A program made the position numbers and the translations under genes. From contig JBJKQV010000178.1 of NCBI GenBank assembly GCA_046704985.1, positions 1 through 35,270 on the forward strand: a stretch of 35,270 nt of DNA, in the 5' to 3' direction. Under the pieces are notes generated by a model, which saw only the letters and a list, made by a program, of their open reading frames with translations, had not been told where the DNA came from and did no database searches. Position 1 is the first letter of the stretch, and every line of letters starts with the position of its first letter. This document shows, one piece after another, positions 1 to 35,270 of the stretch. Source of the stretch: Terriglobia bacterium. Lineage in GTDB: Bacteria > Acidobacteriota > Terriglobia > UBA7540.

Positions 1-1371
1 GTCCTGGTGGGGCTTCACCAGCCCGTGCGGGCGGCGCAGCCGGACCCGGCGGGCGGCCAGGCAAACGGGTTTGAACCCTTCGTGCCCGCCGGCCTCGCCA
101 AGGTCAAGCACGTCGTCTGGATCATCCAGGAAAATCATTCCTTCGATAATTACTTTGGCACTTTCCCGGGAGCGGACGGCATTCCGCCTTCCACCTGCCT
201 GCCCGAGATGCCGGGCAGCAAGGCCTGCGTCAAACCTTTCCACATGCCCAAGGGGATGCCTGCCCGCGACATCGGGCACACCTGGCAGCAGGCCCACGCC
301 GCTTACGATCACGGTACCATGGACGGCTTTGTGTGGGCGGAAGGCACCCACTACACAATGGGCTATTACGACCAGAAAGACATTCCCAACTACTGGGCCT
401 ACGCGCGCCATTTCACCCTCTGCGACCGCTTCTTCTCCTCGCTCAACGGCCCCAGTTTCCCCAACCACCTTTACACGGTGGCGGCGCAGTCGGGCGGCGT
501 GATCAAGAACTACTATACCGTCAAGAGCCTCGAGGACGACCTGGACGAGCCCGACGGCCTCACCTTCTCGACCATTGTGGACCGCCTGGAAGCCGCCAAG
601 GTTCCCTGGAAGTACTACGTCGAGGCCCTGCCTTGGCCGGCCAACGAACCCCACATCCCCCAGCACAACCAGTTCTTCTCCAACCCCAAGACATTTACGC
701 TTTGGAATCCCTTGCCGGCTTTCAAATCCATCGGCAAGAACTCGGTGATGATGGCGCACCTGGTGAGCGAAAAAGAGTACTACCAGGACCTCCGCCAGGG
801 CACCCTGCCGTCGGTTTGCTGGCTGATTCCTTCCTTTCAGGACAGCGAGCACCCTCCCGAGCCGGTGGCTCCCGTCGCCCAGGGCATGTGGTACGTCACT
901 CGGCTCCTGAACGCCCTCATGAAGAGCCCCGAGTGGGACAGCACGGTCGTCTTTCTTTCCTGGGACGACTACGGAGGCTTTTACGACCACGTGGCGCCGC
1001 CCGAGCTCGACGCTTACGGCTACGGCCCGCGGGTTCCAACCATCGTCATCTCGCCCTTTGCCAAGCCCGACTACATCGCGCACAAGACCTATGACTTCAC
1101 CTCCATCCTGAAGTTCATGGAGATTCGCTTTGGAGTCCGGCACCTGACCACCCGCGACCGCGCCGCCGCGGCCATGTTCGATTGCTTCGACTTCAATCAG
1201 AAGCCGACTTCGCCGCTGGTCATTCCCATCCCTCCCAATCTTCCCCCCTCGCACCTGGGCAAGCGGGGGGCTGACGATTTCGAACCATCGGTGCACCTCC
1301 CGACGCCCGAGATCGGAGCGGTTAAGAAGTATCGGAAGCACCCCGCTCCGAACGGGGGAGGGCAGCCGTAG
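1..1371 (+). CDS. Phosphoesterase-family protein (phospholipase C / AcpA acid phosphatase type); 5' end may lie outside the window
   Basis: Frame 1 is open from base 1, and the first in-window start is GTG at 7. [23 protein letters not shown] is the N-terminal signature of the phosphoesterase family. [10 protein letters not shown] and [11 protein letters not shown] fit its C-terminal conserved blocks. Confidence 0.8.
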
Positions 1372-1617
1372 TCGTTGGATGGTCGAGCGGGGTGTGGCGC
1401 GGGATGCCGGCGTTCACGGCTTTGAGGAGCCGCGTCGCCGCCTGCGCCACGGCACCCCCACAGACTCCAGCGCGCAAGGCTCCGTGGGGGGGCGCGCCGC
1501 GACGGTTATGCATGATTGAGAGTTTCTTGGTTAATTGCTATTCTATCGAACACCGGGCCCCCTCTTGAATTAGGCTCTATCGGAGGTCGCGGGATCGAAC
1601 AGAGAGGGGAGGTTGGG

Positions 1618-2409
1618 GTGAGTAGACTGGACAAGGCTCTTGCGAAACGCAAGGGCGGGGCCCTGCTGGGGCTTTCCGTTTATTCCTACGACCCTTTGTT
1701 TGTGGAGATGATTGCCCGGTTGGGATTCGATGCGCTTTGGATTGAAACCGAGCACACGACGTTGAGCTTGAGGGAGGCGGGCGACTTGTGCCGTATCGCC
1801 TCCGGCGTGGGGCTGTTGACGATGCTGCGCATCGCCGACGTGCGCCGCGAGAACGTCTTAAAGGCGGCGGAATTGGACCCGGACATCCTGGATGTTCCCA
1901 TGGTCAACGCGCCGGAAACCGCCGCGGAGCTCGTGCGTCATGCCTGTTACCCGCCCAAAGGCAACCGGGGCTTCTTCAGCGTATCGCGCGCGATGCGCTA
2001 CGGAATCGGCGGTGATATCCGCGAGGAACAACGCCGCATCAACGAGGACCTCTGCTTGATGATTCAGGTAGAAACCACCGAGGCCGTGCGGCGGGCCGAG
2101 GACCTGTGCGCTGTCCCGGGGATTGACGCGATTTTCCTGGGACCCGGAGACCTCTCGGCCAGCCTGGGTGTTACGGGTGAAACCCGGCACCCGCGAGTTG
2201 TGGAAGCCATGCAACAGACGATCCGGGTGGCCAAAGCCCGGGGAAAGCGCGTGGGTATGGCCTGCGCTCCCGGGGACGCCGCGAGCTGGGCGGCCGGCGG
2301 AGTGGATCTGTTATTCTGCGGGGGGAGTATCGCTTGCCAGCGGAGAGGCGCCCAGGAAATACTGCAAGCCAGTGCTTCCGCTCGCCTCGCGCCACCCGCC
2401 CGCGCCTGA
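1618..2409 (+). CDS. HpcH/HpaI-family 2-keto-3-deoxy-acid aldolase
   Basis: YDPLFVEMIARLGFDALWIETEHT, MLRIADV, DVPMVNAPETA, YPPKGNRGF, MIQVET and FLGPGDLS follow the HpcH/HpaI (class II pyruvate aldolase) pattern. I place the start at GTG 1618 because it is preceded by GAGGGGAGG; the track's TTG at 1516 has no RBS. The resulting 263 aa is typical for the family. Confidence 0.8.
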   Translation: MSRLDKALAKRKGGALLGLSVYSYDPLFVEMIARLGFDALWIETEHTTLSLREAGDLCRIASGVGLLTMLRIADVRRENVLKAAELDPDILDVPMVNAPETAAELVRHACYPPKGNRGFFSVSRAMRYGIGGDIREEQRRINEDLCLMIQVETTEAVRRAEDLCAVPGIDAIFLGPGDLSASLGVTGETRHPRVVEAMQQTIRVAKARGKRVGMACAPGDAASWAAGGVDLLFCGGSIACQRRGAQEILQASASARLAPPARA

Positions 2410-2518
2410 CCGAAGCTCCGGGAACCCCCGGGACGCGGAGAACGAACCGGAGCATTTGTCGGCCGGTAAGATTCGCCAGGTGGGGGTGTGGCAGACTCTC
2501 GCGAAAGAGGAGGCGACT

Positions 2519-3313
2519 ATGTCGGATGCAAGAAACTCAACAAAGAAAGGCGGTGCCAAAGCGCGCAAAACTGCCGCCCGGACTGCCGCCCTCAGGCGCA
2601 CGGGCCGCAGCGTGAATCCGCGTGGGTCGCTCCGTAACTCCCATGGCCAGGATCAGCTTTCGGTTCCGAGCTCGATTGCGGTGATGTTGCGACAGAAGAT
2701 CTTGAGCGGGGAGTTGCCGGGAGGCGCCCGCATCACCGAGAGCCGCATCAGTCGCGATTTCCGCGTCGGACAGCCGAGCGTTCGCGAGGCTTTGTTTATC
2801 TTGGAACGGCAAGGGCTGGTGGAGCGCGTGGCCAACCTGGGAACCTTTGTGCGCGAACTGGACGTTCGCGACGTGAATGAGCTTTACCAGATCCGCAGGA
2901 AGTTGGAAGGCCTAGCTTTCGAGCTGGCGGCCCGGCAAGCGAGCGAAGAACAGATCGCGGCGCTGCGCGCCCTGGTCGAGAATATGAAGCAAGCGGCGCT
3001 GAAGAAAGAAAAGCGCGGGTTTTTCGAGGGCGACCTGGCTTTTCATCGCCGCGTCTGGGAATTGACGGGTAACCGGCACCTGGTGGAGGTTCTGGAACAG
3101 ATTGTGGTTCCGCTGTTTGCCTTTAGCTTCCTCCGCGTCGAGCGCGGCACTTCGGAATTGAGTGAGTCGGCGGAAGGGCACGTGGCTCTGGTGGAGGCCC
3201 TTTCCAAGGGCCCCGAGGAGGCTCGCGAAATGTCTGAGAAGTGGGTGGAGACCTTTCTGCAGAGGTACCTGTCGCGCGTGCTGAGTGGGAGCGCCTCCGC
3301 GTACCGGTTCTAG
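2519..3313 (+). CDS. GntR-family transcriptional regulator, FadR/FCD subfamily, with a basic N-terminal extension
   Basis: The winged-helix motif is ISRDFRVGQPSVREALFILERQGLVERVANLGTFV, followed by an all-helical FCD-like C-terminal domain (YQIRRKLEGLAFELAA...HRRVWELTGN). ATG 2519 is preceded by AAAGAGGAGG. The upstream part of ORF 2123..3313 overlaps the aldolase gene and is P/R/G-rich. Confidence 0.85.
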   Translation: MSDARNSTKKGGAKARKTAARTAALRRTGRSVNPRGSLRNSHGQDQLSVPSSIAVMLRQKILSGELPGGARITESRISRDFRVGQPSVREALFILERQGLVERVANLGTFVRELDVRDVNELYQIRRKLEGLAFELAARQASEEQIAALRALVENMKQAALKKEKRGFFEGDLAFHRRVWELTGNRHLVEVLEQIVVPLFAFSFLRVERGTSELSESAEGHVALVEALSKGPEEAREMSEKWVETFLQRYLSRVLSGSASAYRF

Positions 3314-3464
3314 GCAACCGCTTCGGGGGCAGCCTGCACCCCCAGGGCCGCCCCACTGCGTCAGGCCGCCTGGGGGCGGCCACTCCGCGACCAGAAATGG
3401 ACGGTCCCGCCGCGGTGTCGAATTCTGCGCTCTTGAATTAACTCTACTGTATAAATATAGAAGC

Positions 3465-3494
3465 TTGACAGTAAATCTATAGCTCATCTATCCT
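3465..3494 (+). promoter_or_regulatory. Candidate sigma70-type promoter with embedded AATCTATA motif upstream of the Tat-protein genes
   Basis: TTGACA at 3465-3470 and TATCCT at 3489-3494 are separated by an 18-nt spacer. The spacer contains gtAAATCTATAGctcat. The site sits in an AT-rich patch within otherwise GC-rich DNA. Confidence 0.3.
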
Positions 3495-3612
3495 TGGGGT
3501 GTCGTGCCAATCGTTCCTGGAAGAGGAGCCAAGAACCCGCGACGCGCAAGCCGGGCTTGAGCGGCTGGCGCCCGGGGAAATTCCCGCAGGCAGGAGGCCC
3601 GTCGAACCCCTG

Positions 3613-5406
3613 ATGACACGCAGAGATTTCGTGACGGCGGCAGCCGCGCTGGGCTTCGCGCCCTTGGCGCGCGCCAAGTCTCCGCAGGGCGCAGTGAGCG
3701 CTCCCCTTTCCCGCACCGTTCTACCCCCTTCCGCTGGCCAGGGAGCTCTGGTGCAGGTCCATGAAGATTTCAGCCGCGACCCGGGGTGGGAAAACGTCCA
3801 CAACCGGATCGTCTGCAAGGACTGTCCGCCGGTGGCGCAGGATTTCGGCTGGGGTCCGACGTCTCACTTGGGCGGCAAGGGGGCAGAAATTGGCGGCCGC
3901 ATTTGGCAGTCTACTACGCCGGCCTACTATGGCATGCCCCTTGGGCGGCCGCTCTCGTACAACGACAGGTTTTCAGCGTCCGGGCGCATTGCCTTCATGG
4001 GTACGGAGGAAGGCCGGGGCGCGGCCTATCTGGGATTCTTCAATAACTCCCTGCACGGATGGCGGGCCTGTTCTTCTGTGGGGTTGCGCTTCATGGCTTG
4101 GTCCGGAGAAAAAGTAGGAGTTTGCCTTGACTGTGTTGACGCGCGATGGGGTAAGGACGCTGAAGAGACTGACATTTTTTTGACCGCCGACGGGTCACCA
4201 CACACGTGGAGGATCGAATACGACCCGGAAGCCAGGATGCCGGAACGGTGGTCCGACCCGCGATTGAAGAATTACTTGTCGAAAAAGCGGCAGGCATTCG
4301 ACCAGATCTATGAAAAGGCGCGGCAAGCCGAACCCGGCCTGGCGCGGGAGGCCTTGAGGCGCCGCTTGCAGACGGCGGTCGCGGAAGGCTTCCTAAGCTT
4401 TTTCCCAAGGACCCCCGGCTTCGGGATTGAGGCGTCCGTGCACGGTTACTTCTGGACCCTCAGACATAGGGAGCCCGCAAGAATGCGTGGTGCGGTCTCT
4501 TTCCAATTTGACTCGGGGCCGGTTTATAGGCTTTATCTTCGCGCCGACCACCGTGAAGCTCCACAGATCCTGAACCGTTTTGGCCTGTTCAACTTTCAGA
4601 TGTATCACCGCTGGCTGGAATTCTACGTCGCTGACTTGAAGGTGAACGGGCAAGAGATAGACCTTTCCCGGGATCCCGGGTGGGAAGGCCAAGGCAACCG
4701 CGTGCAGTTCGTCGAGCGCGATTTCCAGCGGCAGGATTTCGGATACAGCGAAACCAACTGGGCGGGCGAGCAGATTGGTGAAGTTGGCGGCCAATTCTAC
4801 CGGGCCGAGCCCGTTGATCCGGCCAACGGATATTATGCGGATGATGTCGGCATCTTGACGCTGGACGATCCTCTTAGTTTCTCAGGTAATATCTGCTTTG
4901 TGGACGCATCGACGGACTCGGGCATGTTTCTTGGTTACTTCAACGCCCGGGAGCAGGTGGCCCGCATCACCGATCCTCACGCGGGTTATCCGTTAAACGA
5001 CATGATGGGCATTGAAGTGGATGGGCCGAATCACTCTCATATCGACCCCCTGTGCTCGCCGAAGAGAGATGTGGCTTCGAAGGTGACGGGCCCGGTCTTT
5101 CTGCCTACGCGAGACCGGCACACCTTTCGGTTCGACTACGACCCTCGAGCCAACCGGGGCGTGGGGCGGATCGGGTTCCGGTTTGATCAGCAGGAATTCA
5201 CGCTGGACCTGAAACCCGAGCAGCGGGCGGCGGGGGCGCGATTTGATCACTTCGGCCTGATGAATTTACGCCGAGGCGGCAAATACGTTAGGGTGTACTT
5301 TGACGATTTAACCTATACAGCCCGCCGCCCCGGCGATTACAAAAGGGTTTTCCACCCGCAGAACATTTGGCGCGTACCTTATCCCGAGGGTGGGCGCGCA
5401 TACTAG
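3613..5406 (+). CDS. Twin-arginine-signal secreted protein of unknown family, internally duplicated (two about 280-aa modules)
   Basis: MTRRDFVTAAAALGFAPLARA is a Tat-type signal (TRRxFV). The long ORF has GC-rich third positions. Module 1 begins HEDFSRDPGWEN and module 2 begins IDLSRDPGWEG. It is a paralog of the next gene. I recognise no family. Confidence 0.8.
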   Translation: MTRRDFVTAAAALGFAPLARAKSPQGAVSAPLSRTVLPPSAGQGALVQVHEDFSRDPGWENVHNRIVCKDCPPVAQDFGWGPTSHLGGKGAEIGGRIWQSTTPAYYGMPLGRPLSYNDRFSASGRIAFMGTEEGRGAAYLGFFNNSLHGWRACSSVGLRFMAWSGEKVGVCLDCVDARWGKDAEETDIFLTADGSPHTWRIEYDPEARMPERWSDPRLKNYLSKKRQAFDQIYEKARQAEPGLAREALRRRLQTAVAEGFLSFFPRTPGFGIEASVHGYFWTLRHREPARMRGAVSFQFDSGPVYRLYLRADHREAPQILNRFGLFNFQMYHRWLEFYVADLKVNGQEIDLSRDPGWEGQGNRVQFVERDFQRQDFGYSETNWAGEQIGEVGGQFYRAEPVDPANGYYADDVGILTLDDPLSFSGNICFVDASTDSGMFLGYFNAREQVARITDPHAGYPLNDMMGIEVDGPNHSHIDPLCSPKRDVASKVTGPVFLPTRDRHTFRFDYDPRANRGVGRIGFRFDQQEFTLDLKPEQRAAGARFDHFGLMNLRRGGKYVRVYFDDLTYTARRPGDYKRVFHPQNIWRVPYPEGGRAY

Positions 5407-5566
5407 CGTCCGGAATTCCGATCGCGCGGAGCGGGAGAGGGGTCCGCTTGTCGGCGGGGCACTGAAGACCAAGCAGATTCCTCGGGTCGGTTATGTGCCT
5501 CGGTCCTCGGAATAACCGAAGCGGAGGTTCTTTCAGCGAGCCGCGAAGGGAGGGGGGCTACGATTC

Positions 5567-7345
5567 ATGCGGTTGACCCGAAGGAAATTCGTCACCAGTA
5601 CGGTCGCGCTGGGGGTAGCGCCTCTCTCGAAGCTTGCGATGGCCTTCGGTTCGGGAGTGAATCAAAGGCCTTCCCCGGGCACTTCCGTCCAGCCGGAACA
5701 GACGGGTCTCGTCCAGGTTCATGAAGATTTCAGCCGGGACCCGGGTTGGGACAACATCCACAACCGGATTGTCTGCAAGGACTGCCCGACGGTGGTGCAG
5801 GATTTCGGCTGGAGACCGACGGCGCACGTGGGAGGTAGGCCGGGTGAGATTGGCGGCCGGGTGTGGCAATCGCGAACGCCGGCGTTTTATGGTTTGCCTC
5901 TCGGACGCCCCCTCTCCTTCAACGACCGGTTTTCCGCCTCGGGGCGCATCGCCTTCATGAGGACAGAAGGCCTGGGGGCGGCCTACCTGGGCTTCTTTAA
6001 CAACGCCCTGCAGGGGTGGCGTCCCTGGTCTTCGGTGGCTTTTCGTTTGGTGGCGGAAGCGGGGAACAAAGTCCGGGCCGACATCGACTACATGACGGCC
6101 AAGTGGGGAGCCTTTGGCGACGAGACCGATATCCTGATATCTGCCGACGGTTCACCCCATACGTGGAAGATGTCCTACGATCCCGAGGGCAGGATGGCCG
6201 CCCGCTGGCCTGATCCCAGGCTGCGAAACTACCTGAGCACCCGGCGCCAAACCGCAACGCAAATCTACGAGCGGGCGCGCCAAGCCGAGCCCGGCCTAAC
6301 GCGTGAGGAGTTGATGGAGCGCCTGCGCGCCGCTCTGGCCGAGGACCTGCTGCGATTTTTTCCCCGGCCGCGCGGCGATTTCTGGACCCTCAACGAGCAT
6401 AAGCATGAGCCGACGAAGGGGACGATCAATTTCCAGTTTGACTCCGGCCTGGAACACAGTTTTCACGTCCTGGCTGAGCATCGCCAGTCCCCCCTCATCC
6501 TCAATCGCTTTGGGATTTTCAACTATCAGATCTACCACCGCTGGTTGGAGTTCTACGTCGCTGACCTGACGGTGAACGGGCAGGCCCTCGACCTGTCGAG
6601 CGACCCGGGCTGGGAAGGCCACGGCAACCGTGTGCAGTTCGTCGAGCGGGATTTCCAGCGGCAGAATTTCGGATACAGCGAAACCAACTGGGCGGGGAAG
6701 CAGATCGGAGAAATCGGAGGGGAGTTCTACAGGGTCGAGGCCGTAGACCCCTACAACGGTTACTATGCCGACGAGATCGGCGCCTTGACGCTGGATGACC
6801 CTATCGAGTTCTCCGGCCAGGTCTGCTTCGTAAGCGGCGGAACCGATGCCGGCATGTTTCTCGGGTACTTCAATGCCCGGGAGAAGATGGCTCCCATCAC
6901 CGACCGCTTGGGGGGCGATCCTCTCGACGACACTCTGGGCGTCGAGATCGCGGGACCCACGCGCATCGGGTACTACTTCAGTGCGGTGTGTTCTCCCAAG
7001 AGGCGTGTCGCCTCCCACCGGCACGGCCCGGTGTTTCTCCCCACCGCCGACCGTCACGCATTTCGCTTCACTTACGACCCCAAGGACAACGGCGGCGTGG
7101 GAAGAATCCGCGTGTGGCTGGATGAGGAAGAATTCACACTGGACTTGAAACCCGAGCAGCGGGCGGCGGGCGCGCGATTCGATCACTTCGGCCTGATGAA
7201 CTTACGCCGGGGAGGCAAGTACGTGACCGTGTACTTCGATGACCTGACTTACACCGCCCGCCGTGCCAGCAACTACCGACGCATCCGTCATCCCCAGAAG
7301 ATTTGGGAGGTCCCCTATCCTCAAGGGGGACGCACCTATGAATGA
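5567..7345 (+). CDS. Twin-arginine-signal secreted protein, paralog of 3613..5406 with the same two-module architecture
   Basis: ATG 5567 is preceded by GAAGGGAGGGGGG. The Tat-type signal is MRLTRRKFVTSTVALGVAPL. The protein is collinear with the upstream gene, including identical blocks such as LVQVHEDFSRDPGW and EFTLDLKPEQRAAGARFDHFGLMNLRRGGKYV. Confidence 0.85.
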   Translation: MRLTRRKFVTSTVALGVAPLSKLAMAFGSGVNQRPSPGTSVQPEQTGLVQVHEDFSRDPGWDNIHNRIVCKDCPTVVQDFGWRPTAHVGGRPGEIGGRVWQSRTPAFYGLPLGRPLSFNDRFSASGRIAFMRTEGLGAAYLGFFNNALQGWRPWSSVAFRLVAEAGNKVRADIDYMTAKWGAFGDETDILISADGSPHTWKMSYDPEGRMAARWPDPRLRNYLSTRRQTATQIYERARQAEPGLTREELMERLRAALAEDLLRFFPRPRGDFWTLNEHKHEPTKGTINFQFDSGLEHSFHVLAEHRQSPLILNRFGIFNYQIYHRWLEFYVADLTVNGQALDLSSDPGWEGHGNRVQFVERDFQRQNFGYSETNWAGKQIGEIGGEFYRVEAVDPYNGYYADEIGALTLDDPIEFSGQVCFVSGGTDAGMFLGYFNAREKMAPITDRLGGDPLDDTLGVEIAGPTRIGYYFSAVCSPKRRVASHRHGPVFLPTADRHAFRFTYDPKDNGGVGRIRVWLDEEEFTLDLKPEQRAAGARFDHFGLMNLRRGGKYVTVYFDDLTYTARRASNYRRIRHPQKIWEVPYPQGGRTYE

Positions 7346-7409
7346 ACTGCCGGTCTGCTCCATGTGGGCAGGCTGCGTGCAATCCCCGGCTTAAGGAGGG
7401 AAACAACTC

Positions 7410-9026
7410 ATGATGACACGAAGACAGTTCGTCGGCGCAGCCGCCGCTATGGGGCTGGCACCTCTGCCCAAGGCCTGGCCCTCTGCCGGGCCTGCCAAAG
7501 ACGCCTCCACTCCCGTGCCTTTCGACGGCAATCAAAGGGTCGAACATTACGTCCTGCTCGGCAACCGCATGGTCTTCACCAACTGGTACTTTGTGCGGCC
7601 CGGGAACGTGGACTGGGTGGACGCGAGCGGCAAGAGCGTCTACGCCAGTAAAGAGGCGATGGGGCCGTGGGCGGCGCGCTTTGCGGGCAAGGATTTTCCT
7701 CACGGAGTGCGGATTGTCGCCCAGCCCGCGCAGCGCCAGGGGCCGATCATTCATCCCGAGCGCCCCTGGGAGAAGTCGGGAATCGTCTTTGGCACGGTCA
7801 TTCACGAAGGCGGCACTTACCGGGCGTGGGGGAACTGCTATGCGGGGGTGGAAGGCGTTTCGGCGTATTTTGAGTCGCGCGACGGACTGAACTGGACGCG
7901 GCCGAACCTGGGGCTGCAAGAGCACAACGGAAGCCGCGCCAACAACCTGCTCCACACCCCGCCGGGCGGCGGAGTCTGGATCGACCCGCACGCGGCGCCG
8001 GGAGAGAAATACAAAACGGCCGGCTCCCACCGCTACACCAAGGCGCAATACGAAACGTGGCTCAAAAGCCATCCCGGTCAAGTCGATCCGATGGTGCAGG
8101 ACAACCACGACCTCAGCGCCTACCACGGCATCTCCGGCTCGACCTCCGCGGACGGGTTGCACTGGAAACGGTTGCCGGAGCCCCTGGTTTTTCAGTATAG
8201 CGACACGCAGATTGTGGGCTATTACGACCTGCGGCGGCGGCAGTATGTACTCTACACTCGCGCTTACATGGGCGCCGGGCCGTCGCACCGGCGCGCCGTC
8301 GGCCGCACCCAGAGCGAGGAGTTCGGCAACTTCCCGATCTCCGACCTCATCCTGGAGACCGCACCGTCCATGGGACCGTGCGATACGCTCTACACCAACT
8401 GCCGCACCACCATCCCCGGCGCTCCTGACCATCACCTGATGTTCCCGGCCGTCTACGAGCTCCAGGTCGACAGTACCCAGATCGCCTTCGCCTCCAGCCA
8501 CGACGGGGTGATCTGGTCCTTTGTGCCCGGGTCGCCCATCGCCTCGCCCGGCACCTTTGGCGAGTGGGACGGCGGCAACATGTTCGCATTTTCCAACCTG
8601 CTGGAGCTTGCCGACGGCAGTTTTGTTCTTCCTTTTACCGGCTTCATCTTCCCGCACAAGTATCCGCGCGGGGAGTGGGAGATGGGGAGCGGCTACCTGA
8701 CCTGGCCGAAGGGCCGGCTGGTGGCGATTGAAGCACCCGACGTGGGCGAGTTTTCGACGGTGGGGTTTCTGCCTCCCGGGCGCAAGGTGCTCATCAACGC
8801 CCTCACCCCGCGGGCGGGAGAGATTCGCGTCGAGGTGGCCACCGACCCGGAAGGGAAGACGGTCGCCGGGCGCTCGTTTGAGGAGTGCAAGCCGCTGATC
8901 GGAGATTGCTACAAGACGCCGATTACGTGGAACGGGCAGGAGGATCTGGGCTCCAGGGAAGGAACGCCCGTAATCCTGCGCTTCCGGCTGGACCACGCGC
9001 AGATCTTCGGCCTGGAGTTCGTCTGA
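7410..9026 (+). CDS. Twin-arginine-signal secreted beta-propeller-like protein (putative glycoside hydrolase, family unassigned) with C-terminal beta-sandwich-like domain
   Basis: ATG 7410 is preceded by AAGGAGGG. The signal is MMTRRQFVGAAAAMGLAPL. Three Asp-box-like SxDGxxW motifs are present (ESRDGLNWTRP, TSADGLHWKRLP, SSHDGVIWSF). The C-terminus is ...PVILRFRLDHAQIFGLEFV. Confidence 0.8.
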   Translation: MMTRRQFVGAAAAMGLAPLPKAWPSAGPAKDASTPVPFDGNQRVEHYVLLGNRMVFTNWYFVRPGNVDWVDASGKSVYASKEAMGPWAARFAGKDFPHGVRIVAQPAQRQGPIIHPERPWEKSGIVFGTVIHEGGTYRAWGNCYAGVEGVSAYFESRDGLNWTRPNLGLQEHNGSRANNLLHTPPGGGVWIDPHAAPGEKYKTAGSHRYTKAQYETWLKSHPGQVDPMVQDNHDLSAYHGISGSTSADGLHWKRLPEPLVFQYSDTQIVGYYDLRRRQYVLYTRAYMGAGPSHRRAVGRTQSEEFGNFPISDLILETAPSMGPCDTLYTNCRTTIPGAPDHHLMFPAVYELQVDSTQIAFASSHDGVIWSFVPGSPIASPGTFGEWDGGNMFAFSNLLELADGSFVLPFTGFIFPHKYPRGEWEMGSGYLTWPKGRLVAIEAPDVGEFSTVGFLPPGRKVLINALTPRAGEIRVEVATDPEGKTVAGRSFEECKPLIGDCYKTPITWNGQEDLGSREGTPVILRFRLDHAQIFGLEFV

Positions 9027-9052
9027 GCGGTCCCGAAAGGGCTTGTCGTGGG

Positions 9053-10216
9053 TCAGGCAATACGCCGGCCGAATTTTTTCAAGGCGACCGGGTCAATTTC
9101 GAAACCGAAGCCGGGCCGCTCGGAAAGATAGACTACCCCCGCGCGGATTTCAGGGCGGCCGAGATACAAGCGGTCCCAGAAGGGATCGCGCTCACGGTTG
9201 GGGAAAGCCTCAACAATGTAGCCGTTGCTCGCCGCCGCGACCAGGTGGGCATGGATTTGAGGATCGTGGTGCGGAGCCATCAGCACTCCGTTGGCGGCCG
9301 CGCAGGCGGTGATTTTCAGCCACTCGGTAATGCCTCCTGCGCGCGTGCTGTCGAATTGCATGAGGCGAATGCCGCCGTGGTCAATCAGGTCCCGGCAGCC
9401 CCAGCGGTGAATCTCGCTTTCGCCGCTGGCGATGGGGATATGGGTGGAGAGGGCCACTTGTTTGAGGCCGGAGCCGGCGTCGTACCAGCGCACGGGTTCT
9501 TCCAGCCAGTCGATTCCAAAGGGGGCAAACGCCTTGGCCGCGGCAATGGCGGCGGGCACGTCGTAGGCTTGGTTGGCGTCCAGGAAGAGGCAAATGTCCG
9601 GGCCCACCGCTTCCCGGACCGCCTGCACCCTGCGCACGTCCTCGCGCAGCGGGAGCCCGCCGATCTTCATCTTGACGGCCTTGTATCCTGCCCCCACATA
9701 CCCCCGCATCTCCGCCACCAGTTTCTCCACGGCCGCTTCACCGCGCGGCCCGTAGTAGCCCCCGCTGGCATAGGCTTTGGCCTTGCCTTCCTGGCCCCCC
9801 AGCAGGCGGAATACCGGCAGACCCAGGCTCTTGCCTTTGATATCCCAAAGAGCGATGTCGATGCCGGCGATGGCCGCCAAGGTTTGCGCGGGCGGGATGG
9901 TGCTGAGTTGAGGCTGCTGCTTCTTTCCGCGCGGAGCCAGGGGAGGCCGCGTGCAGGTGGTCAGAAACAGGTCTTCGTATATCGTTTCGGTGGCCAGAGG
10001 GTCACGCCCCAGGAGCAGGGGGGCGAAAACCTCACGGATGATCGCCGCGATGGCCTTCAGGGGGCGGCCGTGGATTTCACCGATTCCCGAAATGCCTTCG
10101 TCCGTTTCAATGCGCACCAGGATCTCGGAAGCGTCTTGGATCGGTTCCAGCGACATCCAGAAAGCCCGCTTGAGCTGGACGCGAAGCAGATGGAGCTTGA
10201 TGGCGGTAATCTTCAT
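9053..10216 (-). CDS. Enolase-superfamily enzyme, mandelate racemase subgroup (putative acid-sugar dehydratase)
   Basis: The N-terminal capping domain is GISGIGEIHG. A KxK motif lies in YKAVKMKIGG. Metal-ligand contexts are FLDANQAY, IDWLEEPV and IASGESE. Asp and His candidates lie in MQFDSTRAGG and LMAPHH. ATG 10216 (MKITAIK) has GAGGTG upstream. Confidence 0.85.
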   Translation of the reverse strand: MKITAIKLHLLRVQLKRAFWMSLEPIQDASEILVRIETDEGISGIGEIHGRPLKAIAAIIREVFAPLLLGRDPLATETIYEDLFLTTCTRPPLAPRGKKQQPQLSTIPPAQTLAAIAGIDIALWDIKGKSLGLPVFRLLGGQEGKAKAYASGGYYGPRGEAAVEKLVAEMRGYVGAGYKAVKMKIGGLPLREDVRRVQAVREAVGPDICLFLDANQAYDVPAAIAAAKAFAPFGIDWLEEPVRWYDAGSGLKQVALSTHIPIASGESEIHRWGCRDLIDHGGIRLMQFDSTRAGGITEWLKITACAAANGVLMAPHHDPQIHAHLVAAASNGYIVEAFPNRERDPFWDRLYLGRPEIRAGVVYLSERPGFGFEIDPVALKKFGRRIA

Positions 10217-10493
10217 AGCGCGGGACACCTCGAGTTTGTGGCCGTCCGGCTTGCGCGCGTCACTCTGCTGACGGAGCCCGGTTTACTCAAACCATCATAA
10301 GGCAAGACACAGTGAAACTGAAGGCGTCCCCCGGCGGGGGGACGGTGGCGGCTGAAGGGCCGTCGCGGCACCGCAAGCGCCTTTATAGATTACCAATTTA
10401 ATGGTACGCTATTCAACTCGTTTTACTCGCCGGGAGGCACTTGGCCCCCCGGGGGCAGTGACCCCCGGCGAGGACCTGGAAGGGAGGCGGGGC

Positions 10494-12155
10494 ATGAAAG
10501 GCGAAGGGATCGGGCGGCGGGGCTTTCTCAAGGCGGCCGCGGGAGCGGCGGCGGCATCCGTGGTGACGCCACCGGGATCGGCGAAGGCGGCGGAACCTCT
10601 CCCCCAGCAGGAATATGGCGAGCCGTATTCACTGGCCGGCAAGCGCCTAGTCTTCCTGAACTGGCACTACATCCGCCCCGGCACTTTTGGCTGGTACGAC
10701 TCCTCGGGGTGGAAGGTGGGGCTCACCGATGCCGTCCCCCCAGGGGAAGCCCATCTGCGCCGCAAGGACAGTCCGCGCGGAATTCGCCTGGTGGCACAAC
10801 CCGCTCAGCGCCTGGGGCCGCTGTTTGAGGCTTCCCAACCGTGGGAGGAGGGTGCGGGCGTGGCGCTCACCACGGTCGTCCAGGACGGCGGCGTGTATCG
10901 CGCCTGGGGCGCACCGTTTACCACTGCCGGCAATCCTCCCGGGCAGAAGTACTTCACCTACTACGAGTCATCCGACGGCCTGACCTGGAAGCGGCCGAGC
11001 CTGGGCATCGTGGATTTCCAGGGAAGCAAGAACAACAACATCGTGAACATCTTCGGCACCGACGGGGGCACGGTCTTTGTCGACCCTTCCGCTCCCCCTG
11101 CCGAGCGCTACAAGATGATCGCCGAAATGAAATTCAGCGCCCGGGTTTGCAACGCTTACCGGCGCCGCCGCCCGCACGATTGGGGCCCGCTCGTTAAGTC
11201 CCACGCCGACGGCTCGGCCAAGGGGTTGACCGGGGCGGCCTCGGCCGATGGGATGCACTGGAAGCAGTTCCCGGATCCGATGGTGATCGAGTACACCGAC
11301 ACGCAGATCACCGCCTACTACGACCAGCAACTCGGCAAGTACGTCGCCTATACGCGCAGCTACCCCGTCGGCCTGCGCGCTCCGGACGCCCACCTGGATG
11401 GAAAGCAGACCTGGCGCGTCACCCGGCGCTCCATCGGCCGCGCGGAAAGCGACAGCTTCCGGGAGTTTCCCCTCCAGAAGACCATGCTCGAACCCGGACT
11501 GCGCCTCTCACCTTCGCAAGTCCTGTATACCAATTGCAAGACCACCATCCCCGGTGCGCCCGACCATCACCTGCTGTTTCCCGCCGTCTGGGACATGGCC
11601 GTGGACACCACGAGCATTCACGTGGCCAGCAGCCACGACGGGAGGCTGTGGCACTTCCTCGAGGGGTCGCCGGTCTTCGAGCCCGGCCCCTTTGGCGCCT
11701 TCGACGGAGGGGTGATCTTTGCCCATCCCAACCTGGTCGAGCTGGCGGACGGGCGCTTTGTGCTTCCTTACACCGGCTACGACGTGCCTCACAAATACCC
11801 GCGCAAGCTCTGGAAGTACGCCCCCGGCTACGCCGTGTGGCCCAAAGGGCGGCTGGTGGCTTTGCAGGCGGATTACGGCGAATTCGCCACGGTGGCTATC
11901 ATGCCCCCGGGCCGTCACCTGCGCATCAACGCCCTCACCGACCGGGGAGGGAGCATCCGCGTGGAGGTGGCGGGATTCGACCATCAGCCGCTGCCACACC
12001 GCTCGTTCCAGGACTCGACGCCTGTCTTTGGCGATTTGCACTGGAGCCCGCTGAGTTGGAACGGTGAAGAGGACCTGGGCAACGCCGAGGGCTCGCCGGT
12101 GATGCTGCGCTTCCGGCTCGACCACGCGCGGATCTTCGGCTTGGAGTTTGCTTGA
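10494..12155 (+). CDS. Twin-arginine-signal secreted beta-propeller-like protein, paralog of 7410..9026
   Basis: ATG 10494 is preceded by GGAAGGGAGG. The signal is MKGEGIGRRGFLKAAAGAAAA. It is collinear with 7410..9026 (RLVAQPAQRLGP, YESSDGLTWKRP, ASADGMHWKQFP, TNCKTTIPGAPDHHLLFPAVW, SSHDGRLWHF, LRFRLDHARIFGLEFA). Confidence 0.8.
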   Translation: MKGEGIGRRGFLKAAAGAAAASVVTPPGSAKAAEPLPQQEYGEPYSLAGKRLVFLNWHYIRPGTFGWYDSSGWKVGLTDAVPPGEAHLRRKDSPRGIRLVAQPAQRLGPLFEASQPWEEGAGVALTTVVQDGGVYRAWGAPFTTAGNPPGQKYFTYYESSDGLTWKRPSLGIVDFQGSKNNNIVNIFGTDGGTVFVDPSAPPAERYKMIAEMKFSARVCNAYRRRRPHDWGPLVKSHADGSAKGLTGAASADGMHWKQFPDPMVIEYTDTQITAYYDQQLGKYVAYTRSYPVGLRAPDAHLDGKQTWRVTRRSIGRAESDSFREFPLQKTMLEPGLRLSPSQVLYTNCKTTIPGAPDHHLLFPAVWDMAVDTTSIHVASSHDGRLWHFLEGSPVFEPGPFGAFDGGVIFAHPNLVELADGRFVLPYTGYDVPHKYPRKLWKYAPGYAVWPKGRLVALQADYGEFATVAIMPPGRHLRINALTDRGGSIRVEVAGFDHQPLPHRSFQDSTPVFGDLHWSPLSWNGEEDLGNAEGSPVMLRFRLDHARIFGLEFA

Positions 12156-12229
12156 CCCCTTGGCGCAGCATGACGGGGAAAGGCCGCGAGTGCTCAGGCG
12201 CGGCTTCAGGGAAATGGAGGCAGTGGAAA

Positions 12230-13480
12230 ATGAGGATTCGCCAAGCGCCTGAGCGCCCACGGCATCGACGGCGGGGCGTGGTCCTGCTCGCCCTGGCGGC
12301 GATCGCGGGGGGCTTGGCCGTGTGGGGCGCCGGTCTGCCCGCTCCGTCATCTTCATTGCCGCAGATGCTCAAAATTGTCTGGCAGAAGGGGCCCGACCTG
12401 CCGCAGGGATTTCAAGACAGCAGCGGCGGCATCGTCGATCACTTTCTGGTGACGGTGGCGGGTTTCTGCACGGGCCAGACCCAAGGCGTGGTCAATAAAC
12501 TTGGCAAATATCCCCGCGGGTTCCTCAAGAAGTCCTGGGCGCTCAATCTTCAGGCGCCGCAAAGCGGCTGGCAGCGCTTGCCGGATTTTCCCGGGGCGGC
12601 CCGGCAAGCGCTTACCTGCGCTGCTGTGGACAACCATATTTATTGCTGGGGCGGCTTCAGTGACTTCTCTCCCTATTGCTACCGCGACGGTTACGAGTTG
12701 TCCCGGACGGACGGCCAATGGAAATGGCAGAGCTTGCCGGAACTCCCTTGGAGGTACGCTGGGGCCGGGATGTGCGCAGTGGGGCCGAAGATCTACTGGC
12801 TGGGCGGAGTGGACCGCGCCGAGACCCACACGAAGTTCTACACCAACTCCGGCCCCGCGGGCCGTGTCTCCCGCCGGGGCGCGCGTCTGCTGGTTTTTGA
12901 TACCCGCGAGCCCCAGCGGGGATGGCAGGAATTGCCGAGCTGCCCCGGAACACCCCGCTGGGTGCCCGCGATGGCGGCGGTGAAGGGAGAGATCTATGTC
13001 CTCGGCGGGGCCACGGGGAGGGACAACCCCACCGGCCACTACTGCACGGTGGTGGATAACTGGAAGTTTGACCCCGCCCGCAAGGCCTGGACACGCCTGC
13101 CCGACTCTCCCGTTTCCAGCGGGAATTTTCCCACCGGCGCCATTGTTTATCAGCACCGTTTCATCCTGCTGATTGGGGGCGGCCAATACCCTCACGTCAT
13201 GGGCCCCTCGGGAACCCTGAGCAAGCCCTACGGGAAGACCTTCAAGCATTACCTCCATAATCCTTACAACAGCAACGTGTGGGTGTTTGATACCCGCACC
13301 AACGCCTTCGGCACGGCAACTCCCCTGCCGCTTAACAACAATTTGCCTATGGCGGTCCTGGAAGGAAACCAGCTCAACTTGCTTGGGGGCGAGACGGGCG
13401 GGGCGGTCGTCGACGGCGAGTACTTTGGCCACCATCCCGACCTTTACCTGGTTGGGGAGATCTCCCGTGTCCGTCACTAG
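12230..13480 (+). CDS. Kelch-repeat beta-propeller protein (NanM/YjhT mutarotase-like), N-terminal twin-arginine signal or anchor
   Basis: ATG 12230 is preceded by GGAGG. The N-terminus is RHRRRGVVLLALAAIAGGLAV. Blade motifs repeat: IYCWGGF, IYWLGGV, IYVLGGA, ILLIGGG, LNLLGGETGG. W-x-x-LP motifs are also present (WQRLPDFP, WQSLPELP, WQELPSCP, WTRLPDSP). Confidence 0.75.
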   Translation: MRIRQAPERPRHRRRGVVLLALAAIAGGLAVWGAGLPAPSSSLPQMLKIVWQKGPDLPQGFQDSSGGIVDHFLVTVAGFCTGQTQGVVNKLGKYPRGFLKKSWALNLQAPQSGWQRLPDFPGAARQALTCAAVDNHIYCWGGFSDFSPYCYRDGYELSRTDGQWKWQSLPELPWRYAGAGMCAVGPKIYWLGGVDRAETHTKFYTNSGPAGRVSRRGARLLVFDTREPQRGWQELPSCPGTPRWVPAMAAVKGEIYVLGGATGRDNPTGHYCTVVDNWKFDPARKAWTRLPDSPVSSGNFPTGAIVYQHRFILLIGGGQYPHVMGPSGTLSKPYGKTFKHYLHNPYNSNVWVFDTRTNAFGTATPLPLNNNLPMAVLEGNQLNLLGGETGGAVVDGEYFGHHPDLYLVGEISRVRH

Positions 13481-13813
13481 AACGATCAAACCGCTCATCG
13501 CAGGCGAGCTGCGGCACGGGGCACTCCCGGGGTCGCAAGGACAGGGCACAGGTGGAATACCTGGTTCGGATTTCATATTGTTGGTGCCCTGCGACAACAT
13601 GCTCAAGTTGATCGGCAACGAGGCTCATTCCTTGAGCGCGGTCGTGCTGGATGGCTTCACGGTCCAGCAGGAGTTTTGGCCGGCCGATGCGCCAGCCTTC
13701 CAGTTTCGCCCGCCACAAGCCAGACGGCGGCACGGTCTTGGTCAATTTTTCGGCCTGGAATTTGCCTCAGGATGCGGTGTGAGCCGGATGGGGGGGGCAA
13801 GCCACTGGGCCGT

Positions 13814-15037
13814 TCATGCCCGGCGCGCGGCGGGCATGAAGAAGCGCGCCAAGATGCCTCCCAGGAGCATGCCCGCGCCCAGCAACGCAAAAGCGTAGAT
13901 GAAATTGCCGGTGCGCTGCTTGAAGTATCCTACCAGCAGCGGCCCGAAGTAGCCGCCCAGGTTGCCCAGAGCGTTGACCAGCCCCATGGCCGTGCCGGCG
14001 GCGCGGCGGGGCAGGGTTTCGGTGGGAATGGCCCAGAAGGGTCCCATGGCGCCGTACGACCCGGCGCCCACCAGGGCCACCAGGGCAAAGGAGAGCAGCG
14101 GCGCGCGGGTACTCAGTGCCACGCCGCCCAGCAGCAGGATTCCAGCCCATGCCAGCCCCGCCGCCACGTGCCGGCTGCGCTCGCGCTCGCGGTCGGAGTG
14201 GCGTGAGAGAATTTCCATCCCCAGCGCCGTCAAAGCAAAGGGCAGCGTGAAGAGCAGGCCAACCGAGAATTCACTCAGTTTCTTGTGGCTTTCCAGCGCC
14301 GTGGGCAGCCAGAACAGGTAGCCGTAGTTTCCCGTGTTGAGCAGGAAGTAGACCACCACCATCACCAGCACGTGCGGGCGCAGAAGCGTGCGCAGATAAG
14401 GTTCCGGAGCCGCCGGCTCGGTCTCGCTGGCCTCCCGCTCCAGGGTGGTTTCCAGGTACGTGCGCTCTTCCGGCGAGATCCAGGAAGCCTGGCGGGGATG
14501 GTCGTTGATGAAGAACGCCCATACGCCCAGCCACAGGATCGGCCACAAGCCTTCGAAGATGAGCAGCACTCTCCAGTCCCAGTGGCCCAGAATCCATCCC
14601 GACAGGGGGGAGGAGATCACCACCGCCACGGGAAGGCAGAGCATCCAGTAAGCGTTGGCGCGGGCGCGCTCGGTGCGCGGGAACCAGTGCGCCAGCAGCA
14701 CCAGGGTGGCCGGCCAGACACCGCCCTCCGCGATGCCCAGCATCAGGCGCATGGTCCAGAATTCCCGCCCCCTATGCACCAGGCCGGTCAGCACTGCGCA
14801 GGCGCCCCACAGCGCCAGCAGGATGGCGACAAAGCGCTTGGCGCTCCAGCGGCTGGCCAGATACCCGCCGGGAATTTGCAGCACCAGGTAGCCCCAGAAA
14901 AACACCCCCGCGGCGCTCCCCGCCTGCTGCGCGTCCATGTGCAATTCACGGCTGATCTGGGGCAGGGCGAGGGAGATGTTGGTGCGGTCAACGAAGGCGA
15001 TGGTATACATGATGAAGGCTACAGGAATTATGCGCAT
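13814..15037 (-). CDS. MFS transporter, anion:cation symporter (ACS) type, like hexuronate/galactonate/rhamnonate transporters
   Basis: The sequence is hydrophobic and multi-span. The N-terminus IIPVAFIMYTIAFVDRTNISLALP plus GYLASRWSAKR is typical of ACS-family MFS. The start is uncertain: I use ATG 15037; GTG 15055 is an alternative; the track's TTG 15184 has no RBS. Confidence 0.8.
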   Translation of the reverse strand: MRIIPVAFIMYTIAFVDRTNISLALPQISRELHMDAQQAGSAAGVFFWGYLVLQIPGGYLASRWSAKRFVAILLALWGACAVLTGLVHRGREFWTMRLMLGIAEGGVWPATLVLLAHWFPRTERARANAYWMLCLPVAVVISSPLSGWILGHWDWRVLLIFEGLWPILWLGVWAFFINDHPRQASWISPEERTYLETTLEREASETEPAAPEPYLRTLLRPHVLVMVVVYFLLNTGNYGYLFWLPTALESHKKLSEFSVGLLFTLPFALTALGMEILSRHSDRERERSRHVAAGLAWAGILLLGGVALSTRAPLLSFALVALVGAGSYGAMGPFWAIPTETLPRRAAGTAMGLVNALGNLGGYFGPLLVGYFKQRTGNFIYAFALLGAGMLLGGILARFFMPAARRA

Positions 15038-15660
15038 CCATCGCTGGTTGGGCACGGCTCCACGTCCTGGCACGGCGCGCGGAGAGCGGTGCCAGGCTGT
15101 CGAAGTAAGGCGCCGTCCACGCGGGCGGGAAATGACTCGAGTACGAAGAATAGTATCAACGGGATCATTGAACCCGTCAAGCAAACACCACCAGGAGAGT
15201 GATTGTAGTGTTCCAATCTTATATAAATCTATATCCGATGGCGTGCCGGCGCGGGATCGATTGTAGGCTTGTGGTACCTGTTCGTTTTATGTCAAGCCGA
15301 CACCGGGAGATCGAGCGCAGGTTGTCAATTGCCAAGGATGCCTGCGGCAACAACTCTTCTTTGAAGACCGAAGCGACGGCGAGCAACCTAGCAATCTTCT
15401 GTCTTTACCTGAATGCCCTTGATGCAGGTTTCAGGTCGACTCGGTCAATTCTCGATTTGTGGTGGGGAAACGTTGGAGGGATCCAGTCCATTGACTGTGG
15501 GGACTCTTGTGGGGACCCCAAATGCATTTGCACCTCTGTTGGTGCAACTCAAAACAACTCCCTCCAAGTCGGCAGCTCGTTGACCTACAAGGCGTTGCAG
15601 GGTTTTCTGCCTTCGGTTCAAGGAGTTGTGAATCTGGCTCAATTACGGCTCTTCATCAGC

Positions 15661-15693
15661 GGGTTGGGGGTTCGATTCCCTCACGGCTCACCA
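15661..15693 (+). other. Orphan tRNA-like 3' end (T-arm plus acceptor 3' strand plus ACCA) without a cloverleaf partner
   Basis: GGGGG-TTCGATT-CCCTC forms a canonical T stem-loop. It is followed immediately by 7 nt (ACGGCTC), then A, then CCA. I could not find a complementary 5' acceptor strand, D-arm or anticodon arm within about 450 nt upstream. Confidence 0.35.
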
Positions 15694-16022
15694 GCTTTCC
15701 CATATTCCACGTCGACGTTTTGCAGAGTGAATCCACGGGCAGGTTCCAGTAGTACGGGTCGCCACGGTGTCGCGCGGCGGAACGGTGGGTTTTCAGCCGG
15801 CTTGAGAAGGCCACGACACCCAAAACCTGTCGTGGCTACCCGCTCAGTAGCGATCCGCGACGGGCTTGGTCGCCACGCTTGATTGGCCGTTTGAATCAAC
15901 CGTGGGCGTTTCGCATCAGGAAATAGCCGTGGTCAGAAAATCACCGACCATGACGACCCACCTGGCACCAGGCGACAGTGAGGCGCCGCGGTTACAATGG
16001 TCGAGGCTTCGGCGGGCGGGCG

Positions 16023-16172
16023 TCAACGCATGGCCAGCAGCGCCGCCATGGTCTCGGTGCCGTTCCACAAGTTCTGCAGGCGCAGATTCTCGTTGGCGGC
16101 GTGCTGATTGTCGTCGTAGTTGGCAATGGGGACGGTGACGGTGCGGGTGTTGGCGGCGCGCTCCATCGCGCC
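16023..16172 (-). pseudogene. In-frame continuation of the M20 peptidase downstream of the TAG (49 codons plus TGA)
   Basis: Reverse-strand translation directly after the TAG, in the same frame, gives GAMERAANTRTVTVPIANYDDNQHAANENLRLQNLWNGTETMAALLAMR*. This has the C-terminal character of M20 dipeptidases (N-x-D-x-x-Q-H-x-x-NE...L...G). The intact gene would therefore span 16023..17498. Confidence 0.6.
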
Positions 16173-17498
16173 CTACGGCTCGCTTCCTACCATGGTGGGC
16201 AGCAGAAGCACGTTGCCGCGCGCGCCGCGCACCGCCGCAATCACCTCCTGCGCCATGGGCAGGTCCATGGGCGTGCGCACGGCGTTGTAGCTCGCCGGAT
16301 CGCGCGTCACCCGCGCCACCCGCGCGTGCTCCAGCAACATCGCGCGCGCCGGTTCCTGCTCGGTCACGAAGTACCCCTGCGAGGCGATGTAGTCCACCAC
16401 GCGCTGCACCTGCACCTTCCAGTCGATGCCCACCACCAGGCGCAAATCCAGGTCCGCGGTGGCGGTGGGCGGAATCACGTTCGCCGACTGCGCCCCCGTC
16501 TGCCCCGACGACATGCCGTTGATGTTCAGCGAGGGCTGGTTGATCGCCTCCAGCAGCGGCCCGTCCGCCGTCTCCACGTGCCCCAGCCAGTAGGCGCGCA
16601 TGAGCATCGCATCGTTTTTGGGCGCGCGCTCGAGCGCCTGCTTCTCCGTCGCCGACAGCGGCGCCACCCCGTCGTAGAAATGCGGGATCAGCACCCGCCC
16701 CGTCGCGTCCTTCATTCCCGCCAGTAGGCGCGCCAACTCCAGGGCCGGATTGGGCGCCCAGTTGCCGTAGTGACCGCTGTGCAGCCCGTGGTGCGGGCCG
16801 TAGACCGTCACCTCAAGGTGCGTGTCGCCGCGCGCCCCGAACACCACCGTCTGCGCGCCGCTCTGGTCCACCGGGCCGTCGCAAATCAGCCAGATGTCGC
16901 CGTGCACCAGTTCACGATGCGCGTCCAGAATCCGCTCCAGATGCGGCGAGCCCGCCTCCTCTTCGCCTTCCCAGACAAACCGGATGTTGGCGCGCAGGGG
17001 AACCTTCGCCGCCCGCAGCGCGTCCAGCGCCGTCAGCTGCGCGAAGATCGCCGCCTTGTCGTCGCCCGCCGAGCGCGCGTAGATTCTCTCCTCGCCCTTC
17101 ACCGTTCGCAGGGTCGGAGTGAAGGGAGGCGTCTGCCACTCCGACGCTTTCACCGGCTGCCCGTCGTAGTGCGCGTAGAACACGACGGTGTGTTGCGCGC
17201 CCGGCGTCCGGATCTCGCCGTAAACCACCGCGGGCGACCCGGCGAGCGTCAACAGTTGCGCCGCGACACCCCGCTGCTTGAGTTGTTGGATAAGAAAAGC
17301 CGCGTTGCGCCGCAGCCCCTGCGGATCGGCCGCCACGTTGGGGATGGAGAGAAAGTGCGAGAACTGCTCGACCAGTTCCGCGCGATGCGCCGCCGTCCAA
17401 GCGCGCGCCGCTTCCGCCGGCGCCGGCGCCGTCTGCCCCCGCGCCGGCAACAGACTCATCAACCCCACCACGAGAACTACCCAGAGTTTTCGTAACAT
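16173..17498 (-). CDS. Secreted M20-family metallopeptidase (dipeptidase/carboxypeptidase type), ending at an in-frame TAG
   Basis: The signal peptide is MLRKLWVVLVVGLMSLLPARGQTAP (ATG 17498). M20 motifs are VVFYAHYDGQPV, SAGDDKAAI and FVWEGEEEAGSP. The ORF stops at TAG 16173-16175, inside the conserved C-terminal region. Confidence 0.8.
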   Translation of the reverse strand: MLRKLWVVLVVGLMSLLPARGQTAPAPAEAARAWTAAHRAELVEQFSHFLSIPNVAADPQGLRRNAAFLIQQLKQRGVAAQLLTLAGSPAVVYGEIRTPGAQHTVVFYAHYDGQPVKASEWQTPPFTPTLRTVKGEERIYARSAGDDKAAIFAQLTALDALRAAKVPLRANIRFVWEGEEEAGSPHLERILDAHRELVHGDIWLICDGPVDQSGAQTVVFGARGDTHLEVTVYGPHHGLHSGHYGNWAPNPALELARLLAGMKDATGRVLIPHFYDGVAPLSATEKQALERAPKNDAMLMRAYWLGHVETADGPLLEAINQPSLNINGMSSGQTGAQSANVIPPTATADLDLRLVVGIDWKVQVQRVVDYIASQGYFVTEQEPARAMLLEHARVARVTRDPASYNAVRTPMDLPMAQEVIAAVRGARGNVLLLPTMVGSEP

Positions 17499-17786
17499 GG
17501 ACGCCACCCTATCGGATTGATCGATGTCTTTGTCGCATGGTCTTAACGCGCCTTGAACGGTGATCGCGGCACGGCCGGGCGCCTCAATTTTCTGCGACCT
17601 CCCAGGCAGGTGGAAACGGTGACCTGCTGAGCAAGGTTCGCGAGTTGCTCGACGCGCCGCCGGCAAGCCCTCCGCGCAATCGGCCGCCGGAAGCGCGGGA
17701 AGCGCACCGATCCGCCCGTCGTGTGGCGAGGTCCTGCAACAACCGCATGGGCAAAGCCTGAGTGGGAACTGGGCGGAGGCAGAAAA

Positions 17787-17996
17787 CTAACTGCCCCTAG
17801 GGACGCCCGTCCGGCCCACCGCGCGCGTGGCGATGGCCGCCAAAAAGAGCACGCCGGCGAACATCAGGGCCCCGTGCGGAGAGACCGAAAACCTCGCCGA
17901 ATAGACCGGCTCGTATTTCAGGAACAACGCAAAGATGGTGCTGAAGAAACCCAGAGCCCAGCAGACTTCCATCAGGGAACGGTAGATTCGGGCCAT
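17787..17996 (-). CDS. Small two-span membrane protein, unknown function
   Basis: ATG 17996 is preceded by AAGGAGGG. The 69-aa product has two hydrophobic stretches (VCWALGFFSTIFALFL and ALMFAGVLFLAAIA). It lies between the TonB receptor and the peptidase on the same strand. Confidence 0.5.
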   Translation of the reverse strand: MARIYRSLMEVCWALGFFSTIFALFLKYEPVYSARFSVSPHGALMFAGVLFLAAIATRAVGRTGVPRGS

Positions 17997-18100
17997 GGCT
18001 ATACCCTCCTTGGATTGGCGAGCAAGTCGGGCGCAGTATAGCAAAGAAGACGGGCGGTTGTCCTATGGGAAGGAAGGTGTGACGAGGGGGCGGGGCTTCG

Positions 18101-18129
18101 GCCGGGGCGGGTGAGGAACCCACCCCGGC
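18101..18129 (-). terminator. GC-rich hairpin just downstream of the TonB-dependent receptor stop codon
   Basis: GCCGGGGCGGG / CCCACCCCGGC forms an 11-bp stem. It has one position that is a G-U wobble in the minus-strand RNA, and a 7-nt loop. No clear U-tract follows, so intrinsic termination is not certain. Confidence 0.35.
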
Positions 18130-18151
18130 TTCCACCGAAAAGCACAAACAG

Positions 18152-21100
18152 CTAGAACAAGAAGTGCAAGGACAACTGCATGAAGCGCGGGCTGCCGATG
18201 GTGTGTTGAATATACCCCAGGCTGCCGCGAGGGGGATTGGCAGGAGGCCCGTAGTAATCGGGGAAGAAGTTTACGTTATTGTTGGGCGTGTCAAAATTAG
18301 CCTGGTTAAAGAGGTTGAACGCATCGGCCTCAAAACGTAAACGATACCGCTCGGTGATGTTGAACTGCTTGGCCAGGCTCATATCGAAGCGCACCTGGAA
18401 AGGACCGCGGAACATGTTGCGACCCGTAGTGCCAAACAGGGATTCGTAAAGATCGCAGCCCGAGGCATCGCAAGGCGGCACGCCGTTCGTTCCGGGCGCG
18501 ACAAACTGCGGGGCAAAGGCCTGTGCATTGAGCACCGGCTGGCCCGCATTGACGCCGTGAGTACCTTGCAGTTGAGCCTGGGATGCGGTGACGCCCGATT
18601 TGAGCGGCACAATGGGGTTAGCCAGTTCGTCGTATGTACCGTAATACAAGCTGGCTACCGAACCATGGTAGTCGTAAGGGCTGTAGGGCTGGCCGCTCTG
18701 GGCAACGGTTTGCCCGCTGATCGTCCAGCCTTTGGTGGCGTCCTTGGCGAATCGGCTGCCCGAGAATCCCGGCAGGTTGTAACTGTAGTTGACCAGGAAG
18801 ACGTGCGTCTGGTCGAAGTCCGAGGAGGCGTAGTTGGACTTGGGATCCTGCGGGTTGTTGCCGGTGACGAACAATCCCAGCCCGCTCTGCATGTCGAGAG
18901 CGTGCGACCAGGTGTAGGAAGCGCTGAACTGCAGCCCGTGGGACATGCGTTTGTGCACCTGGAGCTGCAAGGCATCGTAGTTGGAGATGCCCTCGGCATT
19001 GTAGGTTACGGAGTTCATGTCATAGCCGATGTAGGGCACGCGAACCTCGGCGTTGCCGGCGTAGTACGGAGGCGGGCACAAAGGTTCATTGTCCAGCGGT
19101 GAAAGGCCGGAGTAATAGGTGTTGCATGGACTGTTGGGGCTCACGCCGCCGTAGGAATACATCTGTCCGTGCACGGGGTTCGAAGGGGTGGCGATGAGCG
19201 GCTCATTGAAGGGGATAGGCAGCACTTCGTGGACGCCGTGATTGCCTACGTAGCCGATCTCGAACATCCAGTTGTTGGAGGGCTGGAATTGCAGGTCGAG
19301 GGTCCAGCTTTCGGTGTAGGGCAGTTTGTTGTGGATGTTGTACCCGGAGAAGAGCAAGGGACCCGAGTGGTTGCCGGTTGGCCAGTGGCCCGACGCGGTC
19401 TGTGAAACGTTAGGCAACAGCGCAAGATAGCTGGCGGCGTTCCCGGAGGGTGGCGGCACCGAAGCTGTGCCGAAGGGGGCAGCAAAGTCTGACCCCCTAC
19501 TGGCATAAATCGGCTCGACGAAGGGCGGCGCCAGCGTCACCCCGAACGGGCCGTTGAAGCCGGAGCCCGCGGGGGCGGAAAAGTAGCTGAACAGTTCGCC
19601 GCGGTCGTAGTAGACGCCGTAGCCGGCGCGCACGGTCACCTTGGAAGTGGGCGACCAGGCAATGCCGATGCGCGGCGCCAGTCCCCACTGGTGCTGGGTC
19701 ATCAGCGACGCGCTGGCGCCCTGGGTGCCCGAGGTGGAATTGTTTCCGGCGATGACCAGACCGGCGTTGGTGATGGTGTCGGTCGTGGAGTTGTAGGAGT
19801 AAAGCGCGGGGTCGAATCCGGTCAGCCGGCCATACTTCTCTGAGAGCGGGCCATCATAATCCCATCGCAGGCCGGCGGTAATCGTCAGGTTGCTTCGAAC
19901 CTTAAAGTCATCGTTGATGTAGAGGCCCGCCGTGTTCGACCGGTAGTAGCGGTTCGCCGAGCCCGCGAACGCGTTGCCGGTATACACGTAGCCCTCCACG
20001 AAATCGAGAAGGCTGTGGAACTCCAGAATATCCGTGTTGGTGTTTTTGTTGATCACGTTAAGCTGGGTGTGGTCCCACAGCCCGCCAATCGAAATCGTGT
20101 GCCTGCCTTTCACCATATTCAAAGAGGATTCGATCTCCCCCCGATTCTGGTACATCCCGGCGTTGGCAAAGCTTGTGCTGGGACCAAATTCCAGAGTGTT
20201 ATAAATGGTCGGATCCATGCCGCTGATCTCGATCTGCGGAAACCCCGTGGAGCCCAGCAGATTCATTCCCATATCGCTGGGACCGAAAGCCTGACTGGTT
20301 TGCGAATAGGCGCGCAGACGCGTAAAGCCGATGCGCTGCTCCCAAGTCATGGTCGGGGATAGGATGAGGTTGTTGCTGATGGAGAGCACCTGACTGCCTG
20401 CCGAGAGCTCCTGCGGGAAACCGATGAGATCGCTGACGGCGCCGAAGGGGCCGGTGGTAGGATTGTTCTGGATATAATATTTTCCTGACAGACGGTCCCT
20501 GTCGCTCGCCTGATAGTCCAAGCTGGCGATTCCCTGGTTGACACTTGAGATCGTGTTGGGCCCGCGGAGGACGGCATCGTAGCCCAATTGGGTCGCGGTC
20601 GTCGAGTTAGTGATCTGCGCGCTGGGAATCAGATATTGACCGTCCGGAAGCTTGGCGTTGAAGAGTTTCATCGCTACCGGGCTGATGTCAGCGGCGGTAA
20701 TCGTCTTTCCGTAGTCGCTGTTCTGGATCATGCTGATAATGCCGGCGGCGCTGCGGTCGTCGGTCAGGCCCAGGGGCACGGTGACGTTCTTGGTCGAGAG
20801 AGACGCATCCGAAATCCGAACTCCCTGGTAGGACCCGAAGTAAAACAATTTGTTTTTGATGATCGGCCCGCCGATGGTGGCGCCGAACTGATTGCGGTTC
20901 ATGAAAGGATTTTTCAGGTTGTCCGCGTTGTAAAAGAACGGTGCGGCGTTCATGGAGCTGTTTTGCCATTGCTCCCAGGCCGACCCGTGAACCCGGTTGG
21001 TGCCGGACTTGGTGGTGACGCCAATATGCGCGCCACTCTTGTTGCCCTGACTGGCGTCATACATGGAGGAGTTGACGGTGATCTCCTGGATGGCGTCCGG

Positions 21101-21850
21101 CGGAGGCGTGGGCAGGGCCTGGCCGATGGCGCCGTAGACCGAAGTGGCGGATTGAAGCACTCCTCCTGCGCCGAAGTTCTCGCCGGTGTTCAGCACGAAG
21201 CGGTTCTCGCCCACCTGCGAGGTGGAGTTGCCGTTGAACTGGTTGTTGGTGCTGATGCCGTTCAGCGAAAAGCTGTTGCTGGTGTCGCGGTTGCCGTCGG
21301 CGAAGATGGCCTGATTCCCGAGGCCCGCGTTGGCGCCCGCGCCGCCCAGAAAATCCGCGTGTACGCCCGGGCTCATAATCGCCAGTTGGGTGAAACTCCC
21401 CGTGCCGAGGGGCGTCGATTGGATGGTGGCCTTCGAGACCACGTAACCGGTGGTGGCGTTGGTCTGGTTCATGAGCGGCGTAGCGTTTACGGTGATGCTG
21501 GTCGTGGCTTCACCGGGCGCCAGCTTGGCGTTCACGGTGGCGGTTCGGTTACTATCGACTTCGATGGCGGAATAGGTCTCCGCCTTGAACCCCGCCTTGG
21601 TGATGGTGACGCTGTAGGTCCCCGGAGGCACGCCGAAAAAGGCGTACGAGCCCCGTTGATTAGTCGTCGCCGTCATCTGCAAATTGGTATCCGAGTTGGT
21701 GGCTTTCACCTGCGCTCCCGGCACGACCGCGCCCGAGACGTCCTGCACCACGCCGGTGATGGACCCCTGGGTTTGTTGGCCGCGCACCTGGACGGCGCAC
21801 GCGAAGCTAAGAATCAACAGCGCGAGGAATAACTTGCTCCTCCGACACAT
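18152..21850 (-). CDS. TonB-dependent receptor with N-terminal carboxypeptidase-regulatory-like domain
   Basis: ATG 21850 is preceded by GGAGGG. The signal is MCRRSKLFLALLILSFACAVQVRG. The CarboxypepD_reg-like segment is GSITGVVQDVSGAVVPGAQVKATN...GTYSVTITKAGFK. A beta-barrel-type sequence of more than 1000 aa follows, rich in G/N/S/T/Y and ending in an aromatic residue (...SLHFLF). Confidence 0.9.
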   Translation of the reverse strand: MCRRSKLFLALLILSFACAVQVRGQQTQGSITGVVQDVSGAVVPGAQVKATNSDTNLQMTATTNQRGSYAFFGVPPGTYSVTITKAGFKAETYSAIEVDSNRTATVNAKLAPGEATTSITVNATPLMNQTNATTGYVVSKATIQSTPLGTGSFTQLAIMSPGVHADFLGGAGANAGLGNQAIFADGNRDTSNSFSLNGISTNNQFNGNSTSQVGENRFVLNTGENFGAGGVLQSATSVYGAIGQALPTPPPDAIQEITVNSSMYDASQGNKSGAHIGVTTKSGTNRVHGSAWEQWQNSSMNAAPFFYNADNLKNPFMNRNQFGATIGGPIIKNKLFYFGSYQGVRISDASLSTKNVTVPLGLTDDRSAAGIISMIQNSDYGKTITAADISPVAMKLFNAKLPDGQYLIPSAQITNSTTATQLGYDAVLRGPNTISSVNQGIASLDYQASDRDRLSGKYYIQNNPTTGPFGAVSDLIGFPQELSAGSQVLSISNNLILSPTMTWEQRIGFTRLRAYSQTSQAFGPSDMGMNLLGSTGFPQIEISGMDPTIYNTLEFGPSTSFANAGMYQNRGEIESSLNMVKGRHTISIGGLWDHTQLNVINKNTNTDILEFHSLLDFVEGYVYTGNAFAGSANRYYRSNTAGLYINDDFKVRSNLTITAGLRWDYDGPLSEKYGRLTGFDPALYSYNSTTDTITNAGLVIAGNNSTSGTQGASASLMTQHQWGLAPRIGIAWSPTSKVTVRAGYGVYYDRGELFSYFSAPAGSGFNGPFGVTLAPPFVEPIYASRGSDFAAPFGTASVPPPSGNAASYLALLPNVSQTASGHWPTGNHSGPLLFSGYNIHNKLPYTESWTLDLQFQPSNNWMFEIGYVGNHGVHEVLPIPFNEPLIATPSNPVHGQMYSYGGVSPNSPCNTYYSGLSPLDNEPLCPPPYYAGNAEVRVPYIGYDMNSVTYNAEGISNYDALQLQVHKRMSHGLQFSASYTWSHALDMQSGLGLFVTGNNPQDPKSNYASSDFDQTHVFLVNYSYNLPGFSGSRFAKDATKGWTISGQTVAQSGQPYSPYDYHGSVASLYYGTYDELANPIVPLKSGVTASQAQLQGTHGVNAGQPVLNAQAFAPQFVAPGTNGVPPCDASGCDLYESLFGTTGRNMFRGPFQVRFDMSLAKQFNITERYRLRFEADAFNLFNQANFDTPNNNVNFFPDYYGPPANPPRGSLGYIQHTIGSPRFMQLSLHFLF

Positions 21851-22535
21851 GATTCCCTCCATATGAAGGTCGCGGAGCGACCATGAATTGAGCTCTCCGG
21901 GGCAGCCGTCGTCGGCCTCCGCCGGGGTGATATGACTCTTGCGGTGGGGAAAATCCCTGGATGTTTGGACTCTGGTCCCAAACTGCCATGAAGGATGAGC
22001 CTTGAAAAGGAAGGATCAGCCTCTCGGTGCGGCGCTCATGTGGAGGCTATCCTTCGGCACAGCTTTCCGGTGCAAGAACTCCCTTTGTCGCACCGGCGTA
22101 TTAAGCCTTCTTTACAACCGTGTTGATCGCCCGTTAAGTTCTCGCTTCCCGGGCCGGGAACCTCCGGCGCGGCGCCTCACGGCTGCGCCCTCGGGCGGGA
22201 GCGCAATCGCGGGGGTGCTGAAGGGACTCCACCCTTGGGGACACCGGAGGAAATGACCATCACCCTCGGGTTTTCGTCCCGGGTCTTAAGTCTTGTGCAC
22301 CCGACGCAGGTTTTTGCTGTGCTTGCCTTGCGGTGGAAACAATAACGCCGTACCCGGGACAAGTCAAGTGGGAGCGCGGAGTCCCTCGCACATTCCGCCT
22401 GCCGGGCCAGGAGGCGGCCGCGCGGGCATTCACCCTCTTGTGCCCGCCCTACATTCGGCGTACTCTTTGCGCAGCCGGGGACGGTCTGTTTCCCGGCTGG
22501 GCCGACGTCCCCATCTTGCCTTAAGGAGATCAGGA

Positions 22536-23009
22536 ATGGCGAATCGATGGGTTTTCCTGGCGGCCATTTTGACGACGGTGTTCATTGTGGCGGCGGCGTT
22601 TGCCCTGCCGCAACTCTTCTACTTCGAGCTGGCCAAGTCGTTCGTGTTTATGGCAGTGGCCGTGCTCGTCTTTTTCGGAGAAGACCGCTACGGATACATG
22701 CTGGGGATAATCTTCCCCGTCCTGTGGTTCCTGGTGGATATCCTGATCGGCACCTTCTTCGACGACTTCGCGGTTCTGTTCAGCTACCTGGGCGGAAAGG
22801 GCGTGGGGCCCATGGAGAGTCCCTTGCACGGCTTCGCACGCCTGGCCGCGATCTTCCTCCTCATCGCCAGTTTGCGGTCCTGGAACAAGGAAGTTCCCGA
22901 AAAGCTGATGGGCAAGACCTTCTGGGTTTCAGTGGCCATCAGCGTGGTTTACATGGCCCTGCTGACGGTGTGGTACTACCATATCTTCCCCTCCGGGCGC
23001 CTCGCCTAG
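22536..23009 (+). CDS. Integral membrane protein, unknown function (157 aa, about 4-5 spans)
   Basis: ATG 22536 is preceded by TAAGGAG. The sequence is strongly hydrophobic (WVFLAAILTTVFIVAAAFAL, FVFMAVAVLVFF, MLGIIFPVLWFLVDILIGTFF, LAAIFLLIASL, FWVSVAISVVYMALLTVWYY). The upstream part of ORF 22293 is P/R/G-rich and looks non-coding. Confidence 0.65.
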   Translation: MANRWVFLAAILTTVFIVAAAFALPQLFYFELAKSFVFMAVAVLVFFGEDRYGYMLGIIFPVLWFLVDILIGTFFDDFAVLFSYLGGKGVGPMESPLHGFARLAAIFLLIASLRSWNKEVPEKLMGKTFWVSVAISVVYMALLTVWYYHIFPSGRLA

Positions 23010-23051
23010 GCGGTGCCGGAAAGTGTCCCGGAAGCTCTGCCGCCCCGCGCC

Positions 23052-23861
23052 CTAGCCTCCGTGCGCGAAGCCGGGGTAGAGCGTCATGCCCCCGTCGGTG
23101 AAGAGCGTCGCCCCGGTCACGTAATCCGAGTCGTCGGAGGCCAGCCACGCGGCCACCCGGCCGATGTCCTCCGGCTCACCCACCCGCTGGTAGGGAATCA
23201 GCTTCAACAACTTGGCTTCCGCCTGCGGAGTGTCCCAGGCGGGACGATTGATGGCCGTCTTGATGGCCCCCGGCGCAATGCTGTTGACGCGGATGTGCCG
23301 TGGCGCCAATTCCTGAGCGGCGGTGCGCATGAACATGTTGACGCCGCCTTTGGAGGCGGCGTAATCGCAGTGGCCGGCCCAGGGAATGACCTCGTGCACG
23401 GAACTGATGCAGATGATCTTTCCCGCGGCCTTCGACACCGCCGGCACCACTCCGCGGCGCACGAACTCCCTGGCCGCCTCGCGCGCGCAGAGAAAATAAC
23501 CTGTCAGGTTGACTCCCAGCACGGCGTTCCACTGTTCTAAGGTCATTTCCAGCAGCGGGGCGTCGCGTTGAATGCCTGCGTTGTTCACCAGGATGTCGAG
23601 CGTTCCCAGCTCGCCGATCACTTCCTGGAACATCTTCTGCACCTGGTCCTCGCGGCTCACGTCCGCCTCGACGGCCAGGGCGCGTCCGCCGGCTTGCCGG
23701 ATTTCCGCCACCACCTGGTCGGCGGGCGTGCGGTCGCCGACGTAGTTGACCGCCACGTCGGCCCCCGCGGCGGCCAGCGTCTTGGCCACTCCCCGGCCGA
23801 TTCCCGAGCTCGCCCCGGTCACCAGGGCCTTCTGATTTTTCAGTGCTCCCTCGATGGGCAT
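23052..23861 (-). CDS. Short-chain dehydrogenase/reductase (glucose 1-dehydrogenase-like)
   Basis: The cofactor motif is TGASSGIGRG. NNAG is present. The catalytic Y-x-x-x-K lies in YAASKGG. PGAIKT is also present. ATG 23861 is preceded by AAGGAGG. Confidence 0.9.
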   Translation of the reverse strand: MPIEGALKNQKALVTGASSGIGRGVAKTLAAAGADVAVNYVGDRTPADQVVAEIRQAGGRALAVEADVSREDQVQKMFQEVIGELGTLDILVNNAGIQRDAPLLEMTLEQWNAVLGVNLTGYFLCAREAAREFVRRGVVPAVSKAAGKIICISSVHEVIPWAGHCDYAASKGGVNMFMRTAAQELAPRHIRVNSIAPGAIKTAINRPAWDTPQAEAKLLKLIPYQRVGEPEDIGRVAAWLASDDSDYVTGATLFTDGGMTLYPGFAHGG

Positions 23862-23960
23862 GGATGAGTCCTCCTTGGATGATGAAACGCTTGTGTCGGC
23901 ACGGCGCCGCCGGGAAAATCTCCGGTGCCACCGGCCAGGGGATAGCGCGTTCTCTTACGC

Positions 23961-25841
23961 TTATTGCGCGTCGTTGCCGCGGGGCAGGCCGGGGTAGTCC
24001 GGCTCGTTGTGCCCCAGGGCGCGGTTGAGGTTGAACGCCGCGCTGATGAGTCCCAGGTGGGTGAAAGCCTGGGGAAAGTTGCCCAGCGCCTCGCCGCACG
24101 CTCCCGTCTCCTCGGCGTAGAGGCCCAGGTGGTTGGCGTAGCCGTGCATCTTCTCGAAGATCAGGCGCGCCTCTTCGAGCCTTCGGCGGTCCACCCGCCC
24201 GGCGCGCGTCAGCGCCTCGACCAGCCAGAACGTGCACATGTTGAACGTGCCCTCGGTTCCCGACAGCCCGTCGGCCGATTCCTGCAGGTTGTAGCGGTGG
24301 ACCAGGCTATCGGCCATCAGCCCTCCCTGGGTTTGTGGGAGGTTGATGGCGTCGAGGGTGGCGAGCATGCGCGGGTCGGTGGGCGACATGAAAAAGACCA
24401 GGGGCATGATGAGCGCCGCAGCGTCGAGCGACCGGCTGCCGTAGTACTGCACGAACGCCTGGCGCCGGCGGCTCCAGCCCTGGCTGAGGATCTGCTCGTA
24501 GATCTGGTCGCGCGCCTCCAGCCAACGCGCGCGGTCGGCGGGAAAGCTGCGCTTATCGGCCAGGCGCAGCCCGCGGTCCAGCGCCACCCAGCACATGAGC
24601 TTGGAGTAAACGAACTGCCGCGGCCCGCCGCGCACTTCCCAGATGCCGCAGTCCTCCCTCTGCCAGTTGTCCGCCACCCAGTTGAGCAGCCGCCGCAGGT
24701 CGCGCCAGAGCTGGTAGGAGATGGGGCTGCCGTATTTGTTGTACAGATACACGGAGTCCATGAGCGCGCCGTAAATATCCAGTTGCAGTTGCCGATAAGC
24801 GGCGTTGCCCACGCGCACGGGGCGCGAGTCCCGGTAGCCGCCCAGGTGGTTGAGGGTCTGCTCTTCGATCTCGTGCCGGCCGTCGATGCCGTACATGGTC
24901 TGCAGCGACCCGTCGGGGTTCAGCTCGTGGCAGCGCGCTTCCAGCCACTGCATGAACTTGGAGGCTTCCTCGGTGAAGCCGATGCGCAGCAGGCCGTAGA
25001 GCGTGAAAGCGGCGTCGCGAATCCACGTGTAGCGGTAATCCCAGTTGCGCTCGCCCCCCAGGCTCTCGGGCAGGCTGCAGGTGGGCGCGGCAACGATGGC
25101 GCCGGTGGGCTCGAAGGTGAGCAGCTTCAGCACCAGCGCCGAGCGCCGCACCATCTCGCGCCAGCGCCCCTTGTAGGAGCACTTGCTCATCCAGCGCCGC
25201 CAGTAGCCCACCGTGGCCGAGAACATCTCGTGCACCTCGCGCTCGCTGAGCGCGCGGGCACAGACACCTTGGGTGGGCAGGTTCTCAAGCCGGAAGGATA
25301 TCGACTGGCCTTCCTGCAGGGTGAATTCTGCTGCCACGCCTCCTTTGCCGTCGGCCTCGAGCGCCTGGCGCGTCGCCAGGCTCAGGCTCTGCCGCTCGGA
25401 GCGGAAGCAGGCGCCCTCTCCCGGGCGGATTTCCAACTTGTGCGGGTCGCGCGCAAAATTGAACGCCGGCCGGCACTCGACGCGGAAGGGAAAAGTTCCG
25501 CGCACAGCCGCCACCCGTCGCACCAGCTGCGGCTGCTTCTTGGCCGACGGCCCGCTCCGAATGGGCATAAAGTCCGTTATCTCCCCCACCCCTTGCGTAG
25601 AGAGAAAGCGCGTCAGTAGCACGTTGGTGTCCGGCCAGTAAAATTGCTGGTGTTTCGCGCCTTCGATGGCCGGGGCGATCTGGAAGTGCCCGCCGCGCTC
25701 GGCATCGAGCAGGGAGGCAAAAACGCTGGGCGAGTCGAAATGGGGAAAGCAGAGCCAGTCGACCGTGCCGTCCATGCCCACCAGGGCCGCGGTGTGCAGG
25801 TCGCCGATAATGCCGTGATTTTCGATGGGCTGCTGGCTCAT
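23961..25841 (-). CDS. Glycoside hydrolase family 15 protein (glucoamylase/trehalase-like)
   Basis: The N-terminus [41 protein letters not shown] is the characteristic start of bacterial GH15 proteins. The later (alpha/alpha)6-type region contains [15 protein letters not shown] and [28 protein letters not shown] 25841 is preceded by GGAG. Confidence 0.9.
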
Positions 25842-25938
25842 GCCGTTCGTCTCCTGAGATTCAAGTGAAGGGTCATTATAGGCGCTTTGGGCTCGCGGTG
25901 AAACCCGGTTGCGGGCGATGGATCGCCCCGGGGATGGG

Positions 25939-25966
25939 TTGACATTTCCACCCGGGGCGGTAGAAT
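25939..25966 (+). promoter_or_regulatory. Candidate sigma70-type promoter of the tetR-led operon
   Basis: TTGACA (25939-25944), a 16-nt spacer and TAGAAT (25961-25966). It lies about 90 nt upstream of the TetR start codon, in the divergent GH15/TetR intergenic region. Confidence 0.5.
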
Positions 25967-25970
25967 GAAC

Positions 25971-25986
25971 TCGAACGGACGTTCGA
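25971..25986 (+). promoter_or_regulatory. Perfect 7-2-7 palindrome TCGAACG-GA-CGTTCGA, candidate TetR operator
   Basis: The inverted repeat starts 5 nt after the -10 hexamer, at or near the transcription start. This is the classic position for an autoregulatory TetR-family operator. Confidence 0.5.
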
Positions 25987-26055
25987 TTGAAGGCAGGGCA
26001 GCCGGTCTCCGGACGGCAACCACATCCCAGGCAGGGCGGCGGGGAGAGCCGCTTC

Positions 26056-26733
26056 ATGGCCAACCGCAACTCGCACCATTTCGACCGCAAGCTGGAGGCG
26101 ATCCTTTGCCGCGCGGCGGAGGTCTTTTGCGCGCGCGGCTACCATCAGGCCTCCATGCGCGACATCGCGCGCTCGACGCGCGTCAGCCTGGCGGGTCTCT
26201 ACTACTACTTCTCCAGCAAAGAGCAGCTTCTCTACCTCATCCAGCGCCACGCCTTCCAGACCCTGCTCGCCGAGGCGCGCCAGGAGCTTCGCACCCTCGC
26301 CGACCCCGAGCAGCGCCTGCGCGCTTTCATCCGCCTGCACTTGAAATTTTTCATCGAGCACCCCAACGAGATGAAGGTGCTCACCCACGAAGACCGTTCT
26401 CTGGGCGAGGAGTGGCGGCGCGAGGTTCACGCCCTCAAGAAAGACTATTACCGCCTGGGCTACCGATTGGTAGAGGCGCTCGCGGCGCGCCAGCGAATCG
26501 AGGATCTGAACCCGCGCCTGGCGGTGCTGGCGCTTTTCGGCATGATGAACTGGATTTACACCTGGTACAACTCGCAGGTGGACCCCGGCGCGCCGGAGAT
26601 GGCGCGCCGGATGGCGGACTGGTTTTTGCGCGGCATTTTGGGGCGGAGCAGCCGCCGGGCGGGCCGCCCGCGGCCGCCGCGGTCTCGGGCCGTGGCGCCT
26701 CGCGCCAAGCGCCCCGCGCGGCGCACGATTTGA
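26056..26733 (+). CDS. TetR-family transcriptional regulator with Arg-rich C-terminal tail
   Basis: The HTH region is [42 protein letters not shown] 26056 is preceded by GGGGAG. The C-terminal tail is [28 protein letters not shown]. Confidence 0.85.
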
Positions 26734-26756
26734 AAATTCAGGGAGGAGAACCCGAC

Positions 26757-27566
26757 ATGGCAACCACCACCACCTCGGCGACGGGAGCATTAATCAATTA
26801 TCGCGCGGAAGGCGGTTTGGCGTGGATCGAGATGAACGATCCCCCCGCCAACACCTACACCTACGAAATGATGCAGCAGCTCGACGCCGCGGTCCTCCAG
26901 GCGCGCATGGACGACGCCGTGCAGGTGCTCATCCTGTGCGGGGCGGGCGAGAAGTTCTTCTCGGCGGGCGCCAACATCAACATGCTCGCCAGCGTCACTC
27001 CGGAATTCAAATACTATTTCTGCCTGCACGCCAACGAGACCCTGATGCGCCTGGAGCAGACGCCCAAGCTGGTGATCGCGGCGCTCAACGGCCACACGGT
27101 GGGCGGAGGGCTGGAGATTGCCCTGGCGGCGGACATCCGCCTGGCGCGCCGCGACGCGGGCAAGATCGGCCTGCCGGAAGTTTCACTCGGCGTGCTGCCC
27201 GGCACCGGCGGCACGCAGCGCCTCTCGCGCCTGATCGGCAAGTCGCGCTCCATCGAGCTGATGGTCACCGGCCGCACCTTCTCTTTTGAGGAAGCCGAGG
27301 AGATCGGCCTGGTCAATCAAGTGCTCAGCCGCGACGGATTCCTTGAGGAAGTGGCGGCCTACTCGCGGCAGTTCCTTCCGCCCGCCAAGGCCGCGCGCGC
27401 CGTGGGGCGCATCAAGCGCGCCGTCTGCTCGGGCATGGAAGTGCCCCTGGGCGAAGGCCTGGCCATCGAGCGCGAGCTCCAGCAACACCTCTTCCAGAGT
27501 CAGGACGCCAAGGAGGGGTTGCGCGCCTACATCGAGAAGCGCAAGCCGAACTTCCAGGCCAAGTAG
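26757..27566 (+). CDS. Enoyl-CoA hydratase/isomerase (crotonase) family protein 1
   Basis: ATG 26757 is preceded by GGGAGGAG. The crotonase oxyanion-hole contexts are KFFSAGANI and NGHTVGGGLEIALAADIR. The end ...EGLRAYIEKRKPNFQ is typical of the family. Confidence 0.9.
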   Translation: MATTTTSATGALINYRAEGGLAWIEMNDPPANTYTYEMMQQLDAAVLQARMDDAVQVLILCGAGEKFFSAGANINMLASVTPEFKYYFCLHANETLMRLEQTPKLVIAALNGHTVGGGLEIALAADIRLARRDAGKIGLPEVSLGVLPGTGGTQRLSRLIGKSRSIELMVTGRTFSFEEAEEIGLVNQVLSRDGFLEEVAAYSRQFLPPAKAARAVGRIKRAVCSGMEVPLGEGLAIERELQQHLFQSQDAKEGLRAYIEKRKPNFQAK

Positions 27567-27580
27567 CGCTTCGCCGGCGG

Positions 27581-27645
27581 GTGCCGCCCTAAAGGGCAGC
27601 GCTACTAAGACGCCGCGGAACTGCTGCCCGGAAGGGCAGCGCTAC
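27581..27645 (+). repeat. Two copies of a hairpin-forming unit (..GCCC-NNAA-GGGCAGCGCTAC) spaced 40 nt apart
   Basis: aAAGGGCAGCGCTAC at 27591-27605 and gAAGGGCAGCGCTAC at 27631-27645. The second copy forms a perfect GCTGCCC-GGAA-GGGCAGC stem-loop; the first has one mismatch. GTAGCGC at 27563-27569 is complementary to the GCGCTAC tails. Confidence 0.4.
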
Positions 27646-27669
27646 ATTACGGATCAGAGTGGTTGCACG

Positions 27670-28404
27670 ATGAAGATTGCCGTCTCGGTCGCCGATAAGG
27701 AAAAGAAGCGCGGGGCGAAGTCGCCCTATTTCCAGGCGCTGGTGGAAGCGGGGGCGCGTCCGCAGGAGTTGGTGTTGTTCGCCGCTGCCGACCGCTCGCG
27801 CGCCGCGCGCGCCGAGCTCGACGGCGTGCTCTTTGCGGGCGGCGAGGACGTGGACCCGGCCTTCTACGACGAGAAAAAGAAATATGACAGCGTGAAGGTG
27901 AACCGCGCCCGCGACGAATTCGAGATGGCGCTGCTCGACCGCGCGCTCGAGGAGCGGTTGCCCATCCTGGGCATCTGCCGCGGCTCGCAGATGATCAACG
28001 TCAAGTTCGGCGGGGCCCTCTACCAGGACGTGCAGCGCGACGAGGCCACTACCCTCGAGCATCGCCGCGAGAAAGAGCGCCGCGAGCGCGTGCACCAGGT
28101 GGCGGTGACGGAGCCCGAGTCGCTGCTGGGAAGCGCCGTCTCCGGCGGCTGCCGCGTCAACAGCCTGCACCACCAGGCCATCAAGCGCGTGGGCCGCGGC
28201 CTGAAGGTCACCGCCTACTCCGAAGACGGGCTGGTGGAAGCCTTCGAGGACGGCGGCGAGTATCCTTTCTTGATGGCCGTGCAGTGGCACCCGGAGGAGA
28301 TCGTCGAGCAGCCCGAGCAGAAGAGGATTTTCGAGCAGTTCCTGGCCAAGTGCCGGGAAGCCGAAGCGCGCCGGACGGCGCGGGAGGTTTCTGATGCCGG
28401 ATGA
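27670..28404 (+). CDS. Class I glutamine amidotransferase-like / peptidase C26 (gamma-glutamyl amide hydrolase, PuuD-like)
   Basis: GVLFAGGEDVDP is present. The nucleophile elbow is PILGICRGSQMIN. NSLHHQAI is present. The His context is AVQWHPEE. ATG 27670 is the start; the upstream part of ORF 27286 overlaps the crotonase gene. Confidence 0.85.
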   Translation: MKIAVSVADKEKKRGAKSPYFQALVEAGARPQELVLFAAADRSRAARAELDGVLFAGGEDVDPAFYDEKKKYDSVKVNRARDEFEMALLDRALEERLPILGICRGSQMINVKFGGALYQDVQRDEATTLEHRREKERRERVHQVAVTEPESLLGSAVSGGCRVNSLHHQAIKRVGRGLKVTAYSEDGLVEAFEDGGEYPFLMAVQWHPEEIVEQPEQKRIFEQFLAKCREAEARRTAREVSDAG

Positions 28405-29185
28405 GCCCGTTTTGCTGGCGCGGCAGGGAGCGGTGGCGACCCTCACCCTCAATCGCCCCGAGAAGCTCAACGCCCTGGATGAGCCCATGCGCCGGGTACT
28501 CGACGCCGCGCTCGATCAGGTGGCCCACGAGCCGGCGATTCGGGTGGTGGTGATTACCGGCGCCGGCCGCGCCTTCTGCTCGGGCGGCGACGTGGAGGCC
28601 ATGCAGGAGCTCAAGACGCAGTTCCACTCCGTGAGCTTTCGCGGCTTCCTGGAGCTCGGGCACGAACTGGTGCAGAAGCTGCGCAGCCTGCCCAAGCCCG
28701 TGCTGGCTTCGGTGAACGGCCCGGCGCTGGGGGCGGGCATGAACCTGGCGCTGGCCTGCGACCTGCGCATCGCTTCCGACCGCGCCACCTTTGCGCAGGC
28801 GTTTGTCCGCCTGGGCCTGCACCCCGACTGGGGCGGTACCTACTTTCTGCCGCGCGTGGTGGGCGTGGGGCGGGCGATGGAGATGTTTTTTCTCGGCGAG
28901 GCGGTGGAAGCCGCGGAGGCGCACCGCCTGGGCCTGGTGAATTTCCTCGCCGTCCACGAGCGCCTGGCGGAAGAGACGCGCGGCCTGGCCGAGCGCCTGG
29001 CGGAAGCGCCGCCCTTGCCCCTCGCCTTGCTCAAGCAGTCGCTCTACGAGCGCGAGGAGACGGAGCTGGCGCGGGTGATGCGCCACGAAGTTGACGCGCA
29101 GATGAAGTGCTTTGAGTCGCAGGATTTCACCGAGGGTTTGCGCGCTTTCCTGGAAAAGCGCAAGGCTGTCTTCAAAGGGGCTTGA
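28394..29185 (+). CDS. Enoyl-CoA hydratase/isomerase (crotonase) family protein 2
   Basis: Motifs are LTLNRPEKLNAL, GAGRAFCSGGDV, NGPALGAGMNLALACDLR and EGLRAFLEKRKAVF. ATG 28394 overlaps the previous gene's stop (28402-28404) by 11 nt, which suggests translational coupling. Confidence 0.9.
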   Translation: MPDEPVLLARQGAVATLTLNRPEKLNALDEPMRRVLDAALDQVAHEPAIRVVVITGAGRAFCSGGDVEAMQELKTQFHSVSFRGFLELGHELVQKLRSLPKPVLASVNGPALGAGMNLALACDLRIASDRATFAQAFVRLGLHPDWGGTYFLPRVVGVGRAMEMFFLGEAVEAAEAHRLGLVNFLAVHERLAEETRGLAERLAEAPPLPLALLKQSLYEREETELARVMRHEVDAQMKCFESQDFTEGLRAFLEKRKAVFKGA

Positions 29186-29309
29186 CGAAGATCTGAGGAG
29201 CATTCTGGAGCGCGGCCGTCCGTCCGCCGGCGGACCGCCGCCTCCATCAGGCGTGGCCGGCCGGTCGCGCGCGGGGGACGGCCGGCGCTCGCGGAACGGA
29301 GAGCTTGGG

Positions 29310-30446
29310 ATGCTGAAACTTTCCAACTTCGACGACTGGATCGACTATTTCTACAGCTGGCAGAAGGACATCGGCCTCGACGCGCCGGAGTTCCTCGATT
29401 ACCGCTTCGAGGCCAAGTACGACTCGGTGCCGCCGGAAATCTCCTTCGGCGATTACCGCGGGCAGCTGCGCTGGAAGACGGTGATGCACATTCCCGACCA
29501 GCGCATCCGCGACGCCGTGCAGAACCTGGTGGTCTACCAGGGCGACACGGAATTCGCCTCCGTCGAGCAGCAGCGCCGGCTGTTCGAGACCGCCCCCAGC
29601 CGCTACGATTACCTGAGCCTGGTGCGGGTGATGACCGAGGAGATGCGCCACGGCTGGCAGATGAGCCACGTGCTGATCAGCCAGTTCGGGCGCTCGGGAC
29701 GCATCGAGGCGCAAAAGCTCCTGGAGCGCCGCGCCTTCTCCGACCAGCGCCTGCTCGGCGCCTTCAACCAACCCGTCAACGACTGGCTGGATTTCTTTAC
29801 CTACACCCAGTTTGTGGACCGCGACGGCAAGTTCCAGCTCACTATGCTCTCGCACTCCGCTTTCCTGCCCGTCGCCGAGAGCATGCCGCCCATGCTCAAG
29901 GAAGAGTCCTTCCACCTGGGCACCGGCAACAACGGCCTGGCGCGCGTCCTCAAGGCGCGGCGCATCCCCGTTTCCATCATCCAGAAGTACTTCAACAAGT
30001 GGCTGCCCACTTCCTACGACCTGTTCGGCACCGACCACTCCTCTTCCGCGCAGTGGGCCTACGTGTGGGGCCTCAAGGGGCGCTACGACGAGCGGAATTC
30101 GCCCGGCGGGGCGGACCGCGAAAACCTCAACGACCTGGCGCGCGAGCTCTACTACCAGGAAGTTTGCAAGCTTACCGAGACACTCAACAAGCTCATCCCC
30201 GACGATGAGCCGAAGATCCAGGTGCCCAGCCTGAAGTTCCACCGCCAGATCGGCGCCTACGCCGACCGGTACTACAACCTGCGCGGCGAAGAGATGACGC
30301 GCGCCGAGTTCGAGGCCTACCTGCCCACCGTCCTGCCTTCGCAGGAAGACGAGAGCCGGCTGCGGGATATTTTCAAGGAGGGCGGCTGGATCGTTCCCAA
30401 GGGCGAGAAGGAATTCGAGCCCTCCGAAGGAGCGCGCAAGAGGTGA
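29310..30446 (+). CDS. BoxB-like diiron oxygenase (benzoyl-CoA 2,3-epoxidase component B family), compact 378-aa form
   Basis: ATG 29310 is preceded by GGAGAG. The protein is collinear, from memory, with BoxB: YQGDTEFASVEQQRRL, TEEMRHGWQ (ExxH), FVDRDGKFQL, KEESFHLGTG (ExxH), IQKYFNKW, GLKGRYDE and KFHRQIGAYAD. The upstream part of ORF 29112 overlaps the crotonase gene and is P/G/R-rich. Confidence 0.75.
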   Translation: MLKLSNFDDWIDYFYSWQKDIGLDAPEFLDYRFEAKYDSVPPEISFGDYRGQLRWKTVMHIPDQRIRDAVQNLVVYQGDTEFASVEQQRRLFETAPSRYDYLSLVRVMTEEMRHGWQMSHVLISQFGRSGRIEAQKLLERRAFSDQRLLGAFNQPVNDWLDFFTYTQFVDRDGKFQLTMLSHSAFLPVAESMPPMLKEESFHLGTGNNGLARVLKARRIPVSIIQKYFNKWLPTSYDLFGTDHSSSAQWAYVWGLKGRYDERNSPGGADRENLNDLARELYYQEVCKLTETLNKLIPDDEPKIQVPSLKFHRQIGAYADRYYNLRGEEMTRAEFEAYLPTVLPSQEDESRLRDIFKEGGWIVPKGEKEFEPSEGARKR

Positions 30447-30460
30447 GGGAGGACGGCGCC

Positions 30461-31234
30461 ATGCCGCCTGAAAACACATCGCGGGTGGAATCGCAGAAGC
30501 AGGGCGCGGTCGCGCGGCTGACGCTCAACCGCCCGCCCCTCAACGTCCTCGACCTCGCCGGGCTGCGCGAGCTGCACGCGGCGGTCCAGGCGGCCGCGGC
30601 CGACCCCGCCGTGCGCCTGCTGGAGCTGCGCGGCGCGGGCGAAAAGGCCTTCTGCGCGGGCATGGAAGTGCGCGACCACTTTCCCGAGCGCGCGCCGGAG
30701 ATGTTGCGCGCTTTCCACGCCGCGGTGCGCGCCTTGCTCGACGCGCCTTGCCCCACCGTGGCGGTGGTGCAGGGCCACTGCCTGGGGGGCGGCATGGAAC
30801 TGGCCATGGCCTGCGACTTCATCCTGGCGGCGCGCGGCGCGCGCTTCGGCCAGCCGGAAATCAAGCTCGCCGCCTTTCCGCCCGTCGCCGCGGCGCTGCT
30901 GCCCTCGCTGATCGGCGAAAAGAAAGCGCTGGAGATGATCCTGACGGGCGACCCGGTGAGCGCGCAAGAGGCCGAGCGCTTGGGCTTGGTCAACCGCGTG
31001 GCGGATGATTTGCCCGGCGAAGCGGAGAAATTTTCGCAGAGCCTCCTGGCCTCGAGCCCGCGGGCCGCGGCGCTGGCGCGCCGCGCAACCCATCGGCCCT
31101 CGCGCCAAGCCTTCGAGAACGCTTTGCGCGAGGCGGAGCGCATTTATGTGGACGAGCTGCTGGCGAGCGAGGACGCCCGCGAAGGTTTGGAGGCGTTTCT
31201 CGCCAAGCGCCCGCCGGTTTGGAAGGGTAAGTAA
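30461..31234 (+). CDS. Enoyl-CoA hydratase family protein 3, dienoyl-CoA hydratase (Dch/BamR)-like subgroup (tentative)
   Basis: ATG 30461 is preceded by GAGGGAGGA. Motifs are LTLNRPPLNVL, GEKAFCAGMEV and QGHCLGGGMELAMACDF. GQPEIKLAAFPPVAAALLP and ERIYVDELLASEDAREGLEAFLAKRPPVW resemble my recollection of cyclohexa-1,5-dienecarbonyl-CoA hydratases. Confidence 0.85.
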   Translation: MPPENTSRVESQKQGAVARLTLNRPPLNVLDLAGLRELHAAVQAAAADPAVRLLELRGAGEKAFCAGMEVRDHFPERAPEMLRAFHAAVRALLDAPCPTVAVVQGHCLGGGMELAMACDFILAARGARFGQPEIKLAAFPPVAAALLPSLIGEKKALEMILTGDPVSAQEAERLGLVNRVADDLPGEAEKFSQSLLASSPRAAALARRATHRPSRQAFENALREAERIYVDELLASEDAREGLEAFLAKRPPVWKGK

Positions 31235-31261
31235 TCTTGCATATTTTCTTAAAGGAGCGAA

Positions 31262-31585
31262 ATGGACGAAACGCCGGAACTGGACCCGCAAATCTTGCAA
31301 GACCTCATGGCGCGCGGCGAAAAGTTGTTTCTGCTCGACTGCCGCGAGCCCTGGGAGCACAAGGTGGCGCGCATCGAGGGCGCGGAGCTGATTCCCATGC
31401 GCGAGATCGCCGCCAAGGTGGAGAAGATTCCGCGCGACTGCCAGGTGGTGGTCTATTGCCATCACGGCCAGCGCAGCCTGGCGGTGGCGCTCTGGATGCG
31501 CCAGGCGGGCTTCGAGGCGCTCAGCTTGAACGGCGGCATCGACCGCTGGTCCACGGAGATTGACGAAGCCGTGCCGCGTTACTGA
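31262..31585 (+). CDS. Single-domain rhodanese (sulfurtransferase)
   Basis: ATG 31262 is preceded by AAAGGAG. Motifs are LLDCREPWEH and the active-site loop VVYCHHGQRS. The 107-aa size is typical. Confidence 0.85.
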   Translation: MDETPELDPQILQDLMARGEKLFLLDCREPWEHKVARIEGAELIPMREIAAKVEKIPRDCQVVVYCHHGQRSLAVALWMRQAGFEALSLNGGIDRWSTEIDEAVPRY

Positions 31586-31611
31586 GCGGCGGGCCGCGGA
31601 GAGGAGCCCGG

Positions 31612-32112
31612 GTGAACAAAATCATGCTGCGATTGCGCGTCAACGGACGCGCTTACGAGACCGAGGCCGCACCCAACGAGCTGCTGCTCGACGTGCTGCG
31701 CACGCGCCTGGGCCTGACCGGCTCCAAGCGCGGGTGCGACGACGCGAGCTGCGGCGCCTGCACGGTGCTGGTGGACGGCCGGCCCCAGATGTCGTGCCTG
31801 ATGCTCGCCGTCTCCTACCAGGACGCCGAGATCACCACCATCGAGGGCGTGGCGGCTCCCGACGAGCTTCACCCGCTGCAGCTCGCCTTCATGCAGGAAG
31901 GCGGCGCGCAGTGCGGCTACTGCACGCCGGGAATGATTATGACCGCCAAGCATCTGCTCGACAGCAACCCCGAGCCCAGCGAGCAGGAGATTGACCAGGC
32001 GCTTTCCGGCAACCTCTGCCGCTGCACCGGCTACACGCAGATTCGCGCTTCCGTGCGCCGCGCCATCGAGCTGCTGCGCGAGCGCAAACCGCAGGAGGTG
32101 GCGAAACCATGA
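31612..32112 (+). CDS. Molybdenum hydroxylase small subunit, two [2Fe-2S] clusters (HcrC/CoxS-like)
   Basis: GTG 31612 is preceded by GGAGAGGAG. The plant-type cluster motif is GCDDASCGACTV...C. The second cluster motif is QCGYCTPG...NLCRCTGY. Confidence 0.9.
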   Translation: MNKIMLRLRVNGRAYETEAAPNELLLDVLRTRLGLTGSKRGCDDASCGACTVLVDGRPQMSCLMLAVSYQDAEITTIEGVAAPDELHPLQLAFMQEGGAQCGYCTPGMIMTAKHLLDSNPEPSEQEIDQALSGNLCRCTGYTQIRASVRRAIELLRERKPQEVAKP

Positions 32113-34409
32113 GCGCCCCGGTTCATTCCTCGCCCATCGGCGCGCGCGTTCCCATGCTCGACGCCCGCGAAAAGGTCACGGGCGCCGGCAAGTACGCCGC
32201 CGACCTCACCCTGCCCGGCATGCTGGTGGGCAAGGTCCTCCACAGCCCGCACGCCCACGCGCGCATCGTTTCCATCGATACCTCCGCCGCCGAAGCGCTG
32301 CCGGGCGTTCACGCCGTGGTCACCGGGCGCGAGACGCCCGTCAAGTACGGCATCCTGCCCATCGGCCACGACGAAACCGTTTTCGCTCCCCACAAGGTGC
32401 GCTACATCGGCGACAACGTGGCGGGCGTGGCGGCGGAATCGGAAGCCCTGGCCGAGGAGGCCTTGCGGCTCATTCGCGTCGAGTACGAAGTTCTGCCCGC
32501 GGTCTTTGACCCGGAAGAGTCCATGCGCGCCGAGGGCGAGCTGATTCAGGAAGGCCGCGCGCACAACATCGAGAAGGAATATCACCACCAGTTCGGGGAC
32601 GTGGAGAAAGGTTTCGAGGAGGCCGACTACGTCCGCGAGGACCGCTTCGACTGCGCGGAGGTGACGCACGCGGCCATGGAGCCGCACGCGACGCTGGCGC
32701 AGTTTGCGCCCGACGGCAAGCTCACCGTCTGGTCGTCCACGCAGGTGCCTTATTACCTGATGAAGACGCTGGCCGCCACGTTGCAAATTCCCGAAGACGA
32801 CGTGCGCGTCATCAAGCCGCTGGTGGGCGGCGGATTCGGCGGCAAGAGTGAGGTGATTCCGCTGGAGCCGGCGGCGGCGGTGCTGGCGCGCAAGGCCGGG
32901 CGGCCGGTGCGGATTACCTACACGCGCGAAGAAGTTTTTCTGATGCACCGCGGGCGCCCGCGCACGATTGTGGAACTGCGCACCGGCGTCGGGCGCGACG
33001 GGCGCCTGAAGGCCGTGGCGGCGCGCATCGTGATGGACGGCGGCGCTTACTGCGGCTACGGCCCGGTCACCATCCTCTATTCCGGGGCGCTGCTCAACGC
33101 CATGTACGACATCCCGCACGTGCGCTTTGACGGCTACCGCGTGCTGACCAACAAGCCTGCCTGCGGAGCCATGCGCGGCCACGGGACGGTCGACGCGCGC
33201 TTCGCTTTCGAGGTGCAGCTCGACCGCATCGCCGCCACCCTGGGGATGGACCCGGCCGAAATCCGCCGGCGGAATTTTCTGCGCCCACCTTGCGTGACCG
33301 TGAACGGCCTGCGCGTGCTCAGCTACGGCTATCCGGAGTGCGTCGAGCGCGCCGTCGAGCAGTCGGGCTGGGCGCGCAAACGCGGCAAGCTGCCCTACGG
33401 CAAGGGCATCGGCCTGGCGGGGAGCCACTACGTGAGCGGCGCCGCCAATTCCATCATCCGCGGCGACATGCCGCACACCACCATCAATTTGGAAATCGAC
33501 GCCGAAGGCCAGGTGACGCTCTATACGGGCGCTTCGGAAATCGGCCAGGGCTCCGACACCGTGCAGGCGCAGCTGGCGGCCGGGGAACTGGGCCTGCGCG
33601 CCGAGCAGGTGCGCCTGGTCGCCGCCGATACCGGGCGCACGCCCGTCGACCTGGGCAGCTACTCGAGCCGCGTTACCTTCATGGCCGGCAACGCCACGCT
33701 CCAGGCGGCGCGGCAGGCGCGCGAAAAATTGCTGGCCGCCGCGGCCGCGGAATTCGACACGACGCCGGAAAACCTGGAGATGTCGCAGGGCCGAATCGTT
33801 TGCCGCGACGACCCGCGCCGCAAGATGAGCCTGGGCCAGGCGGTGCGCCTGGCGGCGCCGGAGGGCTTGCTGAAGAGTGTTGGCACTTACGCGCCGCCGC
33901 AGGCCGCGCGCGGCGGCAAGTTCAAAGGCGCGGGCGTGGGGCCCTCGCCCGCCTACAGCTACAGCGCCCAAGTGGCTGAGGTGACGGTGGACACGGAAAC
34001 CGGCGAGGTGCGCGTGGAGCGCATCGTCGCCGCGCACGACTGCGGCAAGGCCCTCAACCCCCTGACCGTGGAAGGTCAGGTGGAAGGCTCGGTGTGGATG
34101 GGGCTGGGTCAGGCCATGCAGGAAGAGATGACGTGGCGCCAGGGCCGGCTGATGAATCCCGGCTTGCTCGAGTACCGCTCCGCCTCGACGCTCGAGTCGC
34201 CGCCCATCGAGCCCATTCTGGTGGAGAGTCACGATCCGGAAGGCCCCCTGGGCGCCAAGGAGGCGGGCGAAGGGTCACTCGCCGCCACCTTGCCCGCCGT
34301 CGCCAACGCCGTCTACGACGCGGTGGGAGTCTGGATAACCACACTGCCCATTACGCCCGAGAAGGTTTTGAAAGCACTGGAAGAGAAAAAGAAAGCGGAA
34401 CCCAGATGA
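32109..34409 (+). CDS. Molybdopterin-binding large subunit of a xanthine dehydrogenase-family enzyme (HcrA/CoxL-like)
   Basis: ATGA start/stop overlap with the small subunit. The a/b-hammerhead N-terminus is DAREKVTGAGKYAADL...HSPHAHARIVSID. GGGFGGK, MRGHG and a C-terminal GAKEAGEG are present. I saw no CODH-type VAYRCSFR loop. Confidence 0.9.
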   Translation: MSAPVHSSPIGARVPMLDAREKVTGAGKYAADLTLPGMLVGKVLHSPHAHARIVSIDTSAAEALPGVHAVVTGRETPVKYGILPIGHDETVFAPHKVRYIGDNVAGVAAESEALAEEALRLIRVEYEVLPAVFDPEESMRAEGELIQEGRAHNIEKEYHHQFGDVEKGFEEADYVREDRFDCAEVTHAAMEPHATLAQFAPDGKLTVWSSTQVPYYLMKTLAATLQIPEDDVRVIKPLVGGGFGGKSEVIPLEPAAAVLARKAGRPVRITYTREEVFLMHRGRPRTIVELRTGVGRDGRLKAVAARIVMDGGAYCGYGPVTILYSGALLNAMYDIPHVRFDGYRVLTNKPACGAMRGHGTVDARFAFEVQLDRIAATLGMDPAEIRRRNFLRPPCVTVNGLRVLSYGYPECVERAVEQSGWARKRGKLPYGKGIGLAGSHYVSGAANSIIRGDMPHTTINLEIDAEGQVTLYTGASEIGQGSDTVQAQLAAGELGLRAEQVRLVAADTGRTPVDLGSYSSRVTFMAGNATLQAARQAREKLLAAAAAEFDTTPENLEMSQGRIVCRDDPRRKMSLGQAVRLAAPEGLLKSVGTYAPPQAARGGKFKGAGVGPSPAYSYSAQVAEVTVDTETGEVRVERIVAAHDCGKALNPLTVEGQVEGSVWMGLGQAMQEEMTWRQGRLMNPGLLEYRSASTLESPPIEPILVESHDPEGPLGAKEAGEGSLAATLPAVANAVYDAVGVWITTLPITPEKVLKALEEKKKAEPR

Positions 34410-35270
34410 GTTTGCCGGCATTTGAAGTAGTGAGACCGAAGACGCTCGAGGCGGCGCTGGAAGCGTTGGCGCAGCACGGCCCGGCGGCGCAAGCCGTTGC
34501 GGGAGGCACCGATCTGATTCCCAGCATGAACCAGCGGCTCTTTGCGCCGCGCGTGCTGGTGGACCTGAAGCTCCTGCGCGAGCTCGACTACCTCCGCTAC
34601 GACGCCGGGCGCGGCCTGGAGATCGGCGCGCTCGCGACCATCACCTCGCTCGCCGAATCGCCGCTGCTCGCCGGGCATTTTCCGGTGCTGAGCGAGGCGG
34701 CGAAGACCATCGCCAGCCCGCTGCTGCGCAACATGGGCACGCTGGGCGGCAACCTCTGTCTCGACACGCGCTGTCTCTACTACAACCAGTCGGACTTCTG
34801 GCGCCAGTCGCTGGGTTACTGCCTGAAGAAAGACGGCACGGTCTGCCACGTGGCGCCGGGCGGCCAATTCTGCTGGGCGGTCTTTTCCGGCGACACGGCG
34901 CCGGCGCTGCTGACGCTGGGGGCGCGCGTGGAGCTGGCGGGGCCGCGCGGCCGGCGGGAGATTCCTCTTGAGGATTTCTACGTCAACGACGGCATCGTGC
35001 GCTTGAGCAAGGCCGCGGACGAATTGGTGACCGCGGTGCGCGTGCCCGCCTCGGCGGCGGACTGGCGGGGCGCTTATCGCAAGCTGCGCATTCGCCAGTC
35101 GATTGACTATCCGCTCGCCGGTGTGGCGGCGGCGATGCGTGTGGATTCGGGCGGCGTCTGCCTGGAAGCGCGCCTGGCGCTGACCGCCGTCAACCCCGCG
35201 CCGCGATTGGTCGCGGCGACCGAAAAATTGAGCGGCAAGACTTACGACCCGAAGCTCGTCGAGGAAGTGG
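34406..35270 (+). CDS. FAD-binding medium subunit of the molybdenum hydroxylase (HcrB/CoxM-like) with Cys-rich insert; 3' end outside window
   Basis: This ORF is not in the track because it has no stop in the window. ATG 34406 overlaps the large-subunit stop (ATGA). My translation is MSLPAFEVVRPKTLEAALEAL...AVAGGTDLIP...NMGTLGGNLCLDTRCLYYNQSDFWRQSLGYCLKKDGTVCHVAPGGQFCWAVFSGDTAPALL..., which is FAD_binding_5-type with an inserted Cys loop. Confidence 0.85.
   Translation, partial: MSLPAFEVVRPKTLEAALEALAQHGPAAQAVAGGTDLIPSMNQRLFAPRVLVDLKLLRELDYLRYDAGRGLEIGALATITSLAESPLLAGHFPVLSEAAKTIASPLLRNMGTLGGNLCLDTRCLYYNQSDFWRQSLGYCLKKDGTVCHVAPGGQFCWAVFSGDTAPALLTLGARVELAGPRGRREIPLEDFYVNDGIVRLSKAADELVTAVRVPASAADWRGAYRKLRIRQSIDYPLAGVAAAMRVDSGGVCLEARLALTAVNPAPRLVAATEKLSGKTYDPKLVEEV

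Follow-up and report, generated by a model that had tools for sequence, protein, structure and literature searches.

In the L-rhamnonate system of E. coli (RhmR, RhmD, RhmT and RhmA; yfaXWVU), an enolase-superfamily enzyme, an HpcH aldolase, an anion:cation symporter (ACS)-type MFS transporter and one local regulator, of the IclR type, are found together, and an acid sugar is turned via a 2-keto-3-deoxy acid into pyruvate and an aldehyde; no secreted proteins belong to this system. The same triad logic underlies the glucarate/galactarate pathway (GudP/GarP, GudD or TalrD/GalrD, and GarL). Sialic-acid clusters contain a GH33 sialidase, the mutarotase NanM, NanT/SiaT, the lyase NanA, AGE/NanE and NagB, and 3,6-anhydrogalactose pathways contain a GH117 propeller, an aldehyde dehydrogenase and an enolase-type cycloisomerase. 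Features of each of these systems were found in a locus at positions 1618–15037 of a 35,270-nucleotide stretch of Terriglobia bacterium DNA (contig JBJKQV010000178.1), the whole of which is called the window here. On balance, we slightly favor the view that this is a GntR/FCD-controlled glycan-scavenging locus, by which an acidic sugar would be released, imported and cleaved to pyruvate.

The preliminary description of the locus had listed an HpcH aldolase, a GntR/FCD regulator, a mandelate-racemase (MR)-subgroup enolase and an ACS-type MFS transporter, and profile searches confirmed the positions and identities of all of them. Gene B (1618..2409, plus strand) encodes an HpcH/HpaI-family class II pyruvate aldolase of 263 aa (PF03328, 92.6 bits), and gene C (2519..3313, plus strand, start ATG at 2519) a FadR-type GntR/FCD regulator of 264 aa with a basic N-terminal extension (PF00392 and PF07729). 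They are followed on the same strand by D (3613..5406), its paralogue E (5567..7345, 65% identity) and F (7410..9026). The enolase-superfamily gene G (9053..10228; PF02746 and PF13378) lies on the minus strand between F and its paralogue H (10494..12155, plus strand, 47% identity), so that the five plus-strand genes for exported proteins described earlier are present but not strictly consecutive. The last of them, the Kelch gene I (12230..13480, plus strand), is convergent with the transporter gene J (13814..15037, minus strand). Twin-arginine signals had been claimed for all five products. The motif, with a hydrophobic segment and an AxA-type end after it, is present in D (TRRDFV), E (TRRKFV), F (TRRQFV) and H (GRRGFLK). 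The N-terminus of I (RHRRRGVVLL), by contrast, contains RR but is not a canonical Tat signal and might act as a Sec signal or anchor the protein in the membrane.

A putative promoter/operator of the D-E-F operon is located at 3430..3494 on the plus strand, where CTCTTGAATTA (3430–3440) is followed by TTGACA-18-TATCCT (3465–3494) with AATCTATA (3474–3481) in the spacer. CTCTTGAATTA is also present upstream of B (1562–1572). AATCTATA has three occurrences in the 35 kb, all in promoter regions: that of D, the divergent G/H intergenic region (10384..10391, minus strand) and the region about 190 bp upstream of J (15226..15233, plus strand). The words are AT-rich and were chosen after inspection, with a block-shuffle p of about 0.005–0.01, and they are not conserved in the related locus L084. 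They give a hint of co-regulation within the window.

As judged from their sequences, D/E and F/H are two large, completely unannotated families with no match in Pfam, NCBIfam or PDB, which bears out the earlier view of the locus as uncharacterised. D and E had been listed as two unknown proteins. Both turned out to belong to one family, and within each of them a ConA/laminin-G-like jelly roll is duplicated in tandem. The two halves of D are 29% identical (E = 6e-13), and its AF2 model (pLDDT 90) was matched by Foldseek to laminin-G domains, legume lectins, calreticulin and PL7 lyases. D homologues form 374 clusters at 90% identity, and a search with the D profile matched 1,751 representatives of clusters at 50% identity. 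In P0404 a D-type domain is joined to a BNR_2 sialidase-like propeller, and elsewhere such domains are fused to an ECF sigma factor, dockerin or fn3 domains; the latter fusions suit a binding module as well as an enzyme. The PL7 alginate lyases among the fold matches suggest a possible uronate/aldarate route, in which PL7-like lyases D/E and exo-enzymes F/H would release (unsaturated) uronates that, once oxidised to aldarates or 5-keto-4-deoxyglucarate, would be handled by a TalrD/GalrD-like G, a GarL-like B and a GudP/GarP/ExuT-like J. However, the PL7 matches of D (target-normalised TM-score about 0.4–0.5) are no better than its lectin matches.

For F, which has homologues in 699 clusters, the AF2 model (pLDDT 90) predicts a five-bladed propeller with a C-terminal beta-sandwich. 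The Foldseek matches were glycosidases/phosphorylases of GH32, GH43, GH130 and GH137 and the FpGalNAc deacetylase (E about 1e-10 to 1e-8). The propeller and sandwich match those of the GH families with a probability of 1.0, but the TM-scores are modest (0.3–0.4 query-normalised, 0.29–0.66 target-normalised) and F has no sequence-level membership in them. Three SxDGxxW Asp-box-like motifs are conserved in F and H and, together with many basic residues (Arg, Lys and His), invariant in the F family. The earlier designation of F and H as Asp-box propellers of the sialidase/glycosidase type is therefore kept for the motifs and the glycosidase-type fold, while a six-bladed sialidase identity was rejected because the predicted fold is a five-bladed propeller plus beta-sandwich like those of GH32, GH43, GH130 and GH137.

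From this fold we predict that F and H are exo-glycosidases. They might instead be metal-dependent deacetylases/amidases like the F. plautii GalNAc deacetylase, or phosphorylases, or the locus might act on a non-carbohydrate substrate. The best query TM-score (0.40) among the top ten matches listed for F belongs to the deacetylase structures 6n1a/6n1b and not to a glycosidase, and these are also its only marginal profile match (E = 0.04). Many invariant Arg, Lys and His residues are likewise seen in GH130 phosphorylases, and the top NCBIfam match of B is HpaI, an enzyme of aromatic catabolism. We consider these options very unlikely, as F/H have the same two-domain architecture as GH32 and GH43 and the neighbourhoods are dominated by CAZyme and sugar-transport genes (GH106, GH38, GH2, GH36, beta-helix proteins, sulfatases, CUT1-type ABC transporters and LacI/IclR regulators). 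Roughly one in four of the F homologues listed lacks an N-terminal signal as judged by motif and hydrophobicity, and one such protein is encoded directly between a sugar-type ABC importer and HpcH.

Co-conservation was assessed in 22 well-flanked loci with a D protein that shares at least 40% identity with D/E of the window. An F-type propeller was present in nine of them and an HpcH or DHDPS aldolase in nine, with both in eight, while homologues of the enolase, MFS, Kelch and GntR genes were found in none of the 22. The same-strand string DHDPS, F-like, D was seen in 12 genomes, annotated as Calditrichota/Calditrichia, Ignavibacteriales/Melioribacteraceae, Cytophagia/Bacteroidetes, Chlorobiota, Neomarinimicrobiota and Lentisphaeria. 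HpcH adjoins F or D in L001, L004, L008, L012, L072 and L084, and a third, unrelated pyruvate-aldolase family (RraA-like) occurs with F-type propellers in L139. Of six F-centred look-ups, three lacked an aldolase within 10 kb. What is conserved across genomes is the set of D, an F-type propeller and a pyruvate aldolase (HpcH, DHDPS or RraA-like), and this linkage crosses phyla. The MAG relatives L006–L083 are annotated as Planctomycetota, Verrucomicrobiota, Calditrichota, Bacteroidota-type groups and one Solibacteraceae, most of them without a habitat label. Since D-family and F-type genes stand beside a pyruvate aldolase in many unrelated genomes, the secreted proteins have a real link to 2-keto-3-deoxy acid cleavage. 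Co-conservation, proposed earlier as a test of the locus, thus holds for the aldolase but fails for the dehydratase, the transporter and the Kelch protein.

Alternatively, the locus could be a mosaic, in which a general module for the catabolism of acid sugars or organic acids (GntR, HpcH aldolase, enolase and MFS) is interleaved by chance with an unrelated secreted glycan-processing set (D, E, F, H and Kelch) with no common substrate. Consistent with this are the missing MFS, Kelch and GntR genes in the 22 D loci and the contexts of the closest G relatives (55–61% identity), which were never found beside D or F and adjoin M20 peptidases, Opp-type permeases and IclR regulators, a peptide-type setting; in other cases their neighbour is an aldehyde dehydrogenase or an HpcH that shares just 30% identity with B. 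With these contexts and no co-conservation with D or F, G could therefore have an unrelated role here. On the other hand, B orthologues (60–72% identity) directly adjoin F or D genes in three other genomes (L084, L004 and L012), two related clusters, L001 and L084, likewise begin with a GntR/FCD gene, pyruvate aldolases of three non-homologous families are repeatedly found beside F-type propellers, and promoter words are common to the B, D, G/H and J regions. We regard a mosaic of the entire locus as unlikely; the idea is plausible for the enolase and the MFS transporter and not plausible for the aldolase.

B is about equidistant from HpaI, RhmA and GarL (101–126 bits against NCBIfam cutoffs of 369–441), and its nearest PDB entries are 3qz6, YfaU (RhmA), HpaI and GarL. 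G was placed in the MR subgroup because its sequence shows a KxK motif (AVKMKIGG), the D/E/E metal ligands and a His-Asp pair, and it is probably an acid-sugar dehydratase. Among NCBIfam families it comes closest to TalrD/GalrD (189 bits, cutoff 500) and AraD, and its best PDB matches (4h83, 3msy and 3no1, E = 3e-64) are deposited only under the generic mandelate racemase/muconate lactonizing enzyme name. The equivalog cutoffs for RhmD, RhmA, GarL and TalrD/GalrD were all missed widely by B and G. The preliminary description had read the locus as Rhm-like. On such a reading, a 6-deoxyhexose (rhamnose or fucose) or another aldose would be released and oxidised elsewhere to the aldonate; after import, G would dehydrate this acid and B would split the product into pyruvate and lactaldehyde. 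The triad does follow the logic of rhmD, rhmA and rhmT, including the expected route from acid sugar to pyruvate and aldehyde, YfaU is the second-best PDB match of B, and L084 has a GH106 rhamnosidase. Even so, this is the least probable of the readings weighed here: the RhmD model gives 117 bits on G (cutoff 393) and the RhmA model 108 bits on B (cutoff 441), the regulator is GntR/FCD and not IclR, and the enolase and MFS genes are not co-conserved with D or F, so the triad is no conserved unit. Sugar dehydrogenase and lactonase are absent from 1618–15037, as had been noted earlier; the window holds neither of them and no aldehyde dehydrogenase, and the pathway as drawn is therefore incomplete.

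For the uronate/aldarate route speak the best family match of G, the L-talarate/galactarate dehydratase, the similar scores of B with GarL and RhmA, a KduD/gluconate-5-dehydrogenase-like SDR and an IclR (KdgR-type) regulator in DHDPS-type loci, and pectate-lyase-like beta-helix proteins in some F neighbourhoods. It nevertheless appears quite improbable, as the family cutoffs are all missed by a factor of 2–4, the window has no uronate dehydrogenase, KduI, KdgK or KdgA, and the locus has neither GarR/GarK nor an evident aldarate source. With the 3,6-anhydrogalactose pathways the locus shares, by predicted folds and sequence, a five-bladed exo-glycosidase and an enolase-superfamily enzyme, G being matched by the cycloisomerases 5xd7 and 5olc (PDB, E about 1e-44 to 1e-46). 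Aldehyde dehydrogenase and enolase occur together in L001 and L072, whereas the window has no aldehyde dehydrogenase and the top fold matches include no GH117 structure.

The earlier naming of I as a NanM-like Kelch mutarotase homolog was upheld by its membership in the Pfam NANM (sialate mutarotase) family (PF24996, 93.7 bits, cutoff 45); with TIGR03547 it scored 92.8 bits, below the cutoff of 256, and E. coli YjhT matched it with only E = 8e-4. The I family is 50–64% conserved across taxon-named matches (Terriglobia, Planctomycetota/Phycisphaerae) and adjoins glycosidases, and in L139 such a Kelch gene lies beside F-type propellers, an enolase, the RraA-like aldolase and a 2-hydroxyacid dehydrogenase. 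J matches PF07690 and, with 291 bits against a cutoff of 395, TIGR00893 (E = 1e-86); its translation likely starts at the ATG at 15037. The locus resembles sialic-acid clusters in having an exported propeller, a Kelch protein of the NanM family, an anion transporter and a pyruvate lyase. Related loci also contain an SSF transporter, an AGE epimerase and a NagB-like gene (together with HpcH in the Fontivita locus), a NanA-like DHDPS protein and the BNR_2 fusion. Unlike in those clusters, the propeller is five-bladed and not GH33, the lyase is a class II HpcH and not a class I NanA, and there is an enolase, which the sialate pathway does not need.

As the sugar we would first guess an ulosonic or ulosaric acid (Kdo/Kdn/sialic-like, or the C7 diacid Dha). 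The released sugar would then itself be, or come close to being, the aldolase substrate. The NanM-family Kelch gene in the window, the Fontivita locus genes and the P0404 fusion count for an ulosonic-acid flavour. Of the two substrates considered earlier, a keto-deoxy/ulosonic acid suits the neighbourhoods better than a deoxyhexose. C4-acid enzymes near the aldolase also count for the glycan-scavenging explanation, namely a tartrate dehydrogenase in L072 (467 bits, cutoff 470), an SSADH-like aldehyde dehydrogenase in L001 and, two genes away from the aldolase in L084, a DUF1537 four-carbon acid-sugar kinase.

In the order of steps that we infer for glycan scavenging, the two pairs of exported paralogues would have an acidic glycan or oligosaccharide as their extracytoplasmic target, with F/H as five-bladed-propeller exo-glycosidases and the tandem jelly rolls of D/E binding or cleaving the glycan. 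I may speed anomer interconversion of the released sugar, J would import the anionic sugar, and in the cytoplasm B would split a 2-keto-3-deoxy acid into pyruvate and an aldehyde. G would make the keto-deoxy acid by dehydration or process the second product. The release, import and splitting proposed earlier are thus partly supported, by the link between secreted proteins and aldolase but not by co-conservation of the dehydratase, transporter and Kelch protein. The recurrence of the D/F-aldolase link in many phyla points to an undescribed sugar-scavenging pathway.

The genes of the locus are lettered in their order along the window. The plus strand carries an HpcH/HpaI aldolase (B, 1618-2409), a GntR+FCD regulator whose ATG was located (C, 2519-3313), a gene of a family without annotation (D, 3613-5406) with its paralogue at 65% identity (E, 5567-7345), a gene of another family without annotation (F, 7410-9026) with its paralogue at 47% identity (H, 10494-12155), and a Kelch protein (I, 12230-13480). 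An enolase-superfamily enzyme (G, 9053-10228) and an MFS transporter (J, 13814-15037) are encoded on the minus strand. The G+C content of the window is 62-65%, and the best taxon-named homologues of the Kelch protein and of D come from Terriglobia (64%) and Solibacteraceae (54%), respectively. With the TonB-dependent receptor of the window (CarboxypepD_reg/OMP_b-brl_4), these homologues suggest that the DNA probably comes from a member of the Acidobacteriota. The families D/E and F/H are without annotation in the libraries searched, and almost all of their named members are annotated as 'hypothetical protein'.

Nothing usable was found for D and E in Pfam or NCBIfam, or for D among PDB sequences, whether the search was made with the single sequence or with a 60-sequence profile. 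AlphaFold models of D and F built on family alignments had a pLDDT of 90 and a pTM of 0.86-0.88. According to its model, D consists of two jelly rolls of the ConA/laminin-G type, and the halves of the protein are a duplication (29% identity, E = 6e-13). Foldseek retrieved LG domains, legume lectins, calreticulin, and PL7 alginate lyases, all with low TM-scores and with E-values from 2e-9 to about 6e-4 across the 50 matches listed. Lectins and PL7 lyases scored alike, and the predicted fold of D and E is the beta-jelly roll of both PL7-type lyases and ConA-like lectins. The family is large: 374 clusters were counted at 90% identity, and a profile search with D reached 1,751 representatives at the 50% level. 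Distant D-type C-terminal jelly rolls (P0393, P0404, P0389, P0401, P0443) occur as fusions with an ECF sigma factor, a BNR_2 sialidase-like propeller (P0404), right-handed beta-helix domains, a dockerin, and fn3 repeats. The fusions to catalytic domains, dockerin, fn3, and ECF sigma factor fit a binding or sensing role for D and E; strong full-length conservation allows them to be catalysts, e.g., a lyase.

F and H likewise had no usable match in Pfam or NCBIfam, and neither had the distant branches of the propeller family. Marginal matches of F were NF052550 of NCBIfam (E = 0.004, 16.5 bits) and 6euf (E = 0.88), and in single-sequence and 60-sequence-profile searches against PDB sequences, profile matches appeared only at E-values of 0.04 or worse. 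F was modeled as a five-bladed beta-propeller followed by a beta-sandwich, the fold of the GH32/GH43/GH130 clans. The structural matches (Foldseek E 1e-10 to 1e-8, probability 1.0) included GH32 fructofuranosidases and levan fructotransferase, GH43 xylosidases, GH130 mannoside phosphorylases, the GH137 enzyme BT_0996, and the five-bladed GalNAc deacetylase of F. plautii. By sequence, Pfam, NCBIfam, and PDB profiles did not place F in GH32, GH43, or GH130, and the propeller belonged to none of the GH families tested. In the preliminary description, the proteins had been called Asp-box propellers, sialidase- or glycosidase-like. The motif had been read correctly, as F and H carry three invariant SxDGxxW motifs in agreement with the Asp-box pattern (SxDxGxxW), which is not exclusive to sialidases. 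The sialidase label itself was rejected: F and H had no BNR match in Pfam, with a sialidase appearing only at E = 1.6, and the five predicted blades speak against a six-bladed GH33 enzyme. Because of this modeled propeller and the GH32/43/130-type fold matches, F is predicted to be glycosidase-like. The F family comprises 699 clusters at 90% identity. In a tblastn search of plasmids D had no match, and F matched one distant 'hypothetical protein' in an uninformative neighbourhood.

Twin-arginine export had been proposed for D, E, F, H, and I, and apart from the Kelch protein this largely holds. Taking as Tat signal an (S/T)RRxF(L/V) motif with a hydrophobic region and an AxA cleavage site, we found in translation canonical N-termini in D (TRRDFV), E (TRRKFV), F (TRRQFV), and H (GRRGFLK), each continuing into a hydrophobic stretch with an AxA-type end. 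The N-terminus of I (RHRRRGVVLL) is non-canonical as a Tat motif and shows no clear AxA. A motif screen detected Tat-like N-termini in 50 of the 120 listed F homologues versus 7 of the 120 listed D homologues. The public gene call of D (P0001, 551 aa) begins 3' of the Tat signal, and therefore the export signal would be missed by automated annotation. About a quarter of the F homologues (30 of the 120 listed) were without an N-terminal signal when screened for motif and hydrophobicity; examples are P0126, P0127, and P0153, and clear cases begin with 'MAT..TGEPYEL'. One signal-less F-type gene (locus L004, 10001-11542) is immediately flanked by a CUT1-type ABC importer on one side and an HpcH aldolase on the other.

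The locus had further been likened to RhmD, RhmA, and RhmT of the E. coli L-rhamnonate system. G matches the Pfam domains MR_MLE_N and MR_MLE_C, and its translation (AVKMKIGG, LFLDAN, WLEEP, ASGES, QFDSTR, MAPHH) contains the mandelate-racemase-subgroup features, namely the KxK at strand 2, the D/E/E metal ligands, and the His-Asp dyad of strands 7 and 6. It scored 116.6 bits against the RhmD equivalog NF011968 (cutoff 393) and 189 bits against the TalrD/GalrD model NF047820 (cutoff 500), and is thus not assigned to TalrD/GalrD or GudD. The aldolase B reached 107.9 bits with the RhmA equivalog NF007521 (cutoff 441) and 101-104 bits with GarL (cutoff 393-407). For J, the nearest ACS-family model was TIGR00893 (E = 1e-86; 291 bits, under the cutoff of 395). 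The Kelch protein passed the Pfam NANM cutoff of 45 with 93.7 bits, stayed below that of the YjhT-family model TIGR03547 (92.8 bits, cutoff 256), and matched the YjhT structure 2uvk weakly (E = 8e-4). The Pfam domains of C make it a GntR+FCD regulator, in contrast to the IclR-type RhmR. In how it works, the locus resembles the Rhm and Gar modules for acid sugars as well as the sialic-acid utilisation clusters, but it belongs to none of these, since the equivalog cutoffs were all missed by a factor of two to four. Systems of this kind, polysaccharide-utilisation loci that supply a non-phosphorylative acid-sugar route, are already known.

Two further routes were considered. The match of G to cycloisomerases prompted a comparison with agar/carrageenan anhydro-sugar catabolism, which was rejected as an aldehyde dehydrogenase is missing from the window and the top fold matches include no GH117 structure. 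A sulfoquinovose-type route was brought up by AGE isomerase, PfkB kinase, SSADH-like dehydrogenase, and sulfolactate-dehydrogenase-like Ldh_2 genes among the neighbours; it was set aside since no sulfosugar dehydrogenase or lactonase and no GH31 sulfoquinovosidase were seen.

Altogether 78 genome loci around D homologues were scored with the proteins of the window and of related loci, and 22 of them combined flanks of 5 kb or more on either side with a D protein of at least 40% identity. In this well-flanked set, an F-type propeller was present in nine loci, an HpcH or DHDPS aldolase in nine, and both in eight. Conservation of the entire gene string was not borne out, as homologues of the enolase, MFS, Kelch, and GntR proteins occurred in 0/22. 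A same-strand string of DHDPS, F-like propeller (25% identical to F, E = 6e-13), and D was found in 12 MAGs annotated as Calditrichota/Calditrichia, Ignavibacteriales/Melioribacteraceae, Cytophagia/Bacteroidetes, Chlorobiota, Neomarinimicrobiota, and Lentisphaeria, frequently accompanied by a TonB-dependent receptor, an IclR regulator, a KduD/gluconate-5-dehydrogenase-like SDR, a PhoD-like phosphodiesterase, and FG-GAP proteins. Loci with an HpcH aldolase read GntR, propeller, F, SSF, HpcH, aldehyde dehydrogenase, 2-hydroxyacid dehydrogenase, enolase, D (L001); F, propeller, D, F, LacI, HpcH, tartrate dehydrogenase, aldehyde dehydrogenase, 2-hydroxyacid dehydrogenase, enolase (L072); GH106, cupin, GntR/FCD, HpcH (72% to B), class II aldolase, DUF1537 kinase, racemase-like, TonB receptor, F (62%) (L084); IclR, sugar ABC system, signal-less F, HpcH (60% to B) (L004); and aldehyde dehydrogenase, HpcH, D (L012). 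Fontivita pretiosa (L002/L008) has SSF, PhyH, HpcH, NagB-like, 2-hydroxyacid dehydrogenase, AGE epimerase, FG-GAP, four D paralogues, and a double propeller. Conservation is high in the Kelch family, whose usual neighbours are glycosidases. At L139 the Kelch gene is accompanied by an enolase, a 2-hydroxyacid dehydrogenase, and three F-type propellers, together with an RraA-like protein of a third pyruvate-aldolase family.

Among 48 metagenome loci, the closest relatives of G (55-61% identity) were never beside D or F. Their neighbours were M20 peptidases, IclR regulators, Opp-type permeases, aldehyde dehydrogenase, or an HpcH 30% identical to B. In the window, G may dehydrate an imported aldonate or aldarate, process the aldolase co-product, or be an unrelated neighbour. 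No aldolase was found near F in three of six F-centred look-ups, and these neighbourhoods were CAZyme-rich (beta-helix proteins, GH2, GH36, sulfatases). The annotated relatives of D and F come from the glycan-degrading phyla Planctomycetota, Verrucomicrobiota, Calditrichota, Bacteroidota-type groups, Armatimonadota, and Acidobacteriota.

A PLC/acid-phosphatase-type phosphoesterase (A, 7-1371, plus strand; PF04185), identified from the ORF listing and family scans, sits 246 bp 5' of B, and a PhoD-like phosphodiesterase lies directly 3' of the D-family gene in 12 other genomes (L013, L016, and ten further DHDPS-type loci). These genes may hint at phosphodiester links in the target polymer, as in teichoic-type or phosphoglycan polymers. 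Just beyond J, the minus strand encodes a secreted M20 peptidase (16173-17666) and an Acidobacteria-type TonB-dependent receptor (18152-21862; CarboxypepD_reg and OMP_b-brl_4). M20 genes, 25% identical to that of the window, are also found 5' of the close relatives of G, and at L084 a TonB receptor of this type is directly 5' of the F orthologue. A stretch of about 1 kb (15200-16170) has a low G+C content (55% vs about 64%) and no convincing gene, its sole ORF (15199-15882) being of odd composition. Scans of the window for tRNA and Rfam families found nothing. The genes at 23961-26090 (minus strand), 25965-30446, and 32109-34409, namely a GH15/trehalase-like enzyme, enoyl-CoA hydratases, a C26 peptidase, a PaaA/PaaC-like protein, and a molybdopterin-binding dehydrogenase subunit, look unrelated to the locus.

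The 8-mer AATCTATA occurs three times in the 35 kb versus 0.12 expected, always in promoter regions of the locus. One copy lies within the spacer of the TTGACA-18-TATCCT promoter that precedes D, another between the divergent genes G and H, and the third upstream of J. A further word, CTCTTGAATTA, is common to the regions upstream of B and of D. Word sharing had a p of about 0.005-0.01 in shuffles keeping local composition, with the words picked after inspection. None of these words was found in the related loci, L084 included, and therefore the evidence for co-regulation comes from the window; with words chosen post hoc and not kept in L084, it is suggestive only. In the divergent G/H region, a G+C-rich hairpin with an 8-bp stem (CGTCCCCCCGCCGGGGGACG; 10325-10344, minus strand), after which comes a weak T-run, separates the AATCTATA word from the start of G and could be a leader structure. 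Both promoter regions of L084, the closest related cluster (2676-2770 and 6686-6900), have the GntR-operator-like words TGGTCTGATGACC, CAGTCATCAGATGA, and CAGTCATCTG in common, which are unlike the words shared in the window.

As to its genes, the preliminary description proved mostly right once corrected as above, and its interpretation found partial support. It had outlined an uncharacterised path from a glycan through an acid sugar to pyruvate. This outline is well grounded for the core of D, F, and aldolase; its RhmD/RhmA/RhmT-like framing is not, given the missed equivalog cutoffs and a triad that is not conserved. In the most parsimonious mechanism, F/H, and perhaps D/E, would act on an acidic glycan in the periplasm, J would import the product, and B would cleave a 2-keto-3-deoxy acid to pyruvate and an aldehyde. 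It may be that the glycan yields a keto-deoxy acid (ulosonic or ulosaric) from the outset, as suggested by several observations: the aldolase and not the dehydratase is the conserved partner, three unrelated aldolase families fill the same slot, and signal-less F variants sit between importer and aldolase. The NanM-family protein in the window, the AGE, NagB, and SSF genes of Fontivita, and the BNR_2 fusion in P0404 point in the same direction.

Enzymes for four-carbon acids (tartrate dehydrogenase, SSADH-like dehydrogenase, DUF1537 kinase) occur in the aldolase clusters of several loci. From their chemistry, they would fit a C7 diacid such as Dha, a homologue of the GarL and HpaI substrates. 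Dha is a sugar of pectin RG-II. On the broadest reading, which we regard as rather unlikely, the D family and the F superfamily, including its distant DHDPS-side and Fontivita branches, would be two new CAZyme families releasing 2-keto-3-deoxy (ulosonic/ulosaric) sugars from environmental glycans, and would form with a pyruvate aldolase a widespread undescribed catabolic route; candidate sugars are Kdo, Kdn, other nonulosonic acids, and Dha. In one version of this reading, Dha would be split into pyruvate and a C4 aldehyde-acid, which would then be oxidised to D-tartrate or phosphorylated by a DUF1537 kinase. Literature searches on GH143/Dha, heptulosaric acid catabolism, Kdo hydrolases/new GH families, HpcH with enolase and Tat, Fontivita pretiosa, and PDB entries 4H83, 3NO1, and 3MSY found nothing describing these families or a Dha catabolic route.

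The recurrent link to three unrelated pyruvate-aldolase families provides a concrete biochemical context for the D and F families. If the Dha version is true, it would give a natural source for the activities of D-tartrate-type enolase and tartrate dehydrogenase. If the two families are enzymes for ulosonic or other acidic sugars, they would be new CAZyme families and would fill a gap in the mineralisation of complex acidic glycans.

Follow-up and report, generated by a model that had tools for sequence, protein, structure and literature searches.

Genes A and B (Table 1) lie in tandem in the 35,270-nucleotide stretch of Terriglobia bacterium DNA analysed here (the window), and encode exported proteins, each predicted to be a pair of ConA/LamG-like β-sandwiches. 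Our preferred reading, with a probability of about 0.45, is that A and B are periplasmic glycan-cleaving enzymes that partner the propeller proteins C and D encoded beside them. The predicted fold, the duplication, the export signals, the synteny, and the degree of conservation are shown below; a glycan as substrate, catalysis rather than binding by the proteins, and the order in which the steps would follow are inferred.

Paralogy and internal duplication of A and B

The first-pass annotation described A and B as tandem paralogues on the same strand, which BLASTP upholds (65% identity and 76% positives over 601 columns). Its estimate that about three quarters of the residues are identical was too high, and fits the similarity rather than the identity. 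Leaving aside the orthologues of A (P0002, 79% and P0004, 82%), A is closest to B and B to A, which points to a lineage-specific tandem duplication. The stored gene call for A (P0001, 551 aa) begins at V47 and carries no signal. The ATG at 3613 is the preferred start, because the entire N-terminus is kept in P0002, AGGAGG is found 15 nt upstream, and relatives have a signal peptide immediately ahead of the conserved LVQVHxDF sequence.

At the sequence level, both proteins go back to an ancient duplication within the gene. BLASTP aligns the N-terminal and C-terminal halves of A (E = 5e-13, 29% identity, 169 aa), and a profile–profile comparison with hhalign, using module profiles built from 48 family members, matches module 1 (residues 45–346) to module 2 (residues 347–597) with a probability of 100% and E = 3e-41 over 211 aligned columns. 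The duplication proposed at the outset is thus real, but the modules are not both of about 280 aa: the first has about 300 aa and the second about 225 aa, followed by a 25-aa tail. Relative to module 2, module 1 contains an insert of about 80 aa in the hhalign alignment, which is missing in relatives of about 480 aa. This helical insert, together with the conserved C-terminal tail, defines a '580-aa' subfamily, and both are limited to the subfamily that is paired with a C-type propeller. One conserved motif skeleton is common to the two modules; the invariant residues in module 2 of A are E390, E399, D435, R538, R553, D564, and D565.

Table 1. Coordinates of genes, protein parts and sites in the window.
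Feature	Position	Strand	Remarks
Pyruvate aldolase, class II, HpcH/HpaI family	1516–2409	+	Start codon uncertain
GntR/FCD-family regulator	2528–3313	+	Directly upstream of A
Promoter-like site, TTGACA-18-TATCCT	3465–3494	+	AT-rich patch upstream of A
Gene A	3613–5406	+	597 aa plus stop; starts MTRRDFV; exported tandem ConA/LamG-like protein
A, Tat signal peptide	3613–3675	+	MTRRDFVTAAAALGFAPLARA then KSP; putative cleavage site
A, module 1	3745–4650	+	Residues 45–346; β-sandwich with conserved FFNxxRQGWRPWSS loop and CKDC
A, module 1 insert	4237–4482	+	Residues ~209–290; three helices and a β-hairpin; subfamily-specific
A, module 2	4651–5328	+	Residues 347–572; second β-sandwich
A, C-terminal tail	5329–5403	+	Residues 573–597; ...VPYPxGGRxY; conserved, A subfamily only
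Gene B	5567–7345	+	592 aa; starts MRLTRRKFV; paralogue of A with the same architecture
B, signal		+	Residues ~1–25; by alignment to A
B, module 1	5705–6580	+	By alignment to A
B, module 2	6581–7258	+	By alignment to A
B, tail	7259–7342	+	By alignment to A
Gene C	7410–9026	+	538 aa; Tat motif MMTRRQFV; uncharacterised partner family
Acid-sugar dehydratase, enolase (MR/MLE) superfamily	9053–10228	−	
Gene D	10494–12155	+	553 aa; Tat-like GRRGFL; paralogue of C (48% identity)
Kelch-repeat protein, YjhT/NanM mutarotase-like	12152–13480	+	Start uncertain; internal RRR and hydrophobic stretch
MFS transporter, anion:cation symporter type	13814–15184	−	

Predicted fold and comparison with known families

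The AlphaFold model (pLDDT 89.7, pTM 0.85) consists of two β-sandwiches joined by a short linker, with both modules all-β. The C-terminal tail of A is modelled at high confidence, while residues 1–36 have a pLDDT below 50. Foldseek gave 71 matches in the PDB at E ≤ 1e-3; a ConA-like domain is present in every one of the best 50 of the 71. The original guess of a ConA/LamG-like jelly roll is borne out by the model and these matches, which predict that A and B belong to the ConA-like lectin/glucanase fold superfamily, with two jelly rolls each. The similarity in fold is remote, in that every TM-score (to LG domains, calreticulin, legume lectins, and PL7 lyases) is 0.49 or lower. Searches of Pfam, NCBIfam, and PDB sequences gave no match for A or B, in line with the first-pass view that no family was recognisable, and Pfam gave none for any of the 48 aligned family members. 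An assignment to a GH, PL, CE, or CBM family was obtained neither from these searches nor from any PDB fold above a TM-score of 0.49.

The top Foldseek matches are the laminin α1 LG4-5 (2jd4) and neurexin-1α L2-L3 (6cw1) domain pairs, with E of about 1e-8 and a probability of 1.0. Like A and B, tandem LG/LNS domains are two consecutive ConA-like sandwiches, with an acidic hhDDLxY-type motif at the end of the last strand. However, the identity is 10–11% with TM-scores of 0.19–0.34, and the LamG/Laminin_G models PF00054, PF02210, and PF13385 gave no match at E ≤ 0.01 for A or B, nor at E ≤ 1 across the 48 members. The known LG/LNS domains are eukaryotic Ca2+-dependent adhesion modules, whereas A and B are bacterial and periplasmic and have their own motif set (DPGWE, QDFGW, GEIGG, GWRP). 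Single modules resemble the calreticulin lectin domain, legume lectins, and Emp47p (target-normalised TM 0.40–0.49, E 1e-5 to 1e-3). These L-type lectins are carbohydrate-binding jelly rolls, but the identity is 9–14% and PF00139, PF03388, and PF00262 are unmatched.

Among enzymes, the PL7 alginate lyases 7w13, 8jsd, and 5y33 were matched with E of about 2e-4 and TM 0.35–0.45. They offer a jelly-roll scaffold able to hold an active-site cleft, and the acidic-sugar catabolic context of A and B resembles that of lyase loci. However, PL7 enzymes are single-domain, and the PL7 (RxExR, QIH, YFKxG) and GH16 (ExDxxE) motifs are missing from A and B. A regular-expression search for the PL7 blocks R-x-E-[LV]-R, Q-[IV]-H, and Y-F-K-x-G yielded only QVH at residues 48–50, which sits in the first strand and whose histidine is not conserved in the family. 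The GH16 pattern E-[ILV]-D-[ILV]-(x)-E is lacking in both proteins, and the Pfam search was also empty. DUF1080 (PF06439, 3-keto-disaccharide hydrolase) is an abundant exported ConA-like family also found in Planctomycetota, Verrucomicrobiota, and Acidobacteriota, and one homologue of A has a PF06439 gene and a GFO_IDH_MocA oxidoreductase 2 kb away. Unlike A and B it is a single domain of about 200 aa; PF06439 matched none of the 48 members, and no DUF1080 structure is among the best 50 of the 71 Foldseek matches.

Neither A nor B carries a catalytic motif of the known jelly-roll enzymes, and the lectin-like folds (LG, calreticulin, legume lectins, and Emp47p) outrank the PL7 enzymes in Foldseek. 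Both findings count against catalysis and in favour of the main alternative, which we hold to be possible though doubtful, that A and B are non-catalytic lectin- or CBM-like glycan binders with two sites, which would capture substrate or present it to C and D or retain oligosaccharides in the periplasm. The motif skeleton shared by the two modules is as compatible with two equivalent binding sites as with a structural core. In distant relatives, one or two modules are found beside PL10 pectate lyase, β-helix, fn3, and Ig-like domains, and an ECF sigma factor carries one module. Binding modules occur as appendages of this kind, and two-module relatives with a dockerin tag and single or double modules in PEP-CTERM contexts may be viewed in the same way, although the dockerin-tagged relatives also speak for the enzymatic reading. 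This alternative sits poorly with the location and evolution of A, which is soluble and periplasmic, with a cleavable signal, no lipobox, and no lipid anchor. In the examined loci we saw no ABC or TRAP transporter that needs a soluble binding protein. Furthermore, the family (1767 representatives, as clusters at 50% identity) retains an identity of 40–55% across at least ten phyla, and A is more highly conserved than its neighbours, as described below.

Export signals and the CKDC pair

Read from the sequence, the signals are TRRDFV-TAAAALGFAPLARAK in A and TRRKFV-TSTVALGVAPLSKLAMA in B. The TRRDFV and TRRKFV motifs match the consensus S/T-R-R-x-F-L-K, and are followed by an Ala/Gly-rich h-region and a basic residue in the c-region. 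The first-pass annotation called these textbook twin-arginine signals, which is right for the TRRxFV motifs, but the Tat HMMs stay below their cut-offs: PF10518 gave E = 0.24 for A (11.9 bits against 22.7) and a best E of 0.072 across family members, and TIGR01409 gave no match at E ≤ 1 for A or B. Genuine Tat signals are frequently overlooked by such short HMMs.

We considered whether Tat export is a family-wide trait, and reject this: the RR motif is convincing in only 3 of 118 full-length relatives (A, B, and P0002, the orthologue of A), and 106 of 114 relatives have an ordinary hydrophobic Sec-type signal. Since RR motifs are present on every exported protein of the locus in the window (A, B, C, D, and probably the Kelch protein), while other relatives are Sec-type, Tat export is best described as a habit of the lineage or organism, and is no evidence of a cofactor. 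The earlier argument that Tat export implies folding or cofactor loading before export therefore provides no functional clue. The CKDC pair was correctly located, at 3814–3825 in A and 5774–5785 in B. It had been described as conserved, but of the 48 members 21 keep C68, the others having A or G, and 25 keep C71, the others having P or G. A CxxC hallmark of the family, as in a thiol-disulfide oxidoreductase or metal-binding protein, is rejected because only about half of the 48 members have it.

Genomic context and the partner propeller family

The C and D proteins had been called propeller-like, and the model of C is indeed a five-bladed β-propeller with a C-terminal β-sandwich, which matches structures of GH32, GH43, GH130, GH62, and GH137. 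Neither A nor C has a significant match to the Pfam models of these families. GH32 and GH43 enzymes consist of a five-bladed propeller and a β-sandwich, and the A and C pair jointly offers a propeller and ConA-like sandwiches; however, A and C are separate polypeptides and C has a sandwich of its own.

Neighbourhoods were counted in 38 non-redundant loci. A C-type propeller gene occurs within 10 kb in 21 of the 38, from many phyla, and is immediately adjacent in 17–19 of those. The first-pass proposal that A and B head a string of genes running into C and D is supported, C and D being real partners of the family, and the co-occurrence check that it suggested comes out positive. A DHDPS or HpcH pyruvate aldolase is present in 19 of the 38 loci. 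The order IclR/TetR – T9SS protein – TonB receptor – DHDPS – C – A – (C) – PhoD-like – FG-GAP recurs in about 14 loci, from Calditrichota, Ignavibacteriota, Bacteroidota, Lentisphaeria, Marinimicrobia, KSB1, and Chlorobiota. One locus (L044) repeats the gene set of the window (GntR/FCD, C, transporter, HpcH, MR/MLE, A), and that of P0026 contains SDR, Amidohydro_2, MR/MLE, and DHDPS genes. Further neighbours are sulfatases, a GH140 apiosidase, rhamnose mutarotase, and BNR proteins. Some A genes have no nearby C, and some close homologues are orphans amid housekeeping genes, which counts against the proposed enzymatic role. The cultured Fontivita pretiosa B-254 has at least six paralogues.

Across 12 syntenic operons the highest conservation is that of A, with a mean pairwise identity of 64%, compared to 62% for C, 59% for PhoD, 53% for DHDPS, 51% for the TonB receptor, and 41% for the surface T9SS protein. 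This is an enzyme-like pattern, unlike that of fast-evolving surface glycan-binding proteins, and A lies well above both the transporter and the surface protein.

The close match between A and C is also what would be seen if A and B were obligate non-catalytic subunits of a hetero-oligomer with C and D, using the insert and tail as interface. We think this unlikely. The adjacency of the two genes and the restriction of insert and tail to the C-paired subfamily agree with it, as do the very similar Tat signal peptides of A and C in this lineage, given that Tat can export pre-assembled complexes. On the other hand C already has its own C-terminal β-sandwich, some A genes occur without C, and A is mostly Sec-exported compared to 38% Tat in the C family, such that assembly before export is not general. 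In such a complex A and B would provide in trans the β-sandwich that GH32 and GH43 carry in cis.

A function unrelated to carbohydrates, for example as an eqolisin/G1-like jelly-roll peptidase, a sensor domain, or an envelope protein with a structural role, is very improbable. G1 peptidases are also built on a ConA-like fold, M20 peptidase genes lie close to some loci, and the ECF sigma fusion and the orphan homologues could be read in this way. Against this, Pfam, PDB, and Foldseek gave no peptidase match, and the link to genes for GH-like propellers, sulfatases, GH140, and sugar-acid catabolism is overwhelming.

Within the window, the promoter-like site upstream of A overlaps the 8-mer AATCTATA (3474–3481). 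This 8-mer occurs three times in the window against a chance expectation of 0.12, and every copy lies in a promoter region, one ahead of A, one between the MR/MLE gene and D, and one ahead of the MFS gene. No terminators were found between A, B, and C. The repeats and the lack of terminators are counted in favour of co-regulation of the window genes. The GntR/FCD protein is a candidate regulator of the locus; L044 is headed by the same type of regulator. The best match of the MFS transporter is to the D-galactonate transporter subfamily, below the cut-off.

Proposed function and significance

Soluble periplasmic components of TonB-dependent glycan loci are usually enzymes. A and B are soluble proteins exported by Tat here and by Sec elsewhere in the family, each predicted to be a rigid unit of two ConA/LamG-like sandwiches, and the '580-aa' subfamily is a fixed partner of the C/D propeller family. 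In the proposed enzymatic role, oligosaccharides would come in through a TonB-type outer-membrane channel, and A and B would act on them as a hydrolase or lyase on the jelly-roll scaffold, in series with the propeller. The freed sugar or sugar acid would reach the cytoplasm by an MFS or SSF transporter, and there follow a non-phosphorylative route from the acid-sugar dehydratase to an HpcH- or DHDPS-type pyruvate aldolase, to which some loci may add an SDR, a lactonase, and an aldehyde dehydrogenase. The neighbouring genes suggest an acidic, sulfated, or phosphorylated heteroglycan with a pentose or 6-deoxy-hexose as the likely type of substrate.

A wider and more tentative proposal is that A/B and C/D are two new glycoside-cleaving families, forming one hitherto unrecognised two-enzyme module for a widespread acidic, phosphorylated, or sulfated glycan that is catabolised by a non-phosphorylative dehydratase/pyruvate-aldolase route. 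If so, conservation of the module would reach from Acidobacteriota and Planctomycetota to Calditrichota and Bacteroidota, and A would found a CAZy family whose catalytic architecture is a tandem LamG. The glycan degraders of the Acidobacteriota, PVC, and FCB groups in soil, sediment, and marine habitats export many 'hypothetical' proteins, and still yield new CAZyme families. Two features that had seemed to be clues to mechanism, the Tat signal and the CxxC pair, prove to be lineage-specific. The A/B family is notable as a large family with no relative in Pfam, NCBIfam, or the PDB, tied to a second uncharacterised, glycosidase-like propeller family. A/B and C/D are therefore a concrete target pair for enzyme discovery, with F. 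pretiosa B-254 as a cultured host.

Genes A and B

The products of gene A and its neighbour B (see the table of coordinates) are 65% identical and 76% similar. The first-pass annotation described them as close paralogues with three quarters of residues identical; the paralogy is upheld, while the figure is that for similarity and not for identity. Orthologues of A from other samples aside (P0002, 79%, and P0004, 82%), neither A nor B has a closer relative than the other, which at the level of sequence comparison indicates a lineage-specific tandem duplication. Both proteins do start with the twin-arginine motifs noticed earlier (TRRDFV and TRRKFV), followed by Ala/Gly-rich h-regions, and in both the CKDC sequence lies exactly where it had been placed. 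The scores of A and B with Tat HMMs stay below the cut-offs.

The stored public-collection call of A (P0001, 551 aa) starts at V47, encoded by a GTG at 3751, and loses the signal peptide. The ATG at 3613 appears the better supported start, given the conserved N-terminus of P0002, the AGGAGG upstream, and the position of the signal peptide in relatives. Under automated annotation, A would be listed as a cytoplasmic protein.

Coordinates in the window of genes, signal peptides and repeated sites
Feature	Position	Strand	Remarks
Gene A	3613-5406	+	597 aa; same strand as B
Gene B	5567-7345	+	592 aa; same strand as A, neighbour
Gene C	7410-9026	+	propeller-type family
Gene D	10494-12155	+	propeller-type family, paralogue of C
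Tat signal peptide of A, MTRRDFVTAAAALGFAPL	3613-3684		
Tat signal peptide of C, MTRRQFVGAAAAMGLAPL	7413-7484		
Segment lost in stored call of A	3613-3750		includes signal peptide
AATCTATA copy 1	3474-3481	+	promoter region upstream of A
AATCTATA copy 2	10384-10391	-	divergent MR/MLE-D intergenic region
AATCTATA copy 3	15226-15233	+	42 bp upstream of MFS gene
GntR/FCD regulator	2528-3313		
Kelch-repeat protein	12152-13480		
Phosphoesterase (PF04185)	7-1371		left edge of locus
CarboxypepD_reg + OMP_b-brl_4 protein	18152-21862	-	1236 aa; 11 kb downstream
ORF antisense to C	7134-8996	-	620 aa

Internal duplication and predicted fold

The N-terminal and C-terminal halves of A match each other by BLASTP (E=5e-13), and a profile alignment of the two modules (residues 45-346 against 347-597), made from 48 family members, gave a probability of 100% with E=3e-41 over 211 columns. 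The profile match spans the whole module, save for about 80 residues inserted into module 1. The internal duplication is therefore ancient and family-wide.

The AlphaFold2 model of A (pLDDT 89.7, pTM 0.85, from a 48-sequence alignment) has two all-β modules joined by a short linker, with a three-helix insert in module 1 (helices at 216-257) and a C-terminal tail that is also modelled confidently. In a Foldseek search of the PDB with this model, the matches listed (the best 50 of 71 at E≤1e-3) all contain ConA-like domains. They include laminin and neurexin with their tandem LG domains (E about 1e-8), and also calreticulin, legume lectins, Emp47p and PL7 alginate lyases. All have identities of 14% or less and TM-scores of at most 0.49, and no close relative of A was found among the solved structures in the PDB. 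The ConA/LamG-like jelly roll guessed from the sequence is thus right at the level of fold. Membership of PL7 or GH16 is ruled out for A and B on motifs.

Size and spread of the family

Searches of Pfam, NCBIfam and the PDB (the last with phmmer and with a profile) gave no relevant match for A, B and 46 further aligned relatives, in line with the earlier remark that the proteins belong to no recognisable sequence family; 20 distant relatives likewise matched no family apart from appended domains. Literature searches yielded nothing on the family or its operon. A word-indexed search located at least 374 relatives, every one named 'hypothetical', and an exhaustive profile search found 1767 representatives at E≤1e-3, with 305 at E≤1e-30. 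The family is real, large and unnamed, and of a well-known fold class.

The closest genome match is in a Solibacteraceae MAG from the Acidobacteriota (54%), and others come from Planctomycetota, Verrucomicrobiota, Calditrichota, Ignavibacteriota, Bacteroidota, KSB1, Marinimicrobia, Lentisphaeria, Poribacteria and further groups. Fontivita pretiosa (Planctomycetota) has at least six copies. Four A-family paralogues stand in a row in CP191258.1, at about 5.194-5.216 Mb (locus L001, 10001-20317). The row is broken by a 1000-aa propeller protein resembling C, and has FG-GAP proteins, a GlcNAc 2-epimerase, an HpcH aldolase and an SSF transporter on its flanks.

A broader set of proteins of about 480 aa has the same two modules, without the insert and without the C-terminal tail. 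The motif skeleton common to both of their modules is FDxDPxWxGxxNR, QDFG[FYW]S, GE[IL]GG, YYA, SASG, GxFN, HxWxxxYDP, [DN]RFG[IL] and YFDD[LI]; a conserved GWRP loop is confined to module 1, and an invariant aspartate (D435) to module 2. Distant members are fused to PL10 pectate lyase, β-helix, dockerin, fn3, Ig-like repeats, PEP-CTERM, WD40 or ECF sigma factor domains. In five of these (P0135, P0144, P0147, P0138 and P0155) either the double module or module 2 by itself is joined to a PL10 pectate lyase, a right-handed β-helix, a dockerin, or the C-terminal end of an ECF sigma factor protein.

Tat signals and the CxxC pair

A convincing RR motif is present only in A, B and P0002 among 118 full-length relatives, and in 106 of 114 the conserved LVQVHQDF start is immediately preceded by a plain hydrophobic signal. 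In the window the RR motif is shared by all exported proteins of the locus (A, B, C, D and probably the Kelch protein), and so the use of Tat is a habit of the organism and no argument for a cofactor. The two cysteines of the CxxC pair are found in 21/48 and 25/48 members, and are at most a local staple. A cofactor had been mentioned as a possible implication of Tat export, and the CxxC pair of module 1 had been pointed out; the cofactor or redox reading is discarded, as neither feature is conserved across the family.

The signal peptides of A and C are near-identical as protein, as are those of the orthologues P0002 and P0268, though the A family is otherwise Sec-exported. Recent gene conversion is not supported as the cause, because the signal-coding DNA of A, B, C and D has a mean column identity of only 69%.

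The propeller family

C and D belong to a second unnamed family, which counts at least 699 relatives; a Tat-like motif is present in 38% of them. No match was found in Pfam, NCBIfam or PDB sequences. The model (pLDDT 87.8) is a five-bladed β-propeller with a C-terminal β-sandwich, and its structural matches are GH130, GH43, GH32, GH62, GH137 and the F. plautii GalNAc deacetylase, at 8-15% identity. Many Arg, Asp and Glu residues are invariant. C and D probably represent a separate, new family of glycosidase-like proteins. The 63% G+C content accounts for the long ORF antisense to C and for similar artefactual ORFs elsewhere in the window; none of these matches any family, and the genes that they overlap are strongly supported by homologues.

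The locus and its relatives in other genomes

There is a promoter-like site upstream of A, and no terminator between A, B and C. The 35 kb contain exactly three copies of the 8-mer AATCTATA, against 0.12 expected by chance. Its restriction to three promoter regions suggests, from sequence, that these form one regulon, which the adjacent GntR/FCD regulator possibly controls, with AATCTATA as a candidate shared operator. The Kelch-repeat protein has sub-threshold matches to YjhT/NanM sialic-acid mutarotases. RRR and a hydrophobic stretch lie about 40 residues into its ORF, and the true start is therefore probably internal and the product exported. At the left edge, a phosphoesterase of the PLC/acid-phosphatase family recalls the PhoD-like phosphatase found in the FCB operons. 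The outer-membrane protein downstream may be the import channel of the locus.

Synteny was counted in 38 non-redundant loci with an A homologue. The co-occurrence of the two families was borne out, a C-type gene lying within 10 kb in 21/38 and directly adjoining the A homologue in 17-19. Of the 38 loci, 19 contain a pyruvate aldolase of the DHDPS or HpcH type. About 14 FCB-group loci share the order regulator (IclR/TetR), T9SS Ig/propeller, TonB-dependent receptor, DHDPS, C, A, (C), PhoD-like phosphatase, FG-GAP. This operon, which ends with one to four FG-GAP/ASPIC proteins, is seen in Calditrichota, Ignavibacteriota, Bacteroidota, Lentisphaeria, Marinimicrobia and Chlorobiota (L014, L015, L016, L019, L022, L023, L024, L028, L029, L032, L036, L039 and L045, in about 10 kb around position 10001). 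That A and C form an obligate complex is improbable.

In loci of the PVC and Acidobacteria type, including this one, A and C are accompanied by GntR/FCD regulators, HpcH, MR/MLE acid-sugar dehydratase, aldehyde and 2-hydroxyacid dehydrogenases, SDR and Amidohydro_2, by MFS or SSF transporters, and by sulfatases, GH140, rhamnose mutarotase or BNR proteins. A role unconnected with carbohydrate is very unlikely for A and B. Some A homologues are orphans.

Four kinds of substrate or pathway were considered and set aside, as the indicative genes recur in too few loci: sialic or ulosonic acids (NanM-like Kelch, GntR/FCD, BNR neighbours, the Fontivita GlcNAc 2-epimerase), rhamnogalacturonan-II (GH140, rhaM), oxidative pathways for pentoses or 6-deoxyhexoses (SDR, Amidohydro_2, MR/MLE, DHDPS or HpcH, Aldedh), and phosphodiester-containing polymers (PhoD-like, PLC-like).

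Catalysis or binding

The data show A, as modelled, to be a rigid double jelly-roll protein, soluble and exported, whose gene is coupled to one for a glycosidase-like propeller and to those of a cytoplasmic route ending in a pyruvate aldolase. A and B may be enzymes, to which we give a probability of about 0.45. A is the most conserved gene of 12 syntenic operons (64% mean pairwise identity, against 62 for C, 59 for PhoD, 53 for DHDPS, 51 for the TonB receptor and 41 for the surface T9SS protein); it is periplasmic and unanchored, with no sign of an ABC or TRAP transporter requiring a binding protein; and dockerin-tagged versions exist. All of this argues for catalysis. That they are instead lectin-like binding proteins is possible, if doubtful: the closest folds are of the lectin kind, the motifs recur in both modules, distant members are promiscuous appendages to other domains, and A and B have no known catalytic signature.

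Exported ConA-like carbohydrate-active proteins in glycan-utilisation loci are an already known kind, and the A family brings no new principle. Its tandem architecture is unusual, and it belongs to a conserved two-family gene pair. Fontivita pretiosa, which is in culture, would allow the family to be studied, and the family is a worthwhile target for enzyme discovery.

Follow-up and report, generated by a model that had tools for sequence, protein, structure and literature searches.

The window, the whole 35,270-nt stretch of Terriglobia DNA that we analyzed, joins an uncharacterized short relative of BoxB to an Hcr-type molybdenum enzyme in one predicted soil acidobacterial operon. We put at about one half the probability that this operon serves the O2-dependent breakdown, as CoA thioesters, of a benzoyl-CoA-like aromatic acid under a PaaR-type TetR repressor, with the Hcr enzyme as an optional funnel. 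A literature search found no published characterization of a cluster of short BoxB and Hcr and no matching characterized pathway, in keeping with the initial annotation, which had proposed an undescribed route.

Gene order and upstream signals

Pfam and NCBIfam profiles placed tetR and nine further genes, ten in total, on the plus strand between positions 26056 and 35270 (Table 1). All genes named by the initial annotation were recovered in place, although it had counted ten after the regulator. The overlapping start and stop codons that it had described occur at four junctions (11 nt at C26/ECH2 and 4 nt each at diiron/ECH3, HcrC/HcrA and HcrA/HcrB), and the remaining intergenic gaps after tetR measure 23-124 nt. 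This spacing, together with an operon scan of the window in which no convincing terminators were seen, suggests that the genes are co-transcribed. The cluster had been thought to continue past the window end; it probably ends with hcrB, which in eight related loci precedes a Macro-domain gene and then, in most, housekeeping genes. In these loci hcrB comprises 316-370 codons (335-338 in six of the eight), of which the window portion holds 288.

Table 1. Features of the cluster and its upstream region (window coordinates)
Feature	Position	Strand	Basis
Predicted sigma-70-like promoter, TTGACA-16 nt-TAGAAT	25939..25966	+	Consensus scan, 11/12 matches; pattern match alone
Perfect palindrome TCGAACG-GA-CGTTCGA, putative PaaR-type TetR operator	25971..25986	.	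Consensus match
tetR, TetR-family regulator with TetR_C_24 (acyl-CoA-type) ligand domain	26056..26733	+	Pfam
ECH1, hydratase-type crotonase, motifs GGGLE ... LPE	26757..27566	+	Pfam, NCBIfam
C26, Peptidase_C26/class-I glutamine amidotransferase-like (GATase) amidohydrolase	27670..28404	+	Pfam, NCBIfam
ECH2, PaaG-type isomerase-like crotonase	28394..29185	+	NCBIfam, alignment
Short BoxB-like diiron oxygenase, 378 aa, PaaA_PaaC family	29310..30446	+	PF05138, TIGR03225, PDB 3PER
ECH3, hydratase-type crotonase, motifs GGGME ... QPE	30443..31234	+	Pfam, NCBIfam
Single-domain rhodanese	31262..31585	+	Pfam, NCBIfam
HcrC-like small subunit, two [2Fe-2S] motifs	31612..32112	+	Fer2 + Fer2_2, TIGR03193
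HcrA-like molybdopterin subunit, 766 aa	32109..34409	+	TIGR03194, 1RM6_A
HcrB-like FAD subunit with Cys-rich insertion, cut by window end	34406..35270	+	1RM6_B

The predicted promoter lies in the divergent intergenic region 5' of tetR, and the palindrome starts 5 nt past its −10 hexamer. The palindrome agrees with the Sakamoto consensus for the PaaR operator, CNAACGNNCGTTNG, as quoted in PMC6651687, and the window contains one such site compared with 0.08 expected. Across 82 related loci we found 42 operator sites, 41 of them just upstream of tetR or the diiron gene; where no tetR adjoins, the operator stands upstream of the diiron gene itself. In 41 of the 82 loci, its position corresponds to that in the window. 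The best PDB match of the TetR protein was 3VPR.

The same profiles detected no BoxA, BoxC, benzoyl-CoA reductase or CoA ligase in the window, as had been reported, and none within the 10-kb flanks of close relatives. Neither the window nor the acidobacterial relatives encode an oxygenase reductase or a low-potential ferredoxin for Hcr, and genes for aldehyde dehydrogenase (ALDH), thiolase and 3-hydroxyacyl-CoA dehydrogenase (HADH) are missing from the window's own cluster.

Enzymes encoded by the cluster

Sequence comparison supports the earlier assignment of the diiron protein as a BoxB-related oxygenase of the CoA-ester type. Its best NCBIfam match was BoxB (TIGR03225, 214.8 bits versus a cutoff of 499.1), its best PDB match was BoxB 3PER (E = 5.6e-52), and a Foldseek search with a poor predicted model also ranked BoxB at the top; the PaaA model reached only 36.6 bits. 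In the alignment, the iron ligands E81, E111, H114, D170, E199 and H202 are invariant throughout the short-BoxB family. Of the residues of BoxB listed as orienting benzoyl-CoA in PMC5489048, Gln116, Thr119, Ser123, Phe193 and Phe203 are conserved and only two are changed (Phe206 to Tyr and Thr210 to Val). The short proteins form a monophyletic sister family of BoxB, and identification as BoxB proper was rejected on the basis of the separate clade, the low TIGR03225 score and four missing BoxB insertions. Because of this low score and the missing insertions, substrate and reaction could differ from those of BoxB.

Of all genes that accompany the diiron gene, the crotonase gene ECH1 is the best conserved (65-84% identity across phyla; best PDB match 2PPY, 243 bits), and both ECH1 and ECH3 retain two-glutamate hydratase motifs. 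ECH2 lacks both catalytic Glu residues, has the motif AF...GLxPDxGG in common with E. coli PaaG (alignment with 4FZW_C and 2EJ5) and scored 228.4 bits against the PaaG model TIGR02280 (cutoff, 345). ECH3, initially annotated as Dch-like, was rejected as a Dch equivalog, since it reached 174.9 bits against TIGR03189 (cutoff, 292.5) and generic enoyl-CoA hydratase models scored almost as well. Given the isomerase-type site of ECH2 and the hydratase motifs of the other two, we also discarded the idea that the three crotonases are a Dch remnant. The C26 protein scored 108.7 bits against the PuuD model (cutoff, 266), and its gene holds the place taken by ALDH in other acidobacterial clusters. UDG, Macro and C26 genes are embedded in the clusters, with Methyltransf_28 nearby, and have no role in our model. 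The rhodanese, whose best matches were MoeZ/MoeB C-terminal domains, occurs among relatives only in loci that also bear Hcr (L005 and L037) and would probably serve the sulfur chemistry or supply of the Mo cofactor.

The HcrA-like (α) subunit scored 996.1 bits against TIGR03194, just over the cutoff of 994.55, and 765 bits against 1RM6_A (49% identity), versus at most 307 bits against quinoline, CO, nicotinate, aldehyde and xanthine enzymes; it also retains the AKEAxEG catalytic-Glu motif. The HcrC-like (γ) subunit remained below the cutoff of TIGR03193 (192.4 versus 257.8 bits). The HcrB-like (β) subunit matched 1RM6_B with 213 bits and 42% identity, and Cys117, 122, 138, 146 and 155 of Thauera aromatica all align to Cys in it. 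PMC11760930 describes this Cys loop of the Hcr FAD subunit as binding a [4Fe-4S] cluster and cites a work whose title associates the loop of the Thauera enzyme with an inverted, reductive flow of electrons. Collectively, these similarities support an enzyme of the Hcr type rather than of the CO, aldehyde or xanthine dehydrogenase type, as originally suggested.

Related loci and the role of the Hcr enzyme

The short-BoxB family was found in at least 592 species-level genomes and its core in hundreds of uncultured soil species, in three genomic contexts that all share the CGAACG-N2-CGTTCG operator. In Gemmatimonadota, the short BoxB lies within a complete box/paa-like lower pathway: 43 loci of this type have the order TetR-ECH1-ALDH-thiolase-ECH2-diiron-GDPD-HADH-(ECH)-Amidohydro_2, a gene set that covers every box/paa-type lower-pathway step. 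In Acidobacteriota, the same core is combined with HcrCAB, and in Binatia, Verrucomicrobiota and others the short BoxB stands alone with a ferredoxin/NuoF-like reductase. The combination with Hcr is found again in no fewer than 16 further loci of Acidobacteriota and is therefore not due to chance; the gene-order survey also bore out that it is conserved and operon-internal in relatives. Among the downstream genes that had been sought, ALDH, thiolase and HADH were present in relatives and CoA activation in two, as L063 has an AMP-ligase (a CoA ligase) and L086 two paired CoA transferase genes (PF01144); no BoxA turned up within 10 kb of the cluster in close relatives.

HcrCAB is an accessory, lineage-specific module of the wider short-BoxB pathway, since in most lineages the pathway occurs without it. 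In L010, L013, L037 and L086, Hcr sits within the pathway run, flanked by ECH3 or a CoA transferase on one side and by Amidohydro_2-HADH on the other, and it is absent from the close relatives L006 and L057 and from all Gemmatimonadota loci, as one would expect if it were a peripheral funnel. In our model, the diiron oxygenase, judging from its ligands and substrate-positioning residues, would epoxidize the aryl-CoA ring, ECH2 would isomerize the epoxide or later enoyl intermediates, and ECH1 and ECH3 would carry out hydrolytic and hydration steps. ALDH, HADH, thiolase and Amidohydro_2, which relatives carry in the cluster, are presumably encoded elsewhere in this genome. The Hcr enzyme would reductively strip the para-hydroxyl from 4-hydroxybenzoyl-CoA or a close analog and thereby funnel phenolic acids into the oxygenase pathway. 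Counting against this model are the wide margin by which the diiron protein misses the BoxB equivalog model, the identity of only 49% between HcrA and the Thauera enzyme, the position of HcrA right at its model cutoff, the low γ-subunit score, the embedded UDG, Macro and C26 genes, and the lack in the window cluster of a reductase, a low-potential ferredoxin and ALDH, thiolase or HADH genes. Moreover, reductive dehydroxylation requires strongly reducing electrons, which is awkward beside an O2-dependent step. The hybrid operon of the initial annotation stands as a conserved combination, but the real unit is the short-BoxB pathway with its PaaR-type operator. The clash of lifestyles that had been seen between BoxB and Hcr is softened because Hcr is most simply a peripheral funnel, and nothing in our analysis supports a heteroaromatic substrate.

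We consider it unlikely that Hcr and the diiron pathway are mere neighbors acting on different substrates, their adjacency being inherited synteny within Acidobacteriota, the only phylum in which Hcr occurs among the related loci. The Mo enzyme would then dehydroxylate or hydroxylate another phenolic or an N-heterocyclic compound. The synteny does include passengers, as the UDG, Macro, C26 and Methyltransf_28 genes have no evident pathway role; the γ subunit falls under its Hcr cutoff, and dehydroxylases of the XO family that act on non-CoA phenolics exist, such as Ucd (PMC11760930). Yet Ucd lacks the [4Fe-4S] loop found here, Hcr lies inside the pathway run in the four loci named above, and the window shows 4-nt overlaps and a single predicted operator and promoter. 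The association also occurs in two separate diiron clades, and all three HcrA homologs sampled from the Hcr side lay within the same cluster. Quite unlikely, too, is a role of the Hcr-like complex as redox partner of the oxygenase, in which its FAD/[4Fe-4S]/[2Fe-2S] chain would replace BoxA in giving two electrons for O2 activation, which the Mo site might obtain by oxidizing an aldehyde of the pathway or by hydroxylating a ring. Reductases, whether BoxA-like or not, are indeed missing from the acidobacterial clusters, 14 loci from other phyla carry an obvious one (a thioredoxin-like [2Fe-2S] ferredoxin and a NuoF-like FMN/[4Fe-4S] protein) directly 3' of the diiron gene, hcrC of L083 starts 10 nt past that gene, and the window cluster has Hcr but no ALDH. 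However, the oxygenase can do without Hcr, as L006, L057 and the 43 loci of the Gemmatimonadota type encode it but lack both Hcr and a neighboring reductase, and the joint presence of ALDH and Hcr in six loci (L010, L013, L037, L054, L055 and L073) and in L086 means that Hcr is not simply an ALDH replacement. The conservation of the 766-aa Mo subunit (58-80% identity among related clusters), its catalytic-Glu motif and its best similarity to a reductase favor Hcr-type catalysis by the enzyme itself, and the title cited above connects the [4Fe-4S] loop with reductive electron flow.

Very unlikely, in our estimate, is a nonaromatic operon in which the acyl-CoA oxidized by the diiron enzyme would be aliphatic or alicyclic and the crotonases would serve ordinary beta-oxidation under a FadR-like TetR. 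The best NCBIfam matches of the regulator are fatty-acid FadR-type models, all far below cutoff, the thiolase, HADH, ECH and ALDH of relatives belong to generic beta-oxidation families, and the window has no aryl-CoA ligase. Against this stand the conserved ring-orienting residues of BoxB, the PaaG type of ECH2 and an operator that follows the PaaR consensus and differs from the Thermus FadR site. Two lineages, moreover, carry aryl-CoA-type partners: Hcr in the present one and, in L063, HGD-D/BcrAD together with a ligase.

Comparison with known systems

In the box pathway of Azoarcus/Aromatoleum evansii, the reductase BoxA, the benzoyl-CoA 2,3-epoxidase BoxB, the dihydrolase BoxC and the aldehyde dehydrogenase BoxD act together, and BoxR is the canonical regulator. 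BoxB is the nearest solved and modeled relative of the diiron protein, with identical iron ligands and a nearly identical benzoyl-CoA pocket, and clusters of relatives hold ALDH and the beta-oxidation-like enzymes needed past ring opening. In contrast to the box pathway, the diiron protein is approximately 95 residues shorter, BoxA and the large BoxC are missing, small crotonases including a PaaG type are present, control would be exerted by a TetR/PaaR-type repressor, and the adjacent reductase, where present, consists of the thioredoxin-like ferredoxin and NuoF-like protein. The Paa pathway with PaaR (Thermus thermophilus TTHA0973) has the identical operator consensus, a TetR_C_24 regulator, a PaaG-type isomerase and the same logic of CoA ester, diiron epoxidase, crotonase, ALDH, HADH and thiolase; however, the oxygenase here is a single BoxB-like subunit with BoxB-like pocket residues instead of PaaABC(D)E, and PaaK, PaaZ and PaaI are absent.

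The urolithin C dehydroxylase UcdCFO of Enterocloster is likewise a three-subunit reductive dehydroxylase of the XO family, but its FAD subunit has no [4Fe-4S] loop (PMC11760930) and it acts on a compound other than a CoA ester. Thauera aromatica HcrCAB (PDB 1RM6) belongs to an anaerobic benzoyl-CoA-reductase context, whereas the enzyme described here lies in an oxygenase operon of a probably aerobic or microaerobic soil acidobacterium, beside a rhodanese, with a γ subunit below cutoff and no ferredoxin or ferredoxin-regenerating enzyme nearby. Both have three subunits in the small-large-FAD order, as the initial annotation had stated, and the identity of the α and β subunits, the conserved [4Fe-4S]-loop Cys residues and catalytic-Glu motif, and an α subunit that reaches the NCBIfam equivalog cutoff link the acidobacterial enzyme to that of Thauera.

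Gene content of the predicted operon

Ten co-directional genes fill the final 9.2 kb of the window, and their start sites were checked against ribosome-binding sites and the N termini of homologues (see the table). Four of their junctions overlap and the other gaps measure 23 to 124 nt. Because the Pfam and NCBIfam scans return the genes listed in the initial annotation, the identities given there were correct; its count was not, since the nine genes after the TetR gene had been taken for ten. The genes located 5′ of the operon (GH15, SDR, a large outer-membrane barrel, M20 peptidase, an MFS transporter, Kelch and an MR/MLE enzyme) are unrelated to it, and the nearest, the GH15 gene, is divergent. 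Content 3′ of the window was deduced from related loci fetched from other genomes. Neither boxA nor boxC turned up in the window or in the annotated surroundings of the related loci, where genes were assigned by Pfam and by their similarity to reference proteins. An Rfam scan of the whole window detected no family, and a terminator scan returned 9 candidates versus 8.2 in shuffled sequence, which is chance level and speaks neither for internal termination nor against it.

Features of the window and of related loci (coordinates refer to the sequence in the first column)
Sequence	Feature	Coordinates	Strand	Basis or remark
Window	Outer-membrane beta-barrel protein with CarboxypepD_reg domain, 1236 aa	18152-21862	-	unrelated to operon
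Window	GH15/trehalase-like glycosidase	23961-26090	-	no relation to operon
Window	Near-consensus promoter, TTGACA-16-TAGAAT	25939-25966
Window	Palindrome core	25972-25985
Window	TetR, TetR_C_24 ligand domain	26056-26733	+	Pfam/NCBIfam
Window	Crotonase ECH1	26757-27566	+	Pfam/NCBIfam
Window	Peptidase_C26/GATase amidohydrolase (gamma-glutamyl-hydrolase type)	27670-28404	+	Pfam/NCBIfam
Window	Crotonase ECH2	28394-29185	+	Pfam/NCBIfam
Window	PaaA_PaaC-family diiron protein	29310-30446	+	Pfam/NCBIfam
Window	Crotonase ECH3	30443-31234	+	Pfam/NCBIfam
Window	Rhodanese	31262-31585	+	Pfam/NCBIfam
Window	[2Fe-2S] subunit (HcrC-like)	31612-32112	+	Pfam/NCBIfam
Window	Molybdopterin subunit (HcrA-like)	32109-34409	+	Pfam/NCBIfam
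Window	FAD subunit (HcrB-like)	34406 to window end	+	Pfam/NCBIfam
L001	UDG-superfamily and Macro-domain genes	8625-9140 and 16506-17039		same places in L002, L004, L005, L009, L010, L013, L037, L083, L086-L088
L017	Thiolase, ECH2 and diiron gene as one 1048-codon ORF; broken HADH gene	7964-12710		long-read MAG
L038	PtsP-like and glyoxalase/VOC genes	5908-9901		also in L029, L043, L056, L074
L058	Glycerophosphodiester-phosphodiesterase-family (GDPD) gene	11100-11864		likewise in 42 other loci
L063	Cluster with HGD-D genes	1779-12094		Methylomirabilota MAG DATEAO010000403.1
L085	Oxidored_molyb/Mo-co_dimer (sulfite-oxidase-family) gene and small possible haem-binding protein	9721-11443		Terriglobia
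L086	Two PF01144 CoA-transferase subunits	5916-8409		JGI 3300027835 contig

A short BoxB-like oxygenase and its crotonases

Among solved structures, BoxB of A. evansii (3PER; E = 5.6e-52) comes nearest to the diiron protein, PaaA being far weaker (E about 1e-4). In alignments, the BoxB diiron ligands Glu120, Glu150, His153, Asp211, Glu240 and His243, named in PMC5489048 along with the benzoyl-CoA-orienting residues, correspond to E81, E111, H114, D170, E199 and H202, and none of the six varies within the short family or in canonical BoxB. The orienting residues Gln116, Thr119, Ser123, Phe193 and Phe203 (BoxB numbering) are kept as well, and two orienting positions are altered in most of the short family (Phe206 to Tyr165 and Thr210 to Val169). 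In contrast to BoxB, however, the diiron protein is missing four segments, and its match to the BoxB model TIGR03225 (214.8 bits versus a cutoff of 499.1) covers only model positions 85-322 of 471. Other representatives of the short family score 100 to 234 bits, and the full-length canonical controls P0160 (475 aa) and P0159 reach 908.5 and 672.2 bits, respectively. In a library-wide HMMER search, which yielded few full-length 50%-identity representatives, the short forms measured 351-383 aa versus 462-475 aa for canonical BoxB, and a neighbour-joining tree placed them in a single clade outside the latter. The original description of a BoxB-like diiron protein thus stands as far as its nearest relative is concerned, but the protein falls below the TIGR03225 cutoff, within a separate short clade, and BoxB in the curated sense is ruled out by that score. 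An AlphaFold2 model based on 38 close homologues was poor (mean pLDDT of 58), and since Foldseek ranked BoxB first on it at a TM of only 0.46, this ranking carries little weight. Database names within the short family are inconsistent and include BoxB, PaaI, 'phenylacetic acid catabolic protein' and hypothetical.

BoxC, the 2,3-epoxybenzoyl-CoA dihydrolase, is a large ring-opening enzyme of the crotonase superfamily with about 550 aa. The three crotonases of the operon are single-domain proteins of 263-269 aa, and BoxC is absent from the 25 best NCBIfam families of each. ECH1 is the best conserved neighbour of the oxygenase, with 65-84% identity across phyla, and we infer that it may hydrolyse the ring. 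Both ECH1 and ECH3 retain the hydratase motifs GGGxE and PE. ECH2 lacks both hydratase glutamates and carries the AF...GLxPDxGG segment common to E. coli PaaG and a Geobacillus PaaG-like protein; it reads GAGMNLAL...AFVRLGLHPDWGG, E. coli PaaG (4FZW_C) reads GAGATLAL...AFSKLGLIPDCGG, and the hydratases aligned alongside read GGGxE...PE. ECH2 thereby shares the features of a PaaG isomerase-type active site, in which both glutamates are replaced and the Asp of GLxPDxGG, presumably the catalytic residue of PaaG-type isomerases, is present. Its best NCBIfam model is TIGR02280 (PaaG) at 228.4 bits, below the cutoff of 345.15. ECH3, initially considered Dch-like, did not bear this out: its TIGR03189 score of 174.9 bits lies 118 below the cutoff of 292.5 and scarcely above the generic models EchA19 (166) and PRK09076 (161), so that it provides no evidence for a dienoyl-CoA hydratase. 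The idea of a Dch left over from the anaerobic pathway was rejected on this sub-cutoff score, and the best PDB matches of ECH3 are ordinary hydratases.

An Hcr-type molybdenum enzyme

The HcrA-like subunit aligned with T. aromatica HcrA (1RM6_A) at 765 bits and 49% identity over 758 positions, versus at most 307 bits for quinoline oxidoreductase, CO dehydrogenases and the nicotinate and aldehyde enzymes. It retains the glutamate motif AKEAxEG and just passes TIGR03194 (996.1 versus a cutoff of 994.55 bits); PGAP labels on its close homologues are split between Hcr alpha and only 'molybdopterin cofactor-binding domain protein'. Compared with PF00941, about 40 extra residues are inserted in the HcrB-like subunit, and all five cysteines of 1RM6_B (Cys117, 122, 138, 146 and 155) align with cysteines in this subunit. 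In Hcr this inserted loop binds an extra [4Fe-4S] cluster, and urolithin dehydroxylase, unlike the FAD subunit of the window, is without it (PMC11760930). The smaller subunits scored below their cutoffs: the HcrC-like (γ) subunit reached 192.4 of 257.8 bits, with the glyceraldehyde-dehydrogenase gamma model scoring similarly, and the HcrB-like (β) subunit reached 317.4 of 404.55 bits on a gene cut by the window end. Overall, the enzyme is predicted to be of the Hcr type, with its substrate putative. The initial proposal of a 4-hydroxybenzoyl-CoA-reductase-like enzyme is thus upheld by the HcrA and TIGR03194 scores and the conserved loop cysteines, as well as by the comparison it had suggested with CO, aldehyde, nicotinate and quinoline enzymes. 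No ferredoxin gene was found in the window cluster or in related acidobacterial clusters.

HcrCAB adjoins the diiron gene in the window and in 11 of the first 82 loci, as well as in L083 and L085, and is missing from close relatives with ample flank, namely L006, where ECH3 is directly followed by the Macro gene, and L057. A reverse check from three HcrA homologues led to the same cluster each time (3/3). The arrangement, whose co-occurrence elsewhere the initial annotation had proposed to survey, recurs in acidobacterial loci. In L086, one of the three loci reached from HcrA, the CoA-transferase subunits lie between the diiron gene and hcrC and could stand in for the missing CoA ligase. In L085, the sulfite-oxidase-family and possible haem-binding genes lie between hcrB and the Macro gene. 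The Mo enzyme as a general replacement of the aldehyde dehydrogenase was rejected because several loci carry both.

Cluster architectures, predicted regulon and pathway

At least 592 species-representative genomes encode the short BoxB family; the best 80 of these are all MAGs and belong to Acidobacteriota, Gemmatimonadota, Binatia, Verrucomicrobiota, Methylomirabilota, Thermodesulfobacteriota and others. To score their architectures, the fetched loci were compared by tblastn with reference proteins identified by Pfam, because a simple gene caller merged or extended some ORFs and nanopore-derived loci such as L017 were frameshifted; the joined ORF and broken HADH gene of L017 most likely represent such errors and not fusions. 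Three architectures were found. The Gemmatimonadota-type (a), comprising 43 loci, reads TetR-ECH1-ALDH-thiolase-ECH2-diiron-GDPD-HADH-(ECH)-Amidohydro_2 and holds all enzyme classes required downstream of BoxB- or PaaABC-type epoxidation. Type (b), found in Acidobacteriota, reads TetR-ECH1-(C26 or ALDH)-(UDG)-ECH2-diiron-ECH3-(rhodanese)-HcrCAB and continues with Amidohydro_2-HADH-ECH in a deeper clade. Type (c), comprising 14 loci from other phyla, has in this order the diiron gene, a thioredoxin-like [2Fe-2S] ferredoxin and a NuoF-like FMN/[4Fe-4S] protein; the homologues matched by the latter all share at least 74% identity, the named ones being Binatia or Deltaproteobacteria MAGs.

Several accessory genes accompany these clusters. 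The GDPD gene always directly follows the diiron gene in the Gemmatimonadota-type loci, in the slot of ECH3 or ferredoxin elsewhere. The C26 amidohydrolase occupies the slot of the aldehyde dehydrogenase of other acidobacterial clusters and is present with or without Hcr (e.g., in L006); a connection with gamma-glutamyl or aminobenzoyl conjugates is purely speculative. A UDG-superfamily gene, absent from the window, lies within many acidobacterial clusters and a Macro-domain gene terminates most of them, neither with an evident aryl-CoA role. Genes for a GAF-domain PtsP-like PEP-utilising protein and a glyoxalase/VOC protein lie 5′ of the diiron-ferredoxin-NuoF operon, with a radical-SAM gene between them in L038, L056 and L074, and this synteny is conserved across several phyla. 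In L063, a TetR gene, two HGD-D genes (2-hydroxyacyl-CoA dehydratase/benzoyl-CoA-reductase type), a BcrAD_BadFG ATPase and an AMP-dependent ligase precede the short BoxB-like gene, which is followed by SDR, Amidohydro_2 and crotonase genes. L063 provides a second example of an O2-dependent oxygenase combined with a radical enzyme of the 'anaerobic' kind.

A perfect palindrome, TCGAACG-GA-CGTTCGA (25971-25986), begins 5 nt after the −10 hexamer of the window promoter, and its core matches the consensus 5′-CNAACGNNCGTTNG-3′ derived for PaaR of Thermus thermophilus, in the form quoted in PMC6651687. This predicted operator is the only one in the window (0.08 expected) and lies ahead of the entire gene run; no further copies beyond chance were found within the cluster with up to 2 mismatches allowed. 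The 82 fetched loci contain 42 predicted operators (43 in 1.33 Mb including that of the window). Just upstream of tetR lie 28 of the 42, another 13 are positioned 23-34 nt upstream of the diiron gene, and 1 is elsewhere; the 13 belong to type (c) loci without an adjacent tetR. This placement suggests that a PaaR-type regulon is conserved across phyla and would have the short BoxB-type oxygenase as its common target.

We propose a PaaR-type-controlled, CoA-dependent epoxide pathway built around the short BoxB-type oxygenase, to which lineage-specific modules would have been added. In Acidobacteriota, the Hcr module would turn a para-hydroxylated aryl-CoA into the substrate of the oxygenase and so feed it into the epoxide pathway, a reading to which we assign a probability of roughly 50%. 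That Hcr is optional yet operon-internal fits the expectation for such a peripheral funnel; that Hcr and the diiron pathway are unrelated neighbours we consider unlikely, and a non-aromatic substrate of the operon has a slim chance of being correct. The funnel assigns no role to the embedded C26, UDG, Macro and GDPD genes, and neither the oxygenase reductase of types (a) and (b) nor a low-potential electron source for Hcr is accounted for.

Alternatively, as initially suggested, the Fe-S/FAD chain of Hcr could supply electrons to the oxygenase, given that the window cluster contains no reductase and that the ferredoxin/NuoF pair holds the equivalent position in other phyla. However, most oxygenase clusters lack both Hcr and a reductase, Hcr is also found together with ALDH, and the Mo subunit has been conserved as a complete catalytic protein; we regard such a donor role as rather improbable. 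The same low odds apply to the broader idea that the diiron aryl-CoA epoxidase and the Hcr-type enzyme are coupled into a single redox system in abundant Acidobacteriota of soil. In its strongest form, electrons from the Mo site would pass through the [4Fe-4S] loop to the oxygenase in a self-contained circuit replacing BoxA; in a weaker form, strongly reducing 'anaerobic' dehydroxylation would routinely run within an oxygenase pathway. The HGD-D/BcrAD variant of Methylomirabilota is a parallel to the Hcr pairing.

Acidobacteriota and Gemmatimonadota rank with the most abundant bacteria in soil, and benzoate and 4-hydroxybenzoate are major lignin- and plant-derived aromatics. A distinct PaaR-operator pathway with interchangeable modules (Hcr, ferredoxin/NuoF, or HGD-D/BcrAD with a ligase) would yield predictions on substrates, electron donors and the regulon, and would alter how the potential for soil aromatic-carbon turnover is deduced. 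If Hcr chemistry truly runs beside an oxygenase, this would also bear on the O2 tolerance of low-potential enzymes. In metagenome surveys, the same genes have been taken to indicate 'aerobic' as well as 'anaerobic' degradation of aromatics (e.g., PMC4842900). Our literature search found no description of the short BoxB family or of a BoxB-like cluster with Hcr, in agreement with the earlier view that the arrangement matches no described pathway; the only mention was in that tundra metagenome paper, which lists hcrAB and boxB among the genes of Acidobacteria bins without analysis. Collectively, the operon is not a categorically new system but a variant of the known CoA-epoxide (box/paa) strategy, and what is new is its association with Hcr-type chemistry.

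Follow-up and report, generated by a model that had tools for sequence, protein, structure and literature searches.

A compact BoxB-like diiron protein of soil bacteria, encoded apart from BoxA and BoxC, as a putative aryl-CoA epoxidase

The stretch of DNA analysed here (the window, 35,270 nucleotides) contains an open reading frame of 378 aa at positions 29310-30446 of the forward strand. It starts with ATG, preceded by GGAGA, and the N-terminus of its product agrees with that of homologues of 379-385 aa. The product resembles BoxB, the iron enzyme that opens benzoate rings with oxygen. The gene is part of a cluster in which the following features were recognized:

25939-25966, forward strand: sigma-70-like promoter (TTGACA-16-TAGAAT) ahead of the TetR gene, a pattern match only (consensus scan 11/12)
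25971-25986, no strand assigned: 16-bp palindrome TCGAACGGACGTTCGA, probable TetR operator, judged by its conservation across loci
26056-26733, forward strand: TetR-family regulator, start refined (TetR_N 52 bits, TetR_C_24 94 bits)
26757-27566, forward strand: crotonase ECH1, 269 aa (ECH_1 189 bits)
27670-28404, forward strand: Peptidase C26 / class-I glutamine amidotransferase-like hydrolase (Peptidase_C26 192 bits)
28394-29185, forward strand: crotonase ECH2 (TIGR02280 PaaG 228 bits, cutoff 345; NF046063 oxepin_alt 216 bits, cutoff 300)
29310-30446, forward strand: compact BoxB-like diiron oxygenase, 378 aa (TIGR03225, 3per_A, predicted fold)
30443-31234, forward strand: crotonase ECH3 (best model TIGR03189, cyclohexa-1,5-dienecarbonyl-CoA hydratase, 175 bits, cutoff 292)
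31262-31585, forward strand: single-domain rhodanese (Rhodanese 60 bits; the best NCBIfam models are MoeZ/MoeB C-terminal domains)
31612-32112, forward strand: 4-hydroxybenzoyl-CoA reductase gamma-like subunit with two [2Fe-2S] clusters (Fer2_2, Fer2; TIGR03193 192 bits, cutoff 258)
32109-34409, forward strand: 4-hydroxybenzoyl-CoA reductase alpha-like molybdenum subunit (TIGR03194 996.1 bits, cutoff 994.55)
34406-35270, forward strand: 4-hydroxybenzoyl-CoA reductase beta-like FAD subunit, incomplete at the window end (213 bits to 1rm6_B)

The conserved neighbours of the compact gene are the TetR regulator and two short crotonases. Of the related loci, 46 have the TetR gene, heading the cluster, 63 have an ECH gene, 44 an aldehyde dehydrogenase (ALDH) gene, and 37 each a thiolase and a 3-hydroxyacyl-CoA dehydrogenase (HADH) gene. 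ECH1, 65-82% identical across phyla in these loci, is the best ECH match of canonical BoxC, though a weak one (35-40% over 100 aa). The nearest relatives of ECH2 are PaaG and the alternative oxepin-CoA hydrolase, and in most type I and type II loci its gene immediately precedes the BoxB-like gene. The start of the ECH3 gene overlaps the BoxB-like stop codon; this gene moves with the 4-hydroxybenzoyl-CoA reductase (Hcr) genes as an optional cassette. The Gemmatimonadota loci additionally hold ALDH, thiolase and HADH, which belong to the enzyme classes found in the lower parts of the Box and Paa pathways (PMC4498308). None of these three was found within the window, and no CoA ligase, benzoate-CoA ligase included, is conserved in the clusters. 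A terminator scan returned no more sites than in shuffled sequence and is therefore neutral as to whether the genes form a single operon.

The palindrome has the consensus TCGAACG-NN-CGTTCGA, which occurs exactly in 31/85 loci. When up to two mismatches were allowed, it was found in 65 sources (64 loci and the window) over 1.35 Mb scanned. Its position is always the 5' end of the cluster's TetR gene or, where TetR is missing, 37-46 nt before the BoxB-like gene; all 57 metagenome loci of adequate length have it before the BoxB-like gene. Both cluster types are preceded by the same palindrome. It is probably the operator of the cluster's TetR and, as far as sequence can tell, would mark one regulon across phyla. 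The conserved operator together with its TetR offers a handle for defining this regulon and for finding the inducer. The Aromatoleum box cluster, on the contrary, is regulated by an XRE-type protein, BoxR (PMC10803450).

The motifs that an earlier note on this DNA had described as collinear with BoxB were all located in the 378-aa frame: QGDTEFASVEQQR (residues 77-89), TEEMRH (109-114), DRDGKFQL (170-177), KEESFHL (197-203), QKYFN (225-229), GLKGRYDE (254-261) and KFHRQIG (309-315). The two proteins are thus collinear over the full length. In a sequence search, the BoxB structure sequence 3per_A was matched with an E-value of 5.6e-52 in three collinear stretches. The family PF05138 (PaaA_PaaC) was recognized at residues 65-249 with 48.1 bits, above its gathering threshold of 28.5.

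Compared with the 475 aa of canonical BoxB, the window protein is about 38% identical and shorter by 98 residues, lost in five or six deletions at canonical positions 1-19, 49-72, 259-277, 324-328 plus 333-350, 445-451 and 467-472. This maps onto the BoxB alignment a shortening that had been estimated at about 100 residues, distributed over the N-terminal, internal and C-terminal parts. The missing segments are peripheral, and such a naturally minimised BoxB indicates which of its segments the enzyme can do without.

The iron ligands of BoxB are E120, E150, H153, D211, E240 and H243 (PMC5489048). With the 3PER numbers taken from the 3per_A alignment and this list, all six are identical in the window protein (E81, E111, H114, D170, E199 and H202), so that none is lost from the two ExxH diiron motifs, already described as intact; they are invariant in 83/83 members of the compact family. 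A second shell orients the benzoyl group in BoxB, formed by Q116, T119, S123, F193, F203, F206 and T210, with Q116 hydrogen-bonded to the thioester (PMC5489048). Five of these seven residues are kept as Q77, T80, S84, F152 and F162, again in every one of the 83 members. Three pocket positions have changed throughout the family: S/A202 is replaced by aspartate (D161, 83/83), F206 by tyrosine (Y165, 82/83) and T210 by valine or isoleucine (position 169, V169 in the window protein). Because of these substitutions, the substrate or the regiochemistry may differ from that of BoxB.

The structure was predicted with AF2 from a diverse homologue alignment (pLDDT 93.6); a model from 51 close homologues alone reached 57.5 and was discarded. 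The retained model places the iron ligands on four long helices. An overlay on the BoxB crystal structure, proposed in the earlier note, was obtained with Foldseek: against 3pm5, 3per and 3q1g, the TMq is 0.86-0.87 and the TMt 0.69-0.71, the lower TMt resulting from the 98 missing residues. The fold is therefore common with that of the Aromatoleum/Azoarcus evansii enzyme (3PER, 3PM5), the BoxB-specific C-terminal domain included. Taken together, the conserved ligands and second shell and the confident model are consistent with a catalytically competent protein, as had been thought probable.

Less close relatives share only part of this architecture. With PaaA, the catalytic subunit of PaaABCE (3PW1, 4IIT), PF05138 and the diiron four-helix-bundle core are in common, and ECH2 beside the compact gene recalls PaaG and the alternative oxepin-CoA hydrolase of that system. 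However, the compact protein scores only 36.6 bits on the PaaA model TIGR02156 (cutoff 280), the TMq is about 0.5, and a Pfam scan of the window cluster genes found neither PaaB nor a second PaaA_PaaC protein. The second-best PDB sequence match (E 1e-13) is SSO1313 of Sulfolobus, a 'ring oxidation complex / phenylacetic acid degradation-like protein' (4MUD); it has the core bundle in common but comprises 235 aa, lacks the C-terminal domain and gives a TMq of 0.47. By a wide margin, BoxB is the closest match, in sequence as well as in predicted fold.

Nevertheless, the window protein stays well below the cutoff of the BoxB equivalog model TIGR03225 (214.8 bits, E-value 2e-63, against 499.1). 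Other compact members reach 226-237 bits, compared with 908.5 and 672.2 bits for two canonical controls (P0160 and P0159). Identity inside the compact family is 50-98%, versus about 38% to canonical BoxB. These scores and the identity gap bear out the earlier claim of a distinct subfamily: by sequence, the compact family stands apart from canonical BoxB. A further point raised earlier was that the size might simply be normal for a large and already characterised BoxB subgroup. The first part is true, a large subgroup being of this size; as for the second, no equivalog model, solved structure or study of the compact form was found in databases or literature.

At 50% identity or more, the family is present in at least 588 species-level genomes, and the best 80 of its genomes are all MAGs. 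It is a large, unstudied family of soil bacteria. Many members carry the JGI label 'benzoyl-CoA 2,3-epoxidase subunit B', and KEGG/JGI-style pipelines call them boxB; soil surveys counting such labels take compact genes as evidence for the Box pathway. Bins of tundra Acidobacteria, for instance, have been reported with hcrAB, dch and boxB and no boxA (PMC4842900); their boxB may or may not be the compact form. If the family has its own reductase, ring-opening enzymes and possibly substrate, inferences about the Box pathway need revising. A widespread route of aromatic carbon turnover in abundant, mostly uncultured soil phyla may be represented here.

The canonical partners of BoxB are BoxA, a reductase with two [4Fe-4S] clusters and an FNR-like domain, and BoxC, the 2,3-epoxybenzoyl-CoA dihydrolase of about 550 aa. 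A tblastn search of the 35-kb window and of 83 related loci, covering about 10 kb to either side, with a verified BoxA as query (TIGR03224, 717.6 bits) gave no match at E<=1e-3, in agreement with the earlier statement that no BoxA gene is nearby. Full-length BoxC was likewise not found in the window or the 83 loci, the resemblance being weak and of crotonase level, to ECH1 (270 aa), with no more than 50 bits over 100 aa. A canonical locus (L084) has boxC, boxB and boxA contiguous, with boxA directly after boxB. The possibility of a BoxA gene just downstream of the window was checked in the syntenic regions of three related loci (L001, L002 and L168), which continue past the window end with Macro and methyltransferase genes and carry no BoxA.

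A different arrangement is seen in a sister clade whose proteins share about 60% identity with that of the window. There the BoxB-like gene is always followed by two genes, one encoding a thioredoxin-like [2Fe-2S] ferredoxin, the other a NuoF-like flavoprotein; the triplet is present in 14 genome loci and in 57/57 metagenome loci with enough upstream sequence. The domains are thioredoxin-like [2Fe-2S], Complex1_51K FMN and NADH_4Fe-4S, with invariant Cys ligands. All of the best 80 metagenome matches to the ferredoxin/NuoF pair are linked to a BoxB-like gene; no unattached pair was seen among them. The module is likely the alternative reductase of the sister-clade enzyme. The same domain types occur in the NuoE/NuoF-type modules of complex I; class II benzoyl-CoA reductase has NADH-oxidising modules of this type as well (BamGHI-like). 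In the sister clade, by comparison, two genes make up a module reserved for a diiron oxygenase gene, a pairing for which we know of no described precedent; if functional, it would supply electrons in a new way. The window has no such module, and no reductase candidate was seen in the inspected loci of its own clade. The electron donor different from BoxA postulated by the earlier note thus agrees with the absence of BoxA and with the sister-clade linkage, while for the window's clade the search yielded no donor gene.

Downstream of the compact gene, the Hcr cassette has the appearance of a genuine 4-hydroxybenzoyl-CoA reductase, an enzyme whose product is benzoyl-CoA. The alpha subunit passes the TIGR03194 cutoff and matches 1rm6_A with 765 bits, versus 307 for the next enzyme. 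The beta subunit aligns to 1rm6_B and has the Cys-rich insertion (C..C....C....C....C) with all five Cys conserved, which we take to be the carrier of the enzyme's extra [4Fe-4S] cluster. Within the window's clade, the compact gene often has Hcr genes after it; in all, they adjoin it in 10/83 loci, and also in L168. The close relatives L166 and L167 (79-80% identical) have the cluster without the cassette; an Hcr linkage as a universal feature was therefore discarded.

Our preferred reading, to which we give a probability of roughly 0.58, is that the window protein is a BoxA-independent aryl-CoA epoxidase, most probably for benzoyl-CoA, of a compact BoxB-type family. The soluble diiron oxygenase would bind an aromatic acyl-CoA, most probably benzoyl-CoA, and use O2 and two electrons to epoxidise and dearomatise the ring, without BoxA and without the 550-aa BoxC. 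The epoxide/oxepin product would be handled by the co-regulated short crotonases ECH1 and ECH2 and, in the fuller clusters, next by aldehyde dehydrogenase, thiolase and 3-hydroxyacyl-CoA dehydrogenase, in a Box/Paa-like hybrid pathway. The TetR repressor, recognising the palindrome, would govern this gene set. Electrons would come from the NADH-dependent NuoF-like flavoprotein and the thioredoxin-like ferredoxin in the sister clade, and from a donor encoded elsewhere in the window's clade. The adjacent Hcr may feed the oxygenase by turning 4-hydroxybenzoyl-CoA into benzoyl-CoA. Against this proposal can be set the three pocket changes, the lack of a conserved CoA ligase, the lack of ALDH, thiolase and HADH in the window, the optional nature of the Hcr cassette, the interspersed unrelated genes, the uninformative contexts of distant compact clades and the lack of a donor candidate in the window's clade.

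A less probable but still serious alternative keeps the chemistry and changes the substrate, which would be a substituted benzoyl-CoA (e.g., hydroxy- or aminobenzoyl-CoA) or another aryl-CoA, the pocket Asp and Tyr binding a polar substituent. D161, Y165 and V/I169 stand at positions whose BoxB equivalents are counted as benzoyl-orienting (PMC5489048), and the clusters have no benzoate-CoA ligase. On the other hand, five of the seven ring-orienting residues are unchanged, as is the glutamine that bonds the thioester, and the neighbouring Hcr would yield unsubstituted benzoyl-CoA.

It is improbable that the protein is an ordinary BoxB orthologue with its BoxA and BoxC genes elsewhere in the genome. 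The JGI name of many members fits this idea, as does the limited span inspected, just about 10 kb per side. However, the TIGR03225 score (215 bits) is far from both the cutoff and true BoxB (672-909 bits), the identity is low, 98 residues are deleted, BoxA is missing in 83/83 loci in contrast to the contiguous genes of the canonical locus, and the sister-clade operon includes another reductase module. Slightly more improbable still, the FAD/[4Fe-4S] and [2Fe-2S] subunits of Hcr might deliver electrons to the diiron centre in the window's clade, instead of, or in addition to, serving the dehydroxylase. Their flavin, [4Fe-4S] and [2Fe-2S] cofactors parallel those of the sister-clade module, and the genes follow immediately downstream in the same operon; yet close relatives do without the cassette, and the alpha subunit is closely homologous to the genuine Thauera enzyme (765 bits), which speaks for an ordinary dehydroxylase. 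Least likely of all, the protein might have a role other than epoxidation in vivo, as an epoxide deoxygenase, an O2 scavenger or a diiron protein with a non-aromatic CoA ester as substrate in a beta-oxidation-like cluster. In favour of this, BoxB itself has been proposed to deoxygenate epoxides (PMC5489048), and some Acidobacteria clusters consist of the compact gene and two crotonases alone. Against it, F152 and F162, which bind the aromatic ring, and Q77, which binds the thioester, do not vary in the family, and the enzymes encoded by the full Gemmatimonadota clusters are those required once the ring has been epoxidised.

A wider proposal can be made tentatively, at somewhat less than even odds: a third aryl-CoA epoxidase system beside PaaABCE and BoxAB. 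It would consist of a stand-alone, trimmed BoxB-type oxygenase, with the NuoF-like/thioredoxin-like ferredoxin pair, or an equivalent encoded elsewhere, as reductant, with short crotonases replacing BoxC, and with a TetR operator conserved across Acidobacteriota, Gemmatimonadota and Binatia. The acidobacterial version would share one operon with the 'anaerobic' Hcr, so that 4-hydroxybenzoate could be degraded by way of benzoyl-CoA in an O2-dependent manner.

Some minor observations concern the gene contexts. Those of the more distant compact clades (P0129, P0161 and P0124) were uninformative. UDG, Macro and C26 genes, unrelated to the others, are interspersed in the acidobacterial clusters, and conservation of the C26 gene is confined to them. 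A second palindrome-like site lies inside this gene in the window (27935-27950); it has two mismatches and was treated as a chance occurrence.

The best-supported reading of the BoxB-like gene at 29310-30446 (+) is a putative BoxA-independent diiron aryl-CoA epoxidase in a Box/Paa-like hybrid pathway. The ORF has 378 codons, with GGAGA about 10 nt 5' of the ATG, and its N-terminus (MLKLSNFDDW...) agrees with homologues of 379-385 aa. Among PDB sequences searched with phmmer, BoxB (3per_A) is the top match (E = 5.6e-52, three collinear stretches), followed by the Sulfolobus protein 4mud_A (1e-13) and PaaA (~1e-4). The NCBIfam BoxB model TIGR03225 gives 214.8 bits versus 36.6 bits for the PaaA model; Pfam gives 48 bits to PaaA_PaaC. 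The diiron ligands of BoxB are Glu120, Glu150, His153, Asp211, Glu240 and His243 (PMC5489048). All six align on 3PER with identical residues of the query (E81, E111, H114, D170, E199 and H202), so both diiron motifs are intact, as the earlier note had stated, and the seven BoxB-collinear motifs it listed are all present in this protein. Its estimate of a shortfall of about 100 residues is likewise borne out: the protein is 97 residues below the canonical 475-aa BoxB (P0160, 908.5 bits on TIGR03225), with 98 deleted residues at canonical positions 1-19, 49-72, 259-277, 324-328 plus 333-350, 445-451 and 467-472.

An AlphaFold model built from a diverse alignment (pLDDT 93.6, pTM 0.91) places the iron ligands on helices 64-94, 98-139, 159-180 and 186-216, all four of them long, which fits a diiron bundle. 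The top Foldseek matches in the PDB are all BoxB chains (TMq 0.86-0.87, TMt 0.69-0.71), with 4mud (TMq 0.47) and PaaA far lower, so the modelled protein is a trimmed BoxB in which the C-terminal domain is kept. A PaaA-like protein is rejected as its identity, given a TMq of ~0.5 versus 0.86-0.87 for the BoxB chains. The compact protein has the BoxB fold and probably works like BoxB; a role other than epoxidation is less likely.

No covering NCBIfam equivalog, solved structure or paper was found for the compact form in searches of NCBIfam, the PDB and the literature. A word-indexed search returned 4776 relatives. The best 120 range from 325 to 404 aa (117 of them 365-404 aa), are 66-91% identical, and come from metagenome-assembled genomes (MAGs) of Terriglobia/Acidobacteriia, Binatia and Gemmatimonadales, under names that include "Phenylacetic acid catabolic protein" and the JGI "benzoyl-CoA 2,3-epoxidase subunit B". 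When each GTDB species was scanned through a single genome, at least 588 genomes encoded a relative, the best 80 being MAGs without exception, from Acidobacteriota, Gemmatimonadota, Binatia, Methylomirabilota/Rokubacteria, Eisenbacteria, "Deltaproteobacteria", Thermodesulfobacteriota, Armatimonadetes, Udaeobacter and Limnocylindrales. The distinct subfamily suggested by the earlier note is well separated: compact members are 50-98% identical to each other and 36-41% to canonical BoxB, and reach 215-237 bits on TIGR03225 versus 672-909 bits for canonical proteins. Soil metagenome work on Acidobacteria bins has listed hcrAB, dch and a "boxB" without boxA (PMC4842900); this boxB may be the compact form.

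The six ligands and Q116, T119, S123, F193 and F203 (BoxB numbering) are invariant in 83/83 compact members. Three pocket residues are family-specific: S/A202 of BoxB is replaced by Asp (83/83), F206 by Tyr (82/83), and T210 by Val or Ile. Benzoyl-CoA is the most likely substrate, because most residues that bind the thioester and the ring are kept and because a predicted benzoyl-CoA-making reductase is repeatedly inserted directly behind the BoxB-like gene. A substituted substrate or altered regiochemistry is a serious rival, favoured by the invariant Asp/Tyr/Val pocket triad. An exhaustive representative search turned up further, more distant compact clades. In the one represented by P0169, most iron ligands are lost (QADCH, ENVTS, NLCAK, QQHGEH), which recalls PaaC, the non-catalytic subunit.

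From 26056 to the window end, every gene is on the + strand, and neighbours either overlap at stop/start codons or lie a short gap apart:

26056-26733, +, TetR
26757-27566, +, crotonase ECH1
27670-28404, +, C26/GATase-like (C26/gamma-glutamyl-hydrolase-like) hydrolase
28394-29185, +, crotonase ECH2, closest to PaaG and alternative oxepin-CoA hydrolase, below both cutoffs
29310-30446, +, BoxB-like gene
30443-31234, +, crotonase ECH3, dienoyl-CoA-hydratase-like
31262-31585, +, rhodanese
31612 to window end, +, molybdenum hydroxylase, three subunits (gamma, alpha, beta)

By its sequence, the molybdenum hydroxylase appears to be a genuine 4-hydroxybenzoyl-CoA reductase (Hcr). Its alpha subunit clears the TIGR03194 equivalog cutoff (996.1 versus 994.55) and gives 765 bits with the Thauera structure 1rm6_A, the next enzyme reaching 307. 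The Cys-rich insertion of 1rm6_B, which carries the additional [4Fe-4S] cluster that sets this reductase apart, is conserved in the beta subunit. The reductase is usually assigned to anaerobic metabolism, and its product, benzoyl-CoA, is the BoxB substrate. The stretch 30443-35270 is a complete-looking Hcr operon in one apparent transcription unit with the gene of a predicted O2-dependent diiron oxygenase.

In the proposed pathway, the epoxide or oxepin would be handled by the short crotonases in place of BoxC, and an aldehyde dehydrogenase, thiolase and 3-hydroxyacyl-CoA dehydrogenase would finish the degradation in clusters having them. The lower Box and Paa pathways use these enzyme classes (PMC4498308); none of the three is encoded in the 35 kb of the window.

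Clustering the ORFs of 83 related loci (~10 kb around each homologue, clusters named by Pfam) gave three architectures. Type I (Gemmatimonadota, ~40 loci) has TetR, ECH1, aldehyde dehydrogenase, thiolase, ECH2, BoxB-like, GDPD and 3-hydroxyacyl-CoA dehydrogenase, with an amidohydrolase last, preceded in some loci by a further crotonase. Type II (Acidobacteriota, the window included) has TetR, ECH1, aldehyde dehydrogenase or C26, UDG, ECH2 and BoxB-like, followed by an optional ECH3 plus HcrCAB cassette, Macro and a methyltransferase. Type III (14 loci; Binatia, Udaeobacter, Eisenbacteria and others) has BoxB-like, a ferredoxin and a NuoF-like gene in otherwise unrelated surroundings. In the acidobacterial clusters, the C26-like gene is kept (L001, L002, L004, L005 and L166-L168); the UDG-family gene lies inside the relatives' clusters and not the window's, with Macro-domain and Methyltransf_28 genes just downstream.

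The canonical comparison locus L084 reads boxC-boxB-boxA, with BoxA and BoxC above their equivalog cutoffs. With its BoxA as tblastn query, neither the window nor any of the 83 loci gave a match, and BoxC yielded nothing more than weak crotonase-level similarity to ECH1. The compact protein shares the predicted fold of canonical BoxB, but not its recognition by the BoxB sequence model, nor its neighbouring BoxA and BoxC genes. An ordinary BoxB served by a BoxA gene elsewhere in the genome is less likely. The Hcr block behaves as an optional cassette in related Acidobacteria: it occurs in 10/83 loci and in L168, and is missing from the close relatives' loci L166 and L167, whose BoxB-like proteins are 79-80% identical to that of the window. 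Hcr subunits acting as reductase of the diiron centre are also a less likely explanation.

The type III ferredoxin (107 aa) is of the thioredoxin-like [2Fe-2S] kind, and the NuoF-like flavoprotein (419 aa, FMN/[4Fe-4S]) has Complex1_51K and NADH_4Fe-4S domains. Counted from the start of the BoxB-like gene, the two genes span about +1150 to +2750 in these loci:

L019, L026, L031, L038, L041, L043, L055
L057, L058, L060, L061, L066, L070, L078

A metagenome contig scan with the NuoF-like alignment gave 272 relatives. Among the best 80 (L086-L165), all 57 loci with at least 1.7 kb upstream have the ferredoxin gene 327 nt upstream and BoxB-like ~1.5 kb upstream; therefore, this NuoF-like clade is dedicated to the oxygenase. 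No free-standing copy of the pair fit for type I/II organisms occurs among these 80. Domain content and linkage make plausible an electron path from NADH through FMN, [4Fe-4S] and [2Fe-2S] to the diiron centre. To our knowledge, no NuoEF-type module devoted to a diiron oxygenase has been described.

Two elements precede the window cluster:

25939-25966, sigma-70-like promoter (pattern match)
25971-25986, perfect 16-bp palindrome TCGAACGGACGTTCGA, right after the promoter and ~70 nt 5' of the TetR start

The pattern TCGAACG-NN-CGTTCGA is exact in 31/85 loci and, at up to two mismatches, present in 65 sources (64 loci and the window) over 1.35 Mb, where chance expectation for the exact 14-base pattern is far below one. 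In loci of types I and II, the TetR gene has it at its 5' end (for example L001, 6280-6295); in every type III locus it lies 37-46 nt 5' of the BoxB-like gene (for example L026, 9958-9973), and it is found in 57/57 long metagenome loci. It is probably the TetR operator defining a regulon. The same palindrome at both cluster types thus ties the BoxB-like/ferredoxin/NuoF operon to the TetR/crotonase cluster: one predicted regulator-operator pair joins them across several phyla, which supports one conserved function for the compact family.

Elsewhere in the window lie the following genes:

7-3313, +, phosphoesterase, HpcH/HpaI aldolase and GntR/FCD regulator (left end)
3499-5406 with 5567-7345, +, paralogous pair, 65% identical
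7410-9026 with 10401-12155, +, paralogous pair, 47% identical
12152-13480, Kelch/NanM-like beta-propeller gene, 3' of the pairs
18152-21862, -, TonB-dependent-receptor-like outer-membrane protein with CarboxypepD_reg domain
23961-26090, -, GH15 glucoamylase/trehalase-like gene, syntenic with L166 and L167

The two pairs (3499-12155, +) encode proteins of 540-635 aa that carry a twin-arginine-like signal peptide and match no Pfam domain. TonB-dependent-receptor-like proteins with CarboxypepD_reg are typical of Acidobacteria, and this gene, the GH15 gene and those of the left end are ordinary.
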